Positions 1 to 64,000 of a DNA stretch of 64,000 nucleotides are shown piece by piece. Under the pieces are notes generated by a model. That model did no database searches and had not been told where the DNA came from. It saw nothing but the letters and a program-made list of their open reading frames with translations. Every line of letters starts with the position of its first letter. Positions within the stretch are counted from its first letter, which is position 1. Origin of the DNA: an uncultured Bacillota bacterium (GTDB lineage Bacteria; Bacillota_I; Bacilli_A; RF39; UBA660); contig ONIZ01000001.1 of assembly GCA_900317975.1 (NCBI GenBank), positions 135,479 to 199,478 of the forward strand, read 5' to 3'. The position numbers were made by a program, and so were the translations under genes.

Positions 1-927
1 ATTACCAGTTGTTGGATTTGATACTTTAGGAATCTTTGCACTTATTTGTGTTGTTAATGTGCCTGCCAAATCTGCATCATTATTTAATGCATATGCAATT
101 TCTTGTAATGTATCTAATGCATCAGGAGCTGTTCCTATCAAATCAGCAAACTTAGTATATACTGCACCACCAGAAACAGGATTAGTATCATTCTCAGTTA
201 CTGTTGTTGATGTTGTTGGAACTGTTGGTATAGTTGGCTTGTTTAATATATAAGCATAACTAGTAGAATCAGAAATATTCCAGTCAGCCCTTATATTATT
301 ACGAGCATCAAGAGCCTGTTGGAGAGTTTCATTAGTTTGGTTTTTAAAAACAACTTTTATCCAATCCCAATTTGAAAACTGAGGAGCAATAGAATCCATT
401 TTAATAAGTTCAGGCCCTATAAATATATTCGTATCTATATCATTTGTAAATATTTTATTACCATAGATATATTCTTCTCCCATTGTATGAACCAAATTAC
501 TATCATTCGGAATTACTGGTTTATTTAATATATAAGTATAACTTGTAGAATCGCTTTCATTCCAATCTGATTTTACTAACTCTGGTATAGTTGGTTTGTT
601 TTGAATATATGCAGCACTTGATGAATTAGTTTCATTCCAATTTGGATTAGTTTCAATTGTTAAGAAATTTGAAAGATCTGGTTTATTCAATATATATGTT
701 TCTTTTGTAGAATCTGACTCATCCCAATCTGATTGAACATTTTCATATGATGTGCCTTCAATACCACTAAGACGATCATTAAGATCATTTATTCTTTGAG
801 ATATTGCATTATTGTTTTGCGGTATAATCTCTAATATAGCTTGAACAGTTTGGTCAGAAATTATATATGATACACCATTTATATTGATTGCTGATAATTT
901 ATTTACTGGATATACTGGATCTGCCAT
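1..927 (-). CDS. tail fibre protein, N-terminal 309 codons only. The ORF runs off the left window edge and is absent from the supplied ORF track.
   Basis: Manual minus-strand translation from the ATG at 927..925 gives MADPVYPVNKLSAININGVSYIISDQ..., with no stop down to position 1. It has four copies of an xDW(D/N)ESDSTxxxYI(L/Q)NKP-type module. It also has NDTNPVSGGAVYTKF and GTAPDALDTLQEIA motifs, which are shared with the neighbouring fibre genes. Confidence 0.7.
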   Translation of the reverse strand, partial: MADPVYPVNKLSAININGVSYIISDQTVQAILEIIPQNNNAISQRINDLNDRLSGIEGTSYENVQSDWDESDSTKETYILNKPDLSNFLTIETNPNWNETNSSSAAYIQNKPTIPELVKSDWNESDSTSYTYILNKPVIPNDSNLVHTMGEEYIYGNKIFTNDIDTNIFIGPELIKMDSIAPQFSNWDWIKVVFKNQTNETLQQALDARNNIRADWNISDSTSYAYILNKPTIPTVPTTSTTVTENDTNPVSGGAVYTKFADLIGTAPDALDTLQEIAYALNNDADLAGTLTTQISAKIPKVSNPTTGN

Positions 928-948
928 TACTTATAAAACATATTTATT

Positions 949-965
949 TATATAATTAAAAATAA
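949..965 (-). promoter_or_regulatory. motif A (plus-strand reading TATATAATTAAAAATAA; gene-sense TTATTTTTAATTATATA), copy 1
   Basis: Exact 17-mer, 21 nt upstream of the ATG at 927. No plus-strand gene lies to its right, so it must serve the minus-strand gene. Confidence 0.5.
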
Positions 966-978
966 TTTTTTTAGACGA

Positions 979-1008
979 AAAGAGAGCTATATTTCTATAA
1001 CTCTCTTT
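979..1008 (-). terminator. weak stem-loop downstream of the 1044..2120 gene
   Basis: aaagagag (979..986) pairs with ctctcttt (1001..1008) around a 14-nt loop. A short U run follows on the minus-strand transcript. Confidence 0.3.
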
Positions 1009-1043
1009 ATGTTTTTTCTTAAGTTGTATATTAACTATTTATA

Positions 1044-2120
1044 TTATGCATGTGCTGCACTTGTTACTCCATTTACTGCAAGAATAGTAGTTGTTGTGAA
1101 GTTCATTGTATAAGCATGAGTATTATCATCAAATGATGTTCCAACATAATGCATCATTGTTTCATAAGAATAATATGCAAGTTCTAAGTTTCCAGATGTA
1201 GGAGCTACACCATTGATTGTCTTTACTGCTGCAGTAGCAAGTTCATTGATTTCAGATTTGTCTGCCTTTTGATTTAAATATGCATAAGCAACGCCTGAAC
1301 TGATGACATTTGTTGAATTTTCTGTAGGAGCAGCATCAAATGTTAAAGCATCTTGTTTTGCATCAACATAAGTCTGTACATAAGATAATGTAGCATAGTC
1401 ATCCAATGTTGTTTCTAATGATGTAGAAGTTACATAACTTTGTTCACTTAATACAGCCTGTGTTACATAACCATCTAAACTAATTTGTGTAGTACCAATT
1501 AATTCCCAACTATAAGTATCATTAGTAGTATCATGTATTAAAATGTATTCATCTTTAACATTTCGACCTGAACCTTCATTAGGAATTAAATAAATGATAT
1601 ACATATTATCAGCTCCTGGATTTGCTGGTAATGCACCGACTGTTTCATACTTAAATTGATCAATTCCATTTATTAAACCATTAATTTCATCCTTAGAATA
1701 TGAATCATCGATTGTACGATAATAAGATGCAACGTAAGAAAGTTCTGCGTAAGGAGTTAGATCTGTAGCTGCTGGTTTATCAATTAAATCGTTGAAACTA
1801 CCAGTAAATGCAACAGCTGCTAAGTTTTCAGTATTTGCTTTAGCACTTAATCCAGTGTAAACAGCACCTGAACTAATAGCATTTGTTGAATTTTCTGTAG
1901 GAGCATTATCAAATGTCAAAGTGTCTTGCTTACCATTAATATATGATACTAATGTAGCTACTGTTCCATCAAATGTTGATGCTAAAGTATCAAGTGCAGG
2001 ATCATGAATCTGATATAACTTGTTATCAATGTTTAACTTTTCAAGCAAATTAAGACTTGAATTGGTATGTAAAGCATCAATTTGACTTTGAGCTGTGTTT
2101 GTTATAACTAATTCTGCCAT
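1044..2120 (-). CDS. tail fibre-like protein
   Basis: Internal duplication of TFD(N/A)APTENSTN(A/V)ISSG(A/V)xY. Coiled, repeat-rich composition. Sits between other fibre genes. Confidence 0.6.
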   Translation of the reverse strand: MAELVITNTAQSQIDALHTNSSLNLLEKLNIDNKLYQIHDPALDTLASTFDGTVATLVSYINGKQDTLTFDNAPTENSTNAISSGAVYTGLSAKANTENLAAVAFTGSFNDLIDKPAATDLTPYAELSYVASYYRTIDDSYSKDEINGLINGIDQFKYETVGALPANPGADNMYIIYLIPNEGSGRNVKDEYILIHDTTNDTYSWELIGTTQISLDGYVTQAVLSEQSYVTSTSLETTLDDYATLSYVQTYVDAKQDALTFDAAPTENSTNVISSGVAYAYLNQKADKSEINELATAAVKTINGVAPTSGNLELAYYSYETMMHYVGTSFDDNTHAYTMNFTTTTILAVNGVTSAAHA

Positions 2121-2172
2121 ATTTTTATCTTTTTATTTATATATTTTATATATTTTTGGTTTTATTTTGTTT

Positions 2173-2694
2173 TTAGTTATTTAACTGTAGTATGTTTCTA
2201 GCATATTTACTATGTAATTCATCATTTATCTTAAGTGTATTACCATCATAGTCATAGTGTAGATCATAGATAATCATATCTGTCTTCTTATATGGAACAT
2301 TTATCTTATTGTAGATCTTTTTTATCTTTTCATATAAAGTTGAACTTACAATGGTATCGTTTTCTTCATAAAGTTCCGAATCATCACATGTATTTATCTT
2401 TTCTTTTACTACCTTGTCATTTACAATATTCTTATATACTAAACGGTTTTCTTTATTGAAAAAATGTCCATATACAATCTTATAAGGAATCTTCAATTCA
2501 GTAGTTATAAGTCCAAGAATGTATAATGTTTGATTAATATAATAGTATTTTAGTTTCTTGTATGTACTAGCAATAGCATTATATACAATATTGTTTTCAA
2601 TCTTTCTTATATAGTATCTATTGTTGAACTTATCAAATCCTACTTTATTGAATTTTTCTCCGTATATTCTTGAATAATTATTGCTAACAATCAT
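2173..2694 (-). CDS. hypothetical protein (Y/N/K-rich), first gene of a minus-strand block
   Basis: 173-aa ORF with an ATG start. Motif A lies 23 nt upstream. Confidence 0.5.
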   Translation of the reverse strand: MIVSNNYSRIYGEKFNKVGFDKFNNRYYIRKIENNIVYNAIASTYKKLKYYYINQTLYILGLITTELKIPYKIVYGHFFNKENRLVYKNIVNDKVVKEKINTCDDSELYEENDTIVSSTLYEKIKKIYNKINVPYKKTDMIIYDLHYDYDGNTLKINDELHSKYARNILQLNN

Positions 2695-2717
2695 AATTCA
2701 TTAAAAATGAACTTAAA

Positions 2718-2734
2718 TATATAATTAAAAATAA
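2718..2734 (-). promoter_or_regulatory. motif A, copy 2
   Basis: Exact TATATAATTAAAAATAA, 23 nt upstream of the ATG at 2694. Confidence 0.5.
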
Positions 2735-2764
2735 AACAAATTTAGATTGAATTTTATTTGTCTA

Positions 2765-2787
2765 TTTGACTATTTTATTTTATAAAA
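2765..2787 (+). promoter_or_regulatory. motif B (consensus about TGAACTATATTTATA), copy 1
   Basis: tttgACTATtttattttataaaa, about 40 nt upstream of the ATG at 2808. Confidence 0.45.
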
Positions 2788-2807
2788 AATATTAAATTCA
2801 TTTAAAA

Positions 2808-3836
2808 ATGATTAATAATCAATTATTGTATATTGGACTAAACGGTTTAGCAGGATCAGGGAAAGACACACTTGCAAAAATGCTTAATGTAATACTAATG
2901 AAAGATTGGAAAAACATTGATGAATGTAAAGAATTCTATGATAAATTCTATGTTCGTCCTAATGTTTCTGCAACATATTATGAAAAGACAAAAGAATATG
3001 ACAATAAAGTAATATGTCTGGCTTTTGCTGATCAGTTAAAGACAATATGTTCTGATATCTTCGGTATTCCACTTAAATATTTCTATTTCAACAAATCAAC
3101 CGCATGGGTATGTATCAACCATAATTTTGAATATACGGAAATACGTCCTGATAATGTTGTTACCTGTGAAGACTATTTCTATAATATATCAGAATATAGT
3201 GAATCAGAAACAAAATATTGGATGTCATTACGTGATGTACTTGTCTATATAGGAACATATGTATTGCAATCCGAAGTCAATAAGAATGTATTTGTCAATA
3301 TTGTCTCAAACAAGATAAACAATCTTTTATTGAAGAATCATAGTTTGTCTTATGCTATCATAACAGATGTAAGATTCACTCATGAGATTGAATTCATCAG
3401 AAAGAATAACGGAATAACAATCAAGATAATCAGGGATAGTGTTGTTCCTTTGTCAAATATTGCAGAGCATGATCTTGATGATGAAGACAGATATGATTAT
3501 GTAATCTACAATAATGATACCTATGATGACTTGTTCAATCAGGTATGGGATATTGTCCATAGTAACAAAGAGTTTGAAAATGATGTTGTAGATATGACAA
3601 CCAGAGAAAATATCAACAACTATTTGAGAAAGATTGATGAAGATGAATATCAGGTTTGTTCTCCCTATGGTATACAACAAATTGGTCATGAAAATGGAGA
3701 GATATCAATGATAGACCTAAAGGGCGGTCCAACAATTTATATAGATCAAGAGATACCCGGTACATCTATCATACCATATAGTATTGTTATGGATGAAAAT
3801 ACAAGTAAGTTCATAATAAAAGGGAATAGCGATTAA
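2808..3836 (+). CDS. deoxynucleoside monophosphate kinase (T4 gp1-like) with a C-terminal extension of about 90 aa
   Basis: P-loop GLNGLAGSGKDTLAKML. Later segments (SLRDVLVYIGTYVL, IITDVRFTHEIEFIR, IKIIRD, AEHDLD) run in the same order as T4 gp1 (SGKDT ... RRLMQALGTD ... VPDTRQDHEMD ... HVVRP ... HITE), recalled from memory. Confidence 0.65.
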   Translation: MINNQLLYIGLNGLAGSGKDTLAKMLNVILMKDWKNIDECKEFYDKFYVRPNVSATYYEKTKEYDNKVICLAFADQLKTICSDIFGIPLKYFYFNKSTAWVCINHNFEYTEIRPDNVVTCEDYFYNISEYSESETKYWMSLRDVLVYIGTYVLQSEVNKNVFVNIVSNKINNLLLKNHSLSYAIITDVRFTHEIEFIRKNNGITIKIIRDSVVPLSNIAEHDLDDEDRYDYVIYNNDTYDDLFNQVWDIVHSNKEFENDVVDMTTRENINNYLRKIDEDEYQVCSPYGIQQIGHENGEISMIDLKGGPTIYIDQEIPGTSIIPYSIVMDENTSKFIIKGNSD

Positions 3837-3846
3837 CTATTCCCTT
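3820..3846. terminator. bidirectional stem-loop between convergent genes
   Basis: Perfect 10-bp stem, aagggaatag (3820..3829) with ctattccctt (3837..3846), and a 7-nt loop that contains the stop codon of 2808..3836. Confidence 0.55.
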
Positions 3847-3851
3847 AGTTT

Positions 3852-4430
3852 TTATACTTTATTTTGTGGTAATGGTTTTATGTTAGTAAATGGAAATATT
3901 TCCCAATTTGGATTCTTGCATTTCCATTTTGTTATGTCTCCAATTGTCTTTAGCCGTTCACAACCTTGAAACATACATTTTAGATCTATGTCTTCAGTTA
4001 TATTCCAATTAGATATGTCCCCAATGTCTATAAGACTCCTACAGTTATTGAACATAAATGCCATGCTTTTCACATTAGATATATCCCAATTTTCTAATCC
4101 TATTACTTTTCGAAGATATTTGCAACCACCAAACATTGCAGATAGATTTGTAACATGAGATATATCCCAATCAGATACATCAACTTCAACAATGTTCCAA
4201 GATGAAAATGTATTTGAAAGATTTTTAATATTTGATATATCCACATTATTCATATCAAGAATATTACTTTCTCCAATCTTATCACTTATTATATGTTGTA
4301 GTTCTGAAAAATTCTTTGGAACAAGATTTGATTGAATATTGTCTCTTGATAACCTGAATTTCTCAGTTATATACCCATGCAAACATGGGATCCTTTCAGC
4401 TTCTGAAATATAGTGATTTAGGTTTTTCAT
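3852..4430 (-). CDS. DUF285 / BspA-related 26-residue-repeat protein with a CTS-like N-terminus
   Basis: Repeats: VSDWDISHVTNLSAMFGGCKYL, LENWDISNVKSMAFMFNNCRSL, ISNWNITEDIDLKCMFQGCERL. N-terminus is MKNLNHYISE. Confidence 0.65.
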   Translation of the reverse strand: MKNLNHYISEAERIPCLHGYITEKFRLSRDNIQSNLVPKNFSELQHIISDKIGESNILDMNNVDISNIKNLSNTFSSWNIVEVDVSDWDISHVTNLSAMFGGCKYLRKVIGLENWDISNVKSMAFMFNNCRSLIDIGDISNWNITEDIDLKCMFQGCERLKTIGDITKWKCKNPNWEIFPFTNIKPLPQNKV

Positions 4431-5011
4431 ACGTAATCAAATAGATGCAGTATATGTTTTGAAGATATCATTTTCTTAGTGATCTTTGGATTATTCTTTT
4501 CTGCATATCTCTTTATTGTCTGTCCAAGATTAAGATGTCTTATGTTATGAAAGAATGATTTGTCAACATGCCAATTGAATAGACAACAGTTGTATTCTTT
4601 TATTTCTTTTATGATATTTTCATCAAACCATAATGTAGTCCATGGCTTCTTTATTCCATACCATATCAATGCTGGGTATATATGTTCTAGACCAGTTATT
4701 TCATCAATGAATGATTTCTTAACTTTTTCATTTCCTCTTTCAAGTATTATTCTGAAATAAGCATCAGGATATTTTTCTGAAAAATATTTGCATAAGTTGT
4801 CAATTGACAAGAAAGAGAAGTCTTTTAATGTTGCCTTGTCATGACAGAATGTCCAATGCTTGTTCTTCAATGTTATACGAATATCAAAGAATCTTACATT
4901 TTCTGCGTATTGTTCATCTAATGTCTTCTTTTGGCATCTCCAGACAAATGAAAACAATTCATTGAAGAAATTAGACTTTAGATATGTTAAAGAATCATGT
5001 GTACCTATCAT
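4427..5011 (-). CDS. PI-PLC X-domain-like phosphodiesterase (tentative)
   Basis: MIGTHDSLTY resembles the PI-PLC (I)PGTHDS motif. NVRFFDIRI followed by FCHD resembles GIRxxDIR ... HHG. The protein is short at 194 aa. Confidence 0.4.
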   Translation of the reverse strand: MIGTHDSLTYLKSNFFNELFSFVWRCQKKTLDEQYAENVRFFDIRITLKNKHWTFCHDKATLKDFSFLSIDNLCKYFSEKYPDAYFRIILERGNEKVKKSFIDEITGLEHIYPALIWYGIKKPWTTLWFDENIIKEIKEYNCCLFNWHVDKSFFHNIRHLNLGQTIKRYAEKNNPKITKKMISSKHILHLFDYV

Positions 5012-5030
5012 CTAAATATATAAATATATT

Positions 5031-6674
5031 TTATTTTTGAATTCTAAGTTCAGAATATTCATCTTCAAGTAGATGCTTCTTAGCAGGATTTACAAGATAT
5101 GCTAATTTGCTCATTAAGTCTCTATTCAACAATACCTTTTGTTTCTTCTTTCTATTGTCAACTAAAGCAAACTTAGCATTAAGGAGTTTTCTTGTTCCTA
5201 TTTGGATGCATGGGATCTCTACAACTGTTCTTTCTTCAGTCACTTGTCCAACAATAGCTTTAGATACATCTACTTTCTTGAAGTTATATTCTTTTCCTTC
5301 AATTGTTGCAATGACATCATCACCTTGTATAGATATCTTCTCACAGCCAATTGTTGATGCCTTTGCTCCATTTCCAGTATCAAATTTTGCTTCAAATGTT
5401 ATCTCTTCTTCATTTTCCATTGTGAATGTAATGTCTTCAAGATATCCAACTGATTTTGGTGACAATACTAATTCATTTATGTCATTTATATTGTCTAATA
5501 ATATTTTGCAGAAATTTTCATCAATTACATCACTTATACCTTCCGTACCAGGAGAAGCATTGAATTCAAGAACAACGTTGTCACCAATTTCTGGATTTGA
5601 TCCCTTGACAAGTGGCATGATGTCAACAGCACACCAAGGCATTCCAGATATCTTTGCTACTTTAAGAGCTATCTCTTCTTGTTCTTTAGTCAATTCAACC
5701 TTTTCAGCAACAGCACCTAAAGAGACATTTGAACGGAAGTCACCACCAATCTTCTTACGTTTCATCTGAGCAAGAATCTTCTGTTTTGTTCTCATTGTCA
5801 ATACATGTACTCTTATGTCACCACCATCTGCTTCTTCTTTCTTCTGTACTAATAGTTCTCTTTCTTCATCAATAGCAAATATAGCTTGAAGGATTGAAAG
5901 AATAGTCTTGCCGTTTACCATGAATACACCAGTACCACCATGACCATCCAGGATCTTTACAACATATTCATATTTTTCAGATTCATCAGAATTCTGATCT
6001 TTATATATGTCTTTCAATTTCTTCTTAAGACTATCCATTCCGTCCTTTATGTCATTCTTAGATACTAATGTGAACTTTGGTTGTGGTATCTCATATCTTT
6101 CCATTAATACTGCGGACTGGTATTTGTTGCATGCCTTCTTCAATGACTGAGCAGGATTGATTACAAATATACCCCAGTTCTGGATTTCTTTTATACATTC
6201 CATACATTCTTCAGACTCTTGAGCTCCAAGACGAACAATAGCAATAGTATCAATATTTGACTGATGATCAATAGTATACTTAAGCTTATCATCCCATATA
6301 TCTATCTTGTCATCAGTTGCTTTATAGTTAAGCTGTTCTGCTACAAATATTTCTAGTTTGATGTCTTTTCCCTTTATAGCATCTTCCAAGTTCTTTAATG
6401 TCTTGTTCTTAGATGCATCTCTTTCATTAGTGAAGAACAATATATTTTTAAAGAAATATTCTTTGTTAGCTCCTAATGGGTCCTTTTCTGATGGTTCTAT
6501 ATCTAACTCATTTGTAGCTGATTTGTCTTCTTGTGATTCACCAGGTTCTTCAAGATCTACTGGATCAATAGCAGAATCATCTTTTGGCAATAAGTCATCA
6601 TCTGCTTCTAAGACTCTATTTATGTCATTCAAATTAGTCAGATAAGTATGTAAATGTTCTTTAAACTTTTTCAT
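5031..6674 (-). CDS. RimK-like ATP-grasp ligase fused to a C-terminal retropepsin-like (PF05618, ATP-dependent zinc protease / RimB-like) domain
   Basis: ATP-grasp motifs: GHGGTGVFMV, GGDIRVHVL, GGDFRSNVSLGA, CAVDIMP, LEFNASPG. C-terminal AKFDTGNGAKAS ... ALVDNR ... LLNRDL matches the AKIDTGARTSS ... LTDR ... LLGR pattern. The N-terminal region of about 70 aa is acidic. Confidence 0.7.
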   Translation of the reverse strand: MKKFKEHLHTYLTNLNDINRVLEADDDLLPKDDSAIDPVDLEEPGESQEDKSATNELDIEPSEKDPLGANKEYFFKNILFFTNERDASKNKTLKNLEDAIKGKDIKLEIFVAEQLNYKATDDKIDIWDDKLKYTIDHQSNIDTIAIVRLGAQESEECMECIKEIQNWGIFVINPAQSLKKACNKYQSAVLMERYEIPQPKFTLVSKNDIKDGMDSLKKKLKDIYKDQNSDESEKYEYVVKILDGHGGTGVFMVNGKTILSILQAIFAIDEERELLVQKKEEADGGDIRVHVLTMRTKQKILAQMKRKKIGGDFRSNVSLGAVAEKVELTKEQEEIALKVAKISGMPWCAVDIMPLVKGSNPEIGDNVVLEFNASPGTEGISDVIDENFCKILLDNINDINELVLSPKSVGYLEDITFTMENEEEITFEAKFDTGNGAKASTIGCEKISIQGDDVIATIEGKEYNFKKVDVSKAIVGQVTEERTVVEIPCIQIGTRKLLNAKFALVDNRKKKQKVLLNRDLMSKLAYLVNPAKKHLLEDEYSELRIQK

Positions 6675-6707
6675 GTATATATTATCTCATATATTTTATT
6701 ATGTTTC

Positions 6708-6724
6708 TATATAATTAAAAATAA
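6708..6724 (-). promoter_or_regulatory. motif A, copy 3
   Basis: Exact 17-mer, 33 nt upstream of the ATG at 6674. Confidence 0.5.
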
Positions 6725-6726
6725 AA

Positions 6727-6746
6727 TTTGACTATTTTAATATTAT
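6727..6746 (+). promoter_or_regulatory. motif B, copy 2
   Basis: tttgACTATtttaatattat, immediately after motif A and upstream of 6813. Confidence 0.45.
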
Positions 6747-6812
6747 GATAAGCCACATATAAATATGTTGATGATCATATGAAAAATATAAATATATGTA
6801 AAATATAGTTAA

Positions 6813-7373
6813 ATGAAGTTAATAATTATAGAGGGAACAGACAATGTTGGAAAAGATACACTTATTTCAAGAATTATGGAAAACTACGATGTAATGACAC
6901 TCATTCATTGTGGTAAGCCAAAGTCAAAAGATCATCCAAATGAATCACAGGACAGTTTATTCAATTTCTATATAAAAAGTATAATAAACAAGAAATATAA
7001 TAATTCAGATGTCATTATTATGAACAGATCTCATATAGGTGAAGCAGTCTATGGAGTATTATATAGGAATAGGGACATAAATGAAGTATTGAAGAAGATT
7101 CATGATTGGAATGTTGAGCTTATGAAATGTCCAGACCTTGAAGTAAAGTATATACAATTATTAAGTACATCCGAAAGACTATTGAAGAACAATGAAGATG
7201 GACAGTCATTATCAAAGGGAAATAGTTCTAATATAATAAAAGAAACAGCATTGTTTACAGAAGCATATGTAAAGTCATTTTTAGACAAGAAACTTATATA
7301 TGTAGATGATAATGGAGAATTCAGGACAAAAGAAGATATATTTGATGAAGCATGGGATTTCATTAATAAATAA
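6813..7373 (+). CDS. thymidylate-kinase-like P-loop (d)NMP kinase
   Basis: MKLIIIEGTDNVGKDTL matches the Tmk-type IEGxDxxGK(T/S)T P-loop. Size is 186 aa. Confidence 0.55.
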   Translation: MKLIIIEGTDNVGKDTLISRIMENYDVMTLIHCGKPKSKDHPNESQDSLFNFYIKSIINKKYNNSDVIIMNRSHIGEAVYGVLYRNRDINEVLKKIHDWNVELMKCPDLEVKYIQLLSTSERLLKNNEDGQSLSKGNSSNIIKETALFTEAYVKSFLDKKLIYVDDNGEFRTKEDIFDEAWDFINK

Positions 7374-7397
7374 AAAGATATTAGATAAGAAGATATT

Positions 7398-8102
7398 ATG
7401 ATTAAGACAGAAGATATATTGAAACAGTTCAAAGAAAAGTATGATAATAAAGATTTTAGAATAATTGGCAATAATGTACAGCAAGCAAAGACAATTGAGT
7501 TACAGAATGTACAGTTTGAAGTAGATAAGCCATGGATAGTAAGAGAACCAAACTATGATTATTTCAATAGAGAGCTTGAATGGTATAAGTCAGAATCATT
7601 GAATGTGAATGATATCCCAGAAGGTGCTCCAACAATGTGGAAGTCTTGTGCAACACCAATAGGATATATTAATTCAAATTATGGGTGGATGATCTGGTCT
7701 AAAGACAACTATAATCAATTTGATCATTGTCTACAAAAACTAATTGAGGATCCACATACAAGAGAGGCATGTATGATATATAATAGACCATCAATGCAGG
7801 AAGACTATAATAAATTTGGCATGCATGATTTTTGTTGTACATATTCTGTTCAATGTTTCATAAATGAAGACAAAGAAGGAAAGAAGCATCTAAAATATAT
7901 TGTATATATGAGAAGTAATGATGCAGTATTTGGATTTGATAATGATGCATTATGGCATAAGTATGTTCAGCAAATGCTAAGGAATAGACTTAGTGAACAT
8001 TTTAATGAAGAATTCATAGCAGACAATATTATATGGAATGCAGGATCATTACATATTTATGAAAGACATTTCAAATATTTAGAGGATGGACAAAACGAGT
8101 GA
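7398..8102 (+). CDS. deoxycytidylate 5-hydroxymethyltransferase (T4 gp42-like, thymidylate synthase superfamily)
   Basis: Long colinear matches to T4 gp42 as recalled: RELEWYKSESLNVNDIP, INSNYGWMIWSKDNYNQFDHC, MIYNRPSMQEDYNKFGMHDFCCT, YMRSNDAVFGFDNDALW, IIWNAGSLHIYERHF. The nucleophile Cys and the Asp that replaces the ThyA Asn are both present. Confidence 0.8.
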   Translation: MIKTEDILKQFKEKYDNKDFRIIGNNVQQAKTIELQNVQFEVDKPWIVREPNYDYFNRELEWYKSESLNVNDIPEGAPTMWKSCATPIGYINSNYGWMIWSKDNYNQFDHCLQKLIEDPHTREACMIYNRPSMQEDYNKFGMHDFCCTYSVQCFINEDKEGKKHLKYIVYMRSNDAVFGFDNDALWHKYVQQMLRNRLSEHFNEEFIADNIIWNAGSLHIYERHFKYLEDGQNE

Positions 8103-8676
8103 CATAAAGAGAAAGTTGTTAGATGAGCTTAAAGCTAATAATGTAAAAGATTGCGGATATAATTGCCAAAGTGGAAGAAGATATGTAGAAGTAAAGAATG
8201 CATTGTTTGAAGTTAACAAAGATCGTATTTTTGAAAACATTCCTAAATTGTCTTATATGGATGATTCTTGGTATGTAGCAAATTATGAGCCTTTGCTAGA
8301 AAGGAATGATCAATATAATAAATGCATTAATAAGTTGATTGAGAATCCAGCATCACGTCAAGCAGTTCTCATATTAGTAGATCCTAAAGAATATGACAAT
8401 GAAGACAAAACATTCATATGTACAATGTATATGCATATCTTTCTCAATCATATAGAAGAAAATAAATATGAATTGGAATATATTGTGCATATGAGGTCAA
8501 ATGATGCTATAGAATTCATAACCGATCATCAATGGCACCAGAAAATTTATTTTCGAATTTTTAATGAATTAATTGAGAAAACGAACTATATTATAATAAA
8601 GAAACCTATTGTTTGGAATGCAGATACTATTCATCTATATGAGCAGTTTTGGGATCAAGCAATAGACAATTATTAA
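8086..8676 (+). CDS. divergent second gp42/ThyA-family paralog
   Basis: FICTMYMHIF (Cys), HMRSNDAIEFITDHQWH (RSND plus Asp), IVWNADTIHLYEQFW. It lacks the N-terminal segment of about 40 aa. It overlaps the upstream paralog by 17 nt. Confidence 0.6.
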   Translation: MDKTSDIKRKLLDELKANNVKDCGYNCQSGRRYVEVKNALFEVNKDRIFENIPKLSYMDDSWYVANYEPLLERNDQYNKCINKLIENPASRQAVLILVDPKEYDNEDKTFICTMYMHIFLNHIEENKYELEYIVHMRSNDAIEFITDHQWHQKIYFRIFNELIEKTNYIIIKKPIVWNADTIHLYEQFWDQAIDNY

Positions 8677-8695
8677 CTTATAATATATATAGAGT

Positions 8696-9379
8696 ATGAA
8701 ACATAAGATATCCGCATCAATAATGTGTGTAGACAACCTATTAGATCTACAGTCAGAAATAAAGACATTAGAAGACATAGGTATTGACTATTTGCATTTG
8801 GATGCGATGGATGGGCATTTTGTAAATAATATTACATTTGGCCCAGATATTTTCAATGCTGTTCAAAAATGTTCTTCAATTCCTTGTGACTATCATCTTA
8901 TGCTTGATAATCCATTACCATTCATACAAAGACTTGATCTTAACAATAATGATATTGTGACTATTCATGCTGAGATTGATTCACAAAGATTTGAAGAAGC
9001 ATTTGAATATTTGAAGACATTAAAGAAAAGAGGAGTAAAGATAGGAGTAGCAATCAATCCGGGTACATCAATAGAATCATTGGTGAAATACTTGGATGAT
9101 ATTGATGTGATATTAGTCATGCTTATCAATCCTGGTTTTGCTGGTCAACCTATTATTGATGGAATATTACAAAAGCCTGTATATATCAGGAAATATCTAG
9201 ATTCACTTAATCATAAGAAGATAATGATATCTGTTGATGGTGGTGTATCAGTGGAAAGAGCAAAATATCTTTCAAAGAATGGTATAGACATGTTTGTTGG
9301 TGGTACTTCTGGTCTGTTCATAAAGAATAGTGATTTGAAAAAGAATGCAGAAATATTGAGAAAGAACATAAACAATTAA
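8696..9379 (+). CDS. rpe: ribulose-phosphate 3-epimerase family protein
   Basis: SIMCVD ... HLDAMDGHFVNNITFGP ... YHLML ... INPGFAGQ ... SVDGGV ... VGGTS is colinear with E. coli Rpe. Confidence 0.8.
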   Translation: MKHKISASIMCVDNLLDLQSEIKTLEDIGIDYLHLDAMDGHFVNNITFGPDIFNAVQKCSSIPCDYHLMLDNPLPFIQRLDLNNNDIVTIHAEIDSQRFEEAFEYLKTLKKRGVKIGVAINPGTSIESLVKYLDDIDVILVMLINPGFAGQPIIDGILQKPVYIRKYLDSLNHKKIMISVDGGVSVERAKYLSKNGIDMFVGGTSGLFIKNSDLKKNAEILRKNINN

Positions 9380-9413
9380 GACATAAATAAAACATAATAA
9401 TTAGATAATATAT

Positions 9414-11075
9414 ATGAAAGTTTTTATTACAACATCTGGAATTGGATCAAGACTATTAGAGCTTACAAAATATACTAATAAGTCAATGATCAAAATAGGC
9501 AAGAAACCTGTTATATCTTATATTATTGATGAATATCCTGAAGATACAGAGTTTGTCATTTCTCTTGGATATTTTGGTGATCACATCAAACAATATCTTG
9601 AGTTAGCATATCCTGACAAGAAGATTACATTTGTAAATGTTGATAACTATGCTGGTCCAGGATCATCTCAAGTCTATTCACAATTACAAGCTGAACAATA
9701 TCTTCAAGAGCCATTTATCTATCATGATTGTGATACTATTGTTCAGAACCTTCAAGAGCAGATACCAATGGATTTCAAATATAATTTCTTAGTAGGTTAT
9801 GAGACAAATTCAGAGTTATATGATGCTTTTGATTATGATGTGAATACTAAGACAAATGACAAGTATGACTCATATAAGCTTATAAAGACATATATGAAGC
9901 CTGATTCATTAGTAGGTATGCTTTCATTCATTGGTATTTGTGGTATATATGACTATAAGACATTCTGGAAATATATGCATAAAGCTTATGAGAATGAGAC
10001 AGTTCCCTATGACTTCTTGGTCTATCACAAATATGGAATGTTCAAAAACAGTCTTAGAGCAATAAAAGTTGATAACTGGACAGATACTGGAAATATTGCT
10101 GGTGTAAAGAATGCAAGAAAGATGTTCAAGGATCAGTTCTCAATATTAGACAAGAATGATCAGGCTATCTTCATCATAAAAGACAAGGTAATCAAGTTCT
10201 TTGCTAAAGATGGAGTAGTAGACAATCTCCTTGTTCATTATAATGCTATAAAAGAATTCTGTCAGCCAATAACTCAGAAGACAAAGAACTTTATGTGCTA
10301 TGACTATATTGATGCAGAGAATGCTATAGACAAAATGAATCCTGTAAGATTTGAGTCATTTATGAACACACTTAAGGATTCAGGTTTCTGGGACAACAAG
10401 GAATGGATTGACAAAGAATTGTTCTTTACATGTATGCATAATTTCTATCTTAACAAGAACATACAACGTGTCAATCAGTTCAAGGAATTCTATCAGGTTA
10501 CAGAAGACAAAGACATCTATGTGAATGACATTCTTATTCCAAAAGAATGGACTATTGAAAGGATGCTTAATGAGATGACAAAACTTGATGAATGGAAGAA
10601 TAGTGTACCTTCTGGATGGCATGGTGATTTTGTATTAGACAATATATTATATGATAGTAAGAATGAAAAATATATATTGTTAGACTGGAGACCTAACTTT
10701 GGGGAAATCATAGAATACGGAGATAAAAACTATGACTTTGGAAAGATGAATCATAACATCACATTCAATTTCAATAGTGCTTATAATGATTTGTTCTCCA
10801 TTGATGAATCCGATCCAGATAATATCTATATTAATATATTATGCAACAATTATGTCTATGAATGCAAAGAGGTATTAAGAAAATTTGTAGAAGAAAACTA
10901 TAATGTAAGATTCCCTTATATTGAAATGATTACTGGAGCATGTTGGGTAAGTATGTCACCATTGTATTTCCTCAATCCAGTATCAAAGTTCTTGTTCTAT
11001 ATGGGTAAACTTACTCTTTATGTAAACTTAATGAAATTACTTGGAAATAAGATAACAACAAAATTTGACAAATAA
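9414..11075 (+). CDS. bifunctional sugar-phosphate nucleotidyltransferase (N-terminal) and APH/choline-kinase-fold kinase (C-terminal)
   Basis: N-terminus MKVFITTSGIGSRLLELTKYTNKSMIKIGKKPVISYII matches the GxGxRL ... K signature. C-terminus WHGDFVLDNILYD ... YILLDWRPNFG matches the HGDxxxxN plus D kinase motifs. Confidence 0.65.
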   Translation: MKVFITTSGIGSRLLELTKYTNKSMIKIGKKPVISYIIDEYPEDTEFVISLGYFGDHIKQYLELAYPDKKITFVNVDNYAGPGSSQVYSQLQAEQYLQEPFIYHDCDTIVQNLQEQIPMDFKYNFLVGYETNSELYDAFDYDVNTKTNDKYDSYKLIKTYMKPDSLVGMLSFIGICGIYDYKTFWKYMHKAYENETVPYDFLVYHKYGMFKNSLRAIKVDNWTDTGNIAGVKNARKMFKDQFSILDKNDQAIFIIKDKVIKFFAKDGVVDNLLVHYNAIKEFCQPITQKTKNFMCYDYIDAENAIDKMNPVRFESFMNTLKDSGFWDNKEWIDKELFFTCMHNFYLNKNIQRVNQFKEFYQVTEDKDIYVNDILIPKEWTIERMLNEMTKLDEWKNSVPSGWHGDFVLDNILYDSKNEKYILLDWRPNFGEIIEYGDKNYDFGKMNHNITFNFNSAYNDLFSIDESDPDNIYINILCNNYVYECKEVLRKFVEENYNVRFPYIEMITGACWVSMSPLYFLNPVSKFLFYMGKLTLYVNLMKLLGNKITTKFDK

Positions 11076-11078
11076 GAT

Positions 11079-11993
11079 ATGAAGATAGCCGGAATTACAG
11101 TTGCTTACAATGAAGGTAATATGGTGAAATATGTAATGCCATATTATGAGAAAATGGGTATTGATAAATTGATAGTCTATGACAATATGTCTACTGATGA
11201 CATGTGTGAAAAACTTTCTAAATATCCATTTGTGGAGATTCGTCATTTTGATACTAATGGGAAGTTTGATGACAGAAAGAATTCTGATCTCAAGGAAGAA
11301 GTGTCTTATGAATTACTTCAAGAAGGATATGATTGGGTATATACTGGAGACTTTGATGAAATAGTCTATTGTGAAGGTGATTTCAAGAAGGAACTTGAGA
11401 AAATTGAGGAATTAGGTGGAACAGTACTTTGTAGAGACATGATCCAGCCATTCAATCCATTGCCTTATGACTTTGATGAGACAAAACTTATTCATGAACA
11501 ATGTACTCATTTCCTTACATGGCATGACTGGTCAAGTACATGGGGTGGATCAAAGGTATTGTTGAGAAGTAAGAAAGTACCGAAGATAAAGTTGTCATTA
11601 GGTGCCCATGGAACAGGATTTCCAAAGAAGGGTATTGAGACAGATCCAGTATTGTTTGGCTATCCTTTCATCACATTCCATCTCAAATATGTTGACTTTA
11701 CTGCATTAGAGCATAATTCTCACGAAAAGCATGCAAGAATACAATGGAGATTAGATGTCCCAACATGTACAGCAGTAGATGCATCATTTACAAAACGTCT
11801 TTATTCTCGTACAATGGGTGATGCTGGTATAAAGAATACTATAGATAAATTAATGAAGAAGACAAGTAAACTTAATATTGCTCCTGGTTGGGAATCATTC
11901 AAGGAATACTATGATAAAAACTATAAGATGAATATGACTAAATTTAAAAATATTAAACACGTAAAAAGATTAGATTATGAACAGAACAGCTGA
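11079..11993 (+). CDS. GT-A fold glycosyltransferase (GT2-like)
   Basis: ITVAYNEGNMV ... LIVYDNMSTDD ... GDFDEIV (DxD-like). Confidence 0.5.
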   Translation: MKIAGITVAYNEGNMVKYVMPYYEKMGIDKLIVYDNMSTDDMCEKLSKYPFVEIRHFDTNGKFDDRKNSDLKEEVSYELLQEGYDWVYTGDFDEIVYCEGDFKKELEKIEELGGTVLCRDMIQPFNPLPYDFDETKLIHEQCTHFLTWHDWSSTWGGSKVLLRSKKVPKIKLSLGAHGTGFPKKGIETDPVLFGYPFITFHLKYVDFTALEHNSHEKHARIQWRLDVPTCTAVDASFTKRLYSRTMGDAGIKNTIDKLMKKTSKLNIAPGWESFKEYYDKNYKMNMTKFKNIKHVKRLDYEQNS

Positions 11994-13323
11994 AAAGAAC
12001 ATTTTGATCGGAAAAATTGGAAAATCAATTAAATTCAAGAACTTAGACATTAGAACGGGTGGTGATGCATGCATGATATTCTATTCATCAATTGCAAGAA
12101 TGAATCCTGAATATAACTTCTATTGGATTGGCCCAAACCAGATGAACAAGCTTAGTCAGGAGGAGTATGACTATATATTCCCTAACCATAACGTATTCTC
12201 TGCTTATGGATCAGATTATGACAACCCTAATGCACATCCATTCCAGCCAATATTGGATTATTTCAAAAATAATGACATAAAGATTGACTTCGCTTTGCTT
12301 ATGTCTGGAATGTGCTCAGGTCTCAATGTACCGAATTTCATGAAGAGTAAGAAGACTGGTGAATATGCTAAGATCTTGAATGCATTCAAAAACTATGTTG
12401 GTCCCTATATCTGGACACTTAATGAAACAAATGTGCCTTTCTATCTTATTTCAGAGGATGCAAGATATATTACAACAAATGCTACTGATCTCTGTAACAG
12501 GGAAAGACTTATCTTTACACAAACAAATGGTTATTTCAATCCTATTCCCCATATCACATCATTGACAGACTTCACATTGAAAGAAGATAGCTCAATCAAA
12601 TGTATCTATGGATATGTTGAGAGAATATTTATGATGGGTCTTAGTCATGACTGGAAAGAGAAGATTGATATTGACAGGAAACTTCATTCTACTGGAAACA
12701 GACTTATTGTTATCTCAAATGGATGTGGTCAGAAAGATATCAATAGAGCAAATGGCGGAAAGGGTTCAAGACTTCCTGAATACAAGAAATATATCATTGA
12801 CAATCTTAAGAATACCGAATATTCTGGTACAAAGATCTATGGACAGTGGGATGACAAGACATATGCTAAATATCCTGATACTGTCATTGACAAGCCACTT
12901 GTAGAACTTGAAGATGAAGTAGCAGATGCTCGTTATTCATTAGTATATTCTATCATGCCTGGGTTTGTTACTGTAAAAGCTTGGGAAATGATCATCAAGG
13001 GTCTTATCCCATTTATCCATCCCGATTATGACAAAGACAGACTTCTTGGACTTCCTGAATATTGTTATCTTAAGGATGAGAAAGACTTGTTGATAAAGAT
13101 GAGAGAACTTGATGCTCATGATGAATTATATCTACGCTTATTGAATAATTGCTTTAATTGCATATCAGAAGATGATCTCAATGGTAAGCGAATGAACAAT
13201 TTCATATTCAACAAGATTGCAGAAGATCTGGGATTTGAGTATAAAGAGAAAGAAGGATGTGAATCTATTTTTGATCATTTCTCAAAGACTGTATTTGATC
13301 CTTCAAAAGTTATAAATAAATAG
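11977..13323 (+). CDS. possible DNA beta-glucosyltransferase-like protein (T4 BGT-like, tentative)
   Basis: PFYLISEDARYIT resembles T4 BGT IYYLFTDIRLPF, which holds the catalytic Asp. VTVKAWEMIIKGLIPFIHPDYD resembles ITLRVWETMASDAVMLIDEEFD. Both comparisons are from memory. Overlaps the upstream GT by 17 nt. Confidence 0.4.
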   Translation: MNRTAEKNILIGKIGKSIKFKNLDIRTGGDACMIFYSSIARMNPEYNFYWIGPNQMNKLSQEEYDYIFPNHNVFSAYGSDYDNPNAHPFQPILDYFKNNDIKIDFALLMSGMCSGLNVPNFMKSKKTGEYAKILNAFKNYVGPYIWTLNETNVPFYLISEDARYITTNATDLCNRERLIFTQTNGYFNPIPHITSLTDFTLKEDSSIKCIYGYVERIFMMGLSHDWKEKIDIDRKLHSTGNRLIVISNGCGQKDINRANGGKGSRLPEYKKYIIDNLKNTEYSGTKIYGQWDDKTYAKYPDTVIDKPLVELEDEVADARYSLVYSIMPGFVTVKAWEMIIKGLIPFIHPDYDKDRLLGLPEYCYLKDEKDLLIKMRELDAHDELYLRLLNNCFNCISEDDLNGKRMNNFIFNKIAEDLGFEYKEKEGCESIFDHFSKTVFDPSKVINK

Positions 13324-13332
13324 ACAATATAT

Positions 13333-13824
13333 ATGAACAAGATAATTGTAATTAGCGATATTGATGGTTGCTTGACAGATGGAGGACTTTATTATACTGC
13401 TGATGGCAAAGTAATGAAGAAGTTTGGAGTTGGTGATCATGAAGGAGTAAAGCTTTTACGAAAGAACAATATAGATATCCTGTTTATCACTGCCGATAAG
13501 ACAGGATATCCTATTGTCAAACGTAGAATAGATGATATGAAATGTGATCTTGTTGTTGTAAATGAAATAGAACGATTAGACTTCATTAAAGAATATGTGA
13601 AAGAATATGAACAAGTGGTATTCTTTGGAGATGGTCTTGGGGATGCTAATGTGAAGAGCAAAATCCCAGAAATATATTTCATAACTCCAAGAAACGCCAG
13701 AAATGAAGCTAAATATGTTTCTGACTATATCACCGAAAACAAAGGTAGTGAAGGAGCTTTCTTAGATCTTGCTATACATGTTTCTTGGAAAACAAATACA
13801 TATTATAATAAACTATATGAATAG
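13333..13824 (+). CDS. KdsC-family HAD phosphatase (KDO-8-P / KDN-9-P phosphatase type)
   Basis: VISDIDGCLTDGGLYYTADGKVMKKFGVGDHEGVKLL ... FFGDGLGD is typical of the HAD-IIIA KdsC pattern. Confidence 0.75.
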   Translation: MNKIIVISDIDGCLTDGGLYYTADGKVMKKFGVGDHEGVKLLRKNNIDILFITADKTGYPIVKRRIDDMKCDLVVVNEIERLDFIKEYVKEYEQVVFFGDGLGDANVKSKIPEIYFITPRNARNEAKYVSDYITENKGSEGAFLDLAIHVSWKTNTYYNKLYE

Positions 13825-15109
13825 ACAAATAAGATGGGCAGCAATACAACCGCTTACTGGAGGTATGTATCTTGGGGCTGAAGAAGCTATAGGAAATAAA
13901 GCCGAATGGATCATGTCATTCAAAGGATTAGATACTGTCAAATATTCAAAGACTGATCCAACACAAATGACATCTGTTGGCAATGAATATAACCTATTGA
14001 AATATCTAGAAAAGAAAGGGAGATCTGTACCCTATTATGTCATTAATAGTCCAATGTTTGATATTGACATAAACAGTACAAATGTTGACATTACTTTAGA
14101 TGGTGACAAGGCAACTCCTGATTATAATGATATTGACATAATTGTTGGTGTTCCTGTTTGTTCAGGTCTTTCAATGGTCACAAGTGGTAGTGAAGAGACA
14201 AAGAAGCAGAGAAACTGCAATATGCAATGGATGGCTAATTATACATTACAAGTAATAAGGCCAAAGGTATATATATTTGAGAATGCTCCAACATTGATGA
14301 CAGAACGTGGTGAGTATCTAAGAGAATGGTTTAATGAATTAGCATCTTTGAATGGTTATTCTATTCTCTATTATAAGACAGATACTATTCTTCATAACAA
14401 TCCGCAAAAACGTCCTCGTACATTTGTCATTTTTGTAAAGCATAACAAGTATGAGGCACAACAAGATCCACCATTGTTTGATTGGGAAAAGAAACCTATA
14501 TCATTAGAAGATTTTTTGAACAATATACCAGAAGGACTTGAGCAAGATGTTCCTGTATCAACAAGCCCAAATAACTTCTATTTGAAAGACTTTATGAATG
14601 AAGAATATAATAATGACTGGAAGAAACTTATCAATGGATCCGTCATGAACTTCATCATCAAAGAAAAGAAATTAGACAAGTTGATTAAGCATACTGAAAA
14701 TAATGACAAATATGGAGATGAGAACAAGGAGAAGACATTGAAATATTTCAATCATATTAAGAAGAAGAAAGAAATGGGATTGAATTTCTATGGTAATGAT
14801 CTTGTATATTTCAAAGACAAACTTCCTTCTGTTCAATTTAGAGCAATCCCTAATATGGTACATATAACAAAGGACAGAATATATACTATAAGAGAATATC
14901 TTACATTTATGGGAATGCCTTATGACTTTATCTTATATGGAGACAAGTCTAATCTTCCAAAGATCGCTCAGAATGTTCCAGTAGGTACAGCAAAATTCAT
15001 AGTTGAACAAGCAGTAAAGATCATTGAGAACTGGGGACAAGAAAGAACAACAAATCATAATGCGTTATATCAAAACAATATAGAACAAAAGACAAGAAAC
15101 GGGGATTAA
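13817..15109 (+). CDS. DNA (cytosine-5)-methyltransferase-fold enzyme
   Basis: Motifs in order: PLTGGMYLG (I), GVPVCSGLS (IV), IFENAPTL (VI), QKRPRTFVIF (VIII), REYLTFMGMPYDF (IX), AQNVPVGTAKFI (X). I use the ATG at 13817, which overlaps the upstream stop as ATGAATAG. The track start at 13769 is a TTG. Confidence 0.75.
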   Translation: MNRQIRWAAIQPLTGGMYLGAEEAIGNKAEWIMSFKGLDTVKYSKTDPTQMTSVGNEYNLLKYLEKKGRSVPYYVINSPMFDIDINSTNVDITLDGDKATPDYNDIDIIVGVPVCSGLSMVTSGSEETKKQRNCNMQWMANYTLQVIRPKVYIFENAPTLMTERGEYLREWFNELASLNGYSILYYKTDTILHNNPQKRPRTFVIFVKHNKYEAQQDPPLFDWEKKPISLEDFLNNIPEGLEQDVPVSTSPNNFYLKDFMNEEYNNDWKKLINGSVMNFIIKEKKLDKLIKHTENNDKYGDENKEKTLKYFNHIKKKKEMGLNFYGNDLVYFKDKLPSVQFRAIPNMVHITKDRIYTIREYLTFMGMPYDFILYGDKSNLPKIAQNVPVGTAKFIVEQAVKIIENWGQERTTNHNALYQNNIEQKTRNGD

Positions 15110-15126
15110 TTTCCCTGTTTTTTTTT
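15097..15126 (+). terminator. rho-independent terminator
   Basis: aaacgggga (15097..15105) pairs with tccctgttt (15112..15120), including one G-U pair. The stem runs into a run of about nine T. Confidence 0.6.
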
Positions 15127-15152
15127 GTAAAATAATTGTGAATTTTTTCCGT

Positions 15153-15177
15153 AATGAACTATATTATATATGTAAAA
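15153..15177 (+). promoter_or_regulatory. motif B, copy 6
   Basis: aatgaACTATattatatatgtaaaa, about 30 nt upstream of the small ORF at 15198. Confidence 0.45.
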
Positions 15178-15197
15178 AATATTAAATATATATTATT

Positions 15198-15374
15198 ATG
15201 GAAAAAATTATCAATATTCTGATTTCAAGAGACAACATGGAATATGAAGATGCCAGAGCTCTTGTTATTGAGACTAGGGATGAGATCATTTCAAATCCTG
15301 ATTTAGCTGATGAGATCATTATGGACTATCTTGGTCTGGAACCTGATTATCTTGAAGATCTATTGTTTTCTTAA
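15198..15374 (+). CDS. small acidic hypothetical protein (58 aa), below the ORF-track size cutoff
   Basis: ATG at 15198 and TAA at 15372..15374. Translation is MEKIINILISRDNMEYEDARALVIETRDEIISNPDLADEIIMDYLGLEPDYLEDLLFS. It fills the gap between motif B and the lysozyme gene. Confidence 0.35.
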   Translation: MEKIINILISRDNMEYEDARALVIETRDEIISNPDLADEIIMDYLGLEPDYLEDLLFS

Positions 15375-15387
15375 ATATATATAAGAT

Positions 15388-16077
15388 ATGAAGGCAGAAA
15401 ATAAGATTATTGCTTTGTTTTTCTATGGTGCTATGGCTTACCAATTGTTCTATGTCAACAATACAGTAGCAGAAAACAAAACTAATGTTATTACAAGAGA
15501 CCAGGTGTTCAATGAATTAACAATGTTCAATGATGATGAACAACCAAAGAACATTGAACAAGTATCTTCTAAGAAAATTGTAAAGCATCATCCAAGAAAG
15601 AGATACAAGTTATCAAAGAAGGGAAAGAACTTCATTAAGAAACATGAGACTTGTGTACTTCATGCTTATAATGATCCAGACCCAAAACGTCGTTCAGTAG
15701 GTTGGGGACATCAGATTCAGCCAGGTGAGAACCTTGAACATATCACTAAAGCTAAAGCTGATGAGTTGTTTGAAAAAGATGTTGAATGGGTAAATGATGC
15801 AATCAACAGGCTTATTGCTCAACAAGACAACAGGTTTACTTATTCACAAGGATTTATTGATGGTCTTGGTAGTCTTATCTACAACTGTGGAGAACGTGGA
15901 GTTACTTTGACAGAGTTCTGGGCAAGATGGAAGAAATGCCGTTATGATGCCAGCTCACCAGAATATATCAATAGGAATGACTGGAACTATACTATTGCAG
16001 CAGTAAAGACAAGCAGGATCTCAGCTCCCGGTCATGTAGAAAGAAGATATAATGAGCATATGCTAATGTTAGACTAA
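15388..16077 (+). CDS. GH24 (T4-type) lysozyme with an N-terminal membrane anchor (SAR or signal-anchored endolysin)
   Basis: KKHETCVLHAYNDPDPKRRSVGWGH has the E-8aa-D-(S/T) catalytic spacing of T4 lysozyme. The N-terminus has the hydrophobic segment IIALFFYGAMAYQLFYV. Confidence 0.75.
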   Translation: MKAENKIIALFFYGAMAYQLFYVNNTVAENKTNVITRDQVFNELTMFNDDEQPKNIEQVSSKKIVKHHPRKRYKLSKKGKNFIKKHETCVLHAYNDPDPKRRSVGWGHQIQPGENLEHITKAKADELFEKDVEWVNDAINRLIAQQDNRFTYSQGFIDGLGSLIYNCGERGVTLTEFWARWKKCRYDASSPEYINRNDWNYTIAAVKTSRISAPGHVERRYNEHMLMLD

Positions 16078-16131
16078 TAAAATGTTAATATAAGTTAAAA
16101 ACTTTTATCAAATTTTGAATTATTATTAAAT

Positions 16132-16151
16132 AGTTGACTATATTATAAAAG
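16132..16151 (+). promoter_or_regulatory. motif B, copy 7
   Basis: agttgACTATattataaaag, upstream of 16230. Confidence 0.4.
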
Positions 16152-16229
16152 AAATAATAAAATATATAAAGAGATTTTACTTTAAGAATTATTATTTTAC
16201 AAATTTATTTAAACAAAAGACGTAGAAAG

Positions 16230-17282
16230 ATGAAGAAGTTTATTTTAAGTTTGATGCTGATGTTCAGCATGGTAATGGGTGTTTCCGCTCAGACCGCTAT
16301 TGAGACACCCAAGTTTTTTGACAATTGGTATGTTGGTGTAAATGCCGGCGCTACCACTAATTTAGAGTTCAATAAGGTTTTCCCAGTAAATGCAACTGTT
16401 GGTGCAGTACTTGGAAAAGAGTTTACTCCTGTATTTGGTGCACAGATTGAAGGTGTAACATGGCTTGGTGATGCTAATTTTGCTAATTCACATACTGCTT
16501 TCAAAGCAATTGATCTTTGTGTAAATGGAACAGTTAATTTTAGTAACTTGTTCTTTGGATATCTTGGAACACCTCGTAAGTTTGAAGTAAGTGGTGTAGC
16601 TGGTATCGGTTGGCTTCATATCTATGGTGACCACAATCTTGATGGCACTTATGGTCATGAAGACAATGATGAGTTTATAGCAAAGACTGCCGTAAATCTT
16701 GCTTGGAATCTTGGTAAGACAAGATCACATCAGTTATATGTACAGCCAGGTATCTATTGGAACTTGACAAATGGTCCTCGTGATTATGTACATTTCAATA
16801 GTAAGCATGCACAGGTTGGTGTATCTGTTGGTTATGTCTACAAATTCAAGACAAGCAATGGAACACATAATTTCAAGACTTATGATGTAGGCATGATGCA
16901 GGATGAAATTTCAAGATTGAATGATGCTCTTGCAGCTTGTGAGAATCGTCCTCCACGCGAAGTTACAAAGGAAGTTGCCGTAAGGGTTCCTGTACCTGCA
17001 TTTGAGGTAATTGAGTTTGAGCTTGGTTCTTATGAATTGTTAGATGAGGCAAAGGCTAAGCTTGATAAGATTGATGAGCGAATGACTGTAGAAATTACAG
17101 CTACAGCTTCTCCTGATGGAAAAGAACAATTTAATAAAGAGTTGTCAGACAAACGTGCTCAGGCAGTAGCAGACTATCTTAAGGGTAGAGGAGTTACTGT
17201 AAAGAGTGCCGAAGGTCAGGGAGTCAAGTTGAACAGATTAGCTATAGTTACATTTGTTCGTCCTGAAAGACCACGTAGATAA
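16230..17282 (+). CDS. OmpA-family outer membrane protein (signal peptide, beta-barrel and OmpA C-terminal domain)
   Basis: Signal peptide MKKFILSLMLMFSMVMGVSAQ. The N-terminal half is rich in G, Y, W and N, as in beta-barrels. C-terminal TATASPDGKEQFNKELSDKRAQAVADYLKGRGV matches the NxxLSxxRAxxV motif. The gene is visibly richer in G+C than its neighbours. Confidence 0.8.
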   Translation: MKKFILSLMLMFSMVMGVSAQTAIETPKFFDNWYVGVNAGATTNLEFNKVFPVNATVGAVLGKEFTPVFGAQIEGVTWLGDANFANSHTAFKAIDLCVNGTVNFSNLFFGYLGTPRKFEVSGVAGIGWLHIYGDHNLDGTYGHEDNDEFIAKTAVNLAWNLGKTRSHQLYVQPGIYWNLTNGPRDYVHFNSKHAQVGVSVGYVYKFKTSNGTHNFKTYDVGMMQDEISRLNDALAACENRPPREVTKEVAVRVPVPAFEVIEFELGSYELLDEAKAKLDKIDERMTVEITATASPDGKEQFNKELSDKRAQAVADYLKGRGVTVKSAEGQGVKLNRLAIVTFVRPERPRR

Positions 17283-17324
17283 CATCATTTGTTATATATT
17301 TTATATATTTTATTATACACAAAG

Positions 17325-17354
17325 AAAGAGTAGGATAACGTTATCCTACTCTTT
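17325..17354. terminator. bidirectional terminator between convergent genes
   Basis: Perfect 14-bp stem, aaagagtaggataa (17325..17338) with ttatcctactcttt (17341..17354), and a 2-nt loop. Confidence 0.7.
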
Positions 17355-17369
17355 GTTGATTATGTTTGA

Positions 17370-17765
17370 TTATAAATTTTCTTTATTTGTATATGAGAGT
17401 CCTGTTGTCTTGTCTTCAATGATTTTCTTTAATATAAGATATAGTCCGTAAATATAGTCTTTAGTTTGATTAATATCTATATGTATAGTATCATCAATGA
17501 AGTCTATGAATATCTTTAAGTTTCCACCAAATATAGGGTTATTGTCTTTATTCATATTCATATAGTCTTCAATTGATTTCTGGTTAAACCCAGGTGTTTT
17601 CCTGAAATAGTCAACAACATCTATAAATGATTTCTTTTCATCATCTTTCTTATTGAAATATGTATTAAGTTTCCAGAAGAAATTATCATCTATAGATTCT
17701 TCAATTTGTCTATGTCTTATATATTCATTATACTTTTTCATTTTTGTCTTCTTTATTGTCATCAT
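17370..17765 (-). CDS. hypothetical protein; an internal Met at 17741 gives the CTS-like N-terminus MKKYNEYIRH
   Basis: 131-aa ORF. It is the last gene of a three-gene minus-strand operon. Confidence 0.5.
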   Translation of the reverse strand: MMTIKKTKMKKYNEYIRHRQIEESIDDNFFWKLNTYFNKKDDEKKSFIDVVDYFRKTPGFNQKSIEDYMNMNKDNNPIFGGNLKIFIDFIDDTIHIDINQTKDYIYGLYLILKKIIEDKTTGLSYTNKENL

Positions 17766-18441
17766 ATTTGATTTCTTTAACAGCTACTGAACCAAATAAC
17801 TTGTTTTCTTTTACAAAGTCACAATCATTCAAAAGTTGATTATACAGTTCTTTATTTGCTTTCTCTTGACATTGTATTTTGACAAAATCTTTAGCTTTTA
17901 AGATATCTTTACTGTCTAAAAGAATTTCAACAACATTTTGGAGTTTTATAGATTTTTCATATTCGGTAATTATTTGAATCTTAAGTAAATCTAAGTCAAA
18001 ATCATTCTTTCTACCTTTTATCAATGCAACAATATCTTTTATCTCTTCATCTTCATAGCATAGACCATAGTATAAATCATTTTTGTTATTTTCTTTTGTC
18101 ACATAGTCTTCAATGAACTTATAGAATCCAAGTTTATCATCTTCATTTGGAATGACACCTTGTGGAGCTATAATTTTCTTTATATGCTTTTGATCAATAT
18201 ACATCATTTTGCATTTGTTTAGATCAAAATGCTTTTTAATATATTGCTTATATTTCTCTATACTATCTCCCTTAAATATCTTATCATATTCATCCGGATC
18301 ATAACGGAATCTGTCATATTTCTTAGTTGATGGAGAAAAAAGATTATTAAACCATTCTTTTATAGCATCCCAAATCTTTCCTTCATGTATCTCATCATTG
18401 TATTCTAATTCTTCTAATAAATATTGTTGTAAAGTCTTCAT
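17728..18441 (-). CDS. hypothetical protein with a T4-CTS-like N-terminus
   Basis: MKTLQQYLLE compares with the T4 internal-protein capsid targeting sequence MKTYQEFIAE. It shares an I(K/S)EWFxNLF motif with 18438..19097. Confidence 0.55.
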   Translation of the reverse strand: MKTLQQYLLEELEYNDEIHEGKIWDAIKEWFNNLFSPSTKKYDRFRYDPDEYDKIFKGDSIEKYKQYIKKHFDLNKCKMMYIDQKHIKKIIAPQGVIPNEDDKLGFYKFIEDYVTKENNKNDLYYGLCYEDEEIKDIVALIKGRKNDFDLDLLKIQIITEYEKSIKLQNVVEILLDSKDILKAKDFVKIQCQEKANKELYNQLLNDCDFVKENKLFGSVAVKEIKYDDNKEDKNEKV

Positions 18442-19097
18442 TTAAAATTCTTAAAGAAAATATTTTTATTGTTGTTTTGAACTTTATAACCTAATAATGT
18501 AGTCATAGTCTTCTTTATTTCAGGCAAAGATAGAATATATTTAGCACCATTGAAATTTTTGTTCTTCATATTTGTTTCAAAGATACTATAGATATACTTT
18601 TCTACTGCTTCTTTGTTGTCAATTGAATCAATCACTTCTACATTAAATACATTAACATAGTTTTCATCATTTTTTGTATCTTCATCAAACAATATTATAC
18701 CTATATACTTCTTGTTGTCTGTCTTCTCATCCATTATATAGAAATATCTGTCTATCTTTATTGGATATTCAATTTTCTTCTTGTTGTCAGGAGATTCATG
18801 AACAAAATATTCATTCTTTTTAGATATCAACTTAGATGTAATAGGGAACCCAATATTCTCATCATTAATTATCTTCATTTCATTCTTATCTGCTAATGTG
18901 TCTGATAATTTTGATGGACTATCAGGGCTTTTTATATTTTTGATATTCTTATTGTCTATTGTGAAAGTTACTTCATCGGGTGATAATTCTTGTTGTGATT
19001 TGAATAGATTCTTAAACCACTCAGATATCTTACCAAGTAATCCTTCATTAAGTGTTTCAATTTCTCTTTCTGTAATATATCTATTGAATGATTGCAT
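18438..19097 (-). CDS. hypothetical protein with a T4-CTS-like N-terminus, paralog of 17728..18441
   Basis: MQSFNRYITE, then GKISEWFKNLF. Motif A lies 18 nt upstream. Confidence 0.55.
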   Translation of the reverse strand: MQSFNRYITEREIETLNEGLLGKISEWFKNLFKSQQELSPDEVTFTIDNKNIKNIKSPDSPSKLSDTLADKNEMKIINDENIGFPITSKLISKKNEYFVHESPDNKKKIEYPIKIDRYFYIMDEKTDNKKYIGIILFDEDTKNDENYVNVFNVEVIDSIDNKEAVEKYIYSIFETNMKNKNFNGAKYILSLPEIKKTMTTLLGYKVQNNNKNIFFKNFK

Positions 19098-19115
19098 AAA
19101 AAATACTATATTAAT

Positions 19116-19132
19116 TATATAATTAAAAATAA
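19116..19132 (-). promoter_or_regulatory. motif A, copy 4
   Basis: Exact 17-mer, 18 nt upstream of the ATG at 19097. Confidence 0.5.
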
Positions 19133-19157
19133 TTTTTTATGATGAATTATATCACTT

Positions 19158-19177
19158 TATGAACTATTTTATTATTA
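19158..19177 (+). promoter_or_regulatory. motif B, copy 3
   Basis: tatgaACTATtttattatta, upstream of 19204. Confidence 0.45.
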
Positions 19178-19203
19178 ACTAAAACATTAAATTATAGAAT
19201 AAT

Positions 19204-19503
19204 ATGGAATGGATTAAACTTCATTGGAAAGAGATTGTGATGGTAGTATTAGCTATATTTTGTTTGAATAAATGTACACAATCATGTTCAAGACAGAATG
19301 AACTTAATACACAGCAAATACAAATGTCACGACTTGATTCAATCAATACAGTAATGATAGATTCAATTGCAAAGCTTAATACAATAATAAAAGTATATGA
19401 AGAGAAAGTTTCAGGTCTAAATCAGGCATTAAATATTCAAGATGAAGCCAATAAGAGACTTTCAGAAGCAAAAAAGAACATTAATGTAAATGTTAAGAAA
19501 TAA
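19204..19503 (+). CDS. N-terminally membrane-anchored coiled-coil protein (i-spanin-like architecture, speculative)
   Basis: Transmembrane segment IVMVVLAIFCL, followed by heptad-like sequence. Confidence 0.45.
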   Translation: MEWIKLHWKEIVMVVLAIFCLNKCTQSCSRQNELNTQQIQMSRLDSINTVMIDSIAKLNTIIKVYEEKVSGLNQALNIQDEANKRLSEAKKNINVNVKK

Positions 19504-19751
19504 TGAAAAAAGGAATAAAAATACCATTGATGAATTTGTGGTATGTAATATTGACATTAGTATTCATACTTGCAAAGAATAGTGGAATAATTGATTGGGG
19601 TCCATTATGGATATTGTCCCCTCTTTGGATCCCTTCAGCTATAGCATTATCTATTTGGGGTAGTGTAATGTTATTAAGGATATTACTAGAAATCATAGCA
19701 TTTATTAATTCATTATATAGAAAATATTTGTCAAAGCATAAAATTAAATAA
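19503..19751 (+). CDS. small polytopic membrane protein (holin-like architecture, speculative)
   Basis: 82 aa with two or three hydrophobic helices (LWYVILTLVFILA, WILSPLWIPSAIALSIWGSVMLL). TAATG overlap with the upstream gene. Confidence 0.45.
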   Translation: MKKGIKIPLMNLWYVILTLVFILAKNSGIIDWGPLWILSPLWIPSAIALSIWGSVMLLRILLEIIAFINSLYRKYLSKHKIK

Positions 19752-19754
19752 TTT

Positions 19755-20696
19755 ATGAAAATTACAATAGATACTAAAACAGGAGAAGTAAAAGTTGGTG
19801 GAAAGCCATTTAATGAAGCAAGTGAGGCAAACAAGAATCTTGCGGAAACTTATCTTAGGAAAGCAGTAAGAGAGAATACAATGCTTTCTGATTATGAAAT
19901 AGATTCTATGTGGATGTCTTATCGTTATTGTATTGGACGTCATACTATAGCATCTCATATGAGGGCTAATGATATTTGGAAGCATTGTAGAAATCGTATG
20001 ACTAAGGAACGTCAATTGTTCAATGCTTATGATATGAATAGAGAAATTGAACAGAGAATGGCATTCACATATCCATGCTTTAGATTTCCATTAACAAATC
20101 TTAACCGTATCTATACAACAGCGGTGGATATTGTTTGTGAATTCATGGAAGACTACAATATTCAGAGTAAGGAAGATTTTCTCAAATATAGAGATATTGA
20201 TGTCATTCTTGCAGATAATGAAAGAGGCTATAAGCTTGAGACAACAACATGGGAAGAATGGTTACGTCCTCAGGTATTGAAGATATGCCAGAATATTTAT
20301 GACAATAATGAATTGACTGAAGAAGAGGCATGGGCTATGTTTGAGAAATGGAATGAAGGTGACCAAGAAATGATAGATACATTTGACTGGAAATTCAAAC
20401 CATTGACAAAAGACATTCCTAATCCTGAAAACTTCTATTTCCTTGATTTTGAAGATCTATTTGTTTGGAATGATCTTGTACATTGTTTTGATCATGAGCA
20501 TTATCATAAGTCTGTTCTTGTAGATGGAACTGAATGTGAATGGTTCTGGACATGGACTGAGAAATCTGAAAAACGAGATGATGGATATTATTATAAAGCA
20601 TTCGGATACAAGAAGATTAGAGTTCCTGTAGACAAATGGAATGGAAGCTATACTACATGGATTCCTGATGAGGTAATTGAAAAAGATCTTTATTAA
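19755..20696 (+). CDS. hypothetical protein
   Basis: 313-aa ORF with an ATG start, tightly packed in a plus-strand operon. Confidence 0.55.
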   Translation: MKITIDTKTGEVKVGGKPFNEASEANKNLAETYLRKAVRENTMLSDYEIDSMWMSYRYCIGRHTIASHMRANDIWKHCRNRMTKERQLFNAYDMNREIEQRMAFTYPCFRFPLTNLNRIYTTAVDIVCEFMEDYNIQSKEDFLKYRDIDVILADNERGYKLETTTWEEWLRPQVLKICQNIYDNNELTEEEAWAMFEKWNEGDQEMIDTFDWKFKPLTKDIPNPENFYFLDFEDLFVWNDLVHCFDHEHYHKSVLVDGTECEWFWTWTEKSEKRDDGYYYKAFGYKKIRVPVDKWNGSYTTWIPDEVIEKDLY

Positions 20697-20713
20697 CTAA
20701 AATATAATAATTC

Positions 20714-21172
20714 ATGGAAAAACAGAACATAAAAGAAGAGTTATTTCGTAAGCATCTATCATGTTGGCCTCCCGAGAATGAAGCAGCAAAACTTTATCAT
20801 ATGTTTTTAAAGGAACACCCTGAATATGAAGATGCCCCAATTAGGTGTATAATTGATTCTAAGGAAATGGAAGAGGATCATTATGGAAATGGCGGTGGAG
20901 TTGAAAATACATTAATCATCTATAATGAAAGAGAAGAGACAGATGAAGAGTATGAGAGAAGAATTAAAGAATGTGAAAACCAATTAATTGATAAATATTC
21001 TAATGAAATTGTATTGGAGTTAACCCATCTTGAATCTTCTTTACGAAAACCATCAAATGACTATCTTAACAAGGATAGAATTATCAATGAATTAAAATCA
21101 AATATAGACAAATATTTTAAAAATCTTTATATTTTAGCTCACGAAAAAGATATTGATTACATTAAAAAATAA
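20714..21172 (+). CDS. hypothetical acidic protein
   Basis: 152-aa ORF in the operon. Confidence 0.5.
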   Translation: MEKQNIKEELFRKHLSCWPPENEAAKLYHMFLKEHPEYEDAPIRCIIDSKEMEEDHYGNGGGVENTLIIYNEREETDEEYERRIKECENQLIDKYSNEIVLELTHLESSLRKPSNDYLNKDRIINELKSNIDKYFKNLYILAHEKDIDYIKK

Positions 21173-21179
21173 ATAATTC

Positions 21180-21413
21180 ATGGATAAGAAAGACAAAAAT
21201 GGACAAGTGATTGAATATGATTCACAACCGTATGGAAATTGTTATTTTCAATATAAAGATATTCGAATAGAAATTGATGAAGATGTTAATTTAATTAGAA
21301 TTATGAAAGGTAATAATGTTATTAAGTATTGGTATGCACAAGATACAATACAAGCATCAAAACTACCAAAGTGTTGTGATATTATTAATGAATATATAAA
21401 AGTATTTGAATAA
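21180..21413 (+). CDS. hypothetical protein
   Basis: 77-aa ORF in the operon. Confidence 0.45.
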   Translation: MDKKDKNGQVIEYDSQPYGNCYFQYKDIRIEIDEDVNLIRIMKGNNVIKYWYAQDTIQASKLPKCCDIINEYIKVFE

Positions 21414-21414
21414 T

Positions 21415-21585
21415 ATGATATACGAAGGAGTTGACAAATTTGAATATAAAGTTCAAAAGATTAGTTTTAGATCTCTTGAAAAGACATTAAATGAATTAGG
21501 ATCGGATGGATGGGAACTAATCATGATAGATGAAGATAATTATATATTTAAGAGGAAGGTTACTGAAATCTTAATTAACGAATAA
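21415..21585 (+). CDS. small hypothetical protein (56 aa, DUF4177-like GWEL motif), below the ORF-track cutoff
   Basis: The ATG at 21415 comes 1 nt after the upstream stop. Translation is MIYEGVDKFEYKVQKISFRSLEKTLNELGSDGWELIMIDEDNYIFKRKVTEILINE. It ends inside the terminator stem. Confidence 0.4.
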   Translation: MIYEGVDKFEYKVQKISFRSLEKTLNELGSDGWELIMIDEDNYIFKRKVTEILINE

Positions 21586-21616
21586 AAAATGGAAGAACTT
21601 AAGTTCTTCCATTTTT
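21585..21616. terminator. bidirectional terminator
   Basis: Perfect 14-bp stem, aaaaatggaagaac (21585..21598) with gttcttccattttt (21603..21616), and loop ttaa. Confidence 0.7.
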
Positions 21617-21620
21617 CTTT

Positions 21621-22058
21621 TTAGTCCTTTTCAATATAGTATCTTTTTAGCTTCTTGTCATATTTGATAATATCTAAATCTCCTTCATATCTTACTTCTT
21701 TATCATTGTCATCCAAATAAGAAAAATATTCCTTTTTTGCTTCTACAGCAGGATGATAGATTAGAGGAATTTCAATTTGCTGTATTGATAATAGAAAATA
21801 TGTTGCATCTGGATTCTTCTTTATTTTTGAACGTAATCCATTATATATTTTCTCTTCCCCGTTTTCAATATATGTAAAATATGAGTTCCATCCGTCTTGG
21901 GCTTGAATCTCAGGAAAATAAGTCAATTCTACTTTTTCTTCTATTATCTTTGTTTGAGTCAAGAAACCATCAATAGTATTCTCGGAAATATTCTTTACAA
22001 CCTTTCCTACATAATATTTCTTATTTCCTTCTTCATCTATATAATAATATTTGCCCAT
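21621..22058 (-). CDS. hypothetical protein with Y-rich short repeats, paralog-like to 26347..26760
   Basis: YFTYIENGEEKIYNG and YFSYLDDNDKEVRYEG resemble YYTYMNEEGQEKRFDN and ENKEYFGDIYYD in 26347..26760. Confidence 0.5.
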   Translation of the reverse strand: MGKYYYIDEEGNKKYYVGKVVKNISENTIDGFLTQTKIIEEKVELTYFPEIQAQDGWNSYFTYIENGEEKIYNGLRSKIKKNPDATYFLLSIQQIEIPLIYHPAVEAKKEYFSYLDDNDKEVRYEGDLDIIKYDKKLKRYYIEKD

Positions 22059-22081
22059 TTGTTATTTACGATATTTTTAAG

Positions 22082-23716
22082 TTATAATGATGCTTTGATC
22101 TTCTTGATTTCCATATCAACGTAAGCTTTAATTGCTGCAGGAATATTTACATTTGCACTTACACCAATTACTTTGAACTTGCTAGTATCAAATGCATTTT
22201 CTCCACCGTTTTCGGTAATTGCAAAATCATTGTCTCCAAATTCAGAAGCAGGAGAAGCTAAGCCCCATGCCTTATGACCTTCACCTGCTCCAAATACTGT
22301 GAAGTTCCAAGGTGTTACATCATCTTTGCCTTCATATTGGAATTTGATCATTACATTAGCATCATCTTCAAAACTAATTGCTACCCATGGTAATTTTGCT
22401 CCTGGAGCATTAACTGTTCCTTCCCAACAATGTACACAATTTCCATTATATGCAACAGATTCAATTGTAAATACTAGTCCTGTAGATTCTGTCAAATTGA
22501 TATCATTAAACAATTCTAGATCTTGAGCTTCCATACCATAGAAAATAGGTGCATAATATGTTACATCATTGATGACAAGTTTCTGTGCTCTTTCACTTGC
22601 CCATGTTGCTCCACATTCAACAGCTTCATTACCAATATTTCCATGATAATATCTATCATTGAAGTTTACTGCTCTATTTTCTACTGCATTCCAAAGATCT
22701 TCTTCTGGATATTTCTGATAATATTTCTTCAATACACCGTTTTCATATGATTCTTGCCAGCTTTGAGCATTATTGATGAATTCATATTCTAATTCTGTTT
22801 CTTCACCAAATGTACCTAATTCAGCCTTTGTTGCATACTTATTGTCAGATTCTTCTTTAGTATAAGAATCTCCAACATTAGCTTTACCTGAGATATCTTG
22901 TTCAGTTAAATATTCACCTATAGGTTGGAATGCAGCATTTGCTTCATCTTTAGTATAAACATTTTCAATATTTGCCTTTGCAGCAATAGAATTAGTTAAT
23001 GCAGCTACAGCATCATCATTATTTGCGAGTTTCTCACCGATTTCCTGTAATGTATCAAGAGCTTCTGGAGCAGCACCAACAATCTTCTGAATTTCTTGAG
23101 TTACATATGCAGTTGTAGCAATATGTTGATTATCATTTAGTGTAACACCATCTATTGAATTAAGATTCATATGAATTTGAGCTGATCCAAAATCTGCAAC
23201 ATTCCATTTACTTACCATTGCGAGATTATATGTTGATACATTATCAGTAGCTGTACCAAGAATAGTATCATGATTCTTTAATACAATATGATGTCTTTCG
23301 GCTGAAGATGCTACCCAAGAAACTTTATCATCTAAATCGGTTTTTAAAGCATAGTTTTCTAAAGCTGATGCATCAAATGATCCATCTTTACCTTTTAATG
23401 ATGCAAGCCATTCTTCTTCAGTACCTTCAAAACCATTCTCTTGGGCAATTTCATAAGCAGATTTACCGTTTTCACCGGGTTGAGCTGCTGAAGTTCCAAG
23501 TTCTTTAATCCAAGATAATAATTCGCCAGTGGTATTGATTTCTTTTTCCTCACTAACTTCTGCCCCATTCCAATCGATATCAATAGCATTTACAACCTTA
23601 CCATCATCTGTTCCAATTTGACCTTTTACAACAATAGGAGATGTAGATAGTTCGATTCCTTCATTTTTTACTGCATTGAAAGTGATTCCATTCTGTGTTA
23701 TTTCTATGTTTGCCAT
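22082..23716 (-). CDS. tail fibre protein
   Basis: GENGKSAYEIAQENGFEGTEEEWLASLKGKDG is a common phage fibre motif. IVGAAPEALDTLQEIGEKLANNDDAV is shared with the gene at <1..927. Confidence 0.7.
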   Translation of the reverse strand: MANIEITQNGITFNAVKNEGIELSTSPIVVKGQIGTDDGKVVNAIDIDWNGAEVSEEKEINTTGELLSWIKELGTSAAQPGENGKSAYEIAQENGFEGTEEEWLASLKGKDGSFDASALENYALKTDLDDKVSWVASSAERHHIVLKNHDTILGTATDNVSTYNLAMVSKWNVADFGSAQIHMNLNSIDGVTLNDNQHIATTAYVTQEIQKIVGAAPEALDTLQEIGEKLANNDDAVAALTNSIAAKANIENVYTKDEANAAFQPIGEYLTEQDISGKANVGDSYTKEESDNKYATKAELGTFGEETELEYEFINNAQSWQESYENGVLKKYYQKYPEEDLWNAVENRAVNFNDRYYHGNIGNEAVECGATWASERAQKLVINDVTYYAPIFYGMEAQDLELFNDINLTESTGLVFTIESVAYNGNCVHCWEGTVNAPGAKLPWVAISFEDDANVMIKFQYEGKDDVTPWNFTVFGAGEGHKAWGLASPASEFGDNDFAITENGGENAFDTSKFKVIGVSANVNIPAAIKAYVDMEIKKIKASL

Positions 23717-23754
23717 ATTTGTTATATATGTTATATATTTTTATATTTATTAAT

Positions 23755-24678
23755 TTAACTTATCTTTATCTTAATAATACCTGTTTCAACTATTTTTGCT
23801 GATCTATAGACTTTATATCCTTCAATATTAGCCTCTGTATCAACTGTAGTAATATCTGCATCATTAAAGCCTGGATCTACAAATTGTACTGTCTTATCAT
23901 CTTTTACCAAAACATATACATAACCAGTAGCTGGTGCCTCATATGTAGATTCTTCAGGATATTCTTCAATCTCTTGAGCACCATTTGCCGTTGTATAATT
24001 ATCAGTAGTTATTTCAGTTTGTCCATAAGAGAAATAATATTTTGGAACTTCAGGAGTATCAGGTTCTTCTTGAATGTTTACACTTAATGTTTTTGTAAAT
24101 ATTGCTTCATTATATGTTTCAGTTTCCAGTAGATGAGCTGTCAAAATAGTTTCACCATTATTACCTGTTAAAGTAACAATACCATTACTATTAATTGTAG
24201 CAATATTTGTATTAGATGAAGTGAATTCAATTTGGTTTACTGTAATATTTGGAATAGCAATCACTAGTTCTGGTAATTCATCATTAGCATTTGTTATTTC
24301 CCAAGGATCAACATATTGATGTTCAGGTTGTATTCTCCAATACATATCTCCAATGGTAACATTATACTTAAATGATTTAGGATTAACATGAATAATATCC
24401 AACAGTTTTTCTTTTGATTCTGAACTAAGATTTGTCAATCCAGCAAAAGCACCATCTTTAACAGTTATTTCTTCATTTAATTCAATATTTACAATTTGTG
24501 GATTATTTGCAAATATATCATCAGGAATTATTTTTGTTACTTCATCATCAAAAAAGAATTTAACAGTAGCTTTTTCAACCCCATTACCTAATGTATATTT
24601 ACCATTATTAGCGTATAATTGAGTTAAATCAATCTCATTATCATTTACAATTATTTTCTTAAATAGATTAGTATTCAT
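23755..24678 (-). CDS. tail-associated protein with a partial BspA-type LRR and a Big_2-like domain
   Basis: IEFTSSNTNIATINSNGIVTLTGNNGETILTA is a Big_2 signature. The N-terminus has a DGAFAGLTNL-type repeat. Confidence 0.55.
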   Translation of the reverse strand: MNTNLFKKIIVNDNEIDLTQLYANNGKYTLGNGVEKATVKFFFDDEVTKIIPDDIFANNPQIVNIELNEEITVKDGAFAGLTNLSSESKEKLLDIIHVNPKSFKYNVTIGDMYWRIQPEHQYVDPWEITNANDELPELVIAIPNITVNQIEFTSSNTNIATINSNGIVTLTGNNGETILTAHLLETETYNEAIFTKTLSVNIQEEPDTPEVPKYYFSYGQTEITTDNYTTANGAQEIEEYPEESTYEAPATGYVYVLVKDDKTVQFVDPGFNDADITTVDTEANIEGYKVYRSAKIVETGIIKIKIS

Positions 24679-24703
24679 TTTTATATATTATGTATTATTT
24701 TTT

Positions 24704-26320
24704 TTAATTGCCATTTATAATTTGAATATCTCCATTAGTATCTGGTTCATATTCATTAATGATATCTGGATCTGCCTCTGGTTCTGCATTATTATTTATG
24801 ATTTGAATATCTCCATCATCAGTTTCAAATTCTATTTCAATGTCAGGAATTTCTTCAGGTAGAGGTTCTTGAATATTGATTACATAATTCAATATTGTTG
24901 CATTATAGTTTTCAGATCCTTCAAATGTTACTGTTATTGTAGCATTTCCTGTTGCATCCTTGAATGTAAGATTTCCTTCATTGTCTACAGTTACAAGATC
25001 TTCATTAGAAGAAATGAAAGTAACAGGTAATGAATGAGGATTGTTGATTTCTATCTTAGCAAGATCAATCTCATCTTTATATAATGTTACTGGAGAAACT
25101 GGCATTGCATTATTGAATGATATTCCAGAATCTTGCTTACTACCCTTTACAATTGTTATCATGACATCCATAAATGTTGCAGCATAAAGATCAGTACCCT
25201 TATATTGAATGCTTAATGCAACATTTCCTACACGTGATAAAGCTGGCGTAATCTTATGTTCTGCTTCGTTTATTGAAATCCATGAAGCATTTGAAGTAGC
25301 AACAATAGACAAATTACCATCTAATGGTAAGTTATTTGGATTTGAAATCCATTCAGTAATATCATAGATAGATCCTATTTCAATTGTTATATTTTTCTCT
25401 ATCATTGAAAGACCTGATGCATTCTTACGGAATGGTAATGAAAGAGAAGCAGAAAAATATGTTCCATCATAGTAAGGCTCTGTACAAGCATATATGATAA
25501 CATTACCAGATTTGTTTGCTTTGAATGTCATCTCACCAGTCTGATCAATACTTACAATATCACTATTTGATGAAAGATATGTAATCTTCTGATTTGTAGT
25601 ATTTTGTGGTAGTATATTGAATCCATAGATCTGTTTTACTTGATCCTGTGTAGATGCATATGTTGTCTCAAATGAACGCATATTAGCTCCATTATAAGTG
25701 AAATTGATTTCTTCAGGTTTTACTCTGAATCTCTCTTCAATGACATGTGAATAATCATGTACTTCATTCCACTGATCATAGTAATATTCTCCACCATCAG
25801 ATAGAAGTTCATAGTCAATCTCATCATAACCACCGATTTCATTCTTAGTAAAATATTGAACACTTCCATCAGTAACAATATGATCAAAATCTTCTACCTT
25901 TACAAATTTTGATCCATCTGGAATATAGCAAAATGTTGTAGGAGCAAGATCAGAAAAGAAGATTGTTGGTGGTACACGTGTTTCAGGATCTTCTTTTTTT
26001 GTAAACTGGATTTCTGTTAATGAGGTACATCCATTGAAAACATTTGGTCCAACATAATCAATAGTTTCTGGAAGTTCAATCTTCTTCAACTTTACACAGT
26101 TTTCAAATGCATTTCTTTTGATTGTTGTAATCATTGATGGGAATTCAACCTTTGTCAAATCATCACAATTCTTGAATGCATAAGCACAAATCTCATTAGT
26201 ATTTTCCAATCCAATCTTTACATTATGAACACCTGAACGAGTGAAATTATAAGTAAATGGAAATACAGTAGATTCATCTAAACTAATATTTACATCATCT
26301 ATTATTATTTTATTTACCAT
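24704..26320 (-). CDS. BspA-type leucine-rich-repeat (LRR_5) protein with two or three Big_2 Ig-like domains
   Basis: ICAYAFKNCDDLTKVEFPSMITTIKRNAFENCVKLKKIELPETIDYVGPNVFNGCTSLTEIQF. Also YLSSNSDIVSIDQTGEMTFKANKSGNVIIYA and FISSNEDLVTVDNEGNLTFKDATGNATITV. Confidence 0.7.
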   Translation of the reverse strand: MVNKIIIDDVNISLDESTVFPFTYNFTRSGVHNVKIGLENTNEICAYAFKNCDDLTKVEFPSMITTIKRNAFENCVKLKKIELPETIDYVGPNVFNGCTSLTEIQFTKKEDPETRVPPTIFFSDLAPTTFCYIPDGSKFVKVEDFDHIVTDGSVQYFTKNEIGGYDEIDYELLSDGGEYYYDQWNEVHDYSHVIEERFRVKPEEINFTYNGANMRSFETTYASTQDQVKQIYGFNILPQNTTNQKITYLSSNSDIVSIDQTGEMTFKANKSGNVIIYACTEPYYDGTYFSASLSLPFRKNASGLSMIEKNITIEIGSIYDITEWISNPNNLPLDGNLSIVATSNASWISINEAEHKITPALSRVGNVALSIQYKGTDLYAATFMDVMITIVKGSKQDSGISFNNAMPVSPVTLYKDEIDLAKIEINNPHSLPVTFISSNEDLVTVDNEGNLTFKDATGNATITVTFEGSENYNATILNYVINIQEPLPEEIPDIEIEFETDDGDIQIINNNAEPEADPDIINEYEPDTNGDIQIINGN

Positions 26321-26346
26321 GGTTCTTATATGTTATATATTATATA

Positions 26347-26760
26347 TTATTCTTCAAATAGTTTGATTTTCTTATTAAAGCATTTTGTTCTTTTGTCTAT
26401 TCCGTAATATTTGTCATTTTCACTATCATAATATATATCACCAAAATATTCTTTATTCTCATTATCAACAAAACGCTCTCTTTGGTAATTGACACTTGAA
26501 CAACCTTTGACAAAAGTTACTGGAAGTTTAGTCACATAGTTTTTCTTAGCAACATATTCATCACTTGATACTTTCAATATATTGTAACTAGAATTGTCAA
26601 ATCTTTTCTCTTGTCCTTCTTCATTCATATATGTATAATACACTGGTTGTTCTGGCTCTTTATGATGAAAATTGAGATAGATTCTTTCCTTTTTCTTAAT
26701 GATATTTTGCTTGATATTTGTCTTCTTATTACTTTTAACATCAAAAACTATGCTTGCCAT
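26347..26760 (-). CDS. hypothetical protein, first gene of the fibre block
   Basis: 137-aa ORF with Y-rich repeats, as in 21621..22058. Confidence 0.5.
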   Translation of the reverse strand: MASIVFDVKSNKKTNIKQNIIKKKERIYLNFHHKEPEQPVYYTYMNEEGQEKRFDNSSYNILKVSSDEYVAKKNYVTKLPVTFVKGCSSVNYQRERFVDNENKEYFGDIYYDSENDKYYGIDKRTKCFNKKIKLFEE

Positions 26761-26798
26761 AAATAAAATAGTGAAATTAATTTGTATATGTTCTTATT

Positions 26799-26814
26799 TT
26801 ATATTTAAAAATAA
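26799..26814 (-). promoter_or_regulatory. degenerate motif A (ttatatttaaaaataa)
   Basis: Lacks the AAT of the exact 17-mer. About 38 nt upstream of the ATG at 26760. Confidence 0.3.
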
Positions 26815-26857
26815 ATTATATTTTTAATTAAAATTATAGGTAATAACAAACAAGCAT

Positions 26858-27307
26858 ATGACATCATTCATCAAGAATATGAAGCCCAAGAAAGGGTTCT
26901 ATAAGCAAGGAATAGTCAATCCAAAATTGTTGAAGAAATATGCGGATTCTTTAAAGAATGAACCTATTATCTATAGAAGTGGATTAGAACTACAATTCAT
27001 CCAATATTGTGAAAATAATCCATCTATTATAAAATGGGCGTCTGAACCAATAGAGATTCCATATTTCTGTAGATTAGACCAAAAAGAACATAAATACTAT
27101 CCTGACTATATTCTAGAAAACAAGCAAGGGAACAAGGTCATCGTAGAAGTAAAGCCTTATAATCAGACAATAAAGCCAGATATGACAGATACTATTTGGC
27201 TGAAAGAAGCATGGGTAAAGAATATAGACAAATGGACTGCAGCAAAAGAATTTGCAGAAAAGCATAACATGAAATTCATTATAGTAACAGAAAAGTTCTT
27301 CACATAA
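26858..27307 (+). CDS. PD-(D/E)XK nuclease, T4 gp4-like head completion nuclease (tentative)
   Basis: YRSGLELQFIQYCENNPSIIKWASEPIEIPYF ... KYYPDYILENKQGNKVIVEVKP has the D ... E-x-K nuclease layout. Length is 149 aa, and I recall T4 gp4 as about 150 aa. Confidence 0.5.
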   Translation: MTSFIKNMKPKKGFYKQGIVNPKLLKKYADSLKNEPIIYRSGLELQFIQYCENNPSIIKWASEPIEIPYFCRLDQKEHKYYPDYILENKQGNKVIVEVKPYNQTIKPDMTDTIWLKEAWVKNIDKWTAAKEFAEKHNMKFIIVTEKFFT

Positions 27308-27328
27308 ATATATATATTCAATCATTAA

Positions 27329-28021
27329 ATGCCTTTTAAGATAATTGCCAAAGATACTACTCAACCTAATGATAATTCTAAATTAGATGGGATGCAGACA
27401 TTGCATGATATTGATAGATTCATATATGATGCAAAAAGTATTGAAGAATTCAGAATGGATGAAGCAATTGCTAGTCATCCGTTGATTCATCGTCCAACAA
27501 ACATTAGATCAAAATTGGCTTATGCAGATCTTCTCAAGGTATGTAAGCCTACAACTAAATATCTTCTTCCTGGGCAATGTGTCATATTTGGCTATGCTGA
27601 ACCTAAGTATAAGGAAGAACTTGAATACTATGACAAGACACCGTTCACAATGTTCTTGGGAATTACTCGTACAAATAATGGTGATATACGTGAAGTAGGA
27701 CTTAATCTTCATTACTATCCACCAAGAGTTCGTGCAAGAATTCTCCATACCACATATGAAGTATTTAAACATCATTTTCAGAAACATTTTAATGATCCAC
27801 CAGAAAAACCATCCGGATTCATTAACTATAATGCTTTGAAAAATATTTTAAAAAGAAATACAAAAATTGCTTTTGGTATAAAGATGTATATTCCAGTTCT
27901 AAGAGGCAAATCATATGTTCTTCCAACAAGACTATTACCTACTGCTTGTTGTACTGAAGGACACTTTTCAAAAGCAACATTAGCACAGATACATAAATAT
28001 TGGAGACAGTTCAAACAATAA
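27329..28021 (+). CDS. hypothetical protein. A T4 gp2-like DNA end protector is a speculative possibility based on position next to the gp4-like gene.
   Basis: 230-aa ORF. Contains a VGLNLHYYPPRVRARIL segment. Its last 24 nt belong to the tandem repeat at 27998..28138. Confidence 0.5.
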   Translation: MPFKIIAKDTTQPNDNSKLDGMQTLHDIDRFIYDAKSIEEFRMDEAIASHPLIHRPTNIRSKLAYADLLKVCKPTTKYLLPGQCVIFGYAEPKYKEELEYYDKTPFTMFLGITRTNNGDIREVGLNLHYYPPRVRARILHTTYEVFKHHFQKHFNDPPEKPSGFINYNALKNILKRNTKIAFGIKMYIPVLRGKSYVLPTRLLPTACCTEGHFSKATLAQIHKYWRQFKQ

Positions 28022-28138
28022 ATTTAAGTCTCCAGGTTCTAACAACATTTGTTATATATTGGAGACAGTTCAAACAATAAATTTAAGTCTCCAGGACAGT
28101 TCAAACAATAAATTTAAGTCTCCAGGTTCTAACAACAT
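27998..28138 (+). repeat. nested tandem direct repeats (59-bp period, with an internal 31-bp duplication) that copy the 3' end of the upstream gene
   Basis: tattggagacagttcaaacaataaatttaagtctccagg starts at 27998 and again at 28057. gacagttcaaacaataaatttaagtctccag is tandem at 28064 and 28095. ttctaacaacat closes copies 1 and 3. Each full copy contains the inverted repeat tggagac ... gtctcca. Confidence 0.85.
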
Positions 28139-28166
28139 AAATAAAATATATATAGAGGCAAAATTT

Positions 28167-29021
28167 ATGAAGGTAGCAATTTGTACTGTTGGTAGACTAG
28201 AAAATAGATATATCAATGAATTCGTTGATCATTATAGAAATATTGGAATTGATAAAATATTCATTCATGACAATAACTATGATGGAGAAGATCATTTTGA
28301 AGATGTATTACAACAAGATATAAATAGTGGATTAGTTGAAATTATTAATTACAGAAATAGACAAGTATGTCAACTAGAAGCTTATATGAAATGTTATGAA
28401 CTTCATAAAAATGAATATGATTGGATTCTTTTTATAGATTGTGATGAATTTCTTTATATGGAGCATTTTAATAATATTCATGAATTCTTAGCTCAACCGA
28501 AATTCAATAGTTTTCAAATGATTCATATCAATTGGATGATTTATGGTGATAATGATTTAGTATATTATGAAAATAAAAAATTAAAAGATCGATTTATTAA
28601 TCCAATATTACCTTTTAATTTTAAGACTACAGAAAATGATATGACATTTAATTGTCATATTAAATCAATTATTAGAGGAGGATTAGAAAGATTAATTTTT
28701 GTTTATAGTCCACATACACCTGAAAATAATTTTAAATGTTGTGATGCCACCGGTAATGTATGTCAGTCAAATAGTCCATTTCTTGTTCCGTATAACTTTA
28801 CTGAAGCACATTTCAAGCATTATGTTACAAAGACAATTGATGAATATTATCATATTAAAGTTAAAAGAGGATTTCCGGATGTAAATAAAGATTTCTTTAA
28901 AACTAATAATTGGATTGAACAATTTTTTAAGATAAATAAAATGACAATAGAAAAACAACTATATATAAGAGGACTATATAATAAAAATATTGTAAAAAAT
29001 GAAAAATTAAATGGAATTTAA
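28167..29021 (+). CDS. GT-A fold glycosyltransferase (GT2 / GT92-like)
   Basis: MKVAICTVGRLENRYINEFVDHYRNIGIDKIFIHDNNYDGED ... ILFIDCDEFL. I prefer the ATG at 28167. The track start at 28059 is a TTG inside the repeat. Confidence 0.6.
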   Translation: MKVAICTVGRLENRYINEFVDHYRNIGIDKIFIHDNNYDGEDHFEDVLQQDINSGLVEIINYRNRQVCQLEAYMKCYELHKNEYDWILFIDCDEFLYMEHFNNIHEFLAQPKFNSFQMIHINWMIYGDNDLVYYENKKLKDRFINPILPFNFKTTENDMTFNCHIKSIIRGGLERLIFVYSPHTPENNFKCCDATGNVCQSNSPFLVPYNFTEAHFKHYVTKTIDEYYHIKVKRGFPDVNKDFFKTNNWIEQFFKINKMTIEKQLYIRGLYNKNIVKNEKLNGI

Positions 29022-29070
29022 CCCATAGTATTTCTATTTTAATAATATTAAAAATATTTTTTTACAATAT

Positions 29071-29916
29071 ATGAATAATAGATTTTGTATTGTAATTCCT
29101 GTCTATAAAACAGATTTAAGTATAACAGAGGAATTATCATTTAGAAACTTTATCAATACTTTCAAAAACAAAGACAACAATATTTTCTTCATATGCCCAG
29201 ATGACCTTGATACAACTGCATATGATACTGTCATAAAAAATGAATTGTCTAAGAAAGATAAGTTATTGATAGAAAGAAAGAATTTTGATGCCAAATATTT
29301 CAAAAGTGAATTCACTTATAGTCAGTTATGTGTTAACTATGATTTCTATAGTTCATTTGATGATTATGACTATATGCTTATCTGGCAGTTTGATTGCTAT
29401 CTATTCAATGATAATATTGAAAAATGGTGTGATAAGGGATATGACTATATAGGAGCACCAATCATTTCTGAATATAGTGGATGGAAAAGCAATAATGATA
29501 TTGTATGGAAGCCAAAAGTCGGCAATGGCGGATTAAGCTTAAGAAAGATTAGTACATTCAAAGATGTCACAAATCCAGAAGGAGAATTCTTGACATACTA
29601 TAAGTCAACTTATAATAATAATTTGTTTGAAAAACTTAAGTTTGAAGATGTATATTTCTATAATGTGTTCCGTTATTATTGGGATGCTAATATTCCTTCA
29701 TGGGAAGAAGCTGGTCGATTTGCATTAGATATGAATCCAGAAGTATATGCTAATTTTGTTAATGATAAAGAATTCTTACCTATGGCTTGTCACGCATGGC
29801 CAAAGAATATTAGATTCTGGAAAGACAAAATAAAAGAAATAGACAATAACATAATAGATTATTGTGAAGAAAAATATAAAGAATTTTTTAAATTATATTA
29901 TGGAGAAAAAAAATGA
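29071..29916 (+). CDS. DUF5672-like putative glycosyltransferase
   Basis: YDYIGAPI ... VGNGGLSLRKI resembles the GNGGFSLR signature I associate with DUF5672. Called from memory. Confidence 0.4.
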   Translation: MNNRFCIVIPVYKTDLSITEELSFRNFINTFKNKDNNIFFICPDDLDTTAYDTVIKNELSKKDKLLIERKNFDAKYFKSEFTYSQLCVNYDFYSSFDDYDYMLIWQFDCYLFNDNIEKWCDKGYDYIGAPIISEYSGWKSNNDIVWKPKVGNGGLSLRKISTFKDVTNPEGEFLTYYKSTYNNNLFEKLKFEDVYFYNVFRYYWDANIPSWEEAGRFALDMNPEVYANFVNDKEFLPMACHAWPKNIRFWKDKIKEIDNNIIDYCEEKYKEFFKLYYGEKK

Positions 29917-30754
29917 TGTAAAGATTTGTATTTTATGTTTATGCTCTCATCATCAAATATTTCAATACCAAGTAATGGTAGATAAAAATACATGGATTAA
30001 ACATGCTCAAGAAGAAGGAATTGATGTATATAGATATGAAGGATCAAATAGAAATGAAATTATAGATGATATAATTTATTGTGATTGCGAAGATGATTTT
30101 TGGCATACATATGAAAAAACAATTTGTGCATTTCAGCAATTAGATATTGATAAATATGATTTTGTTGTCCGTACTAATCTTACAACATATATAAATCCAA
30201 AAATATTAATACAATATTGTCAATTCTTAAAAGATAATAATTATAATATTGCTAATGGCTGCTTATGTATAAAAGATAATATTATTAATTATCGTGGTAA
30301 TAGTTTAATATTAGATAATATGGTTTGTCATTATTTATTAGATCATATTCATCCAAATACTGAACATATTCAAGATGATGGAGTATTTCAAGAAGTATTT
30401 AAAAATATAGATAATTTAAAAATTCATTCTGTTCCATTTAGATATTATTGTAAAGAAGAATATTTTAAATATCATCCACAAACTATAAAAGAAATAACTA
30501 AAGAAAATCTTGAAGGAATTGTATTTATTAGTTATAGAATAACAGAAATTAATAAAATAAATACAGATAAATTACATGAAAAATATAGATATATTGAATT
30601 AGGAAGATGTTATGAAATAGATTCAGTATATAATCAATTAGAAAATAATAGTATTAAAGATAATTTTGGTTTAATATATGATGATGCTATTAATAAATTT
30701 AGATCAAATATAAATACTATTATTCAACATAATAATACATTAGTTTATGAATAA
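29900..30754 (+). CDS. hypothetical protein in the glycosyltransferase cluster
   Basis: The ATG at 29900 gives MEKKNDVKICILCL. It overlaps the upstream gene by 17 nt. The track start at 29864 is a GTG. Confidence 0.45.
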   Translation: MEKKNDVKICILCLCSHHQIFQYQVMVDKNTWIKHAQEEGIDVYRYEGSNRNEIIDDIIYCDCEDDFWHTYEKTICAFQQLDIDKYDFVVRTNLTTYINPKILIQYCQFLKDNNYNIANGCLCIKDNIINYRGNSLILDNMVCHYLLDHIHPNTEHIQDDGVFQEVFKNIDNLKIHSVPFRYYCKEEYFKYHPQTIKEITKENLEGIVFISYRITEINKINTDKLHEKYRYIELGRCYEIDSVYNQLENNSIKDNFGLIYDDAINKFRSNINTIIQHNNTLVYE

Positions 30755-30808
30755 TAAATATAATATTTAATATTAGATAAGTACTAGCAAACTTATAGAA
30801 CAAATATT

Positions 30809-30825
30809 TTATTTTTAATATATAA
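30809..30825 (+). promoter_or_regulatory. motif A in plus-sense orientation (ttatttttaatatataa, one base shorter)
   Basis: Reverse-complement orientation of the 17-mer, 32 nt upstream of the plus-strand ATG at 30858. Confidence 0.4.
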
Positions 30826-30857
30826 ATTCATAAACAAATATTTAAGATAATAGCAGT

Positions 30858-31856
30858 ATGAAGAAATTCAGTAAATCAATAAATGAAGGATGTGTAACTG
30901 CCGATGTTAATCCAGGCAATGCATATTCAAATACTGGTGTAATGAATCATCTTACTCCTGTTGGTAATATTGTGGCTCAAATAAGAAATTTGTTTGGCCC
31001 ATTGACAGGAATTGTTGCATCTGTTGCAGAAGATGGTTTTTCAGTTAAGCTTAATTCTTCTAAGTTTGTGTCAAAAGAAGAAGTGAACAAGATCTTGTAT
31101 GATATGACATCAATGAGAAATGTAAGTATTGATTCATTGATTAGACAAAGTGGTTTAAGTGTTCAAAAGCTTATTCCAATTGGTCAATATTTTGTTGTAT
31201 ATTATTCTCCCAATGACATAAAGGGAGCAAAGCCAGGAGTAGAACCTGAACCAGCTAATCTTCCATGTAGTGAAATGCGTACAATAGATGCTGAAGAAGT
31301 TGAAATGTTTGCATTCATTACAGAATCGGATGATGATGAAGAACTTAAAGACATCACAAAGGAAAAGATTAGTGAATTGATAAAAGCTAAAGACAAAGTA
31401 AAAGCAGCACAACAACTAGAACTTTTGGTAACTCAAGAAATGGAACTTCCAAGAGAATACTATTTTGCTGGTGTAAAATCTAAAGATGGCGATGAGTCTA
31501 TTGCTTTAAGATGGAAATATACAAGAAAACGTCCTCATAACAAATCATCCGAATCTGTAAGATCATTGTTGAATATCTTTGATGATTCAGAAGAAGGCAT
31601 ATGGGTACAGGACTTTGTAAAAGACTCAATGTTCCAATTACCTGATGAAGTAAAGAAGCTTATTGAATCTGTTCTTGAATTCCTTGGCGCAGAGAAAACA
31701 AATGATCCTGCAATCTGGTCATTGAAAAAATCTGAAAAGAAGGATGAAAAGAAAGATGATGACAAGAAAGAAGAGGACAAGAAATCAAACAAAGAAGAAT
31801 CAGATGATGAAGATGACAGTTCAAGAGGAGATTCTTCAGATGATTTATTAGGATAA
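30858..31856 (+). CDS. hypothetical protein with a CTS-like N-terminus and a highly charged K/E/D C-terminal tail
   Basis: N-terminus MKKFSKSINE. C-terminus KKSEKKDEKKDDDKKEEDKKSNKEESDDEDDSS. Confidence 0.55.
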   Translation: MKKFSKSINEGCVTADVNPGNAYSNTGVMNHLTPVGNIVAQIRNLFGPLTGIVASVAEDGFSVKLNSSKFVSKEEVNKILYDMTSMRNVSIDSLIRQSGLSVQKLIPIGQYFVVYYSPNDIKGAKPGVEPEPANLPCSEMRTIDAEEVEMFAFITESDDDEELKDITKEKISELIKAKDKVKAAQQLELLVTQEMELPREYYFAGVKSKDGDESIALRWKYTRKRPHNKSSESVRSLLNIFDDSEEGIWVQDFVKDSMFQLPDEVKKLIESVLEFLGAEKTNDPAIWSLKKSEKKDEKKDDDKKEEDKKSNKEESDDEDDSSRGDSSDDLLG

Positions 31857-32123
31857 AATAACAAATAATCAAAATAAATAATAAAATAAAAGCAACGATA
31901 TGAAAGGGGTATTATACTTCTAGTGAGAAGTGATTGATATTCTATAAAATTATTTATATTATATCAGATACCCTTTATCGTATTTTAATTTTTCACTGGA
32001 AGGAAATTTTAATACGTATAAGAAAGTCGAATAAAAATCAATTTTTGAGGCAGAAAAATTGGGTATGATTTTTTGAAGACTAAATGCATATGTTGACCGA
32101 GAAGATGTCCAATAATTATATGC

Positions 32124-32849
32124 ATGAAAAATAAAAATATCAAATACAATAATATGAGTAGAAAAATGAAATTTAAGAGAGTTTTATTATGCGCATTATT
32201 GATTTCATTACCTGTGTTATCAATGACAAATGTGAATAAAGCTAAAATATATACAAATGGAATTGACAACAAACAGGTAACAATGTGTTATGATAAATAT
32301 GATACTGCCAAGTTTGGAAAGATAGATTCAATTCTTTTTGCTAAAGATAGTTTGAAGAAAGATTCTATATATAAGTCAATATTGAAGACCAGACAAGACA
32401 GTATCAAAGAAATCTTGATTGATGAAGTTGACAAATATATGAGGAAAATAACTCCAAGATTCCATCAAAGTCTTCCTCGTGAATTTGTCAATCATTCTTT
32501 AGAATATGGTATTGATCTATCTTTTATGTTAGCTCAAACTCAACTAGAGACAATCTTTGGTACAGCAGGAGCAGGAAGAGAATCATCACGTAGATCTCTT
32601 TTTGGTGTAGCTGTCAGAAGATATTCATCATATCAAGAAGCAATCAATGACTATTGCAAACTGCTTAAGAAAAGCTATCTTGTAAAGGGAAGAACGGAAC
32701 ATCATCTTATGAAAAGATATACTACTGGTTCTGGTGCAAGATATGCAAGTAATCCACATTATGAAGTTGAACTGTCAAGAACATACAACAACATCATACG
32801 GAATACTAATATAGATGAAATACAAATGCAGATTCAGTCATTAGGATAA
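32124..32849 (+). CDS. secreted or membrane-anchored peptidoglycan hydrolase (glucosaminidase / FlgJ-like domain, tentative)
   Basis: Hydrophobic N-terminus VLLCALLISLPVLSM. LSFMLAQTQLETIFGTAGAGRESSRRSLFGV resembles the AQAxLESGxG ... NNLFGI pattern. The start could also be an internal Met at 32154 or 32166. Confidence 0.5.
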   Translation: MKNKNIKYNNMSRKMKFKRVLLCALLISLPVLSMTNVNKAKIYTNGIDNKQVTMCYDKYDTAKFGKIDSILFAKDSLKKDSIYKSILKTRQDSIKEILIDEVDKYMRKITPRFHQSLPREFVNHSLEYGIDLSFMLAQTQLETIFGTAGAGRESSRRSLFGVAVRRYSSYQEAINDYCKLLKKSYLVKGRTEHHLMKRYTTGSGARYASNPHYEVELSRTYNNIIRNTNIDEIQMQIQSLG

Positions 32850-32872
32850 AAAATATATAGATGATTTAGATT

Positions 32873-33586
32873 ATGAATAGCTGGAAGTCTTACAAGTATA
32901 TGTTCATACTTGGATTAGTTAGTTTCTTATTATTGATTTCTAATTTGTTTGCAATCAGACAATGCTCAAACAATGTTAGAAAGAATAATAACAATATCGT
33001 TGCTCTTACTGATTCTATCAAATATCACAAGACTAAGGCTAATGAGCTATATGTTTCTAAGACATTATTAGAAGGTGATCTCAACACATTGAAGATTGCT
33101 AATGACAGTTTGTATAATGTTATAAAAGACATGAAGGAGATAAAGCATCCATCATCTGTTGTATATATCAATCAAACTGTAGATAATGGAAAGAAAGATA
33201 CTGCTTGGATCATTGAAAAAGACACTTTAGTAAGATACCCAATTCTTACCAAAGAGTTCTCGTTTGACAATCAGTTTAGAGCATTGAATGGGAATGTCTT
33301 TCTTCAAGATTCTATTTTGGGTCTGAATATCAATAATGATAAGGTCTTCATGGATTATACAATTGCTATTGAGAAAAATCAAGTATTTGTAAAATCAAAT
33401 AATCCTTATATCCAATTCAACAAGATACAAGGCATTACTATTCCAGAGCCACGAAGACGTCTGACTTCATTAGTGATAGGACCTTCTGTAGGTTATGGAT
33501 ATGATTTGCAAGAGAAGAGATTTGCTCCTTCTATCAATCTATCTGTAACTTACGGAATTGATTTAATTAACTTATTAAAAAAATAA
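32873..33586 (+). CDS. N-terminally membrane-anchored protein
   Basis: Transmembrane segment YMFILGLVSFLLLISNLFAI, followed by a coiled-coil-like segment. Confidence 0.5.
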   Translation: MNSWKSYKYMFILGLVSFLLLISNLFAIRQCSNNVRKNNNNIVALTDSIKYHKTKANELYVSKTLLEGDLNTLKIANDSLYNVIKDMKEIKHPSSVVYINQTVDNGKKDTAWIIEKDTLVRYPILTKEFSFDNQFRALNGNVFLQDSILGLNINNDKVFMDYTIAIEKNQVFVKSNNPYIQFNKIQGITIPEPRRRLTSLVIGPSVGYGYDLQEKRFAPSINLSVTYGIDLINLLKK

Positions 33587-33630
33587 GAATAAACATAAAA
33601 ATATTAAAAAATAAATAATATATATAAATT

Positions 33631-34029
33631 ATGCAGATAACATCTAAATATAGTGAAAATGATAAGGTATGGTTCTATAATAATCATAAATATTATGAAG
33701 GTATAATAGTTGCAATAAGTAGTTGGAATGAAAATGATACTTTTATATATCGAATTCAACATAACAGTGCTAATGAATCATTTATGCTATATGTAAATGA
33801 ACATGACATCTATGAATCAGAATCAGATATTCCTCAACCTGAATTAATACATTATGAATTAATAGAACCAACAGATCCAATGGATGATATTACACCAGAT
33901 CCAATTGATGATCCTACGCCAGATTCAATTGATGATTCTAATACTCAAGATCCTAATGATCCAGTAGAGCCAATTGATGATCCTACACCAGATCCAGTAG
34001 ATCCTGAAAATTCAATAGATCCTGAATAA
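33631..34029 (+). CDS. hypothetical protein with a D/P-rich repeat tail
   Basis: DPMDDITPDPIDDPTPDSIDDS ... EPIDDPTPDPVDPENSIDPE. The DNA also shows near-duplicate ccaattgatgatcctac segments. Confidence 0.5.
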   Translation: MQITSKYSENDKVWFYNNHKYYEGIIVAISSWNENDTFIYRIQHNSANESFMLYVNEHDIYESESDIPQPELIHYELIEPTDPMDDITPDPIDDPTPDSIDDSNTQDPNDPVEPIDDPTPDPVDPENSIDPE

Positions 34030-34045
34030 TTTTATATATATTAAA

Positions 34046-34136
34046 ACACACAGAATGTCCTCTGTATGTATTCATTTCAAGGATATATAATTATATTAAA
34101 ACTTGATTTGATGCACACAGAGGACATTTAAGTGTG
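34046..34136 (+). other. long imperfect hairpin (12-bp core stem plus a 5-bp outer stem, about 51-nt loop)
   Basis: aatgtcctctgt (34054..34065) pairs with acagaggacatt (34117..34128). The outer cacac pairs with gtgtg (34132..34136). Confidence 0.6.
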
Positions 34137-34230
34137 GTTCTGATGAATATTTCTCTTATGTTCATGAATGTATAATTCTTAATTTTTATTTTAAAATTTT
34201 TTCATTTATTTTATAAAATTATTTAAAAAC

Positions 34231-34250
34231 ATTGTCTATATTAAATATAT
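34231..34250 (+). promoter_or_regulatory. motif B-like, copy 9 (TCTAT core)
   Basis: attgTCTATattaaatatat, upstream of the iterons and of 34359. Confidence 0.35.
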
Positions 34251-34266
34251 ATTAAGAGAAATTAAG

Positions 34267-34330
34267 ACATATAGTTAATATTACATATAGTTAATATTAC
34301 ATATAGTTAATATTACATATAATAAATATA
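34267..34330 (+). repeat. three exact tandem copies of the 16-mer acatatagttaatatt plus a degenerate fourth copy (iteron-like)
   Basis: Copies at 34267, 34283 and 34299. A degenerate copy, acatataataaatata, starts at 34315. The array ends 28 nt before the ATG at 34359. Confidence 0.85.
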
Positions 34331-34358
34331 TATAGCAGCGAATTACTGAAATATCATT

Positions 34359-34868
34359 ATGTTAGACTGGTTAAGTAAAGAACTATTAGAAACATATTGT
34401 TTTTCTAATATTGATGAAGACAGAACAAGGTCTAAAGAAGTGATTATTAACGGGCGTCCTTATATAAAGTATGGAGTTGAATGTGCTACAACTGTTGTTG
34501 CTTTGAAGTATAAGGTATTTGACCCAAGTATTAACCGTCATAAATTTGTCATATTATATGGCATAGCACGTCAAAATCCTGGGGATTTGATTATTACTGC
34601 AGAAGAAGGTAAAGAAATAGCTATGGAAAACGCATTAATCAACCCAGTAATGAAAGTTGAATATATGAATGATCCAGACGCTTTTACTGTTAATTTGTTT
34701 ATGAGAGCTTATGTTGCGGGCTTACCAGTAAAGTTTGTGAATACTAAGCAAGAACTTAAGTCATTAAACAAAGATCTCAAACTTTATAACAGAAAAACAG
34801 GAATGAAATCAAATGAGTATTATCATCAATACTATGTTGATTTTCGTAATAAATTTATGGAAGACTAA
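34359..34868 (+). CDS. hypothetical protein
   Basis: 169-aa ORF with an ATG start. Confidence 0.55.
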   Translation: MLDWLSKELLETYCFSNIDEDRTRSKEVIINGRPYIKYGVECATTVVALKYKVFDPSINRHKFVILYGIARQNPGDLIITAEEGKEIAMENALINPVMKVEYMNDPDAFTVNLFMRAYVAGLPVKFVNTKQELKSLNKDLKLYNRKTGMKSNEYYHQYYVDFRNKFMED

Positions 34869-34873
34869 CAATT

Positions 34874-35473
34874 ATGAGAGATGATAATATACAAGGATTT
34901 GGGTATGCTGAAATGTATGAATGGTATGAAGTTCCAGAACAACAAAACAAATTGGGAAGATTTGTTACATTTGACAAAAGAGATCCCAATAAGATAAAGT
35001 TAGCTACTGGAGATGACTTTATTATTGGAGTGACTACTGTTTGTGCTCAGGATACATCAGACAATCCAGATGAATGGAAATACTCTTATCTTTGTAATGA
35101 ATACGGAGACTTATATCTTCAAAAAGAACGATTAGCAGTTGGCGCAAAACAATATGATCAACTATTAGAATTGAACTATATCAAGACTTATCCATGGGAA
35201 CATTTCATTCGTATTGAGAACAAGTTCCTTGATAAGAATCGTAAATATGTTCAAAGAGCTAATCGTCAAGAATGGATACGAGTCAACCTTATTGGAAAGA
35301 CAATTGTAAGAGACAATGGGGAATGCAAGCCAGGAGAGTTCTGTGAAGCTTATACTGGAAAACTTAAAGAACTACAAGGAATAGCAGTCCCATCAACAAA
35401 TACATCAAAGAACAAGAAATTCTATGTATTAGAGCGATTAAGTAATAATACTGTTCTTATTCTGAACAAATAA
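34874..35473 (+). CDS. Peptidase_G2 / IMC-type autoproteolytic-domain-like protein (tentative)
   Basis: GFGYAEMYEWYE ... LGRFVTFD ... KIKLATGDDFIIGVTT ... DEWKYSYLCNEYG resembles the yaemfEW ... GrfVtl ... iiGvvS ... W pattern of pre-neck-appendage C-terminal domains. Called from memory. Confidence 0.4.
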   Translation: MRDDNIQGFGYAEMYEWYEVPEQQNKLGRFVTFDKRDPNKIKLATGDDFIIGVTTVCAQDTSDNPDEWKYSYLCNEYGDLYLQKERLAVGAKQYDQLLELNYIKTYPWEHFIRIENKFLDKNRKYVQRANRQEWIRVNLIGKTIVRDNGECKPGEFCEAYTGKLKELQGIAVPSTNTSKNKKFYVLERLSNNTVLILNK

Positions 35474-35483
35474 AGAGGAGATA

Positions 35484-36473
35484 ATGACTATGGATAGAAT
35501 AAGTGTAATTACAACATACTACAATGCAGAGAAATTTGTTATTGATGCTATAAATAGTGTAAACCAGCAAATAGTTGGTGATGATTTTGAAGTTGAATAT
35601 GTATTAGTAAATGACAAGACTCCAGACAATACTCATAAACTAGTACAGGATTTTGTCAATAAGGTTGGAAATCCTAAGATAGACTTCAAACTTGTGGAAC
35701 CTGATGAGAATCTTGGATGCGGTGGAGCAAGAAAGTTTGGTATTGATAATGCAACAGGTAACTATTTTATGTTCCTTGATGCTGATGACTACTATCTTCA
35801 TACTGACTTCATCCTTAGAGCTTATCATACTATAAAAGAAGAGAATGCAGACATCGTTGAATTTGGTATACTGTTCAATCAACCTAATGGACAGCAAATC
35901 AATAATACAGCACCACAGAAAATAGTAATAGAAAACAATCCTTCATTAGCAGAGATAGCATTGTTCAAAGACAATCTCATAAAGTTCAATGTATGGTCAA
36001 AGATATATACCAGAGAAATGGTTGAGTCTTATCCATATTCTACAGTAAGAACATTTGAAGATGTACGAACAATACCTATATGGATAAGCAATGCTAAGAA
36101 AATAGTAATAATGCCAAATACAGAAATCAATTACAGGGCTGCTGGAGGATCTATCATTCGTACTAATATGGTTGATACACGGCTTGGTACTATTACAGCA
36201 ATTGCAGAATTGTTTGAACGTTTCAAGGGAGATTTGAATGTAATGAAGGCAATGTATGGAAGAGCAATGGTAGACTTAGAAGCAATTCTTCATAATCATT
36301 CATCTAATGATGAAGGGTTCAATGAAATGTCAAGACTAAATACAAAGATGCTTGCTTACATATATCCTGACAAATACAAGACAATGACATTCCATATTGA
36401 GGATGAACAAAATATGCAAAATCAGGGAGGTAAGACTCCTCAAGAAAAAAAGGATGATTTGGAAATCATATAA
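35484..36473 (+). CDS. family 2 glycosyltransferase
   Basis: ISVITTYYNAEKFVIDAINSVNQQ ... EYVLVNDKTPDNT ... GCGGARKFGIDNATGNYFMFLDADDYY. An AAGAGGAG Shine-Dalgarno-like sequence lies upstream. Confidence 0.8.
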   Translation: MTMDRISVITTYYNAEKFVIDAINSVNQQIVGDDFEVEYVLVNDKTPDNTHKLVQDFVNKVGNPKIDFKLVEPDENLGCGGARKFGIDNATGNYFMFLDADDYYLHTDFILRAYHTIKEENADIVEFGILFNQPNGQQINNTAPQKIVIENNPSLAEIALFKDNLIKFNVWSKIYTREMVESYPYSTVRTFEDVRTIPIWISNAKKIVIMPNTEINYRAAGGSIIRTNMVDTRLGTITAIAELFERFKGDLNVMKAMYGRAMVDLEAILHNHSSNDEGFNEMSRLNTKMLAYIYPDKYKTMTFHIEDEQNMQNQGGKTPQEKKDDLEII

Positions 36474-36497
36474 AAATATATTTTAAGCTTAAAAAAT

Positions 36498-36962
36498 ATG
36501 AAAATGACAACAAATGATATTGTATTAAGACATAATTTTGTAAGTCAAATACAATTCAAAGATGGTAATTCACAACTTAGTAAAGATCTAAAGATCAAAC
36601 TTATGAGCATGCGTATTGAATACGGAAAGGTACATAAGGAATTTGATAATGATGTTCAAGAATTTACAAAGGGAATTATTTCAGAACGATTTAATGAACT
36701 TCAAAGAAAACAAGATCGTACTGAAGAAGAAAACACAGAATTAAACAACTTGACAGCAGAATATAATGCTATGACAGTTGACTATATCAATAAGCTTGCC
36801 GCTGAAACTCATGAAGTAAAAGAATATGCATTTAATATTGATGAATATTCTGAGATTCTTGAGACTAATTCTTCAAATGATGTAGAAATTAATGGGCAGA
36901 AAATCAAAGCACCAGATTTCTTAGAGGCAATTTATGAGATATTTGTAACAAAAGAGGAGTAG
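36498..36962 (+). CDS. hypothetical coiled-coil protein
   Basis: 154-aa ORF, last in the plus-strand block. Confidence 0.5.
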   Translation: MKMTTNDIVLRHNFVSQIQFKDGNSQLSKDLKIKLMSMRIEYGKVHKEFDNDVQEFTKGIISERFNELQRKQDRTEEENTELNNLTAEYNAMTVDYINKLAAETHEVKEYAFNIDEYSEILETNSSNDVEINGQKIKAPDFLEAIYEIFVTKEE

Positions 36963-36981
36963 TTAACTACTCCTCTTTTTT
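36951..36981. terminator. bidirectional terminator
   Basis: aaagaggagtag (36951..36962) pairs with ctactcctcttt (36967..36978). Loop is ttaa, followed by TTT. Confidence 0.7.
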
Positions 36982-37020
36982 ATTATATTTTATTATAATT
37001 ATAAACTATAAGCTATAATT

Positions 37021-37863
37021 TTAACCACCGATTGTTACAGTAAAATATCCTTCTCCAATAATTAGATCTCCATCAGCATTAGAAAGTTTTGTATCTGCTA
37101 AAGTTATATTAGCAGGAGATACGTCAACTAATAAAGTATCAGCAGAGCCTAATGTAGGTGTACCAGCAGGTGTTAATGTTCCAGTAAAAGTATATCTAGT
37201 TGTACCCGATATACTTCCACTAGTTCCAGATGTATATTCCACTAATATAGGACCACCTTGACCAGATGCTCTATATGTTATATATGTAGCAGGTGTATTA
37301 TAATTAATAGCAGTAACATCCCCAAGAGGAGAATACTTGTTACTAAAAGTATTGTAATTTATTTTATGCATAGTTAAAATAATCCATTGATGATTTTCGG
37401 CATTAAAAAACGGTAAATATGGAAATACAACATAAATATATGTCATGTATCCTTCATTAAATGCAAATGTTGATCCATCAGGTTTAATATGATCAAAATT
37501 AACAAATGTATAAGGAATAAATTCATATCCGTGTGTTGTCAATAAGTCTTGATATTGAGATACTGCTTCTGATCTAGATGTTGCAGTTATGATCCAACCC
37601 CATTGAACTCCTATAGCCCATTTAAAATTATTAATTAAATAACCTTGATATCTATTTGTTGCATTAGTTGATCTTAGAAATTGAATTCCAATCTTACATA
37701 CATATAAATTATTTATATTACACCATTGAACTTGGTATGATCTGCTAAATCCTCTTCCACTTAATGTTATTGTTTCAATTGAATTATTTGCAGGTCTAGT
37801 AGACTTAGGTAATAATATTCCACTTTCTCCATAATAAAAACTTAGTAAAGTTGCTGAAGACAT
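37021..37863 (-). CDS. fibre-operon protein. Its frame stays open upstream to 38010, so it may be the C-terminal part of a -1 frameshift fusion.
   Basis: 280-aa ORF. The 49 codons upstream of its first ATG contain no stop and no alternative start (see finding at 37861..38013). Confidence 0.55.
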   Translation of the reverse strand: MSSATLLSFYYGESGILLPKSTRPANNSIETITLSGRGFSRSYQVQWCNINNLYVCKIGIQFLRSTNATNRYQGYLINNFKWAIGVQWGWIITATSRSEAVSQYQDLLTTHGYEFIPYTFVNFDHIKPDGSTFAFNEGYMTYIYVVFPYLPFFNAENHQWIILTMHKINYNTFSNKYSPLGDVTAINYNTPATYITYRASGQGGPILVEYTSGTSGSISGTTRYTFTGTLTPAGTPTLGSADTLLVDVSPANITLADTKLSNADGDLIIGEGYFTVTIGG

Positions 37864-37988
37864 ATTTGATGATGCTGTTAACCAAGAAATATTTGATTGT
37901 GATCCACCAACACGTGTAGATGTTAAATCAACAGTATGTTGAAATATACAACTACCATTATGATAAACGGGGATTACTATATTATAAT

Positions 37989-38645
37989 TTAAATAACCGC
38001 CCCCCCGTAATTATAATACATTGTTGAATTACTATTATTAGATGTATAAGTCATCTTTATTATAGGTATATCTGTAGCAGAAGAGTTTGACATATTACCA
38101 TGATACCGTAGAGTTATAGCTCCTCTATAATATGGACCTAATGAAAATTGTCCTTGTGAATAGAAGAGCCCATTCTTTGGATTCATTTCATAATAATCTG
38201 TACTATTTGTATTTAATGGCTCTCGATTAAATGGATATAAATACAAACCACCAGCCTCAAAAATATTACCAAACCTATCAGCTCCTGAACTAGAGTCATC
38301 AATTGATAATCCTCCTGTATTATCTATATAGATATCAGCATCAATAAAACCTTGTGTCTGGAATGCGGTATCTCGCCAAGAATATAATTCTCCATCTTTT
38401 ATTAATATATTCTTGCTACTATCATAAAAATCACTAGTACTTAGTGGATCACCAGTATGATGGCAAACAAAAAAATGAACTTCATTTATTCCAGTAAAAT
38501 CAGCTTCATTAGCTTCAAAATATTTTCTTGGTATATATCTGTTAGAATCTGCAGAAACTTTAAATACTTTATTTGAAACTCCAGTATAATTTGTCATTAT
38601 TCTACCAATATCACTACCGGTTAAATATTTATCTGTTATTGCCAT
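37989..38645 (-). CDS. fibre-operon protein that ends just after a G7 tract
   Basis: 218-aa ORF ending ...YYNYGGAVI. It overlaps the giant fibre gene by 17 nt. Confidence 0.55.
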   Translation of the reverse strand: MAITDKYLTGSDIGRIMTNYTGVSNKVFKVSADSNRYIPRKYFEANEADFTGINEVHFFVCHHTGDPLSTSDFYDSSKNILIKDGELYSWRDTAFQTQGFIDADIYIDNTGGLSIDDSSSGADRFGNIFEAGGLYLYPFNREPLNTNSTDYYEMNPKNGLFYSQGQFSLGPYYRGAITLRYHGNMSNSSATDIPIIKMTYTSNNSNSTMYYNYGGAVI

Positions 38646-41600
38646 ATATTAATGTTTCTAAATAACTAATTTTCTTATCTTGTTCTTTTACCTTTTCAAT
38701 TAATGCACCTACTAATTTAGATAATGCTGAATTATAGTTAACTGAATATGTATAACTTTCATAACTATAGTCTACTGCTTCAGGTATAACATATGATAGT
38801 TCTTGAGCAATAAAACCTGTAGCATGCTTATTAGAAGAAATCCAGTCAAATTCTTTTACAATGTTAGAATAAGAACTAAATATATTATTTATGAATTCAT
38901 CAGATATTGGTTTTATGTTTTTCTTCAATTTCTTATCTGATGCTGAATATACATCATTACCCTTAAAATATGGTGCACCAGCATAAATAGATAGAATTGT
39001 ACCTGAACTTGAACCTTGACTTGTGCTACCTAATAAATAATATTGGGTACTTGATGAAGCCGTTATAATATATATTTGATCTGCTTCAGATGCCAGTCCA
39101 TTAAAATAATTTGCAGTAATTGTACCTGTTGATGGATTTGCTTTAATACTAGAACAAAAACGAGTTTCATCAGTAATTGTTGCAGTTGCAGTTGTATACT
39201 TGAACAACATTGGATAATTATAGTTTCCTGTTGTTTGCCATTGTTTTACTTTAGGCGGGATCCAAGCAAATGTTCCAGCTGTATATGATAGCATATATGA
39301 ACTATTTGCATCATTTTTGGCTGGTGCTGTTATAAAGCCTGTTGCACCTGCGCCTGTTTGATATAATAATTGATTCTTAGCACCTCCTGATATATTTGTA
39401 GCATTTGTAGCATTTGTTGCATTTGTTGCATTAACTGCATTAGTAGCACTTGTAGCAGATGAAGCTAAAGCATCTAAAGTACAATTTAATGTTCCCGTTA
39501 AGTTAACTGTATTAGAACCAATTGTAGTTGTTGTTGGTAATGCAGTAGCACCTGCAGAAGTAGATGAATATAGATTAAAATAATTATATCCATTACCACC
39601 CCATGAGCCTCCATCAATAAACTTAAATGCTAATGAATTATATCGGCCGGTTAATTTTGCCCATACTTCAAATGTCACAGAATCAGATCCATTAAAGTAT
39701 AATAGTTTAAAATTATCTAATGGTAATCCACTTGAAAGCGCATGGAATTTTATAGCAGACGCAGCATATTGATTAGAACTACTATTACATTGTACATATA
39801 ATATTCCTGATATAGTTGATTGTCTTCCACATGATACATGTAATTTTATCCATCTATAATTAGTTCCTGTTAAGTTAATATCTGCAATCTTATAATAATC
39901 ATCTGCAGCTGCAGTAGAATTATATACTACTGAATATAATTTAGTCACTGTTGGCACTCCACTGGATAAATATATAGGCTGTACACTATTACCAACAGAA
40001 GCTGTTCCAAGTTTAGTTGCAGTTGTAGCAGTACCTAAGAATGATGGGGCTGTAATGCTTCCCTTAACCCATAGATTACCAGTATTAGAGCTTAACTCCA
40101 TCATATTTGAGATAGCTGAACCAGCAGCATTAGCAGAGCTTTCCCATATCCATCCATAACCAGCAGCATTTTCTATAATACTTCTCATAGCCCATGATGT
40201 TACAACTGTTCCAGCTGGATGTGCCGCACCACCAGGAGACTTATCTTTATTAGACATATATTCAATCCATGTGTTATATGCTCTATTATAGAAATGTATA
40301 CCATACGATGTTTTATGATATTGAGTATCTAAATATAATGCTCCTCTTATATAGCTATTGCCATTTACATCTAATGTTTCTGCTGGTACACGTATTCCTA
40401 CACCAAGTTTTGGATTAATTGAAACTCCTTGTCCTGCATTTACTAAATCAATATATACTTCATCACCACCTCCAGAGGTATTATTACTAATACGCATATC
40501 TAATGATTCATTACCAGAAGTTGCCGCTGAACCTATTCTAAAATTAACAGAATCATTATATGCACGTGTTATTTGAATTGGCCATTGAGTAGCATTACCT
40601 CCAAATATTCCAGTATAAGCATAGACATTCTTCCATTTTAATGTAGATGATCCAATATTATAAGTATTATTTATTGCTGGTGTAATAGAATTATAGTTAT
40701 CAAATACAGTTTTCCATACTCCCCATGTTCCACTGCTTTGACCTCTTATTTGCATCATTCTACCAGATGCATTTGCAGATGTTGGTAAGAAAAGCTGAGC
40801 ATCCCATCCAGCATTATTATCCCAGTTAAAATGTAATATATGACCATCAGACAATGGCTTATTAGAAGTTGTAGAACTAGTTACTTTAAATGATATTATA
40901 CTTCCATCTCCTAATGTTGTCTTATTAATATCTGTTGTTGAGTATCGATCTTCATATAAACTTAGTTTTGTAGCATTGGTTGCATTAGCAGCATTATAAT
41001 TAACAGCAGGATTTTCTTTTGTTATTTCTACGGTTCCACTTAATGTTGTTTCAAGACCAATTTCCCATCCATTATTCCATTTATCATAATCATCTCCACC
41101 ATGTCCAACATGAATATCTTTTAGCCAAACTCTTACATAAGACCATGCAGTATTAGTTTCTCCAATCCAGACAATATTTCTTGTACCTCCACTATCATGA
41201 CCAAATCTAACTGTTAAATTTCCATAATCATTCAAGTCATCTCTTAGTGAATATACACTAGTATTTTTCCATAGACCATCAGTATATACATATCCATTAA
41301 TATGATATGTTGAAGATCTTGAGGTGACATAATTATATATTTCAACAGTAAACTTCATCATTGTTGCTTGTTTATATCCAGTAATTGGAAGTTTAATAGC
41401 AATTGCACCACTACCACTATTTGGTCCTTTAAAATAATGGGCATTTGGATAAACAACCGTATGATTATCTCCGACACTTAATGCATATGAAGTTCCTTCA
41501 ACATGAGATGTACCAGTTACATATAGATTATATGATGGTGTTGTTCCTGTATCTATAGCAGTATTAACATAAAGTGATTGTTTTTTCATTTGTACTGTTG

Positions 41601-44600
41601 GTACTTCAATTGCAGAACTATACCAGTTACTACTATCTGTTAAATCATTACCGCATTTAAATATGAAACTTGTAATAGCATTCTTATTAGCAAAAACCAA
41701 TGCTTCATTACCATTAGTCATATATTCAATTTTTGAATTATAGTTTGCATTACCGGGTCTGAAATTAATTGCTACTTTATTAGGTGTAAATGTCAATAGA
41801 CCTTCATTTGTAGTTCCAAGATTTGTGTAAGAAACACCAAGATAATTTGTATTAGTAATACCAACTACAGCAAGTGTTTTAGAACCCGGATTCCATGTAA
41901 AATAATCAAATGATTTATATAATTGATTTGCTGTTGAAGTTGTTTGGGTTCTTGTATTTGCCCATACTATAGGATAATTAGTATTTGAAGTAATATTATG
42001 GTTTACTATAACATTAGTAGCATTTGTAGCATTTAATGATGTTGTAACATCCTCACTAACAAATTGTGTTTCATCAGCAGGAATAGTAGTAAATATATAA
42101 GTATTATCTACAGTATTACTACTACTTGTAAATAAATTCCAATTATCACTATGAGCTGCCCAAGAACCACTGTCTAATAATCGAATTCTTGCGTGATACC
42201 ATTTTGCAGGAACTTTATAATATAATTTACATATCAAACTATTTGCAGTAACTTTCGTTGTTAATATAAAATCGTCAGGAGTTAAATGTAAATCTTTTAC
42301 AATCCATTTAGCATGTGTGGTAGAAGTGTTAATAGTACTAGCACCAGATTCAACTCTAGCTTGTACATATAATATTCCTCTAGCCCTTTCATAATAACCC
42401 GATACTAAAAATGTTGCAGTAATATTTCTAGTACTTGTATTATTTTCTATTTTTGCTTCAGCCATTAAATGATATGGATTAGTAACACCAGCACCACCAT
42501 CATATCCATTTCCGTAAATAAGATATTTTGCAAATGTAGAAGTACCAGTTAAATCACCCTTGAATGTTCCATTTAATATTGTCTCATCCATCCAAAGTGA
42601 TGGTATTTTCTCTATAGAATTAAGAGTCTTATAATATGTTAAATATGTTGCAGTACCTGTAGCTACTCCTGATTTTAATTCATACGTCATTTCTGTAGGT
42701 ACACCGGCTGCTAGATATATTCCTTTAGTAGCAGATCCTTTATTAGCTGTTCCAAGTTTAGTTGCTGTATCGGCATTACCTTTTAATGCACCTTGGAAAC
42801 AAGTAGCATATGCTGTAGCAGTTGCTGGATTAATTTTAACATTAGTATTATAATATGTAGTATCAGCCGTACCAGATGTTCCATTTGCGGTTTTTCTGAC
42901 TAATATAGGCATTGCATAGTTATATGTTGTTGATGTTTGTATTACTTTAGTGTCGGTATTAGAATCAGATGGCATTGTCATTGTTCTTGTACTCCAACTG
43001 GTTATATGACCATTTGCATCATATGTTATAGTTGGTATAGTAAATGTTCCGCCAAATGATAACGTCGCAGTAGCACTACCCGCAGCAGTACCGGCTGTTA
43101 TATTATTAGTATGTCCAAATTTATTTGATGCTAATGTTATTCCCTTTTCTGCCCCATAAGGAGATAATCCTGTTATATCGCTAGCAGTAACATTAGTACT
43201 TCCCATAATATGTCCTTGAGTATCATATGATATTTTATAAAAACCAGATGCTTTTGTACCACTAAACAACGTGTTATGTGATATAGTAAGATCATTATTA
43301 GATGAAGATACAGTTATACTGGTGCCATTTTTTACATTCATTGCTCCGGTATCAGTTGCAGTTCCTTTCCATGCTGTGCCATTAACTGTAATATTACGCC
43401 ATGTGTTATTATCTGTTGGTGTTATCCAAGTTGGGGCTTTATTTGGTCCTTCACTTTTTAGAATTTGGCCTACTGTACCGGATACTATAGGAGCATATGC
43501 AATTATTGTTGTACCACTTTTAGCTGCTCCATTTAATGTTACATTAGTACCTCCTGCATATGCTGTACATTGCGCAACTCTTCCATAAGGACTTAAATAT
43601 ATTGGAGTAAAAGCATTACCAAGAGCATTATTATTTCCTGCATGAACAGCATACATGTCTGCATTAAAACTTGGTAAATAGAATGTCTTATTATATCCAA
43701 CATTATACTGAATTACATTTGTATAGTTAGCTGTTGTACCATATAATCTTAATACACCTCGAGCATTATTAAAACCATTTTGTACAGGTGTATTATCATT
43801 AGATACATTTGCTGTTTCAACATTTACAATATTATTTCCTAATTCTAATAATCCTTCTCCTACTGTTCCCTTCTTAGATGCTGTTGATGCAGTACCTAAT
43901 ACACTAATGGTCATTTTACCATATTGATTATTCTTTCCATAAACAACAAATCCACTTGTATTAACAGTTCCCATATTACTTAAAAACCATGAAGAAGTTT
44001 CAAAAGTATTAGGAGAAAATGTTGTTCCATCTATATAAAGTCTTGGTTTGATAGTTCTTGAAGCATATTCATAATCGTCATGATTAGTATTTGTTGCTCC
44101 TGTAATTGTAAGTCTACCTTTATAGTTATTAATAATTCTTGCAGAAAAATCTAGACCAGTATATGCATAGTGAAAATCTATATATGGAGTATCATGAGAT
44201 AATTCTATTGATCCAATATTGATGAATGTTCCTTTTGCTGCACTATTTGTTGCTGTATAATTTGTGGCACCAACTAATAATGATGTTGTAAAAAATCCAG
44301 ATTTAAATCTAAAATTAGTAAGTCCAATTGTATAAGCATCATTAGTTTGGGCAGTTATATTTTGAAATACACTTAATCCTTGTACTTGAAATTTTCCACT
44401 TTGAGCTGGAACCGCAGTACCATTTATATTGATTGTTGATCCATTTGTAAATATACCTGTCCCAGGACTGATTGCATTAACCGCACTATAGAAAGCTATT
44501 CTATTTGCACTAGCACTATTATTTATTGTAGAATTAATTATATAAGATATTTGAGTAGCTCGTCCATTTTCAGCTACATATATTGGTCTGTTTGTTGCTC

Positions 44601-47226
44601 CTATAATATTATTATTTGGACCATGTATAGCATACATATCTCCATTAGCACTAAAATTAGGTAAATAAAAGTTTTTATCAGCAGTTGTTGCTTGAGAATA
44701 TATATTTGTATAATGATTATTTGTACTATATAATCTTATATTACCTCTTGCATTATGTGCACCACCATCAGTTGTGTTTGTTCTATCAACAAATGATATA
44801 TTATTTCCTAATTCAAGTGTTGCAATACCTATAGCTCCATTTGTGCCTGGAGTAACAATATTATTATCATCATCTAATACATTTACAGTTGTTTTTGTAC
44901 CAAGTTGCTGAATATAAAACTTGGCATATTTTGAATTGTAGGAATACAAATGAAATCCGTATTGTCCTCCTAAGGCATTGGTGTTAAGACCTTGAGGAAT
45001 ATTTATTAATACTGAAGTAGCTCCTTCAATATGACTACTTGAATATAAGACATTATCAGAGACAAGTCTTGGGCGTATAGTTCTATTATTATATATAAGT
45101 GTTCCAATGGAATTTCCTGTAACACCAGTAAATGTAATTCTTCCAGCAGAATCATTTATTAATCTTGCAGAATAATTACCTTTATTTACATTATTATATA
45201 GAAAATCAATATATGGAGTTACATATGATAGTTCAATTCTACCAGTTCCAATATATGTTCCCTGTACAGCACCATTTGTAGTAATTTCTCCAGTAGTAGC
45301 ATTTCCAGTAACATTAAATCCGGTACTGCCAACTAATATTCCAGTACTATAATAAGAAAATGACCATCTATTAGCTGACGTTCCTAATGTATAAGCATCA
45401 TTTACTGCAGGATATACATTTCCTTTTATACTCCAATGATTAGATATATTACTAATAAAAGCATCTCCATTATTAGAACCATTTTTTGTTATAAATAAAT
45501 TACCATTATTATTTCCAATAAACCAACTTGTTGTCGAAGTTCCAATATTGCCTATATTATCATTACCACATAAAAGTATTGTTGCCCAATTATTAATCAT
45601 ATGTAAACGGATTCCTTGATTATAATTATTTGCTTGAGCTGTTGGAAATATATTTAATGAACCGTTATTTGTAAAATATGCTATTTTTTTAGCTCCAGTA
45701 GCAGTATAGAAATAAAATTGATCTAAATCATCCGTACCTACAGACCAATTCTTATTATTATTTGATGAATAATTAATACATGCATAAGGTTTATTTGTAT
45801 CTACAGACTTAATACCTAATATATCTCCATTACCATTTATTTGTAATTTTTTAATATTAGGATTCCATGTCAAATAACTATGCGTTTTATATAATTGATT
45901 ACTTTGTGCATTATTAGTGTTTGCTTCATTAGACCACACTATTGGATAATTGGTATTTAATGAATAACTATTAGTTACAATAACATTGGTTACATTATCT
46001 GCTGTTCCTTTTAGCCAGCCTTGAAAATAAGTAGCATATGCTGTAGCAGTTGCTGGATTAACTGTAATACCTGAATTTCTACCAACATAATTAGCAGTAT
46101 TATTTGGAGATTCTGAATATGTAAATAATAATTGATATGTTGATTTATTTCCTGTTCTTTCATATTGAATGACCTTTTCATCAGTATTGGCATCTGTAAC
46201 TGTATCCCAAACAAATTTACTTCCATCATATTTAAGATATGTATTAGAAGATGGCGCATCAATAAATTTAGTTATATTAGGGGCTGATTGGTAAGCTATC
46301 TTATTTGCATCACCACCAGCTATATTTGTAGCTTTACTTGCAGTAGTAGCAGTGTTTGCACTATTTGCACTATTTGCATGATTAGCACTATTAGCATTAT
46401 TTGCATTAATAGCATAAGGTACAGTTACATTAGAACTTTTTATTGTATAATTACCAATTTGAATATATGAATAAACACTATTGCCTGATATCCCAATATA
46501 AGATGTTTGTAATAAATTACTGGCATGAAATCCATCTAACTTATCAGCATTATCAGCATTAGTAGCATGATTAGCATTATTTGCATCAGTAGCATAAGGT
46601 ACAGTTACATTAGAACTTTTTATTCCTGCTCCATTACCAATTTTAACATATGAATAAATACTATTACCTGATACACCAATATAAGATGTTTGTAATAAAT
46701 TACTGGCATGAAATCCATCTAACTTATCAGCATTATCAGCATTAGTAGCATAATTAGCGCTATTTGCATTACCAGCATAAGGTACAGTTATATTAGAACT
46801 TTTTATTGTCTTATTACCAATTTGAATATATGAATAAACATTATTGCCTGACACACCAATATAAGATGTTTGTAATAAAGTATTGGCATGAAATCCATCT
46901 ACTGTATCAGCATCAGTAGCATAAGGTACAGTTATATTACTACTCCTTCCTGCCCCATTGCCAATTTGAACATATGAATAAATATTATTACCTGACACGC
47001 CAATATAAGATGTTTGTAATAAAGTATTGGCGTGAAATCCATCTAACTTATCCGCATTATCAGCATTAATAGCAAACAATGCTTGATTAGCAGTATTAGC
47101 ACTATTGGCACTATTTACATTTAGTAAACTTTCTTTTTTATAACCTCCTCCTCCTAACAAAACATAGGAATTATTTGCACCTCCCGGTATACCACCATGA
47201 TAAGAACCATCTTTGAATTTTCCCAT
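38629..47226 (-). CDS. giant tail fibre (2865 aa) with a C-terminal S74 intramolecular chaperone autoproteolysis domain
   Basis: The last approximately 103 aa are SDKKLKKNIKPISDEF ... TGFIAQELSYVIPEAV ... KKISYLETLI, the endosialidase-chaperone signature (about 38632..38940). There are four N-terminal repeats and several internal large duplications. Confidence 0.85.
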   Translation of the reverse strand: MGKFKDGSYHGGIPGGANNSYVLLGGGGYKKESLLNVNSANSANTANQALFAINADNADKLDGFHANTLLQTSYIGVSGNNIYSYVQIGNGAGRSSNITVPYATDADTVDGFHANTLLQTSYIGVSGNNVYSYIQIGNKTIKSSNITVPYAGNANSANYATNADNADKLDGFHASNLLQTSYIGVSGNSIYSYVKIGNGAGIKSSNVTVPYATDANNANHATNADNADKLDGFHASNLLQTSYIGISGNSVYSYIQIGNYTIKSSNVTVPYAINANNANSANHANSANSANTATTASKATNIAGGDANKIAYQSAPNITKFIDAPSSNTYLKYDGSKFVWDTVTDANTDEKVIQYERTGNKSTYQLLFTYSESPNNTANYVGRNSGITVNPATATAYATYFQGWLKGTADNVTNVIVTNSYSLNTNYPIVWSNEANTNNAQSNQLYKTHSYLTWNPNIKKLQINGNGDILGIKSVDTNKPYACINYSSNNNKNWSVGTDDLDQFYFYTATGAKKIAYFTNNGSLNIFPTAQANNYNQGIRLHMINNWATILLCGNDNIGNIGTSTTSWFIGNNNGNLFITKNGSNNGDAFISNISNHWSIKGNVYPAVNDAYTLGTSANRWSFSYYSTGILVGSTGFNVTGNATTGEITTNGAVQGTYIGTGRIELSYVTPYIDFLYNNVNKGNYSARLINDSAGRITFTGVTGNSIGTLIYNNRTIRPRLVSDNVLYSSSHIEGATSVLINIPQGLNTNALGGQYGFHLYSYNSKYAKFYIQQLGTKTTVNVLDDDNNIVTPGTNGAIGIATLELGNNISFVDRTNTTDGGAHNARGNIRLYSTNNHYTNIYSQATTADKNFYLPNFSANGDMYAIHGPNNNIIGATNRPIYVAENGRATQISYIINSTINNSASANRIAFYSAVNAISPGTGIFTNGSTININGTAVPAQSGKFQVQGLSVFQNITAQTNDAYTIGLTNFRFKSGFFTTSLLVGATNYTATNSAAKGTFINIGSIELSHDTPYIDFHYAYTGLDFSARIINNYKGRLTITGATNTNHDDYEYASRTIKPRLYIDGTTFSPNTFETSSWFLSNMGTVNTSGFVVYGKNNQYGKMTISVLGTASTASKKGTVGEGLLELGNNIVNVETANVSNDNTPVQNGFNNARGVLRLYGTTANYTNVIQYNVGYNKTFYLPSFNADMYAVHAGNNNALGNAFTPIYLSPYGRVAQCTAYAGGTNVTLNGAAKSGTTIIAYAPIVSGTVGQILKSEGPNKAPTWITPTDNNTWRNITVNGTAWKGTATDTGAMNVKNGTSITVSSSNNDLTISHNTLFSGTKASGFYKISYDTQGHIMGSTNVTASDITGLSPYGAEKGITLASNKFGHTNNITAGTAAGSATATLSFGGTFTIPTITYDANGHITSWSTRTMTMPSDSNTDTKVIQTSTTYNYAMPILVRKTANGTSGTADTTYYNTNVKINPATATAYATCFQGALKGNADTATKLGTANKGSATKGIYLAAGVPTEMTYELKSGVATGTATYLTYYKTLNSIEKIPSLWMDETILNGTFKGDLTGTSTFAKYLIYGNGYDGGAGVTNPYHLMAEAKIENNTSTRNITATFLVSGYYERARGILYVQARVESGASTINTSTTHAKWIVKDLHLTPDDFILTTKVTANSLICKLYYKVPAKWYHARIRLLDSGSWAAHSDNWNLFTSSSNTVDNTYIFTTIPADETQFVSEDVTTSLNATNATNVIVNHNITSNTNYPIVWANTRTQTTSTANQLYKSFDYFTWNPGSKTLAVVGITNTNYLGVSYTNLGTTNEGLLTFTPNKVAINFRPGNANYNSKIEYMTNGNEALVFANKNAITSFIFKCGNDLTDSSNWYSSAIEVPTVQMKKQSLYVNTAIDTGTTPSYNLYVTGTSHVEGTSYALSVGDNHTVVYPNAHYFKGPNSGSGAIAIKLPITGYKQATMMKFTVEIYNYVTSRSSTYHINGYVYTDGLWKNTSVYSLRDDLNDYGNLTVRFGHDSGGTRNIVWIGETNTAWSYVRVWLKDIHVGHGGDDYDKWNNGWEIGLETTLSGTVEITKENPAVNYNAANATNATKLSLYEDRYSTTDINKTTLGDGSIISFKVTSSTTSNKPLSDGHILHFNWDNNAGWDAQLFLPTSANASGRMMQIRGQSSGTWGVWKTVFDNYNSITPAINNTYNIGSSTLKWKNVYAYTGIFGGNATQWPIQITRAYNDSVNFRIGSAATSGNESLDMRISNNTSGGGDEVYIDLVNAGQGVSINPKLGVGIRVPAETLDVNGNSYIRGALYLDTQYHKTSYGIHFYNRAYNTWIEYMSNKDKSPGGAAHPAGTVVTSWAMRSIIENAAGYGWIWESSANAAGSAISNMMELSSNTGNLWVKGSITAPSFLGTATTATKLGTASVGNSVQPIYLSSGVPTVTKLYSVVYNSTAAADDYYKIADINLTGTNYRWIKLHVSCGRQSTISGILYVQCNSSSNQYAASAIKFHALSSGLPLDNFKLLYFNGSDSVTFEVWAKLTGRYNSLAFKFIDGGSWGGNGYNYFNLYSSTSAGATALPTTTTIGSNTVNLTGTLNCTLDALASSATSATNAVNATNATNATNATNISGGAKNQLLYQTGAGATGFITAPAKNDANSSYMLSYTAGTFAWIPPKVKQWQTTGNYNYPMLFKYTTATATITDETRFCSSIKANPSTGTITANYFNGLASEADQIYIITASSSTQYYLLGSTSQGSSSGTILSIYAGAPYFKGNDVYSASDKKLKKNIKPISDEFINNIFSSYSNIVKEFDWISSNKHATGFIAQELSYVIPEAVDYSYESYTYSVNYNSALSKLVGALIEKVKEQDKKISYLETLIYGNNR
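46411..47064 (-). repeat. four tandem coding repeats of 48 to 61 aa at the fibre N-terminus
   Basis: NADKLDGFHA(N/S)(T/N)LLQTSYIG(V/I)SGNxxYSY(V/I)(Q/K)IGN ... SSN(I/V)TVPYA occurs four times. The repeats are obvious at DNA level too. Confidence 0.85.
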
Positions 47227-47253
47227 ATATTAAATGTAAAAATAATAAAATTA

Positions 47254-47270
47254 TATATAATTAAAAATAA
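47254..47270 (-). promoter_or_regulatory. motif A, copy 5
   Basis: Exact 17-mer, 27 nt upstream of the ATG at 47226. Confidence 0.5.
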
Positions 47271-47284
47271 AATTCAGTTTTCTA

Positions 47285-47306
47285 TTTAACTATATTTATA
47301 TATAAA
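47285..47306 (+). promoter_or_regulatory. motif B, copy 4
   Basis: tttaACTATatttatatataaa. The flank tctattt is shared with copy 1. Confidence 0.45.
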
Positions 47307-47345
47307 GATAAATAAAGATAAATATATTTTAATAGATATTAACGT

Positions 47346-48116
47346 ATGAAAATCTACAATTCATTTGGTATTAAACCAACAAATACTTATGTGTCAGCAG
47401 GTTCTGACTATTATATCCCAAATATCAAGACAGAAGAGCAAAAAGAAAGAGCATTGAAAGCGTTTGAAAAGTCTTATAAGAAAACAACAGATGAAATTAA
47501 TGAAATATATGATGTTATTTATAAGGCAATTGAAGATACACATATAGATCAATCTCAAGTAACTAATCTTGTTCATCTTTATTTAGCATTCTATAATCCA
47601 GTAATTGAAGCACTTGATAAACTAGAAGACAATATTGATTATTTTATTAAACAGCATGTTCTTTATGATGAAAAGAAAAAAGTAGTAGGATTGAAAATGG
47701 ATCTTAATGATACTTTGTTTATCAATTCAGGAATTAAGATTGCTTTAGATACTGTTCTTAGTGATCATGTAGCTCCTAATAGTTCAGCAACAGTAAATGA
47801 TTTGAGATTGCTTGGTATTGGTATTGCTGGTCTTTATGTAAACAAATCAGGAAAGGGAAATGCTGGATTTGATGTACGTAGCTGCTTGGTGGATGAAGAT
47901 TATTCTGGATTTGTTCATTTATCAATGGCTTATACAAAAGATTTAATCACACAAGGAGAAAACTATATATATTGTGGAGATAAATTAGTTCAAATGATGC
48001 TTATTCCAGTTTTCCATACTCAATATGAAGAAATTGATGAGAATGAATATAATAAAATAATGAGTGAATCGGAAAGAGGAGATGGTGGATTTGGTAGTTC
48101 AGATATCAAGCATTAA
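47346..48116 (+). CDS. dut: trimeric-type dUTPase-superfamily enzyme with a large insertion between motifs I and II
   Basis: Motif I SAGSDYYIP, motif II FDVRSCL, motif III VDEDYSGFV, motif IV GDKLVQMMLIPV, motif V RGDGGFGSSD. An insertion of about 110 aa follows motif I. Confidence 0.75.
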   Translation: MKIYNSFGIKPTNTYVSAGSDYYIPNIKTEEQKERALKAFEKSYKKTTDEINEIYDVIYKAIEDTHIDQSQVTNLVHLYLAFYNPVIEALDKLEDNIDYFIKQHVLYDEKKKVVGLKMDLNDTLFINSGIKIALDTVLSDHVAPNSSATVNDLRLLGIGIAGLYVNKSGKGNAGFDVRSCLVDEDYSGFVHLSMAYTKDLITQGENYIYCGDKLVQMMLIPVFHTQYEEIDENEYNKIMSESERGDGGFGSSDIKH

Positions 48117-48161
48117 ATTATTTTAAGTTTTTTCTTAATATTTAATTGAAATAATCTTAAT

Positions 48162-48180
48162 ATGTTACTATATTGATATT
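48162..48180 (+). promoter_or_regulatory. motif B, copy 8
   Basis: atgttACTATattgatatt, about 20 nt upstream of the ATG at 48201. Confidence 0.4.
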
Positions 48181-48200
48181 GTAATTAAAATATTAAGATT

Positions 48201-48572
48201 ATGAAAGTTCTTTTTATTAATGTATTTCGGCCAGCTGATTTCCCAGATTGTACAAACAATGGTCTTTCGGCAAGAGTAAGTAATGCAGAATTGTTTATGG
48301 ATTGCTCGCATTCTGAAGCAATTGAATGGTGTAAAGAACATCATAAGGATCCAGCCAAACAGTTTATTTTAATTAATAGAAGTCTTTGGGGAGAAGATCA
48401 TTCTTATGCTGAACCGTTGATCAAGCCTTCAAATAGGATGCAAGTCTTTGGTGGTAATTTCCTTTATACATCAGATTCAAGAATGTACAAGACAGGAGGA
48501 GTAGCTAAATTGCCAATTCCCATTCATGACAGATTTGAGACTTATGAAGAATTCGATGCATTAAGTAGATAG
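48201..48572 (+). CDS. hypothetical protein
   Basis: 123-aa ORF. Confidence 0.5.
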   Translation: MKVLFINVFRPADFPDCTNNGLSARVSNAELFMDCSHSEAIEWCKEHHKDPAKQFILINRSLWGEDHSYAEPLIKPSNRMQVFGGNFLYTSDSRMYKTGGVAKLPIPIHDRFETYEEFDALSR

Positions 48573-48584
48573 ACATATATACAA

Positions 48585-48618
48585 CAGAAAAGAAGAAGCT
48601 AGTCTTCTTCTTTTTCTG
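48585..48618. terminator. bidirectional stem-loop that overlaps the stop of the minus-strand gene
   Basis: cagaaaagaagaag pairs with cttcttctttttctg, with one bulge. Loop is ctagt. Confidence 0.5.
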
Positions 48619-49225
48619 TGTCTATAAATACAAAATCTAGATTTGAATATTTTATTTCTACTTTGAATGTTTGTGATTGTGCTAATGGAACATTATAGTT
48701 AAGATCTAGCATATCTATACCATTTATTACAGGATCATATACAATTATTTTTGAGTATATTTCTCCAATATTGTTGAATATATTTATAGATATCTGATCA
48801 GGCATTTCTTTATATTCTGTATCTCTTGAATATTGATAGAAGAAGTTTTCAAACATCAAGAAATAGTTCACATACCCAAGTGTATGCCTGAATATGATGT
48901 TCAATGTCTTGTCAATTAAAGCTATAGGGTTCTTTTCTGCTCTATATGTGTATTCTGAAGATGTATGCATGAATTGATTTGGCTTCTTTCTCCATTCTTT
49001 TCTAATAGGCTCTCCAGTACCAGTCTGTTGCTGTTGTACTGTTCCTTCATTAAACCCTAATATTTGCACTGATTGAATGGTCTCATTAAGAAAATCAATA
49101 GGTCTATATAGATAACTTTTGTTCTTACTAATGATCTTACTATACTTTTCATTCAATTCTGGTGCTATGAAATTATCTGGTAACTTCAATTCAAAAAGAT
49201 CTTGTCTTCCGGGTAATGTAAACAT
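48599..49225 (-). CDS. hypothetical tail-associated protein (immediately downstream of the tape-measure-like gene)
   Basis: 208-aa ORF, assigned by position only. Confidence 0.5.
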   Translation of the reverse strand: MFTLPGRQDLFELKLPDNFIAPELNEKYSKIISKNKSYLYRPIDFLNETIQSVQILGFNEGTVQQQQTGTGEPIRKEWRKKPNQFMHTSSEYTYRAEKNPIALIDKTLNIIFRHTLGYVNYFLMFENFFYQYSRDTEYKEMPDQISINIFNNIGEIYSKIIVYDPVINGIDMLDLNYNVPLAQSQTFKVEIKYSNLDFVFIDTEKEED

Positions 49226-49257
49226 ATTTTATTATATTATCTTCTTATATTTATATT

Positions 49258-52200
49258 TTAGTGTTTGCCCTGGCCATTTGCTTTATTTTTAATATTGTAC
49301 TTATTTGCATCTTGTGCTTGTTTCGCGCTATCAGGGGTTGTTCCACCTTGTCCGTTTGGGTTATTTGGAGGAACTACCTTAATTGGATTACCTGGTGTGC
49401 TTCCTCCTGTATCTCCTCCTTCATCTCCATTATCAGGGTTTGGTGTATCATCAGGTGCTTGTGATTTGACCACAATATTCAATGGTTGCTGTATAAGTGT
49501 TTGAACATTCTTGATAGCTTCTGTAATCTTGCTATGACGACGGATTTGGATTTCATCTGCCTTATTAATTGTTTCTTTAGATTCTTCAAGTCTATTTGCA
49601 AGTTCATTCAATACATAACTTAATCTATTAGCTAATGCATCTGTCAAATTATCTAAGTTACCCATCTTCTTAGCAAGTTCATTCAATTCTCTTACTAATT
49701 GAGTTAAAGCATTTGTTCTTCGAAGATCTATACTATTTATAGTCTTTACATATTTTGCTAATAGATCAGTATTTGCTTTGAATGTATTAGTGCTCTTTTG
49801 ACTAGACATTGAACTGTATATTTGTTCAATTGATATTCTCAATGTAGATGCATTCATCAATGCCATTGGATTGAATCTAATTACAGTATCAATATATTTT
49901 CCTAATGATTCACTAACAATATCTAGATTTGTCTTGCCCCATGATGTCTCTATATCTATGTCAAATACCTTTGCTAAATTTGTTAAGTTTTGTTGTAATG
50001 CAGATATAATGGTTGGTTCTATTTTCTTAGAATTTTCCATTGTTACCACTATTTGGTCAATTGCTGCTTTAAAATTATTTATAGAGTCAATTGTATTTTT
50101 ATTGACCGATAACTTAATACCAGTCAACAATGTATTTAATGTAGCATTAACAGTATTAATATCTATCAATACATTCTTTAATAATGAATTATCTGCCTCC
50201 CATGTTCTAAATAATGTCAATATTGGATCATAGAATTTTTCTAATATGTCAGTTATGATATTGGTTCCCTTTTTATTATCTTTAATGTAATTAATCTTTG
50301 CCAAATCAATCTTCCCAGTATAAGAATCAATTATTTCTGCAGATATATCAATTATTTCTTGTACAGTATCAGCAACATCTTGTAAAGAATTGACTATTAT
50401 TTGATTGCTTTCTTCATTTTGCTTACGAACATTTTCATTATATAGTTGTTTAATTGTTTGATCTGCTGATTGTCCAGATATAAGATCTTGTAGTTTTACA
50501 AATGAAATGAAAATATCATGTATATCAGCAAATAGTCCTATTGTAGATTCAATATTTGCTTTTGATTGTTGTTTATATTTGAATAACTGAGATATAACAT
50601 CTGTATTTTCAAGTATTGGTTTGAAACTATTGATGACTGACTTTATTGTTGTTGTTATTTCAGTAATTGCTGACTGTATTTGAGCAGATGTATTTATAAG
50701 ATTCTTTAATGTGACATCATCAATTGCTATTGCCTTTTCATTCTTTGCGGTATCTTCATCAAATATTGTCAATAGACTTGATATTATGTGTCTTGCTTTT
50801 GATTTTGCTTGTGTTATTTGATCTTCTTTAAATGAAATATATCCTTTAGCATTTCCATCTTTGTCATAGCCATTAGCAATCTTCATTTCTGCTATTTCTT
50901 TTAATGTGTTTGCAGATTTTTTGATGATTTTGTTGATTGAATCATTTACATGAAGTATGCCTGGTAATTTTTGATCAATTTGTTGCTTTTGTAAAGTATC
51001 GTATGATGATATTAAGCTTTTTCCTATAGAAGTTATCATATCAGGAATTGTTTTCTTAATATTGTCAATAACAGTTTTGATATTTATCTTTTCATATTCT
51101 ATGACTTGGCCCTGATCATTTATTTTCTTAGGTATTTGGGCTGTTCCAATCTTTACAACAGAATCAACAATATTTGCAACTATTTTAGTAATACCAGATA
51201 TTGAAGAAACAGCTTGACCAAATAATGAGTCTTTACCTTCTTTGAACAAATGCGGGTTCTTTTCTACAACACCTATTAATGTAGTTGATACTGAAGTAAC
51301 TATTTGTTTTATTGTTGTTGATAAAGCTGTTTGTATTTCAGTCATATTAAGTTTTTCCCATTTATCTGGTTGACCAGTCTTAGGATCATAATGAGATGGA
51401 ACTAATGCATTAGCAATCTTTACAATTGCATCGGTAGTATTACTTACAATCTTAGATATACCACTAACAGAATCAACAACTTCCTTAAGATTACCTGTTG
51501 GTTGATTATCAGCAGTAAATAAGAATTGCTTATATGGATTTTTACTAAATGTATCTACTAATGCTTTTCCGATACCAATTGCAATTGCAGCAACATTAAT
51601 AGCAGCATTTTTGTAATCATCCTCTTTCATTTCTCTGAATTCAATTGGCTTACCTGTCTTAGGATCCCATTTATAAGGTATTTGATTATTTGCTAACTTT
51701 ATTATTCCATCAGCCATTCCTGAAACAAGTTCATTAACTGGCATAATAGATTCTAATACAGTCTTCATTGTACCATCAGTAAATCTTTCATCACCAGCAT
51801 ATTTTACTAATGAATCTAATATGCTTGTAATGATAGAACCAATAGCTTCTCCTGATGCTCTAAAATCTTCCGGTGTTACATCAACATAACTAATTGGATG
51901 TCCTTTATCATCCCAATCATTAGGAACTTGTAGTTTTGCTATATCTTTTATTCCCTTACCGACATTTGCTATTAGTTCAGATACTTTGAATGATGTTTCT
52001 ACAACTGTTCCTATTTTTGAATTTTTCTTTCCTATTCCAAATACACCATCATTACCATCAAATAATGAGCCTACTGTTATGCCATCTTCTCCATCAATTG
52101 GTTTATAATATAGGTTAGCTAATGAAGAAATAACTGCAGTCAATATATTTCCTACGCTTTTGCCCATATCATTAAAATCATTACTATTTAATGTTTTATA

Positions 52201-55200
52201 TTCAGTTGGGTGTCCCTTATCATCCCAATCTATAGGAATTTGTAGTTTTGCAATATCTTTGATGCCTTGTCCAACATTTCCAATTAATTCAGAAATTCTA
52301 AATGACAAATCAATAACTTGAGATATCTTTGATTTTGTAGCACCTAATCCAAATAATCCATTAGAATCTCCAGCAAGTAAATTATCCCATTCTGCTTTTG
52401 ATATACCTGAATTATTATCATTCAAAAATTCACCACTGGCAATCTTTCCTAATGTAGTAAACATTGTTGTGAGTACTGTTGTAATGTTTGTTCCTGCATC
52501 AGTAAAATCTTTTTTCCTTAATTGTCTAAATGATATTGGTTTTCCTTGATCATTCCATTCAATAGGTATTTGTAGTTGAGCAATATTTCCAACAGCTTCA
52601 CCAACAGAACTTATTACTTTACTAACCTTCATTGACAAATTCATTATTCTAGATAATGGATCTTCACCAATCAATCCTAATACAAATGAATTTGCAAAAC
52701 TAAATCCAGAACCTTCTAATTCAGTATAAACCTTATTAAGTTCTTTAACCATTGTTGTCAATATTGTTCCAACATGCTGACCAGCTAAATCAAAATCAGT
52801 TTCTCGTAATTGTCTATATCTAACAATATTTCCTTTTTCATCCCATTCAGCTGGGATTTGAAGTTTTGCTATTTCATAAATTGATTTTCCAACTGTTCCT
52901 GTGATATATGCTATCTTTCTTGATATTGACATTAAGTAAAGAAGTTTCATTTCCATCTTACCTGCACCAACAACTTTACCAATTGCTTTTCCAATCCAAT
53001 TATTACCAACAGCATTAGCAATTTCGCTATCTGATGGCATTGAGACTTTATTTGGAATATTCATGAAGTTTTCAATATTTGAAGATATTGTATCTATTCC
53101 AGATTTTAGATCAATGTTTTGTATTGACTTAACTGCTTCTGCCATCATTGAGACAGTATCTGTTATTCCTCTTATAGTTCTTCTAATAGGTATTACACTA
53201 AATGCGGTTGCTACAGCAATAGGAGCAATTTTAGATATTCCTTCAAACAATTTGAGCATTGAACCAGCCTTAGGATCTTTATTTGTAACAGTCAAAGACA
53301 ATTTATTGATACTATCTGTTATAGTATTTCCATGTTTCTTCATGATGTCATTAACATAAGCAATAGAACTACCATAGATGAACAGTATTTCACCCATAGC
53401 TATTAATGTAGCTCCACCTGCCGCAACTGGAATACCGATTAATGGATTTGCTACAAGTGAACCAATTGCCCAGAAGAATGCCCCATAAGCTCCAACAGAA
53501 GCAACAAATAAAGCCATGTTAGCAAAAAATTCTCCAAAACTTATTTCATTGAAAAGACTATTTAGATAGAATAATGAACTGCCATATATTGCAAGAGTGA
53601 GACTCATAAGAATAAGTATACCATTAGCAAGTAGCATATCTGTTTTGTCTATGCCTTTAGCTGCTAATGACATTAATTTAAGTGTACCAACCATTATAAG
53701 TTCCATAAGGCCAACCTTAGCAACCGTATCAAATCCTATTTTCATTTGATCAATCAACCAAACTACTCCGCTAAATACTCCTAATGATAGACTTATTTCG
53801 CCAATTATTATTGATGCTTCTCTAACTTCCTTTTCTTTTAATGATATCTTAGATTTTCCTGTTAACAACTCATAGAATTTACCTAAAGCAAACATTAATG
53901 CTGTCATGACTGCAACTTTTACAAGAACCAATGCTTCTGTAGGATCCTCAAATGGGAACATCTCATCAATAGCTTTTACAACACCAGCAAATATAAGTAA
54001 TGATCCAGATATGAGAGCTAATGTTTTTGCTCCTTCTTGTACATCCTTCTGGTGTTCATCAAGTGTCTTCATTATAGCTATTATTGACCATGTAAATCCT
54101 GCTAATAAAGCAGCATAGCCACCAACAACTAATGGTCCATATTGACTCATAAATGTCGCACCACTTAAGATGATGAAATGCATAGCACCAACAAATAGCA
54201 TGAATCCCATAAGTCCTGATCCCTTGGTTGCTGAAGTAAGAGATCCCGCTATGCCACCTTTACTTATTCCCATTACAGATAAAGTCTTGATTGCCTGAAT
54301 AGCAGCAATTGGAATTAGCATCATATCAACAAAGGCAGTAATAAGACCAGCATAAAGAATTGCAGATCCCCAGGCATTAGCAGTCTTCATATATGCTGTA
54401 CCTGTCAATAGAATACCATGCATTACTGCAACAAACAAGGAGAATGGTTTAAGACTATCTAAAGCCCTTTTATCAAAACCATCTGTTATTCTTTTAGAAG
54501 CTAATCCCATACCAGCAATAAATCCATCAAATACTGCCGCGTATTCAGCACCAGCTAGTACTCCGTATTTCTTTGTAAACAATATACCTGTTGTCAATAT
54601 ACCATGCATTGTTGCTAAGAATATTGAGAACGGTTTGAGACTATCTAATGTTTTCTTGTTAAATAATTCAATAATTGTTTCGGATACTTTACCCATGTAT
54701 TTAATGAATCCTAACAATACAGTAGCATATTCAATAGCAGCCAATGCTCCAAATTTCTTTATGAATGTTGCCCCCATTACTAAGCATCCTGTACAAACAG
54801 CAAGGAATAGACTAAATTGCTCCATTTGAGCTGCAGTAGAAGATTTAAGTAATGAATTGATTGGCTTTGTTGCAGCAATAACACCAACAATAAATAATGC
54901 TAATAGTTTTGTATAGTCTAAAGCATATTTTGCCATCATGCCGTTCTTCATTGACATAAACAATGACCCTACTAATAGGCATGTTGTAGTGGTGAACATA
55001 AATAATGCAAATGTCTTTAATGATGCTAATGCCGTTCCCTTTACAAGATTAAACAATAAGAATGGAGCAATTACACCAGCTTCAAATAGCATCAATAATC
55101 CTGTAAATTCTAATGCCGCTTTAACATATTTGCCTCCCTTCAATTCCATGAACAAAGCACCAACTAGTAAAATGATTGTACAAGATACAATTACAGAATT

Positions 55201-57555
55201 AAATGCTTTAAGACCACTGAATATTTGTCCATTGATCATGCTAAATAATAAGAACGGAGCAACTACTAATGCTTCAAATGTCATTAACAATAGACCAAAT
55301 GCTAATGCATTGACAACAAATTTACCACCACCCATTTCTATGAATAATGCACCAATTGAAAGTACTATAGTACAAACTATTATTAATGAGGTAAATTCAG
55401 TTATTGATCTATCTACACCATCTGAATACTGAGAATATAGAATGAATGGAGCAATGACTAATGCCTCAAATGCCATTAATACTAAGCCAAATTTCAAAGC
55501 ATTTTCAACCATCTTACCATTACTCATACTCATAAACAAAGCACCAACCAATAAGATAGTTGTACATGTTATAAGGAATGAGTTGAAATCTCTTAATGTT
55601 GGGAACAACTTATTTGCTTCATTTTTGAATATCATGAATGGTAATACTACTAATGCTTCAAATATCATTAGAACAACACCAAACTTCAATGCATTCTTGA
55701 CAAGTGCTCCATTACTTAATCCCATGAACAAAGCACCAATGAGCATTACCATTGTACAAGTAACAACAAATGAATTTAGATCTTTTAGTCCCTTTATTGC
55801 ATCTGAACTGTATTTCTTAAACAATAATATTGGGGCAATTATTAATGATTCAAATACGGCTAATGTTACGCCAAACAATAATGCATTTTCAACAAACTTA
55901 CCACCACCCATCATCATAAATAATGCACCAATTGACATTACAATAGTAGAAGTTATCATGAATGAGTTAAGTCCTTCTATTGTTACCAATGATTCTTTGA
56001 TTTCCTTTTGATGATTATTTACATCTACAGCAGTTTCAACAATTGTATGATTAACATTTTTGATTTTTTGTGCAGCTGCTTCCGCTTGATCTGCTGACTG
56101 CCCAAGAACACTTATCTTTTGAATCATTTCATTGAACAAATCAATATTTTCTTTCAATGATTTGACATTTTCTTTGTCAAAATCAAAGAATGTTTGAATA
56201 ATGTTCATGAAATTCGTCAACGCTTTAACAGTTTTCTTGTCATCACTTAACTTAACTAATTTCAAAAGACTATCAAGTGCATCATCATTTAATCCTGATA
56301 TAATAAGTTCAACTTGCATCTTTTGATCAGGTAATTTGTTCTTAAGAAGTGACTTATTTGCCTTTATTAGATCTCCAATACTTGTCTTTAGATCATTAAC
56401 AATTGTCTTAAATTCAGGATCAACATTAGTTGTAACTGTATTAGGAATTAGTTCATCAAACTTTAAAGTCTTTAGATTCTCTAAATTGTCATTTAATGTT
56501 GATAAATTAGCTGAAATATTAGATAAAAAGTTTAAACCAACAAGTGAGTCATTATACATTTTTAATTTATCAATAAATGTTGTTATTGTTTGAATATAAC
56601 TATCATATGCCGGTTGAACTAACTTATCTAATAATGTCTGATTATTAATATTAATTTTCTCAATTAAGCTTTCTGATATTGTTTTATTTATATCATTTAA
56701 TGATTTTATAATATTATTAATAATATTTTGATCAATAACAGCTGATTTATTAGTTTCATCATTATTTATCGGTTTTATATTATTGAATTGATTAAAAAAC
56801 TTTGACAAATTAAATGAACTTAAAGCTGTACATAATGTATCTATCTTATTATTAATATCATTTAATTTTTGTTCACTATTTTTAAATAAATCTTTAATAT
56901 CTAATACTTTTAGTAATTGATTAATTCCTTGAATATGTTTATCACTGATTGTAGTTAAACCGTCAATACTATTCTTTAATGTATCAATATGTGTTATAAT
57001 TTCTGGGTCTATTATACCTGTTGATACATTAGAAGATACATCTGGCTGTTCTAACTTTTTATTTAATATTTGTTCAAATTGAGTATAATTACTTGCTATA
57101 GCATTAAGACTATTAACTAAATTACTATTTAATGCTTGTATTGATTCGGTATTTGTACTCATTAGTTTACCAAATTCTACAAATGATGTATTAATAAACT
57201 TATCTAATGATGAATCAATACTATTTACAGCTGATTTAATAGTCTTTCCATCATCCTTTGAACCAATAGCATCTTTAATCTCATCTAATAAAGAATATAT
57301 AGAATTATTATTTCCTAATATTGAAGTTCCACCCGCCTTCTGCTTTGATTTGTTTCCTAAATCTGTTGGGTTCTTAACCTGATCATCACCAACATAGAAA
57401 CTAGCCATTGTTTTACTAATTCCTTCTGATAAGTTTTGAAGAAGATCTTTTATTGTTGCTTCTACACCAGGTATAGCTCCAGCTTTTATAATTTCTTCTG
57501 GATTTCCCGCTCTTTTATTTCCAAATCTTGAAGTATTATTTTCTTTCTTGGCCAT
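49258..57555 (-). CDS. giant tape-measure-like protein (2765 aa): N-terminal coiled coil, a long multi-helix hydrophobic array, eight soluble repeats, and a basic G/P-rich tail
   Basis: Assigned from its size, extended heptad-like low-complexity sequence, internal tandem repeats and tail-module context. Confidence 0.65.
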   Translation of the reverse strand: MAKKENNTSRFGNKRAGNPEEIIKAGAIPGVEATIKDLLQNLSEGISKTMASFYVGDDQVKNPTDLGNKSKQKAGGTSILGNNNSIYSLLDEIKDAIGSKDDGKTIKSAVNSIDSSLDKFINTSFVEFGKLMSTNTESIQALNSNLVNSLNAIASNYTQFEQILNKKLEQPDVSSNVSTGIIDPEIITHIDTLKNSIDGLTTISDKHIQGINQLLKVLDIKDLFKNSEQKLNDINNKIDTLCTALSSFNLSKFFNQFNNIKPINNDETNKSAVIDQNIINNIIKSLNDINKTISESLIEKININNQTLLDKLVQPAYDSYIQTITTFIDKLKMYNDSLVGLNFLSNISANLSTLNDNLENLKTLKFDELIPNTVTTNVDPEFKTIVNDLKTSIGDLIKANKSLLKNKLPDQKMQVELIISGLNDDALDSLLKLVKLSDDKKTVKALTNFMNIIQTFFDFDKENVKSLKENIDLFNEMIQKISVLGQSADQAEAAAQKIKNVNHTIVETAVDVNNHQKEIKESLVTIEGLNSFMITSTIVMSIGALFMMMGGGKFVENALLFGVTLAVFESLIIAPILLFKKYSSDAIKGLKDLNSFVVTCTMVMLIGALFMGLSNGALVKNALKFGVVLMIFEALVVLPFMIFKNEANKLFPTLRDFNSFLITCTTILLVGALFMSMSNGKMVENALKFGLVLMAFEALVIAPFILYSQYSDGVDRSITEFTSLIIVCTIVLSIGALFIEMGGGKFVVNALAFGLLLMTFEALVVAPFLLFSMINGQIFSGLKAFNSVIVSCTIILLVGALFMELKGGKYVKAALEFTGLLMLFEAGVIAPFLLFNLVKGTALASLKTFALFMFTTTTCLLVGSLFMSMKNGMMAKYALDYTKLLALFIVGVIAATKPINSLLKSSTAAQMEQFSLFLAVCTGCLVMGATFIKKFGALAAIEYATVLLGFIKYMGKVSETIIELFNKKTLDSLKPFSIFLATMHGILTTGILFTKKYGVLAGAEYAAVFDGFIAGMGLASKRITDGFDKRALDSLKPFSLFVAVMHGILLTGTAYMKTANAWGSAILYAGLITAFVDMMLIPIAAIQAIKTLSVMGISKGGIAGSLTSATKGSGLMGFMLFVGAMHFIILSGATFMSQYGPLVVGGYAALLAGFTWSIIAIMKTLDEHQKDVQEGAKTLALISGSLLIFAGVVKAIDEMFPFEDPTEALVLVKVAVMTALMFALGKFYELLTGKSKISLKEKEVREASIIIGEISLSLGVFSGVVWLIDQMKIGFDTVAKVGLMELIMVGTLKLMSLAAKGIDKTDMLLANGILILMSLTLAIYGSSLFYLNSLFNEISFGEFFANMALFVASVGAYGAFFWAIGSLVANPLIGIPVAAGGATLIAMGEILFIYGSSIAYVNDIMKKHGNTITDSINKLSLTVTNKDPKAGSMLKLFEGISKIAPIAVATAFSVIPIRRTIRGITDTVSMMAEAVKSIQNIDLKSGIDTISSNIENFMNIPNKVSMPSDSEIANAVGNNWIGKAIGKVVGAGKMEMKLLYLMSISRKIAYITGTVGKSIYEIAKLQIPAEWDEKGNIVRYRQLRETDFDLAGQHVGTILTTMVKELNKVYTELEGSGFSFANSFVLGLIGEDPLSRIMNLSMKVSKVISSVGEAVGNIAQLQIPIEWNDQGKPISFRQLRKKDFTDAGTNITTVLTTMFTTLGKIASGEFLNDNNSGISKAEWDNLLAGDSNGLFGLGATKSKISQVIDLSFRISELIGNVGQGIKDIAKLQIPIDWDDKGHPTEYKTLNSNDFNDMGKSVGNILTAVISSLANLYYKPIDGEDGITVGSLFDGNDGVFGIGKKNSKIGTVVETSFKVSELIANVGKGIKDIAKLQVPNDWDDKGHPISYVDVTPEDFRASGEAIGSIITSILDSLVKYAGDERFTDGTMKTVLESIMPVNELVSGMADGIIKLANNQIPYKWDPKTGKPIEFREMKEDDYKNAAINVAAIAIGIGKALVDTFSKNPYKQFLFTADNQPTGNLKEVVDSVSGISKIVSNTTDAIVKIANALVPSHYDPKTGQPDKWEKLNMTEIQTALSTTIKQIVTSVSTTLIGVVEKNPHLFKEGKDSLFGQAVSSISGITKIVANIVDSVVKIGTAQIPKKINDQGQVIEYEKINIKTVIDNIKKTIPDMITSIGKSLISSYDTLQKQQIDQKLPGILHVNDSINKIIKKSANTLKEIAEMKIANGYDKDGNAKGYISFKEDQITQAKSKARHIISSLLTIFDEDTAKNEKAIAIDDVTLKNLINTSAQIQSAITEITTTIKSVINSFKPILENTDVISQLFKYKQQSKANIESTIGLFADIHDIFISFVKLQDLISGQSADQTIKQLYNENVRKQNEESNQIIVNSLQDVADTVQEIIDISAEIIDSYTGKIDLAKINYIKDNKKGTNIITDILEKFYDPILTLFRTWEADNSLLKNVLIDINTVNATLNTLLTGIKLSVNKNTIDSINNFKAAIDQIVVTMENSKKIEPTIISALQQNLTNLAKVFDIDIETSWGKTNLDIVSESLGKYIDTVIRFNPMALMNASTLRISIEQIYSSMSSQKSTNTFKANTDLLAKYVKTINSIDLRRTNALTQLVRELNELAKKMGNLDNLTDALANRLSYVLNELANRLEESKETINKADEIQIRRHSKITEAIKNVQTLIQQPLNIVVKSQAPDDTPNPDNGDEGGDTGGSTPGNPIKVVPPNNPNGQGGTTPDSAKQAQDANKYNIKNKANGQGKH
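50761..52953 (-). repeat. eight tandem coding repeats of 82 to 110 aa
   Basis: Anchor IAKLQIPxxWDxKGxPxxYxxLxxxDF occurs at about aa 1565, 1661, 1771 and 1875. Degenerate copies occur at 1957, 2051, 2140 and 2225. Confidence 0.75.
54046..55971 (-). repeat. about ten tandem coding copies of a 62 to 65-aa two-helix hydrophobic hairpin module
   Basis: Modules start at aa 529, 593, 657, 721, 785, 849, 914, 976 and 1038, with a less regular copy at 1117. Example: LNSFxxTxTxVMxIGALFMxxxxGKxVENALKFGxVLMxFEALVxAPFxLF. Confidence 0.8.
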
Positions 57556-57596
57556 AGTTAAAATTTTCTAAATCAATATTGAAATATATTATTCTA

Positions 57597-57613
57597 TATA
57601 TAATTAAAAATAA
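57597..57613 (-). promoter_or_regulatory. motif A, copy 6
   Basis: Exact 17-mer, 41 nt upstream of the ATG at 57555. Confidence 0.5.
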
Positions 57614-57647
57614 CTTTATTATATAAATTTTATTGAAATTTTCTTAT

Positions 57648-57671
57648 AATGAACTATATTTATAATATAAA
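57648..57671 (+). promoter_or_regulatory. motif B, copy 5
   Basis: aatgaACTATatttataatataaa, about 15 nt upstream of the ATG at 57686. Confidence 0.45.
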
Positions 57672-57685
57672 AAATTAAAGTATAT

Positions 57686-58057
57686 ATGAAGAAAAATTTT
57701 TCAGATTTTGAGTTGCATTTGGTTTCAAAAGTGCTTGGTCCACAGTTTAAGGTAAGATTTAATAAATGTGGTAATATTACAGTTGAGCATGCTACACCAT
57801 CACGAGAATTTTGGACATTATATTATGTTAATCATAATTATCTTTGGAGAAAACATGATGGATATGGTTATTGTTATCCTTTGCACATGATAAATAGACA
57901 CCGAATAGGTCCCATTCAGAAGTATGTATCATGTGGAAAGACTTATTATTGTTGTCAAAGAGAATTCAATATCAAATGGTGTGAGTTCTATAGTTTCAAT
58001 AATGCCCTTGAATATTTTGTAAATTATCTTAATAAGTATAGACATATCAAAGTATGA
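57686..58057 (+). CDS. hypothetical Cys-rich protein
   Basis: 123-aa ORF. Confidence 0.5.
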   Translation: MKKNFSDFELHLVSKVLGPQFKVRFNKCGNITVEHATPSREFWTLYYVNHNYLWRKHDGYGYCYPLHMINRHRIGPIQKYVSCGKTYYCCQREFNIKWCEFYSFNNALEYFVNYLNKYRHIKV

Positions 58058-58542
58058 ACAAGAATCATTTTAAGTATTACATTTATACCCGTTATGAGTA
58101 TTATTCACCATCAGGAAAGACCTTTACAGATTGGTTTATAGATAGTGAGGGATATACTGATAAGAATAAAGCCGATGAATATTTGAAGAAGCAGAAAGAG
58201 CTGGGAAAGGCTACATTCAAAAGTACTAAGCTTAAGCATGAATATGAACTTAGATATCAGGATGAGACACTTGTTGTCCAAAGAAGATTGCATCGCCCAA
58301 AAGGTCGTCCAAAGAAGACAGACAAAGAATATTTAGACAAAATCATAAAAGAATTGAATAAAAGTGGTAGTATTGTTATAAATAATGATGTAAAGAACTA
58401 TATTTATAATAACAAGGAAGAAAACCAATATATTGAAGAACATATCAAAGACAAAACAAAGTATTTGAGATATTGGTATGATGAAGAAGGAATATTGACA
58501 TTATTTTTGAAAGATAGAGAGACAGAAAAGGTATATGATTAA
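58054..58542 (+). CDS. hypothetical protein with an AT-hook-like motif
   Basis: HRPKGRPKKT. ATGA start/stop overlap with the upstream gene. Confidence 0.5.
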   Translation: MNKNHFKYYIYTRYEYYSPSGKTFTDWFIDSEGYTDKNKADEYLKKQKELGKATFKSTKLKHEYELRYQDETLVVQRRLHRPKGRPKKTDKEYLDKIIKELNKSGSIVINNDVKNYIYNNKEENQYIEEHIKDKTKYLRYWYDEEGILTLFLKDRETEKVYD

Positions 58543-58564
58543 TTATTATATATAAAAGAAAACT

Positions 58565-58831
58565 ATGGGAAAATATAATGAGATTAAAGATAATTTTGTG
58601 AACAACTTCTTTGATAAGATCTTTACACATTCTACAGTTTCAGTAAAGAAGCATATATTTGAGAAAATGAGAGAATATTGTCCATTTGATATTATGCCAT
58701 CATCAGATTTCAATACATTACGAATTGACTTAGGAGATGATATTGTATTAAGTTTTAATATTGAATGGAATGAACGAGAGACAAATCACGGACATATATA
58801 TACATTAAACAGAGTATACTATGACAATTAA
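58565..58831 (+). CDS. hypothetical protein
   Basis: 88-aa ORF. Confidence 0.45.
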   Translation: MGKYNEIKDNFVNNFFDKIFTHSTVSVKKHIFEKMREYCPFDIMPSSDFNTLRIDLGDDIVLSFNIEWNERETNHGHIYTLNRVYYDN

Positions 58832-59207
58832 ATTTAAAAGTAAATCAATAAAAGAAAAGGATGCTGTTACATATGATCCTGAACAGTTTCAAGATGTTGG
58901 TGTATTGACTGTTGGAAATGAATATATCTTTCCTATGAAGAAAGTGGAAGAGAATTCAAATGTTGCTTTCATTGGATATATTGGACAAACAGAAACATTA
59001 GTCATTCAATATAAAGCAATGAAGAAGACACCAGATGGATATGATATTGGATTTAGGACAGAAAATGTTGGATTCTTTTATCATAATGTTCCTGAAAATG
59101 TTTGGAAAAATTTAGTGAAAGCAAAATCAAAATCAAACTATATCAATAAGAACATTAAGAAAAACTACCTATTTCACACGGAACAAATAGAAAATGGAGA
59201 TCATTAA
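58821..59207 (+). CDS. KTSC-domain-like protein
   Basis: VAFIGYIGQTETLVIQYK ... FFYHNVPENVWKNLVKAKSKSNYINKNIKKNY matches the KTSC pattern (igY ... tL ... Y.Y..VP..v...l..a.S.G.y.n..I). Confidence 0.5.
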   Translation: MTIKFKSKSIKEKDAVTYDPEQFQDVGVLTVGNEYIFPMKKVEENSNVAFIGYIGQTETLVIQYKAMKKTPDGYDIGFRTENVGFFYHNVPENVWKNLVKAKSKSNYINKNIKKNYLFHTEQIENGDH

Positions 59208-59219
59208 GATCTCCATTTT
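59191..59219. terminator. bidirectional terminator
   Basis: Perfect 12-bp stem, aaaatggagatc (59191..59202) with gatctccatttt (59208..59219). The loop attaa contains the stop codon. Confidence 0.7.
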
Positions 59220-59233
59220 TGTATGTATATAAT

Positions 59234-62200
59234 TTAGAATTCACTTTCAGCTTCTTGTATTTTAGTTGTAAAATTAGACCATGATGGATGATTCTTATAA
59301 ACTTCTTCACACCCAGGTTCCACATATATTTTTTGAATATGTTCTGATATTTCTATTGAACCATTATATATTGTATTACCATCTGATTCAACTGCTTGTG
59401 GTGGTACTTTTGCTCTAATACGTATAGTTTTTAATTTATCATTATAAGTTAAACCGGAATAATAATAAATTTTTTCTATGTTTGATCCTAATGTTAGTCT
59501 TTCTAGATCTGGCATATTCCATATTGCATTATGTCCAATATATTTTACATGATTGCCAGTATCAAGAAATGGTAATTTAGCAACAGAACAGAAAATATGA
59601 TCAGCAAAATCTTCAACTGTATTTGGAATAGCTGTATTTGCGCATCCACGAACCATAGTATTCTTTAAATATACATGATTACCATATACAAGATGTTCTT
59701 TATTTAAATCATCATTAGTCAATATAATAGCATTACAATTACCCCTTGAATCAAACCATTCATTGTCAGGATGAACTTTAAATGTCGTTATCATCGATGC
59801 GCTTTCGGCAAATGCAATATTTATTTTTGAAACTGTTGAAGAAATATATATTTCACACCCATTTGGATTACTAATTCCATTAAATGTGCTATTATTAATT
59901 TCTTGTATATTTGTTCCGATAATTATTTTTCTAATATTTTGTTGTGTAACTTTATAAGTAATAGCATCTTGATCATTTGATCTTGAATCTTTAATATTAT
60001 TTCCAAATAAATTACTAGAACTAATTTTGTTTAATTGTTGAGATTGCCCAGATTGTGGATTAATATATATTTCTTTTATTTCTCCATCAATTTCTGCATA
60101 TATTCGTGTTTCTGGAATCTCTTCCCAATATTCATCTTCAATAGGAATAAAATAATCTTTTTCAATTTCTTTATCATCTAATACTGGATATAGATTGTCT
60201 TCATATTCTTTGTTTATTCTAAAGTTTCCTATTGTTCTATATTCATAGTTATTCAATCCATCAATAGTATAGTTCAATAATACATTATAGTATCCTTTAG
60301 TATACATATTATTGTAGTTATTATTTTGAATAATCATAATATTTGGATTAGCATTTACCTTAGTAATGTTCTGTAGATCATTTATATGCTTTATCTCCCA
60401 TTTTTCATGAAGATCAATATTGAACAATTGGTTGTCATTAGTCAAAGTAACAATAACTAGATCATCATCATTGAAGTGATTCATACCATTTGCTTTGATA
60501 ATGTCCATTCTATTTACTAAAGGTTTCTCAAGACTAAATCCGCTATATTTGATTGAATAGTTTGTATATGTATATTCTGATTGATGTATCTTCAGTTCTT
60601 CTTCAGTATTATAATATACAGGATATCTAGAAATAAGTACTATATACCAATATGTAGGGTGTTTTAAGTCACCAGGTTTTAATGCACCTTCTAAATTTCT
60701 ATTATGCTCATCAATATCATTTTTAGTATAATATATTGGTTCTATTTTCCAATCATCTATAGTCTTTTCATATGCATCATCTCCTTCTTGGGCATTATCA
60801 ATTTCTTCTTGAGTATAATGTTCACCATCTACTTTAATTGTTCCATATTGTAATGCACCAGAAAGTTTAAGATTATTTTCATTTATTTCTATAATATTAT
60901 ATTCTTCATATTCATCATGCATTAGATAAGCATCATAGTCAGGAATCTCATTTATCTGTATAGCAAACTCATATGAATGCAATTCTGGGAATAGTAATGT
61001 ATAAAGTTCAATGTTCTTTGGATTATTATCATATTCAAGTTTCACATCATCTTTATACAGCTCAAATATATGGATCTTGTTATAGTATTTCTTATTATAA
61101 GGTATTGTTATCTTTCCTCTATAATATTGACTATAGAACTCTCTCATTAACTGTTTGTCATATAATTCTTGAAGTTCTTGTCTTTTCTGTTCTATTTCTT
61201 CTGTTTCAATAGATAAGTTATCAATTTCCTTTTGTGTCTCTTCAATTGATGCATCATATATTGTCTTAAGTTTTTCTAAGAATGACAATACCTTTTTGTT
61301 CTGACCATCTACTTCAATCATAAGATTATTTGTTTCATCATTTTTGTCTATTAAGAACAGACTATTGATAGATACTAGATCAGGTTGATACATAAATGAA
61401 TTGAAATGTATGTCATTACCATTTATTGATAATATTTGCTTAAACATTGTCTTATTGTCTTTCAAGAAATACCTGTAATAAAGTTTACCGAATTCCAGAT
61501 AGATATTAGGCTTCTTTACAGTAAATACATATTCAAACCATTTGTTGTTTACAAGCATATTGATCTTAAACTCACATTTTAACCAGTCAATATTTTTCTT
61601 GAACAGTCTTGGTACTAATATGAGATTTCTATAATATTCATTAATGTTTTGATAGAAATTGAATTTGTCATCATCAATAAGAATACCATAGTCAATAGCA
61701 TAGAGATTTGAATCACTTATAAACTTAAGTTGTCCATCATATATAATATAGTTATTTGAACTGTCTTCTAATCCAAACTTATTATATAACTTATCAACAT
61801 ATATGTAGTTATCATCAATCAATGCATATTTTCTATAGTTGTTTGTGGCAAGTAATGAATCAATATCAGCATAGACTCCATATTTGTCAACATATTCTTG
61901 CAATACTTCTTTATATGGTCTTCTATATGTATATGATAGTATAAGATAACAACGGAAATAATATGAGCTAATGTCTACATATCTATTAGATGCATTTAGA
62001 CGTGTTGGCTCATCGTATTTTGATAATTTGTAATGAGTAGCATATTCTGGTAATGTCTCTCTATATTCATCATTTTCATCTTTACCCAGATATTGAAGAG
62101 GCTTGAGATGAACACTATCAATTAGTATATATTCTCCCTTGTCATATTGTGTATATCTTGAGTCTACTTTGATGATCTTTATTGGAATAGTTATACAATT

Positions 62201-64000
62201 TTCATTCACATAGTATAAGTCTTCAAAGTCATAATTGTTATTATAATTGCTAAATTCATTGAACTTTGAATCTATAAGATGAGTTGTCTTATAATAGAGT
62301 AATTCATTTGATTCTGGAAATTCAACAATAACATCATCATTAGATATATATACATTTGAAGGTGTTTCTTTAGTAAATGCAAATGAAGACATCTTTATGT
62401 CATTAGCATATACTTTTCTTTCTATAGATGCTCTATTTATCTTTACATGTACAGGAAGGAAATATGTCTGATAGTAATAAGCTAAACAGTCAAGTTTTAA
62501 TGCTAATTCACGGAATATGAAGTCATAATAAGGCTTATAGAAAGTAAGATGTTCATGTTGTACTTCTTCAACTTTATCAAATAAGTTTTCAAGATATGGA
62601 TTTCCTTCACCAACAAAGTCAGCATTCCAGTTTTGAAAATTATATATTCCTGTCTCCATATTCTCTTTCAAAGACAAGGACACCATATTTGATTCATTGA
62701 AGAATCTATAAGTATATTTTAAGTCATTGTCTATTGTGAAATAGTCTAATATGTATTGGTCTTGAAAGTCGTTATCAGTCTTCAATAGTTTACTTATTTC
62801 TATTTTGTCACCCCATCCGAACCAATATAGAGACTTAAGCATTGAATTGAAATTACCGCATTCTCCTCTTATGCCCATATAGTTCAAAAGAAGTTCTTTC
62901 ATCTTGTCTTTCAATAGTTTCTCATCAACTGTCTTGTTGTATATTGATGATTGATAGAATGCTTTCACAATGTCTTTAGGGAAACGGAATCCCATGTTTT
63001 GTCCATTGATAATCAATTCTTCACATTCATCTACAAATGTTCCTCCAATAGTTATAGGTGTATATTCTGTTGCAAGTTTGAATACTGGTCTGTCTTCATC
63101 TACCCCATCCTCTGTAACAGTTACCTTACTACTTAAATCAAACCAAATATCTCTTACATCAGTTTTTTCTTCTGCATTTGGACGTATATTTAAAGATATT
63201 GCTTCATCAATAGTTAATGTTCTATCTGGTTTTAAACGTTTATCAACATATCTGTATTGTTGTTCTTGGTCATCATAGCCATAGCATTCAACCCATTGCG
63301 CTTCATGCTCTTCATCAGTTTCTTTTTCAAATTTAGTAATAATATCATCTGTATTACCATGTGTTCTTTTATAATCCAGATAATCACTTATATATTTACC
63401 ATCATGGTTAAATCCTATTTCACTTTCACAATAACAACAATGTTGATATAAATGACACTTAAAACGATATATTTTATCTTTACTTAGATATTCACCTTCC
63501 TTAAATTTAAATATAACATGGAAAGATTCTTCCGGATATCCAGGTTTTCTGGGTAGGTTAAAACCAAATTTTTTCTTAAAGTTTCTTTGTCTTGTTATTT
63601 CAGTTCCTTCAAAAAATTGGTTATTACTATGAGGAGTAATGATTTCTACTTCAACTACATCACCATCATATTCAACATTTTCTCCTATTTTATATTCTGG
63701 ATAGATTGTCTTCACCAAAGTTTCTGTTGGCCCATTAACTTCAAATATCTCTATTTTGTCAAATGTCTGTTTCAAAAGATCATCATAATATTCTTCCTTA
63801 GATGCCGTTATTGTCTTTGTCTTTGGGGTATTGTCAGGGTTTACATCTTGAACATTTGTAGAATAATTGCACTTTATCATTATATTAGACAAGAATGTGC
63901 CTTCAAACTTACTATACCCAACAACATAGAATGGGAACATTATATATTTCTTGTCCTCATTATATACTATAAGACTATTGTCAATATTTTGTATATCAAA
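59234..64000 (-). CDS. very large tail or baseplate-associated protein with a C-terminal BspA-type LRR_5 domain. It may continue beyond the right window edge.
   Basis: The first Met is at 63940, but the frame stays open through 64000 (FDIQNIDNSLIVYNEDKKYI precedes it). The C-terminus has the LRR_5 signature IIIGTNIQEINNSTFNG ... YIGHNAIWNMPDLERLTLGSNIEKI. Confidence 0.7.
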   Translation of the reverse strand, partial: FDIQNIDNSLIVYNEDKKYIMFPFYVVGYSKFEGTFLSNIMIKCNYSTNVQDVNPDNTPKTKTITASKEEYYDDLLKQTFDKIEIFEVNGPTETLVKTIYPEYKIGENVEYDGDVVEVEIITPHSNNQFFEGTEITRQRNFKKKFGFNLPRKPGYPEESFHVIFKFKEGEYLSKDKIYRFKCHLYQHCCYCESEIGFNHDGKYISDYLDYKRTHGNTDDIITKFEKETDEEHEAQWVECYGYDDQEQQYRYVDKRLKPDRTLTIDEAISLNIRPNAEEKTDVRDIWFDLSSKVTVTEDGVDEDRPVFKLATEYTPITIGGTFVDECEELIINGQNMGFRFPKDIVKAFYQSSIYNKTVDEKLLKDKMKELLLNYMGIRGECGNFNSMLKSLYWFGWGDKIEISKLLKTDNDFQDQYILDYFTIDNDLKYTYRFFNESNMVSLSLKENMETGIYNFQNWNADFVGEGNPYLENLFDKVEEVQHEHLTFYKPYYDFIFRELALKLDCLAYYYQTYFLPVHVKINRASIERKVYANDIKMSSFAFTKETPSNVYISNDDVIVEFPESNELLYYKTTHLIDSKFNEFSNYNNNYDFEDLYYVNENCITIPIKIIKVDSRYTQYDKGEYILIDSVHLKPLQYLGKDENDEYRETLPEYATHYKLSKYDEPTRLNASNRYVDISSYYFRCYLILSYTYRRPYKEVLQEYVDKYGVYADIDSLLATNNYRKYALIDDNYIYVDKLYNKFGLEDSSNNYIIYDGQLKFISDSNLYAIDYGILIDDDKFNFYQNINEYYRNLILVPRLFKKNIDWLKCEFKINMLVNNKWFEYVFTVKKPNIYLEFGKLYYRYFLKDNKTMFKQILSINGNDIHFNSFMYQPDLVSINSLFLIDKNDETNNLMIEVDGQNKKVLSFLEKLKTIYDASIEETQKEIDNLSIETEEIEQKRQELQELYDKQLMREFYSQYYRGKITIPYNKKYYNKIHIFELYKDDVKLEYDNNPKNIELYTLLFPELHSYEFAIQINEIPDYDAYLMHDEYEEYNIIEINENNLKLSGALQYGTIKVDGEHYTQEEIDNAQEGDDAYEKTIDDWKIEPIYYTKNDIDEHNRNLEGALKPGDLKHPTYWYIVLISRYPVYYNTEEELKIHQSEYTYTNYSIKYSGFSLEKPLVNRMDIIKANGMNHFNDDDLVIVTLTNDNQLFNIDLHEKWEIKHINDLQNITKVNANPNIMIIQNNNYNNMYTKGYYNVLLNYTIDGLNNYEYRTIGNFRINKEYEDNLYPVLDDKEIEKDYFIPIEDEYWEEIPETRIYAEIDGEIKEIYINPQSGQSQQLNKISSSNLFGNNIKDSRSNDQDAITYKVTQQNIRKIIIGTNIQEINNSTFNGISNPNGCEIYISSTVSKINIAFAESASMITTFKVHPDNEWFDSRGNCNAIILTNDDLNKEHLVYGNHVYLKNTMVRGCANTAIPNTVEDFADHIFCSVAKLPFLDTGNHVKYIGHNAIWNMPDLERLTLGSNIEKIYYYSGLTYNDKLKTIRIRAKVPPQAVESDGNTIYNGSIEISEHIQKIYVEPGCEEVYKNHPSWSNFTTKIQEAESEF

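Follow-up and report, generated by a model that had tools for sequence, protein, structure and literature searches.

Described systems

Phage T4 glucosylates the 5-hydroxymethylcytosine (5hmC) of its DNA after replication; its alpha- and beta-glucosyltransferases use the UDP-glucose of the host, and no sugar-activation genes are encoded. Sugars that carry a terminal phosphate are activated in the nucleotide-heptose pathway, where the GmhA isomerase, the HldE/HddA kinase, the GmhB HAD phosphatase and the HldC/HddC nucleotidyltransferase lead through phosphorylation of the anomeric hydroxyl, a bisphosphate and its dephosphorylation to the nucleotide sugar; GmhB, like KdsC, is a HAD-IIIA enzyme. 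The pairs AmgK-MurU and LicA-LicC combine an APH-fold kinase with a small nucleotidyltransferase and convert a free or phosphorylated substrate to an NDP or CDP derivative. Closer to the locus described here is the arabinosyl-5-hydroxycytosine (5hoC), or Afh, system, which PMC13326640, with reference to He et al. 2026 and Mahler et al. 2025, describes for phages RB69, HY126 and DLP3. According to that account, AfhE and AfhF take arabinose-5-phosphate through arabinose-1,5-bisphosphate and arabinose-1-phosphate to UDP-arabinose for DNA arabinosylation (PMC13326640, citing He et al. 2026).

Organization of the locus

The DNA analyzed is a stretch of 64,000 nucleotides (the window) from a large gut phage, in which an operon very probably serves to glycosylate DNA 5hmC with a sugar that the phage activates itself. 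The original prediction had described five plus-strand genes, from an epimerase to a phosphatase, as a phage-encoded route to an NDP-sugar that relied on a salvage-type kinase and pyrophosphorylase, was tied to a gp42 homolog, and either depended on the host or used an unusual ketose-derived sugar; this core reading is retained. The five open reading frames are real, with exact coordinates, and each family call stands. They are indeed consecutive and tightly spaced (+34, +3, -17 [overlap] and +9 nt), but they form the middle of a larger unit, a nine-gene plus-strand operon (6813-15109) that also contains a nucleotide kinase, hydroxymethylase genes and a conserved C5-methylase-like gene:

2808-3836, plus strand: T4 gp1-type deoxynucleoside monophosphate kinase, outside the operon (phrog_139 E 1.3e-35; Pfam DNMK E 4.2e-11)
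6813-7373, plus strand: thymidylate-kinase-like nucleotide kinase, first operon gene (phrog_761 E 1.3e-13)
7398-8102, plus strand: dCMP hydroxymethylase, T4 gp42 ortholog (PDB 1b49 E 4.1e-61, 210 bits)
8086-8676, plus strand: short hydroxymethylase paralog, 196 aa (Pfam Thymidylat_synt E 4.5e-6)
8696-9379, plus strand: Rpe/AlsE-family ketose-phosphate 3-epimerase, 227 aa
9414-11075, plus strand: nucleotidyltransferase-kinase fusion, 553 aa
11079-11993, plus strand: GT-A transferase, 304 aa
11977-13323, plus strand: BGT-like GT-B, 448 aa
13333-13824, plus strand: KdsC/KDN-9-P-type HAD-IIIA phosphatase, 163 aa
13817-15109, plus strand: C5-cytosine DNA methyltransferase-like gene, last of the operon (Pfam DNA_methylase E 6.4e-21)
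15101-15125, plus strand: terminator-like hairpin with a T-run, located where the last gene stops (from a consensus scan alone, which gives 3 sites in the region against 2.4 expected)

Neither the operon nor the remainder of the 64-kb window contains an isomerase, aldolase or synthase, as had been claimed for the five genes.

Much of this inventory is held in common with the Afh system: a ThyA-family enzyme for a modified dCMP, a thymidylate-kinase-like kinase (6813-7373 is the counterpart of RB69 gp45; BLASTP to RB69p045, E 9e-5), a bifunctional enzyme with an N-terminal nucleotidyltransferase and a C-terminal kinase that, with a HAD phosphatase, would yield an NDP-sugar through a bisphosphate, and GT-B transferases predicted to act on DNA. 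Judged by sequence, 5hmC takes the place of 5hoC, an Rpe/AlsE-family epimerase that of the arabinose-5-phosphate isomerase as feeder enzyme, and a KdsC-type phosphatase that of the 1xpj/AfhF type, while the transferase is closest to T4 beta-glucosyltransferase (BGT) rather than MshA/BshA-like and a C5-methylase-like gene is added. With T4 the locus shares the gp42 ortholog, the gp1-type kinase and a BGT-like GT-B, and glycosylation presumably follows replication in both; unlike T4, however, this phage possesses an epimerase, a kinase-nucleotidyltransferase and a phosphatase, which implies that the donor is not supplied by the host.

In alignment (E. coli ThyA numbering), the gp42 ortholog retains Glu58, Cys146, Asp169 and Asp177 of T4 gp42, whereas RB69 gp48, a 5hoC synthase, has Asn169, and residue 169 separates the hydroxymethylase from 5hoC synthases (PMC13326640). 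This strong homology predicts 5-hydroxymethyl-dCMP as the product. The gp1-type kinase supports a T4-like hmC nucleotide metabolism, and the gp42 ortholog together with the phage nucleotide kinases indicates that the DNA is built with 5hmC.

Sugar activation and transfer

The fusion was correctly described as an N-terminal pyrophosphorylase (residues ~1-240) joined to a kinase of the APH/choline-kinase fold (~250-553). A family profile of the nucleotidyltransferase half matches the sugar-1-phosphate nucleotidyltransferases 5z09 (8.5e-17), RmlA 3hl3 and LicC 1jyk, as well as HddC-like 5xhw and MurU 4y7t; the kinase half is modeled at pLDDT 92. Catalytic motifs are invariant in both halves, those of the kinase (K261, H403-G-D405-x4-N410, D424) across 21 relatives. 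In hhalign comparison with RB69 gp53:52, the kinase half reaches 97.2% (E 3.9e-11) and the nucleotidyltransferase half 94.9% (E 4.6e-8), and the alignment with ORF47 of Enterococcus phage 9183 spans the full length. By these sequence comparisons, each half of the protein is distantly homologous to the corresponding half of RB69/HY126 AfhE, and the order of the halves agrees. Its salvage-type layout had been likened to AmgK-MurU or LicA-LicC, fused and reversed; the layout holds, but the order is no one-off reversal, the nearest sequence relative being AfhE and not AmgK or LicA. The dedicated phosphatase required here, unlike in those pairs, points to a bisphosphate intermediate. The nucleotide-heptose pathway follows the same logic, although its kinases are of the ribokinase or GHMP type and GmhA has no counterpart in the window; the likeness is thus mechanistic and not one of family membership.

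Grouping of the kinase with choline or ethanolamine kinases, together with a CDP-choline-like product for host surface decoration, had been named as grounds for rejecting the sugar route. Choline/ethanolamine kinases do head the fold search, at fold level only (10-13% identity, TM about 0.5) and in a search that does not separate sugar kinases from choline kinases; a choline kinase is likewise the top AFDB match of the RB69 AfhE homolog (PMC13326640). The accompanying gp42 ortholog and BGT-like transferase argue against a CDP-choline product.

The assignment of the phosphatase to the KdsC/KDN type is sustained by its best NCBIfam matches, which score 82 bits for KDN-9-P phosphatase and 75.5 bits for the KdsC subfamily, each under its cut-off, and by its best PDB matches, Aquifex KdsC-like 2p9j and BT1713 3e81; no similarity to AfhF/RB69 gp51, of a different HAD subfamily, was detected. 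The 448-aa protein is modeled with confidence as a GT-B enzyme (AF2 pLDDT 91.5), and the BGT resemblance noted earlier is borne out by its model, whose top five Foldseek PDB matches are all T4 BGT (1bgt, 1c3j, 1qkj, 1nzd and 1j39; E 2.6e-7 to 5e-6) and which in BFVD matches a protein annotated 'DNA beta-glucosyltransferase' (E 5.9e-26, TM 0.74). The structural model thus makes it a candidate hmC-DNA glycosyltransferase. Homologs follow the fusion in two unrelated phages, Enterococcus phage 9183 (E 1.9e-26) and Pseudoalteromonas phage XG4 (E 4e-31). Taken together, the AfhE homology of the fusion and the BGT-like GT-B indicate that the phage has an Afh/T4-like system for the glycosylation of cytosine. 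The GT-A transferase (GT2-type; Pfam Glyco_tranf_2_4, PF13704, E 1.1e-12, 48.7 bits with the cut-off at 27.5) was also rightly called; no PDB sequence relative was found for it, and its gene occurs only in the window and in one related contig (L012), not in three others (L003, L013, L095).

Origin of the sugar

The epimerase belongs to the Rpe family and has the catalytic motifs ascribed to it (Pfam Ribul_P_3_epim E 8.4e-50; metal/catalytic residues H34, D36, H67 and D181 invariant among phage homologs). The NCBIfam rpe and AlsE models score it equally, and it reaches neither of the equivalog cut-offs (183.8 vs 212.6 and 181.2 vs 271 bits); its best PDB match, E. coli AlsE (allulose-6-phosphate 3-epimerase, 3ct7; 130 bits), is about level with S. 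pyogenes Rpe (2fli; 126.6 bits). Its beta8 phosphate loop (GGTSGLF) is elongated by one residue over canonical Rpe and is of the AlsE type, GTSGLF and GFAGQ being common to both enzymes. Long beta8 loops were reportedly linked to hexulose preference by Chan and co-workers in 2008. The long loop and GFAGQ recur in 118 of the 118 full-length top homologs and in every full-length fusion-linked epimerase; stand-alone viral Rpe genes (L102, L103, L106), near which no fusion was found, have the short canonical loop. On the other hand, the protein falls under the AlsE equivalog cut-off and carries one of the four AlsE-clade signature substitutions listed in PMC12216980, the other three positions keeping the ancestral Rpe state.

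Related contigs supply a further clue. In three independent viral clusters (L021, L104/105, L109), a SIS gene lies beside the epimerase; those of L021 and L105 score 117-144 bits on the NCBIfam 6-phospho-3-hexuloisomerase (PHI) model and 19-31 bits on the KpsF/KdsD models, and that of L109 is homologous to them (E 1e-28 to 1e-30). Among the examined clusters in which the fusion is accompanied by an epimerase or a KdsC-type phosphatase, none has an arabinose-5-phosphate isomerase. By sequence, then, the isomerase of the missing step in relatives would be of the PHI type and not the arabinose-5-phosphate isomerase type, which sharpens the earlier choice between an incomplete pathway and an unusual sugar. 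The pairing of epimerase and isomerase recalls the E. coli D-allose operon, although the phage context is biosynthetic rather than catabolic and the isomerase is PHI-like SIS, not RpiB (RpiB/AlsI in E. coli). Given the AlsE-like loop and these hexulose-isomerase-like genes, we lean, if only slightly, towards a sugar derived from a hexulose-6-phosphate and not a pentulose-5-phosphate, probably one not yet seen on DNA.

The same DNA glycosylation could also employ a pentose from xylulose-5-phosphate, the epimerase being a true Ru5P/Xu5P 3-epimerase and Xu5P being used as xylulose or isomerized to xylose-5-phosphate or lyxose-5-phosphate before the kinase, phosphatase and nucleotidyltransferase form an NDP-pentofuranose. 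The epimerase passes the NCBIfam rpe subfamily model (NF004076; 191.6 bits, cut-off 165), its three ancestral positions fit this reading, the characterized relatives of the fusion use pentose-5-phosphates, cytosine pentose adducts are known from RB69, DLP3 and Thanatos, and a long-loop homolog from a Prevotellaceae MAG (L097) neighbors TarI/TarJ-like genes in a ribitol/arabinitol-phosphate-like cluster, a setting in which a role on a pentulose is just as plausible. Nevertheless, this reading is unlikely in view of the AlsE-type loop and GFAGQ in all fusion-linked epimerases, the hexulose-6-phosphate isomerase family of the relatives' isomerase and, on chemical reasoning, the inability of a 5-phosphorylated pentulose to cyclize, which leaves the kinase no anomeric hydroxyl unless an isomerase intervenes.

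Less probable still is arabinosylation as in RB69, wherein the epimerase would top up Ru5P from Xu5P, a host KdsD would form arabinose-5-phosphate, and the fusion and phosphatase would deliver UDP-arabinofuranose. The AfhE-type fusion and the presence of an arabinose-5-phosphate isomerase in Bacteroides (3etn, cited in PMC13326640) are compatible with it, as are two close relatives (L006, L016) with orthologous fusion, HAD and GT genes and no epimerase nearby, which show that the epimerase is not universally required. The isomerases of the clusters, however, are PHI-like (19 bits on the KdsD model), the phosphatase is of another HAD subfamily than AfhF/RB69 gp51, the base is 5hmC and not 5hoC, the epimerase loop is long and non-canonical, and linkage of epimerase and fusion down to 28% identity would be unexpected for a flux booster.

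It is very improbable that the module decorates the surface of the host or the virion, with LicA-LicC-like CDP-choline or with glycans of the capsule type, and that the nucleotide genes are merely adjacent. This reading has in its favor the choline/ethanolamine kinase and LicC matches, the 74 of 79 IMG/VR fusion-family loci that lie in sugar islands lacking any ThyA homolog, and the large polysaccharide-type island of L001. Against it, the kinase match is of the fold-level kind also reported for the RB69 AfhE homolog, CDP-choline synthesis needs neither an epimerase nor a sugar-phosphate phosphatase, and in the window lineage the fusion invariably has the gp42 ortholog and the BGT-like transferase at its flanks, a pairing that also occurs in phages 9183 and XG4.

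Proposed pathway

Our preferred explanation, 5hmC hypermodification with a candidate hexulose-6-phosphate-derived sugar, is as a whole somewhat favored. The two phage nucleotide kinases would carry 5-hydroxymethyl-dCMP towards the triphosphate, and the phage, by analogy with the Afh pathway of RB69/HY126, would make its own sugar donor. The epimerase may convert a central ketose phosphate to its 3-epimer, most likely fructose-6-phosphate to allulose (psicose)-6-phosphate, which could be used directly or first pass through an aldose-ketose isomerase borrowed from the host, the counterpart of the PHI-like SIS of relatives. The C-terminal kinase of the fusion would then phosphorylate the anomeric hydroxyl to a sugar bisphosphate, the KdsC-type phosphatase would remove the terminal phosphate, and the N-terminal nucleotidyltransferase would form the NDP-sugar. 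The BGT-like GT-B is predicted to place the sugar on 5hmC in DNA after replication, and the accessory GT-A probably adds a second residue. No isomerase is encoded in the window lineage, so the donor would be an NDP-ketofuranose unless a putative host enzyme steps in; we know of no established precedent for an NDP-ketofuranose donor. Should the proposal hold, the DNA is expected to resist restriction and CRISPR nucleases.

Recurrence in related phages

The arrangement is not a matter of chance: numerous phage contigs from metagenomes repeat the gene set, with protein identities of 28-99%. Hydroxymethylase, epimerase, fusion, BGT-like GT, KdsC-type HAD and C5-methylase-like genes occur together in the window, L003, L012 and L013. 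In L008/9, epimerase, fusion, GT and HAD keep their order, but the stretch read there shows neither a hydroxymethylase nor a methylase-like gene; in L095/96 the fusion precedes the epimerase; and epimerase identity is just 28% in L104/105, which branches deeply. The phosphatase adjoins the fusion in L003, L006, L008, L012, L013, L016, L021, L095, L104/5 and L109, and the thymidylate-kinase-like gene heads the cluster in L003, L010, L012, L013, L016 and L093. The short hydroxymethylase paralog, found in L012 and L010 but not in L003 or L013, lacks the N-terminal segment and Trp80 and has Asp for Glu58 (alignment). The C5-methylase-like gene closes the cluster in L003, L012, L013, L093, L095, L104/5 and XG4; in the window its frame opens with TTG at 13769, alignment with homologs begins at the ATG at 13817, and the motifs PVCSGLS, ENAP, QKRPRTF and QNVPV are kept, with motif I reading PLTGG.

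Overview of the Operon

Among known systems, the operon fits best with phage cytosine glycosylation, as a variant in very large gut phages that combines T4-type synthesis of 5-hydroxymethylcytosine (5hmC) with an Afh-type, self-made sugar donor. The original prediction of a phage route to an activated sugar was essentially right and the finding is real: an ORF listing reproduced the five genes on the plus strand in every particular, and their family assignments were each borne out by Pfam, NCBIfam, profile or structure matches. The five genes and the last gene of the operon are as follows.

8696-9379, plus strand: epimerase gene
9414-11075, plus strand: nucleotidyltransferase-kinase fusion gene (553 aa), 34 nt after the epimerase gene
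11079-11993, plus strand: GT-A gene (304 aa), 3 nt after the fusion gene
11977-13323, plus strand: BGT-like GT-B gene (448 aa), overlapping the GT-A gene by 17 nt
13333-13824, plus strand: KdsC-type HAD phosphatase gene (163 aa), 9 nt after the 448-aa gene
13817-15109, plus strand: C5-cytosine-methylase-like gene, last in the operon (Pfam 75.6 bits versus a cut-off of 22)

The five genes are part of a longer, close-packed plus-strand run (6813-15109), the start of which, at 6813, is divergent from a minus-strand RimK-like gene and the end of which, at 15109, has a hairpin and T-run on the stop codon; a thymidylate-kinase-like gene precedes the hydroxymethylase gene and a truncated hydroxymethylase paralog comes after it. 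A phage lysozyme, a T4 gp1-type dNMP kinase and families of tail-fibre proteins mark the window as phage DNA, and its GC content is ~30%. No nucleotide-level similarity to GenBank phages was found for the cluster or for a 24-kb structural region. One 410-kb contig has a recorded protein identical to the window epimerase, and gut-metagenome contigs of 390-412 kb encode close homologs. These features are compatible with the 'Jug' jumbo gut phages of Bacteroides/Phocaeicola, which have genomes of 360-402 kb, ~30% GC and the standard code, and the description of which is silent on DNA modification and on any hydroxymethylase, epimerase or glycosyltransferase (PMC12880540).

Hypermodification of phage DNA decides which restriction, CRISPR and type IV systems stop a phage, and also blocks attempts to sequence or engineer phage genomes. 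The Afh route, in which a sugar bisphosphate is formed via a fused kinase-pyrophosphorylase, was worked out in 2025-2026 solely for arabinose on 5-hydroxycytosine (5hoC), in enterobacterial and Acinetobacter phages. The window operon leads to a specific prediction, open to experiment, that DNA carries a new sugar, with five or six enzymes available for in vitro reconstitution. Proteins of its lineage turn up again in hundreds of sequences from metagenomes, in clusters of up to 239-342 members. In the proposed route, the AlsE-like epimerase would feed donor synthesis, and the KdsC-type phosphatase and BGT-like transferase would finish it. Taken in full, the proposal is put forward tentatively: abundant human-gut jumbo phages (Bacteroides-infecting, 'Jug'-like, with contigs to ~410 kb) might replace cytosine by 5hmC bearing a rare hexose new to DNA (D-psicofuranose, D-allose or D-altrose being candidates), made from fructose-6-phosphate via the AlsE-like epimerase and AfhE-like activation, possibly through an NDP-ketofuranose donor, and the invariably linked C5-methylase-like protein might have a new, non-methylating role.

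The Hydroxymethylase and the Base

The gene at 7398-8102 is an ortholog of the T4 gp42 dCMP hydroxymethylase (E 4.1e-61), with Glu58, Cys146 and Asp177 as in gp42 and with Asp169 (E. coli ThyA numbering, taken from an approximate ThyA sequence). The traits of gp42 itself, namely Cys148, Asp179, Glu60 and an Asp rather than Asn at E. coli ThyA position 169, were thus found together with close similarity. In the same alignment, RB69 gp48 has Asn169, which validates the register, and Asn169 (D169N) is the published signature of RB69-type 5-hydroxy-dCMP synthases (PMC13326640). Identity as a 5hoC synthase was ruled out for this gene; because position 169 is Asp, the phage is predicted from its sequence to build 5hmC rather than 5hoC.

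8086-8676, plus strand: truncated hydroxymethylase paralog (196 aa), overlapping the end of the first hydroxymethylase gene

This paralog keeps Cys146 and Asp177, has Asp in place of Glu58 and is missing the Trp80 region; among the relatives, loci L012 and L010 have it, whereas L003 and L013 do not. Its product may act as a partner or regulatory subunit or have enzyme activity of altered specificity.

The Nucleotidyltransferase-Kinase Fusion

Arabinosylated 5hoC is found in phages RB69 and DLP3 (PMC13326640, NAR 2026). In the route of phage HY126 (He et al., 2026, summarised in PMC13326640), an arabinose-5-phosphate isomerase makes Ara5P; AfhE, with an N-terminal pyrophosphorylase and a C-terminal kinase, converts Ara5P to Ara-1,5-P2; the HAD phosphatase AfhF takes off the 5-phosphate; and AfhE then yields UDP-arabinofuranose, which serves GT-B transferases acting on DNA (PMC13326640). 

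The window fusion likewise has two domains. When a profile was built from 21 relatives, its first ~235 positions matched sugar-1-phosphate nucleotidyltransferases (8.5e-17). In the C-terminal part, which models as a choline-kinase/APH fold (pLDDT 92), the lysine for ATP, the catalytic HGDxxxxN loop and the Asp that binds metal are all invariant. The fusion is classed, by profile-profile comparison, as a distant member of the AfhE enzyme type rather than an independent invention, since its nucleotidyltransferase half is homologous to RB69 gp53 (hhalign 94.9%, E 4.6e-8) and its kinase half to RB69 gp52 (hhalign 97.2%, E 3.9e-11), in the same domain order. Of the salvage-type kinase and pyrophosphorylase fusion originally predicted, both domains were found, and the placement was revised to an AfhE-type homolog. 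For the kinase half, the family profile matched PDB entries over the nucleotidyltransferase half alone, and a fold search gave choline kinases and APH enzymes at the fold level only, which does not discriminate among the NahK, AmgK, LicA and MTR-kinase clades; the profile-profile alignment to RB69 gp52 was what proved informative. 

The Arg of a family-wide D-x-R motif and a conserved Lys after it also occur in RB69 gp52. Choline kinases and APH enzymes have Glu at the position of these basic residues, which in the kinase half would suit an anionic sugar-phosphate substrate. By analogy with AfhE, a sequence of kinase, phosphatase and then pyrophosphorylase would be the best-supported chemistry for the window fusion.

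The Epimerase

The epimerase belongs to the Rpe family (Pfam Ribul_P_3_epim barrel, E 8.4e-50), and its metal and catalytic residues (H34, D36, H67 and D181) are all present and invariant. It departs from canonical Rpe, scoring 183.8 bits on the NCBIfam rpe equivalog TIGR01163 (cut-off 212.6) and passing only the broader rpe subfamily NF004076 (191.6 versus 165). In place of the short beta8 loop ([AS]GSxx[FM]) and the GFGGQ after beta6 of canonical Rpe, it has GGTSGLF and GFAGQ, and the S. pyogenes Rpe (2fli) aligns with its loop only via a gap. The beta8 phosphate loop, GTSGLF, is one residue longer than that of Rpe and the same in length and sequence as residues 195-200 of AlsE, and E. coli AlsE is the best solved match of the epimerase, marginally over the S. 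pyogenes Rpe. Chan et al. in 2008 reportedly found that the beta8 loop sets the preference for hexulose-6-phosphate and that a one-residue deletion switches AlsE to prefer Ru5P. The long loop is present in all full-length top homologs (118/118) and in every full-length epimerase linked to a fusion; three stand-alone viral Rpe genes, with no fusion nearby, have the short loop. On the NCBIfam AlsE equivalog the epimerase scores 181.2 bits, below the cut-off of 271, and of the AlsE-clade signature substitutions S52, Y134, T142 and D147 (PMC12216980) it has one of four, Y134, with G, L and N at the others.

The Isomerase Step

The module had been said to contain no isomerase, and none was found in the window (64 kb of a genome of possibly >400 kb), where searches with the RB69 arabinose-5-phosphate isomerase, the SIS proteins of L021 and L105 that resemble 6-phospho-3-hexuloisomerase (PHI), and a PMI cupin gave nothing at E <1. 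In the gut jumbo-phage lineage, the epimerase is present with no isomerase within 8-10 kb. An SIS isomerase does lie beside the epimerase in three independent viral clusters (L021, L104/105 and L109), in cassettes of a KdsC-type HAD, a PHI-like SIS, an Rpe-family epimerase and a fusion.

L021, 7041-9907: cassette
L105, 6968-10276: cassette
L109, 5442-9264: cassette

The SIS proteins of L021 and L105 score 117-144 bits on the NCBIfam 6-phospho-3-hexuloisomerase model versus 19-31 on the KpsF/KdsD models, and the L109 gene is their homolog. A hydroxymethylase is present in L105 alone among the three, and L021, where an internal deletion leaves an epimerase of 155 aa, counts as weak support. The general pattern is one in which a ketose-phosphate to aldose-phosphate isomerase feeds an anomeric kinase, with the fusion as a general viral device and the feeders interchangeable: an arabinose-5-phosphate isomerase in RB69, a PMI-type cupin in a marine cassette, and Rpe with a PHI-like isomerase in L021, L105 and L109. 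GmhA holds the feeder position in the heptose pathway, the same pattern as in RB69 and the marine cassette.

For the window phage, a host enzyme could supply the ketose/aldose step, RpiB/AlsI-type enzymes being able to interconvert allulose-6-phosphate and allose-6-phosphate; the gene could lie elsewhere in the >400-kb genome; or the kinase could use the ketofuranose directly, so that the donor would be an NDP-ketose. The normal targets of KdsC-type phosphatases are the terminal phosphates of 2-ulosonic acids (2-ketoses), and that of the operon would be compatible with a ketose substrate.

Candidate Sugars

A sugar derived from hexulose-6-phosphate (psicose directly, or allose or altrose after isomerisation) is modestly favoured, at an even chance or slightly better, because AlsE is the best solved match and the epimerase has the AlsE loop and GFAGQ, because the long loop is common to the homologs and fusion-linked epimerases and stand-alone viral Rpe genes have the short one, and because the SIS proteins beside the epimerase are PHI-like. 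Hexulose origin is disfavoured by the sub-threshold scores on both equivalogs, by the single AlsE-clade substitution, and by the adjacency of a long-loop homolog to TarI/TarJ-like genes in L097, a Prevotellaceae MAG contig. In that contig (5242-9047), the neighbours of the Rpe homolog are a cytidylyltransferase of the IspD/TarI kind, a TarJ-like Zn-alcohol dehydrogenase and a glycerol/ribitol-phosphotransferase; the group resembles a gene cluster for an alditol-phosphate polymer that includes a ketose-phosphate epimerase of its own. Enzymes in TarI/TarJ-like settings usually work on pentulose phosphates. A pentose derived from Xu5P is considered unlikely.

Arabinose, with host KdsD providing the isomerase, has a still poorer prospect, and the small probability left over falls to other options. 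The operon differs from the Afh system in its base (5hmC versus 5hoC), its feeder enzyme and its phosphatase: the 163-aa protein is of another HAD subfamily than AfhF and has no similarity to RB69 gp51, and no arabinose-5-phosphate isomerase was found in the window or its relatives, including every cluster in which the fusion is accompanied by an epimerase or KdsC-type phosphatase. Production of CDP-choline, raised as a possible refutation, is very unlikely: choline/ethanolamine kinases, with APH enzymes, are the best fold matches of the kinase half, but at 10-13% identity (TM ~0.5), the LicA-LicC resemblance is at the fold level only, profiles place the kinase half with AfhE, and the neighbours of the fusion are hydroxymethylase, epimerase, phosphatase and glycosyltransferases, no LicB- or LicD-type genes having been found nearby. 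Choline kinase is also the top AFDB match for the RB69 AfhE homolog (PMC13326640).

Transferases, Phosphatase and Methylase-Like Protein

In the 304-aa protein, the N-terminal domain is of the GT2 type; PDB sequence searches with this protein and with the 314-aa partner from the marine cassette gave no match. The 448-aa protein, without a family match, was modelled as a GT-B enzyme (pLDDT 91.5), the five best solved matches of which are all T4 DNA beta-glucosyltransferase (BGT; E 2.6e-7, TM 0.51-0.66 on the target, 12-15% identity), and the second-best viral match is annotated as a DNA beta-glucosyltransferase. It is ~100 aa longer than BGT, which transfers glucose from UDP-Glc to hmC in DNA, and is, from its model, a BGT-like candidate hmC-DNA glycosyltransferase. 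The 163-aa protein, a HAD-IIIA phosphatase that lacks a cap, is nearest to the KDN-9-P and KDO-8-P phosphatases; it has the motifs DIDGCLTDG and GDGLGD (family pattern DxDG(x)T and GDxxxD in a C0-type protein of ~160 aa), scores below the family cut-offs (KDN-9-P phosphatase 82 versus 180; KdsC 75.5 versus 106.95) and matches PDB 2p9j at 1.1e-18.

The C5-methylase-like protein keeps motifs IV (PVCSGLS, with the catalytic Cys; family pattern PC), VI (ENAP; pattern ENV) and VIII (QKRPRTF; pattern QxRxR). QNVPV stands at motif X (pattern GN), an unusual PL(T/I)GG takes the place of the FxGxG of motif I and, against an approximate M.HhaI reference, the acidic residue of motif II is not evident. 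The gene closes the cluster in the window, L003, L012, L013, L095, L104/105 and Pseudoalteromonas phage XG4, and is present twice in L093. The phage would build 5hmC at the nucleotide level, yet the C5-methylase homolog always stands beside glycosylation genes.

Relatives and Gene Order

The fusion family numbers 273 matches in a protein search and 182 viral loci in an IMG/VR scan. In 74 of 79 IMG/VR loci (L017-L092), a different cassette was found, consisting of a small AfhF-like HAD, a PMI-type cupin, the fusion and the 314-aa protein, with no ThyA homolog. This environmental cassette (e.g., L001 8308-11480) often lies within large sugar islands; the 314-aa protein, which has no Pfam or PDB match, may resemble GatZ/KbaZ.

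A smaller branch of the family is linked to DNA modification. In it, the order kinase, hydroxymethylase, epimerase, fusion, BGT-like transferase, KdsC-type HAD, methylase-like gene is common to the window, L003, L012/14 and L013/15. Variants are hydroxymethylase, fusion, epimerase, transferase, HAD, methylase-like gene (L095/96); fusion, epimerase, transferase, HAD (L008/9); and hydroxymethylase ... KdsC-type HAD, SIS, epimerase, fusion, transferase, methylase-like gene in L104/105, a deep-branching T4-like contig with an epimerase 28% identical to that of the window. In Enterococcus phage 9183 and Pseudoalteromonas phage XG4, the fusion is accompanied by a ThyA homolog, a small HAD and a protein homologous to the 448-aa one, to which XG4 adds the methylase-like gene; both phages are cultured and thus tractable for chemistry tests. 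The clusters lie at 28004-32956 of the 9183 record (L002), where the genes are deposited as thymidylate synthase, HAD hydrolase, NDP-sugar pyrophosphorylase-like and hypothetical, and at 100-6580 of the XG4 record (L005), which is without annotation. The pairing of fusion, BGT-like transferase and hydroxymethylase is thus ancient and repeated, which supports a role in DNA modification over surface decoration.

Orthologs of the fusion, HAD and transferase occur without the epimerase in L006 and L016 (the 236-kb contig of L016 was not among the matches of the pattern-limited IMG/VR epimerase scan). Other relatives swap the whole front end for a separate nucleotidyltransferase, HAD_2 enzyme and APH-like kinase, with a TET-associated-glycosyltransferase (TAGT)-like gene in L016 or a GalE-like SDR in L010. 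Such second sugar-activation sets, swapped or added, comprise a stand-alone nucleotidyltransferase of ~250 aa, the HAD_2 enzyme, the APH-like kinase and an uncharacterised 226-242-aa protein (the 226-aa and 291-aa genes of L093 carry no annotation).

L016, 2915-8004: second set
L010, 5565-11234: second set
L093, 6102-8979: second set

In both L016 and L010 the BGT-like transferase gene occurs twice in tandem, and the second sets together with these copies suggest di- or trisaccharides or mixed glycans. As relatives drop the epimerase or replace the front end, the comparison points to a sugar identity that probably turns over rapidly within one phage group.

Other Genes in the Window

5031-6674, minus strand: RimK-type ATP-grasp ligase (547 aa; N-terminal region acidic, C-terminal extension of ~150 aa)
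38629-47226, minus strand: giant ORF (2865 aa)
49258-57555, minus strand: giant ORF (2765 aa)
59234-63940, minus strand: giant ORF (1568 aa)
16230-17282, plus strand: OmpA-family protein
3852-4430, minus strand: DUF285 protein

The RimK-type gene, just upstream of the operon on the opposite strand, is directly adjacent to it in the window, L003, L013 and L016, and its synteny is kept in L003, L010, L012, L013, L016 and L093; a nucleotide, sugar or protein could be what the putative ligase joins to an amino acid. Searches of the three giant ORFs against PHROG gave essentially no match, save for a single weak one at the C-terminus of the first. The OmpA-family protein carries a signal peptide, and its N-terminal part resembles a beta-barrel; the DUF285 protein has the Mycoplasma-type repeat.

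Follow-up and report, generated by a model that had tools for sequence, protein, structure and literature searches.

Leaders resembling the T4 capsid targeting sequence on the products of a three-gene operon and on many unrelated proteins of a probable jumbo T4-related phage group

The internal proteins IPII and IPIII of phage T4 begin with a 10-residue capsid targeting sequence (CTS), MKTYQEFIAE (Mullaney & Black 1996, via PMC9026906, PMC3012670 and PMC5694885), and mutagenesis of the IPIII CTS showed that positions 4 and 7 govern targeting and positions 8 and 10 processing (PMC9026906). In the literature that we found, CTS-like leaders occur in T4 and its close T-even relatives, on a few internal proteins in each. 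The phiKZ-like giant phages, e.g. SPN3US, carry many head-internal proteins that undergo processing by a gp21-related protease and are ejected into the cell (PMC5694885, PMC7411985). In the stretch of DNA analysed here (64,000 nucleotides; the window), a three-gene operon encodes proteins whose N-termini resemble the T4 CTS. A first-pass annotation of this DNA, which had noticed the likeness, attributed MKTYQEFIAE to T4 IPI as well; IPI begins with MKTFKEFTSTTTPVSTITE/A, and the 10-mer is present in IPII and IPIII only. We find the whole best explained, with a confidence somewhat above even, by an operon of a jumbo T4-related phage whose products would carry CTS-homologue leaders and would be packaged and injected.

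The three reading frames listed in the first-pass annotation are all present on the minus strand, in the order ORF3 (18438-19097), ORF2 (17728-18441) and ORF1 (17370-17741), and are tightly packed: the stop codon of ORF3 and the start codon of ORF2 overlap in ATGA, and the end of ORF2 overlaps the start of ORF1 by 14 nt. Upstream the operon is bounded by a promoter-like 17-nt motif on the minus strand (motif A, TTATTTTTAATTATATA; 19116-19132), an exact copy located 18 nt before the ORF3 start codon, and downstream by a bidirectional hairpin terminator with a 13-bp stem (17325-17354), located between ORF1 and a converging OmpA-like gene. Motif A occurs in the window at seven sites, six exact and one near copy, against 0.76 expected; all are on the minus strand, and each copy is followed, after about 20-45 nt, by the first ATG of a minus-strand gene block. 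Two of the five other exact copies precede giant fibre-like genes, and the blocks behind the motif include fibre-like genes for 2865-aa and 2765-aa products as well as a tail-fibre-like block. The claim that motif A stands ahead of the operon as it does ahead of virion genes was borne out, the exact 17-mer being common to the operon and the fibre-like genes. Every leader gene of the window phage belongs to a motif-A unit, as do fibre-type virion genes. A role of motif A as a late promoter was taken as an assumption; within the explanation that we favour, and at the same better-than-even likelihood as the whole of it, the three genes would be transcribed as a single unit in a jumbo T4-related phage.

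Leaders were called by one uniform rule, an N-terminal M-x-x-Φ-x-x-[YFW]-[ILVM]-x-E, which fitted 3/57 genes of the window where 0.04 were expected; by the pattern given in the first-pass annotation, three were seen against 0.002 expected per 57 genes. The N-terminal pattern common to ORF2, ORF3 and a DUF285 gene is therefore real and far above chance. The DUF285 gene (3852-4430, minus strand) encodes a 192-aa DUF285-repeat protein (PF03382, E=1e-20) with the canonical leader MKNLNHYISE/A and is the last gene in another motif-A unit (motif at 6708-6724). N-termini were also scored (BLOSUM62) against the a-priori T4 sequence MKTYQEFIAE, with the 18,899 internal 9-mers of the window as background. 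The N-terminus of ORF2 scored 30, above every internal 9-mer, and was the best match in the window; the background level was 1e-4 for ORF1 and 1.2e-3 for both ORF3 and the DUF285 gene. The targeting determinants at positions 4 and 7 are L4/Y7 in ORF2, F4/Y7 in ORF3 and Y4/Y7 in ORF1, and an (L/I)-x-E site is read at positions 8-10 of ORF2 (L-L-E) and ORF3 (I-T-E). The positions conserved in the leader, 4, 7, 8 and 10, coincide with those that matter for function in the T4 CTS. In-frame stop codons lie 0-14 codons upstream of the leader Met, and a signal-peptide or membrane-targeting reading was rejected, as the leader sequences hold no hydrophobic stretch.

Three further N-termini were considered and dropped, as each lacks key positions and scores close to background. 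Two of these had been listed before, the second as a weaker version of the pattern: MKKFSKSINE/G (30858-31856, plus strand) has F4, I8 and E10 with Ser in place of the aromatic residue at position 7 and scored 13 (0.5% background level), and MKKFKEHLHT (5031-6674) is without Y7 and E10 and scored at the 0.5-1% background level. Upstream of the former, the DNA has a motif-A-like sequence that lacks 1 nt. The third was MKIYNSFGIK (47346-48116).

The rule picked out 12/27, 10/42, 5/10 and 4/6 genes in the loci of relatives, where the leader stands on as many as half of the genes within a 20-kb stretch, and 3/16 genes in the left flank of the same phage; Tenacibaculum phage pT24 has five leader-type N-termini among 155 genes. 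Its leader-bearing products include gp126 (MRDIRDYIKE/S), gp130, gp156, gp057 and gp102. Over 80 kb of T4 the rule returned IPII and IPIII only (2/120 genes), and in three other T4-like or jumbo loci none of 50 genes. The operon thus accounts for little of the full set of leader-bearing genes, which is much larger, and we gave up the earlier framing of the leader as a peculiarity of three genes. The leader MKTLQEYILE (P0005) is close to MKTYQEFIAE of T4, and in one ORF2-homologue subfamily the leader extends to 20 residues (MIRLNEYIDIKQNPNQYILE/K). Composition by itself might produce such N-termini, as K occupies position 2 in 18/57 window genes and the genome has a GC content of ~30%. The counts exclude this (at most 0.04 expected against 3 in the window, 0.02-0.07 against 10-12 in relatives, and no false positives from the same rule in T4), and we gave a chance product next to no weight.

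ORF2 (237 aa) consists of the leader MKTLQQYLLE/E (ten codons, 18412-18441, minus strand; L4, Y7, L8, E10), a low-confidence helical linker (EGKIWDAIKEWFNNLF) and a GNAT-like alpha/beta core at about residues 60-225. Its family is small, as a search of 1.84 billion representatives gave 31 clusters at 50% identity, and in an alignment of 30 sequences M1 is invariant and Y7 at least 90% conserved. The AF2 model (pLDDT 79.9, pTM 0.76) sets residues 1-30 (pLDDT ~50) apart from the confident core. Foldseek returned 182 PDB matches to the model at E<=1e-3; GNAT acetyltransferases were at the top among the matches listed, the listed top GNAT matches having TM scores of 0.45-0.54 (target-length normalised), and on this model ORF2 looks like a GNAT fold. 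The sole PDB match at the sequence level was the acetyltransferase YlbP (E=0.15), and neither a Pfam match nor a glycine motif placed ORF2 in the GNAT family by sequence. The acetyl-CoA pyrophosphate-binding loop Q/R-x-x-G-x-G/A is absent, the segment after the fourth strand being IQIITEYEKSIKLQNVVE; because there is no recognisable acetyl-CoA loop, catalysis by ORF2 is doubtful.

ORF3 (219 aa) carries the leader MQSFNRYITE/R (ten codons, 19068-19097, minus strand; F4, Y7, I8, E10) followed by a conserved helix (LNEGLLGKISEWFKNLF) and then a further domain; its AF2 single-sequence model was unusable (pLDDT 36). M1 and E10 are kept in its orthologues from L007, L026, L025, L027 and L028. ORF1 lies within a longer ORF (17370-17765) and has 123 aa when read from the Met at 17741, the start used by gene callers in public assemblies. 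Its inclusion in the pattern stands in part: MKKYNEYIRH is leader-like, with Y4, Y7 and I8, but position 10 is His (I-R-H at 8-10) and the first I-x-E, IEE/S, spans residues 13-15. That ORF1 in the window is without Glu10 counts against reading the leader as a CTS. The L026 orthologue of ORF1 has the canonical leader MKNLNKYLKE/S, with L-K-E at positions 8-10. L025 and L027 encode leader-plus-kinase proteins of 274 aa whose residues 165-270 match residues 8-120 of ORF1 (E=3e-25), i.e. in relatives the ORF1 domain is fused behind a P-loop kinase. Pfam and PHROG searches gave no match for ORF1, ORF2 or ORF3, and neither the ORF2 family nor the 1568-aa protein had relatives in IMG/VR.

The predicted mature proteins have pI values of 4.9 (ORF1), 5.3 (ORF2) and 6.1 (ORF3), and leader proteins in general are mostly acidic (4.4-6.5). 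A small, basic, DNA-associated character, which is a property of IPI-III and not of the CTS mechanism, was not found in the operon proteins; acidic cargo as opposed to the basic T4 internal proteins counts against the CTS reading. The analogy drawn before with the anti-restriction protein IPI* gained no support, the mature proteins being acidic (pI 4.9-6.1) and ORF2 looking like a GNAT fold.

The leader is under selection as a peptide and not as DNA. Across leaders codon 4 varies among TTA, ATT, CTA, ATA, TAT and TTC and codon 8 among ATA, ATT, TTA, ATC, CTT and CTG; nucleotide information lies mostly at codon positions 1-2, and the third and even the first position vary while the amino-acid class is kept. 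The DNA upstream of leader genes is not conserved (at most 0.6 bit per position), and from codon 12 onward the genes show little conservation. An RNA- or DNA-level element acting in translation initiation or regulation, or as the boundary of a recombination cassette, in an AT-rich genome without Shine-Dalgarno sites, would fit the short AT-rich 5' regions of the leader genes, and a second codon AAA and AT-rich starts are known to favour initiation. The variable codons and unconserved upstream DNA nevertheless led us to reject an explanation at the nucleotide level, which we rate as very improbable.

Compared without their first 12 residues, some 22 leader proteins had no mutual BLASTP similarity, one orthologous pair excepted; leader-bearing proteins have nothing in common past about residue 11, and the same leader stands on otherwise unrelated proteins of one genome. 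This modularity bears on the alternative that the N-terminus was simply inherited by diverged paralogues, its first helix being structurally constrained and without signal function. Paralogue expansion is common in jumbo phages, and the ORF2 and ORF3 families do have in common a module longer than ten residues, their alignment being confined to 34 N-terminal columns (hhalign probability 95.5%); ORF1 may have the same W/F helix. We nonetheless consider inheritance unlikely, because past residue 12 the carriers show no detectable similarity and they differ in fold or family (GNAT-like, DUF285, HAD, P-loop kinase, RNA-ligase-like). In addition, the Pfam domain of the HAD protein begins only at residue 22, the protein that joins leader, kinase and ORF1 domain in L025 and L027 is split in L026 into two genes that each have a leader of their own, and in the AF2 model no leader is packed onto the ORF2 core.

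A homologue of the T4 head-completion protein gp4 (26858-27307, plus strand; phmmer E=1.7e-23 vs T4 gp4) and one of the DNA end protector gp2 (27329-28021, plus strand; E=2.4e-10 vs T4 gp2 and 4.3e-22 vs pT24 gp2; PF26869 on its orthologue) are adjacent in the window, as in T4, and by its sequence the gp4 homologue is evidence for a T4-type head. The nearest isolate by gp2 is pT24, which encodes a T4-type portal, a Peptidase_S77 (gp21-family) protease fused to the scaffold and a Gp23 capsid protein. No genes for a gp21-type protease, scaffold, portal or capsid protein were found in the 64-kb window and its flanks (7.4 kb on the left, ~0.8 kb on the right), and queries with the pT24 S77 protease domain and portal retrieved no protein from the contigs of relatives (136,561, 80,144 and 232,262 bp). 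Because none of these genes was found in the sequence covered, the requirement for protease and scaffold rests on gp2, gp4 and the nearest isolate. P0024, P0033 and P0034 were tried as head-module relatives and rejected; they belong to other T4-like lineages, without motif A and without the leader, and their gp4 is 35-37% identical to the window gp4, no closer than T4 gp4. A blastn search against GenBank phages found no related genome.

The leader might also be a real peptide tag with a purpose other than capsid loading. For instance, a protease or chaperone of phage or host might read it, so that activation or turnover is timed, or it might recruit its carriers to a non-capsid assembly, e.g. 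a replication or modification factory; in that case a common (I/L)-x-E protease preference or convergence would account for any likeness to the T4 CTS. Such a purpose would suit a tag that is very abundant (12/27 and 10/42 genes in relatives' loci), that sits on acidic carriers and on cytoplasmic-type enzymes (HAD phosphatase, P-loop kinase, RNA-ligase-like protein), and that could be linked to no head module in the sequence covered. Moreover, with up to half of the genes tagged, many proteins would have to enter each capsid, which leaves room for a different role. However, all ten positions fit the T4 CTS, including positions 4 and 7, which serve targeting and play no part in cleavage, head-completion genes of T4 type are present, and the leader genes of the phage all keep company with fibre-type virion genes in motif-A units; to our knowledge, no alternative tagging system of this kind exists in T4-like phages. 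We regard a different purpose as the strongest of the alternatives, though clearly the less likely reading: judged from sequence, the leader is probably a true T4-type CTS, greatly expanded.

As a CTS homologue, the leader would give each product Met1, a hydrophobic residue at position 4, Tyr or Phe at 7, Ile or Leu at 8 and Glu at 10. On the model of T4 IPII and IPIII, residues 4 and 7 would serve to bind the new protein to the scaffolding core while the prohead assembles, cleavage after (I/L)-x-E would be the work of a prohead protease of the gp21 family, and the mature protein would be kept in the head and exit with the DNA at infection. The CTS reading put forward in the first-pass annotation thus gained from the modular leader, its conservation as a peptide, the functional positions, gp4 and gp2, and motif A, while docking, cleavage, packaging and injection are carried over from T4. 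The operon would contribute a small share to a large cargo set that this phage group tags with the leader; the set would include ORF2 (GNAT-like) and the DUF285 protein and, in relatives, the P-loop kinase, HAD phosphatase and RNA-ligase-like protein. More tentatively, at a likelihood just short of even, a jumbo-to-mega T4-related lineage, probably infecting Bacteroidota, may have kept the ancestral CTS and widened its use, and may load into the head and co-inject dozens of unrelated proteins per genome as a first-strike proteome, made in advance. The proteome so proposed comprises RNA-repair-type enzymes (P-loop kinase, HAD phosphatase, RNA-ligase-like), the GNAT-fold protein and DUF285 proteins. 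Enzymes of RNA-repair type, tagged in relatives, are not virion proteins in T4, which counts against the CTS reading.

If the leader works as in T4, the targeting code is ancient and has been kept in T4-type phages that are only very distantly related, with CTS-scaffold recognition maintained over the whole T4 superfamily, and cargo can be large and enzymatic, beyond a few basic DNA-binding proteins. Since the tag stands on dozens of unrelated proteins in this phage group, injected cargo may be predictable from sequence; candidates could then be listed from metagenomic data, uncultivated phages included, and would be prime candidates for anti-defence or host take-over factors. Work on protein delivery with phage capsids would also gain new, naturally diverse leaders to engineer. 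Since a cultured relative, pT24, has the same leader type, the prediction can be tested directly.

Like T4 IPII and IPIII, the proteins described here have a 10-residue leader from Met1 with the pattern M-K-(T/S)-Φ-(Q/N/K)-(E/Q/D)-(F/Y)-(I/L)-x-E, conserved at positions 4, 7, 8 and 10 and borne by otherwise unrelated small proteins; the window genes adjoin a lysozyme gene, as ipII and ipIII adjoin e, and gp2 and gp4 are present. Unlike IPII and IPIII, they come from a very distant host lineage and phage group (nearest isolates, jumbo Tenacibaculum phages), form a far larger repertoire that includes enzyme-like proteins, are acidic where the T4 internal proteins are basic (pI 9.0-9.7), and have in ORF2 and ORF3 an additional 24-residue helix behind the leader. 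The 20-residue leader of the ORF2-homologue subfamily, with its targeting head and distal I-x-E, is reminiscent of the 19-residue leader of T4 IPI (MKTFKEFTSTTTPVSTITE/A). The setting of IPI has a parallel too, as the window phage encodes thymidylate-synthase-like genes, a dNMP kinase and a methylase and appears from these genes to modify its own DNA. IPI* inhibits the GmrS/GmrD restriction enzyme; the window proteins have no sequence or fold similarity to it. T4 Alt is a packaged ADP-ribosyltransferase with a cleaved N-terminal propeptide, MELITE/LFDE, and as enzyme cargo delivered with the DNA ORF2 would be an analogous host-modifying enzyme, although its fold is different and it has no recognisable acetyl-CoA loop. 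In SPN3US-type phages N-termini are likewise conserved among diverged paralogues; their propeptides, cleaved at S/A/G-x-E, are unlike the window leaders in being long (mostly >100 residues), without a 10-residue T4-type leader, and in belonging to another phage lineage. Finally, the Dar proteins of phage P1 are anti-restriction proteins packaged in the head; they are without a common short cleavable leader and use a different head assembly system, and the window cargo would be like them in concept, as capsid-packaged, co-injected counter-defence proteins.

ORF3 (18438-19097; 219 aa, N-terminus MQSFNRYITE), ORF2 (17728-18441; 237 aa, MKTLQQYLLE) and ORF1 (17370-17765; the Met at 17741 is the start in public gene calls, giving 123 aa beginning MKKYNEYIRH) are all present, as the first-pass annotation had described, and all lie on the minus strand; the ORF3 stop overlaps the ORF2 start, and ORF2 and ORF1 share 14 nt. 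An exact copy of motif A, the 17-mer TTATTTTTAATTATATA, lies on the minus strand 18 nt upstream of ORF3 (19116-19132), and a hairpin with a 13-bp stem (17325-17354) lies between ORF1 and a converging OmpA-like gene. The overlapping ORFs, the motif upstream and the hairpin after ORF1 therefore indicate one compact transcription unit. None of the three products matched Pfam or PHROGs.

The window has seven copies of motif A (0.76 expected), six of them exact and the seventh with 2 mismatches, all on the minus strand (949-965, 2718-2734, 6708-6724, 19116-19132, 26798-26814, 47254-47270 and 57597-57613), each 20-45 nt ahead of the ATG that opens a gene block. It stands before two fibre-like genes (2865 and 2765 aa), a tail-fibre-like block (26760-21621) and the RimK-like/DUF285 unit, which bears out the claim that the operon shares its motif with virion-type genes; variants are present in the relatives L001 and L007. 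Motif A is a probable phage-specific promoter, and its sequence departs both from the sigma-70 consensus and from the late box of T4, TATAAATA. The RimK-like ATP-grasp enzyme (5031-6674, 547 aa) comes first in a motif-A unit that ends with a leader-bearing DUF285 gene.

The three products begin with a 10-residue leader resembling the T4 capsid targeting sequence (CTS), and this N-terminal pattern exceeds chance. In its original form it was seen 3 times against 0.002 expected in the 57 window genes. Scoring with an a-priori query, T4's real MKTYQEFIAE from the T4 record, against the internal 9-mers of the window (n=18,899) placed the ORF2 N-terminus above all 18,899, that of ORF1 at 1e-4, and those of ORF3 and the DUF285 gene (3852-4430) at 1.2e-3. 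MKKFSKSINE and MKKFKEHLHT, named as further carriers, scored near background and were dropped. A chance origin of the pattern is thereby left with essentially no probability.

Applying a uniform N-terminus rule (M-x-x-Φ-x-x-[YFW]-[ILVM]-x-E) to every gene returned 3/57 genes in the window (expected 0.04) and 3/16 in L010, the left flank of the same phage (expected 0.011), the latter including the window's own DUF285 gene; two more L010 genes, beginning MKDIKDYIINE and MKDIKDYIVNE, carry the Glu displaced by a single position. Among relatives, the leader was found on 12 of the 27 genes of L001 (232 kb; expected 0.02), 10 of 42 on the 474-kb contig L026 (0.07), 5 of 10 in L025 (0.000), 4 of 6 in L027 (0.017) and 5 of 155 in the cultured Tenacibaculum phage pT24 (NC_049383.1; about 0.15). 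T4 (80 kb) gave 2/120, exactly IPII and IPIII (about 0.11), and three other T4-like or jumbo loci gave 0/50 (about 0.06). By these counts the leader is far commoner than the claim allowed. The pT24 proteins are gp057, gp102, gp126, gp130 and gp156 (examples MRDIRDYIKES, MLGLERYIIES), all annotated as hypothetical except gp156, 'P domain-containing', and the literature searched does not mention their leader-type N-termini.

The leader is a modular peptide tag. When the first 12 residues were removed from ~22 carriers, BLASTP found similarity only in one orthologous pair, and the ORF2 and ORF3 family profiles aligned only over their first 34 columns (hhalign probability 95.5%), comprising the leader and a helix, (N)EG..I..WFxNLF; pure paralogy we consider very unlikely. 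Upstream DNA of the leader genes is unconserved (<=0.6 bit in the nucleotide logo), codon 4 may be TTA, ATT, CTA, ATA, TAT or TTC and codon 8 ATA, ATT, TTA, ATC, CTT or CTG, and conservation is slight from codon 12 onward. The varied codons and unconserved upstream DNA therefore show that selection is on the peptide, and a signal at the RNA level is likewise very improbable. Two relatives, L025 (2478-3302) and L027 (2250-3074), encode 274-aa proteins composed of leader, P-loop kinase and a C-terminal ORF1 domain, the last being the homologue of residues 8-120 of ORF1. In L026 two genes that lie apart, at 10626-10961 and 15173-15679, divide the kinase and the ORF1 domain between them, and each has a canonical leader (MKSIITYIFE on the kinase, MKNLNKYLKE on the ORF1 domain). 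The history of the ORF1 domain (window 17370-17741) is thus one of gene fission or fusion.

The proteins behind the leader are diverse. An AF2 model of ORF2 from a 7-sequence alignment (pLDDT 79.9, pTM 0.76) has residues 1-30 as two helices at pLDDT about 50 and a confident alpha/beta core (~60-225), whose predicted fold places it among GNAT acetyltransferases (182 Foldseek matches at E<=1e-3, TM up to 0.54 per target). The sole sequence-level PDB match is the acetyltransferase YlbP (E=0.15), and since no acetyl-CoA loop motif is visible in the ORF2 sequence, activity is uncertain. The family is small, with 31 clusters among 1.84 billion representatives. The DUF285 protein is a further carrier in the window; in relatives the leader also sits on P-loop kinases, on an RNA-ligase-like protein and on a HAD phosphatase whose Pfam domain begins at residue 22. 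In these relatives a leader-bearing trio resembles an RNA-repair set (L001 11313-11957 and 17265-18485; L026 15173-15679 and 16789-18003): its RNA-ligase-like member contains GGHMAHPFD and a KLDG motif, and the other two are the HAD phosphatase and a protein like P-loop polynucleotide kinases.

The phage itself shows T4-type features: a gp4 homologue (26858-27307; phmmer E=1.7e-23), an adjoining gp2 homologue (27329-28021; PF26869 on its orthologue) and a gp1-type dNMP kinase (2808-3836). Judged by gp2, the isolates closest to it are three jumbo phages of Tenacibaculum (PTm1, PTm5 and pT24) and Sphingomonas phage PAU. In pT24 the genes beside gp2 specify a T4-type portal (E=5e-93), a scaffold-fused Peptidase_S77 protease and a capsid protein of the Gp23 type. 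Within the 64-kb window no gene for a protease, a scaffold, a portal or a capsid protein was found.

Elsewhere in the window, a cluster at 2808-15109 resembles a DNA base-modification pathway: besides the gp1-type dNMP kinase (2808-3836) it contains a neighbouring pair of thymidylate-synthase-like ORFs (7398-8102, 8086-8676), a ribulose-phosphate-3-epimerase-like ORF (8696-9379), three ORFs of unknown kind (553, 304 and 448 aa), a 163-aa ORF (13333-13824) and a C5 DNA methylase (13769-15109). The phage also encodes an OmpA-family protein that has a signal peptide; its gene adjoins a lysozyme gene (16230-17282 and 15388-16077), and in L007 and L026, too, the OmpA-like gene stands next to the three leader genes. 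The stretch 28167-36473, which separates gp2 from the fibre genes, holds a glycosyltransferase run (GT2, GT92-like, DUF5672) as well as a glucosaminidase (32124-32849) and an autoproteolytic chaperone domain of the Peptidase_G2 kind (34874-35473). Three giant minus-strand genes follow: 38629-47226 (2865 aa, with a C-terminal Peptidase_S74 intramolecular-chaperone domain), 49258-57555 (2765 aa) and 59234-64000. The last exceeds the window end (1714 aa in L020), and after it comes a gene for nucleoside diphosphate kinase.

In T4, the first 10 residues of IPIII are enough for encapsidation (Mullaney & Black 1996, as summarised in PMC9026906), residues 4 and 7 being the main determinants of targeting and residues 8 and 10 governing processing (PMC9026906); T4-type internal proteins are highly diverse, the CTS being their sole conserved part (PMC3012670). 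The positions conserved here are Φ4, Y/F7, I/L8 and E10, exactly these four, plus K2. Sequence logic and phylogenetic context make a T4-type capsid targeting and cleavage signal the best-supported explanation of the leader, and a reasonably probable one. The CTS claim draws on the pattern, its modularity, the T4 positions and the gp2/gp4 context; the proteins are acidic, unlike the basic T4 internal proteins. That the same tag serves some other function is unlikely, though several observations count against capsid targeting: most of the mature leader proteins have a pI of 4.4-6.5, which is acidic to neutral, carriers are very numerous in relatives, the window's ORF1 lacks E10, and the role of motif A in driving late or virion genes is presumed. 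RNA-repair-type enzymes are also tagged, recalling T4 PseT and Rnl, which are not known as virion components in T4. Because the cultured pT24 has a leader of this kind, virion proteomics can test the capsid-targeting prediction.

Compared with T4, MKTLQEYILE (P0005) is very near MKTYQEFIAE, which starts IPII and IPIII only and not, as had been stated, IPI, whose leader has 19 residues (MKTFKEFTSTTTPVSTITE|A). An ORF2-homologue subfamily (P0055, P0057-P0060) parallels IPI with a duplicated or extended leader of 20 residues (MIRLNEYIDIKQNPNQYILE|K) that resembles a tandem of two half-leaders. The T4 genes ipII and ipIII adjoin lysozyme gene e and ipI lies near gene 1, and here leader genes lie near a lysozyme gene and the gp1-like kinase. 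In contrast, mature ORF1-3 have pI 4.9-6.1 and the T4 internal proteins 9.0-9.7. What would be new is that a jumbo-phage lineage very distant from T4 applies the CTS principle, and to a tagged set that is greatly enlarged and partly enzymatic.

Follow-up and report, generated by a model that had tools for sequence, protein, structure and literature searches.

A lone G7 run breaks what is most likely one gene next to a giant tail-fibre gene: a candidate replication-slippage switch in a phage

The window (the whole stretch of DNA that was analysed, 64,000 nt) carries on its minus strand a gene for a 2865-aa protein with a Peptidase_S74 match (PF13884) at residues 2763–2818 (E = 7.9e-7, 29.7 bits, cut-off 22). 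It lies directly upstream of a 218-aa ORF, which is followed in turn by a 280-aa ORF (Table 1). The 218-aa ORF shares its first 17 nt with the end of the fibre gene; its ATG stands in a strong start context (+9.2), and its 3′ end reads AAT TAC GGG GGG GCG GTT ATT TAA. Between the two ORFs an annotated gap of 125 nt is left (37864–37988). An earlier reading of this DNA from its letters alone (hereafter the sequence-only reading) had set this gap against the 17-nt overlap of the neighbours, and both figures were found to be correct. A terminator-like hairpin beyond the 280-aa ORF marks the end of the fibre operon.

The G7 run is the sole G or C run of at least 6 nt in the 64,000 bases, the runner-up being a single C5 at 54771; it had been singled out beforehand as a unique run just ahead of a stop codon, and all parts of that description hold. 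It sits within the 218-aa ORF, in a 22-nt overlap of both frames whose limits are a TAA of the −1 frame (38013–38011) and the zero-frame TAA (37991–37989). Since both frames are open only across this overlap, a shift that fuses the two ORFs must occur there. The frame of the 280-aa ORF is open from 38010 and runs through 49 codons, translated as LRGGGYLNYNIVIPVYHNGSCIFQHTVDLTSTRVGGSQSNISWLTASSN, with no stop and no ATG, GTG or TTG before its first ATG at 37863, just as the sequence-only reading had it. The flanks of the tract can be written TATTATAATTAC-Gn-CGGTTATTTAAAT. One added G gives ...MYYNYGGGGYLNYNIV... and, in silico, a 541-aa fusion of the two ORFs with the junction peptide ...MYYNYGGGGYLNYNIVIPVYHNGSCIFQHTVDLTSTR, in line with the earlier expectation that an extra G or a −1 slip would yield about 540 aa; the leader-encoded peptide VGGSQSNISWLTASSNMSSATLLSFYYGESGILLPK spans Met-262 of the fused protein. 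When the tract was set in silico to lengths from G4 to G12, full-length products of 540–542 aa were obtained with G5, G8 and G11, and products of 217–222 aa with G4, G6, G7, G9, G10 and G12.

Table 1. Features of the split-gene locus, with window coordinates
Feature	Position	Strand	Basis or remark
Tail-fibre or spike gene, 2865 aa, C-terminal intramolecular chaperone	38629..47226	-	Pfam Peptidase_S74
Upstream ORF, 218 aa, product of the sequenced G7 genotype	37989..38645	-	Exact protein on 7 public contigs
G7 homopolymer, candidate slip site	38000..38006	-	C7 on plus strand; zero frame GGG GGG G(CG)
Overlap of 22 nt with both frames open	37989..38010	-	Read from sequence
Leader of 49 codons, free of starts and stops, in frame with the downstream ORF	37864..38010	-	Gap plus overlap
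Downstream ORF, 280 aa from first ATG at 37863	37021..37863	-	Context scores, upstream GC
Reconstructed single gene, most likely; 541 codons if 8 G's or a −1 slip	37021..38645	-	In silico fusion, coding-like gap, second ORF without start context
Perfect 10-nt A/T-only inverted repeat bracketing G run and stop	37980..38018	-	TATTATAATT, 19 nt, AATTATAATA
CCCCGU, complementary to the tract's ACGGGG 30 nt upstream in the mRNA	37967..37972	-	Predicted fold
Terminator-like hairpin, 13 bp	36950..36979	.	Between the split gene's end and convergent gene 36498..36962

The 125-nt gap is coding sequence and not a spacer. The 49-codon startless leader is the longest among the 59 ORFs of at least 100 aa, the next longest having 33, 27 and 25 codons, and only 2% of its shuffles were stop-free. 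Its codon usage is coding-like, both against a stop-free null (P = 0.002) and against its own stop-free shuffles (P = 0.0007); the score falls inside the in-frame distribution and was attained by no off-frame window. The third-position composition of the leader (A.37, C.06, G.06, T.51) matches that of the flanking genes, and the GC content of the gap (0.296) equals that of these genes and exceeds that of all 15 other intergenic regions (0.08–0.26). No stop has been acquired in the leader, and the codon bias has been retained.

The ATG at 37863 resembles an internal Met codon in its context, and not a start. It scored −8.9 and −10.2 in two tests, resembling internal codons (true starts: +3.3 ± 5.0 and +7.1 ± 3.8, respectively), and ranked second lowest among 48 starts. 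The best leader codon reached a start score of at most +0.6, compared with +7.1 ± 3.8 for true starts. The genes of the window have AT-rich leaders without Shine-Dalgarno sequences; upstream of ATG 37863 the GC content is 0.32, versus 0.14 at true starts. Codon usage, third-position composition, GC content and the absent start context thus support the proposal, made in the sequence-only reading, that the two ORFs form one frame-broken gene: most likely they are a single 541-codon gene broken at the G tract, the 280-aa ORF encoding the C-terminal part of the protein that the 218-aa ORF begins. Bypassing by the ribosome, as in gene 60 of T4, was rejected: all 49 leader codons together are free of stops and look coding, properties that a gap skipped in translation would not need. 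Other possibilities in the window were also set aside, among them further frameshifted genes, which would have hinted at error-prone sequence or at recoding in general. The ORFs 7398..8102 and 8086..8676 (Thymidylat_synt), considered as a split gene, are tandem paralogues that match the same part of the profile; a DUF5672 protein, considered as frameshifted, is complete ahead of an A8 run; and in place of an alternative genetic code the standard code was found, with 92% coding density and TAA, TGA and TAG as stops in 40, 6 and 5 cases.

In the zero frame the run is read as GGG GGG GCG, three rare codons in a row. GGG accounts for 4.4% of Gly codons and GCG for 3.0% of Ala codons, GCG being among the rarest sense codons (1.58 per 1000), and of 66 Gly-Gly dicodons a single one is GGGGGG, namely that at the run. 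Since three consecutive codons are rare, the run looks selected as a nucleotide sequence, against codon preference. Synonymous-codon shuffles of all window genes gave an expectation of 0.124 for G/C runs of at least 7 nt, from which the chance of such a run within a given 22-nt frame overlap is, by arithmetic, of the order of 5e-5. A/T runs of at least 6 nt number ~160 in the window, with A7/T7 runs at 25994, 38469 and 45684 among them.

Identical DNA with G7, its flanks 100% identical, is present in four other assemblies. Exact copies of the G7 products were found on seven contigs (218-aa protein) and five contigs (280-aa protein), the largest contig measuring 410,268 bp. All seven carry G7 and all are one clone (99.995–100% identical); as contigs L001–L005 are this same clone, they hold no substitution pattern to analyse. 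An exact look-up among 15 billion proteins returned no product of a G5, G6, G8, G9, G10 or G11 tract. The phage that carries the split gene is an uncultivated megaphage of ~410 kb, probably from gut or rumen, and its host is probably not Campylobacter.

The product of the split gene appears, from sequence searches, to be an orphan protein. No homologue of the fused 541-aa protein was found in a word-index search of 5.8 billion clusters, by tblastn against phage records, PHROGs and Pfam, or in scans of IMG/VR, JGI metagenomes and GTDB genomes, and HMMER, run exhaustively against 1.84 billion representatives, matched the two window proteins alone. Phage records contained no DNA match to the split-gene region or to 24 kb of the window, and no relatives were found in IMG/VR via the neighbouring genes. 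The AlphaFold2 model of the fused protein (mean pLDDT 32) is too poor to judge a domain across the junction.

Two further elements lie around the tract. Inverted repeats like the one that brackets the run and the stop codon number 18 in the 64 kb, with p ~0.01 for bracketing the tract; this one is probably a by-product of the Tyr and Asn codons that flank the run (YYNY-GGGG-YLNYN). If the 19 nt between its arms were inverted, the frame would be preserved and translation would still stop, at a TAG, as worked out by hand; such an inversion therefore cannot fuse the ORFs. The predicted fold of minimum energy has the CCCCGU downstream of the tract paired with the G run, with the zero-frame stop codon enclosed between them; as modelled, this pairing does not have the geometry of a classical frameshift stimulator.

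The explanation that we favour, though tentatively, is that G7 is a replication-slippage on/off switch (a contingency locus) sampled in its truncated state. Positions 37021–38645 would then hold one gene of ~541 codons whose orphan product is made along with the 2865-aa tail fibre and whose frame is interrupted by a G7 run, retained because it is slippery. With G7, ribosomes would halt three codons past the run and only the 218-aa N-terminal part would be made; the C-terminal 325 residues, having no start of their own, would be made only on gain of one G. G8 would restore the frame, as would G5 or G11. The gain would most likely occur by DNA replication slippage, so that the distal module could be turned on and off heritably and reversibly, and every available assembly would represent the OFF length. 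We further infer that the tract may change length at a useful rate, that the switching may be adaptive and that the distal part may serve in the fibre tip or in receptor binding. The sequence-only reading had called the fused product fibre-distal: a Peptidase_S74 fibre gene does adjoin the locus upstream, and such a neighbour suits a fibre-associated or host-recognition role of the split gene, but adjacency fits this role and does not prove it.

A switch of this kind is supported by the in silico toggling between truncated and full-length products on a length change of one base. Several observations count against it. G7 is the only length on the contigs, and the 15 billion proteins include no variant product, although these contigs are all one clone; the searches brought up no homologues that would attest a tract maintained over the long term; the tract lies 40% into the gene and not near its 5′ end; and neither a further G/C run of at least 6 nt in the 64-kb window nor a further tract in ~7 kb of additional flank was found, despite three giant fibre-like genes in the window. 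Campylobacter phages carry several tracts; several per genome, concentrated in host-interaction genes as in contingency loci of the phage polyG type, were not found across these 64 kb plus ~7 kb of a genome of ~410 kb. G7 is also at the short end of known phase-variable tracts.

Other explanations have to be weighed against a slippage switch. It is very unlikely that the two ORFs are separate genes, with initiation of the 280-aa protein at ATG 37863 or a rare non-ATG leader codon, and with an open leader and a G run that arose by coincidence or survive as an old relic. On the public contigs, gene callers do predict exactly these two proteins, and gaps of at least 100 nt occur in 7 of the 38 same-strand gene pairs of the window; however, the context of the ATG is that of internal codons, the leader, longest of the 59, offers no start-like codon, the gap is coding in codon usage and GC and unlike every other intergenic region, and a unique G7 would fall in the overlap by chance with an estimated probability of ~5e-5. 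A homopolymer error in sequencing or assembly, behind which the true genome would have G8 and an ordinary intact gene, had been listed in the sequence-only reading and is now highly improbable. Homopolymers are classic sites of indel errors, and the frame break coincides exactly with the run. Yet the same G7 with identical flanks recurs in four other assemblies, which makes an assembly error unlikely, and contig names (k87, k141, scaffold, Logan) indicate different assemblers, even if some may share reads or platform; moreover, exact copies of the G7 products lie on 7 and 5 contigs, and the protein collection yielded none for G8. K-mer assemblers with k far above 8 do not collapse an 8-mer run. 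There remains a recent, non-adaptive deletion from G8 to G7, fixed in the clone, that truncated the gene and left its distal part decaying or dispensable, which we regard as unlikely. The evidence for a single gene is the same here as for a switch, the available sequences are all one G7 clone, no other such tract is present in the region examined, and the 49-codon leader could, by our estimate, stay stop-free over a few percent of neutral divergence. On the other hand, such a deletion needs a chance G8 of the rarest Gly codons (GGG GGG GGC; ~1.4e-4 by arithmetic) in a window where the A/T runs are far more numerous frameshift targets, the broken gene has neither gained a stop nor lost its codon bias, and a G run this long would revert often, which blurs the boundary between a plain mutation and a switch.

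Programmed recoding on an invariant G7 template, by which a fixed minority of 541-aa protein would be made beside the 218-aa protein, is likewise improbable. The slip could take place (a) in the P site, where tRNA-Gly, paired with G4G5G6, would slip back by one base onto G3G4G5 as the rare GCG codon in the A site awaits its tRNA, or (b) in RNA polymerase, which would insert one G. The frame geometry and the coding evidence speak for recoding as they do for a switch: the −1 frame runs open and coding through the junction into a downstream part that has no start. The move from GGG to GGG leaves the pairing perfect, GCG as the A-site codon of the zero frame is rare, a zero-frame stop follows within three codons, and G7 is invariant across assemblies, as expected of a programmed site; phage precedents exist in the +1 shift of MTP-TpeX (PMC4759559) and the −1 shift of the tail assembly chaperone (PMC12846349). 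The sequence-only reading had offered programmed frameshifting and phase variation as alternatives, but the canonical −1 signals are absent. No X XXY YYZ heptamer is in register (TAC GGG GGG GCG), and C GGG GGG and G GGG GCG each permit perfect re-pairing of one tRNA only. No stimulatory structure was found 5–9 nt downstream, where the 70 nt past the tract have a predicted fold of −8.7 kcal/mol (z = −0.4); in the stronger predicted fold, that of a 131-nt region (z = −2.7), one arm of a stem is the G run itself. Neither a match to an Rfam family nor a Shine-Dalgarno-like stimulator was detected, and the genes of the window do not use Shine-Dalgarno sequences. Recoding is usually proved by conservation across relatives, and the searches found none. 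For transcriptional slippage, the known sites of bacteria are mostly made of A or T and are 8–9 nt or longer; the G7 run differs from the classic ones in base and falls short of them in length. Nothing useful on G7 slippery sites in phages came out of a literature search. If recoding were nevertheless at work, it would set a fixed ratio of the 218-aa base to a 541-aa form with a 325-aa module on a giant fibre, it would represent a new type of slip signal without heptamer or stimulator in a phage without Shine-Dalgarno sequences, and the product would be the first recoded fibre-tip protein in a megaphage.

Frameshift-made extensions of phage structural proteins are known from MTP-TpeX of the 936-group lactococcal phages, in which a C-terminal extension is made by a +1 frameshift (PMC4759559), from SPP1 and phage A2, as cited in that paper, and, by a −1 frameshift, from the lambda-type tail assembly chaperone G/GT (PMC12846349). 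As in MTP-TpeX and G/GT, the short product of the locus described here ends just past the candidate shift site and the long one would add a startless downstream ORF, which in those systems, too, is usually annotated as a separate gene or a gap. Their sites, however, are shifty stops, X XXY YYZ heptamers or poly-T that are conserved in many relatives, whereas here there is a G7 with neither a canonical heptamer nor a stimulator, and the extension (325 aa) exceeds the base protein, unlike in MTP-TpeX and G/GT. The phase-variable polyG/polyC genes of AT-rich Campylobacter, Helicobacter and Haemophilus (PMC3025981, PMC2831843) provide another parallel: an intragenic G/C run stands out from an AT-rich background and from a codon usage that avoids it, and two of three tract-length states are OFF. 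Those are genes for surface structures or restriction-modification, usually with tracts of at least 8 near the 5′ end; here the gene is viral and the tract consists of 7 G's in mid-gene.

Closer comparisons come from phages. Homopolymer contingency loci have been described in T2, T4 and other phages, with a mutant frequency of ~7e-4 at a 9-base A run (Gomez, Barrick and Waters, bioRxiv 10.1101/2025.10.21.683753). The locus has in common with them a single-base repeat of at least 6 in a phage coding sequence, where in T2 and T4 polymerase slippage produces reversible frameshifts; those, however, consist of A, lie in an enzyme gene (agt) and have been shown experimentally to revert, whereas ours is a G run in a structural-region gene known from assemblies. 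In Campylobacter phages, according to work cited in later papers, hypermutable polyG tracts lead to phase-variable expression of receptor-binding proteins (Sorensen et al. 2021, Cell Rep 35:109214, cited in PMC10579305, PMC10877375). The likeness to these lies in a G homopolymer in a gene of the tail-fibre region of an AT-rich phage, where a change of one base toggles the product; the difference lies in the single tract, its short length of G7, which is the same in all assemblies, and the unrelated, uncultivated ~410 kb megaphage with orphan proteins. On these grounds the G7 locus may be regarded as a single-clone candidate that resembles known on/off switches of phages. If it is one, there would be a systematic annotation error, gene callers splitting such genes into two 'hypothetical proteins' and a false gap; and if the tract does switch, homopolymer on/off control of host-recognition parts, so far shown in Campylobacter phages and, very recently, in T-even phages, would extend to an uncultivated megaphage with orphan fibre proteins.

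Minus-strand reading and an ORF listing bore out every coordinate of the sequence-only reading. The upstream 218-aa ORF ends AAT TAC GGG GGG GCG GTT ATT TAA, and its G7 run (C7 on the plus strand) is, as had been claimed, the sole G or C run of at least 6 nt in the 64 kb, the runner-up being one C5. The frame of the downstream 280-aa ORF is open upstream of its first ATG through 49 codons (the leader) devoid of stop, ATG, GTG and TTG. The two open frames share only 22 nt, and the G run lies inside this overlap. In silico, adding a single G, or a -1 slip to the same effect, yields ...MYYNYGGGGYLNYNIV... and a 541-aa fused protein; among tract lengths G4 to G12, the full-length product is obtained from G5, G8 and G11, all others stopping within a few codons. 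A perfect 10-nt A/T-only inverted repeat flanks the stop codon together with the G7 run. With 18 such repeats in the 64 kb (p ~0.01 for bracketing the tract), it is probably a by-product of the Tyr and Asn codons on either side; a role in polymerase stalling is conceivable.

When synonymous codons were shuffled among all genes of the window, 0.124 G/C runs of at least 7 nt were expected, from which the probability of such a run within a given 22-nt overlap works out at ~5e-5. Gly is encoded by GGG in 4.4% of cases and Ala by GCG in 3.0%, and GGGGGG occurs in 1 of 66 Gly-Gly dicodons, that of the tract; GGGGGGGCG is therefore not demanded by the protein sequence in this genome. There is a causal link between the G7 run and the break in the frame. 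Runs of 5-6 G/C are rarer in the window than expected from the shuffles (1 observed versus ~4.5), a mild, non-significant sign of avoidance which makes G7 more conspicuous. Flanked by stretches rich in Tyr and Asn (YYNY-GGGG-YLNYN), the Gly run would resemble a linker between domains.

The 125-nt gap between the ORFs is coding sequence. The start-less leader to which it belongs ranks first in length among 59 ORFs of at least 100 aa (next: 33, 27 and 25 codons), and only 2% of shuffles of the region were stop-free. By log-odds of codon usage, with the other genes of the window as training set, the leader stands at the 17th percentile of the in-frame distribution, a score reached by 0 off-frame windows; against stop-free nulls, P = 0.002 (composition) and P = 0.0007 (shuffles of the region itself). 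Its third positions (A.37, C.06, G.06, T.51) are the same as in both flanking ORFs, and GC content is 0.296 in the gap and 0.305 in those ORFs, versus 0.08-0.26 in the 15 other intergenic regions of at least 84 nt.

Gene leaders in the window have a GC content of 0.14 and almost no Shine-Dalgarno sequences; within 25 nt they often hold TATATA-like motifs, gene 35484 being an exception (AGAGGAG upstream). Such leaders, as in Bacteroidota-type translation initiation, hint at the host group. On a position weight matrix that discriminates between true starts and internal ATGs, ATG 37863 scored -8.9 (true starts +3.3 +/- 5.0, internal ATGs -7.5 +/- 4.8), second lowest of 48 starts. The lowest, 35484, may be mis-called, since a public 327-aa gene call implies a start 6 nt downstream of it. 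Scored on context only, no leader codon exceeded +0.6 and ATG 37863 reached -10.2, versus +7.1 +/- 3.8 for true starts; the start codon of the 218-aa ORF, an ATG, attains +9.2. Independent start of the 280-aa ORF is apparently impossible, and we conclude with fairly high confidence that 37021-38645 forms a single gene broken by the G run.

The gene directly upstream, overlapping the 218-aa ORF by 17 nt, carries a C-terminal Peptidase_S74 intramolecular chaperone domain, which identifies its product as a tail fibre or spike. Since a terminator-like hairpin lies downstream of the 280-aa ORF, the broken gene is the last of a fibre operon, a position compatible with a distal or receptor-binding role. 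Three giant ORFs lie inside 25 kb, only the first with a Pfam match; the N-terminal part of that one holds tandem ~180-nt (~60-aa) units, ~88% identical.

Coordinates of the probably interrupted gene and of other features in the window
Feature	Coordinates	Strand	Size	Remark
280-aa ORF	37021-37863	minus	280 aa	first ATG at 37863
Gap	37864-37988		125 nt
Leader	37864-38010	minus	49 codons	preceded by TAA (38013-38011)
Frame overlap	38010-37989	minus	22 nt
218-aa ORF	37989-38645	minus	218 aa
G7 run	38000-38006	minus	7 nt
Inverted repeat	37980-37989 / 38009-38018		10 nt
Giant ORF 1	38629-47226	minus	2865 aa	Peptidase_S74
Tandem units	46367-47057			in giant ORF 1
Giant ORF 2	49258-57555	minus	2765 aa	no Pfam match
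Giant ORF 3	59234-63940	minus	at least 1568 aa	no Pfam match
Thymidylate synthases	7398-8102, 8086-8676	plus		17-nt overlap
Nucleotide kinase	2808-3836			DNMK-type, PF21448
C5 cytosine methylase	13769-15109			
Glycosyltransferases	11079, 28059, 35484
DUF5672 gene	29071-29916
Next ORF	29864-30754			+1 frame
A8 run	29906-29913		8 nt	3 nt ahead of DUF5672 stop
Intergenic region	19098-19754		657 nt	G4/C4 runs at 19597-19660
Intergenic region	21173-21620		448 nt

Elsewhere in the window, the tandem thymidylate synthase paralogues match the same part of one profile. Near them are the kinase (public calls on a matching contig) and the methylase; together with several glycosyltransferases these may form a DNA-hypermodification module. 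The A8 run lies inside the overlap of the DUF5672 gene with the next ORF; as the DUF5672 match is complete, the run is more probably an ordinary Lys-rich end than a second slip site. Both long intergenic regions have a relatively high GC content (0.25), and the first holds three G4/C4 runs. Neither a tRNA nor an Rfam family was detected in the window.

The exact 218-aa protein is present on 7 public contigs and the exact 280-aa protein on 5 (NCBI, ENA, Logan; longest 410,268 bp), all representing one clone (1 mismatch in ~20 kb) and hence no independent evolutionary sample. Products of G5, G6, G8, G9, G10 or G11 tracts were not found in a 15-billion-protein collection, the contigs available for this locus all being of that one clone. 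Record names, and the link to cattle rumen studies of PRJEB21624/PRJEB31266, to which the accessions presumably belong, suggest a rumen origin of the phage. No resource searched held a homologue of the fused protein or its halves, and when 1.84 billion representatives were searched exhaustively with HMMER, only the two window proteins themselves were recovered; comparative evidence is therefore impossible. A single-sequence AlphaFold2 model of the fused protein was uninformative (pLDDT 32).

Slippage in replication, transcription or translation yields an identical protein. Programmed frameshifting, proposed in the sequence-only reading, agrees with the geometry of a slip, but the canonical -1 ribosomal signals are lacking: no X XXY YYZ heptamer stands in register at the tract, the 70 nt after it are unstructured (z = -0.4), and no Rfam family matches there. 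In the sole notable fold, the G run pairs with CCCCGU, which lies 30 nt further downstream. Re-pairing in the P site only, from GGG to GGG, ahead of the rare GCG codon is possible; for recoding by transcription, the classic slippage sites are longer A/T runs. Programmed recoding is thus rather unlikely, on a level with a plain recent deletion, which is marked down because it requires a chance G8 of rare codons and because ~160 A/T runs of at least 6 nt in the window present far more targets. Two separate genes are much less probable still, given the coding gap and the poor ATG 37863. Least likely is an assembly error or the homopolymer sequencing error raised earlier, since four other assemblies (ERZ1029110, k87; Logan ERR2027895; ERZ28614149, STEW19 scaffold; ERZ27280377, k141) are 100% identical over the region, G7 included.

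A G/C homopolymer on an AT-rich background is the textbook contingency-locus motif. Phase-variable expression of receptor-binding proteins from such tracts is reported in Campylobacter phages (Sorensen 2021, cited in PMC10579305), and homopolymer slippage in T2 was measured at ~7e-4 (bioRxiv 10.1101/2025.10.21.683753). In view of these precedents and the absent -1 signals, we tentatively rank first, at somewhat under even chances, a DNA-level slippage switch at G7 that would currently be caught in the OFF state (truncated product). The explanations are not fully exclusive, as a G7 run slips at some rate in all three processes.

Compared with known systems, the locus falls outside canonical -1 programmed frameshifting on both heptamer and stimulator, and several tracts per genome, a contingency-locus feature, were not found in the 71 kb examined. 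Functionally, the tract may resemble bacterial phase-variable genes and the polyG tracts found in Campylobacter phages. With 936-group MTP-TpeX (PMC4759559) and tail assembly chaperones (PMC12846349) it has a common layout, namely a short product, a start-less downstream ORF and a false gap. We regard it as a candidate contingency-locus-like gene, of a kind already known, in a novel phage that encodes orphan proteins.
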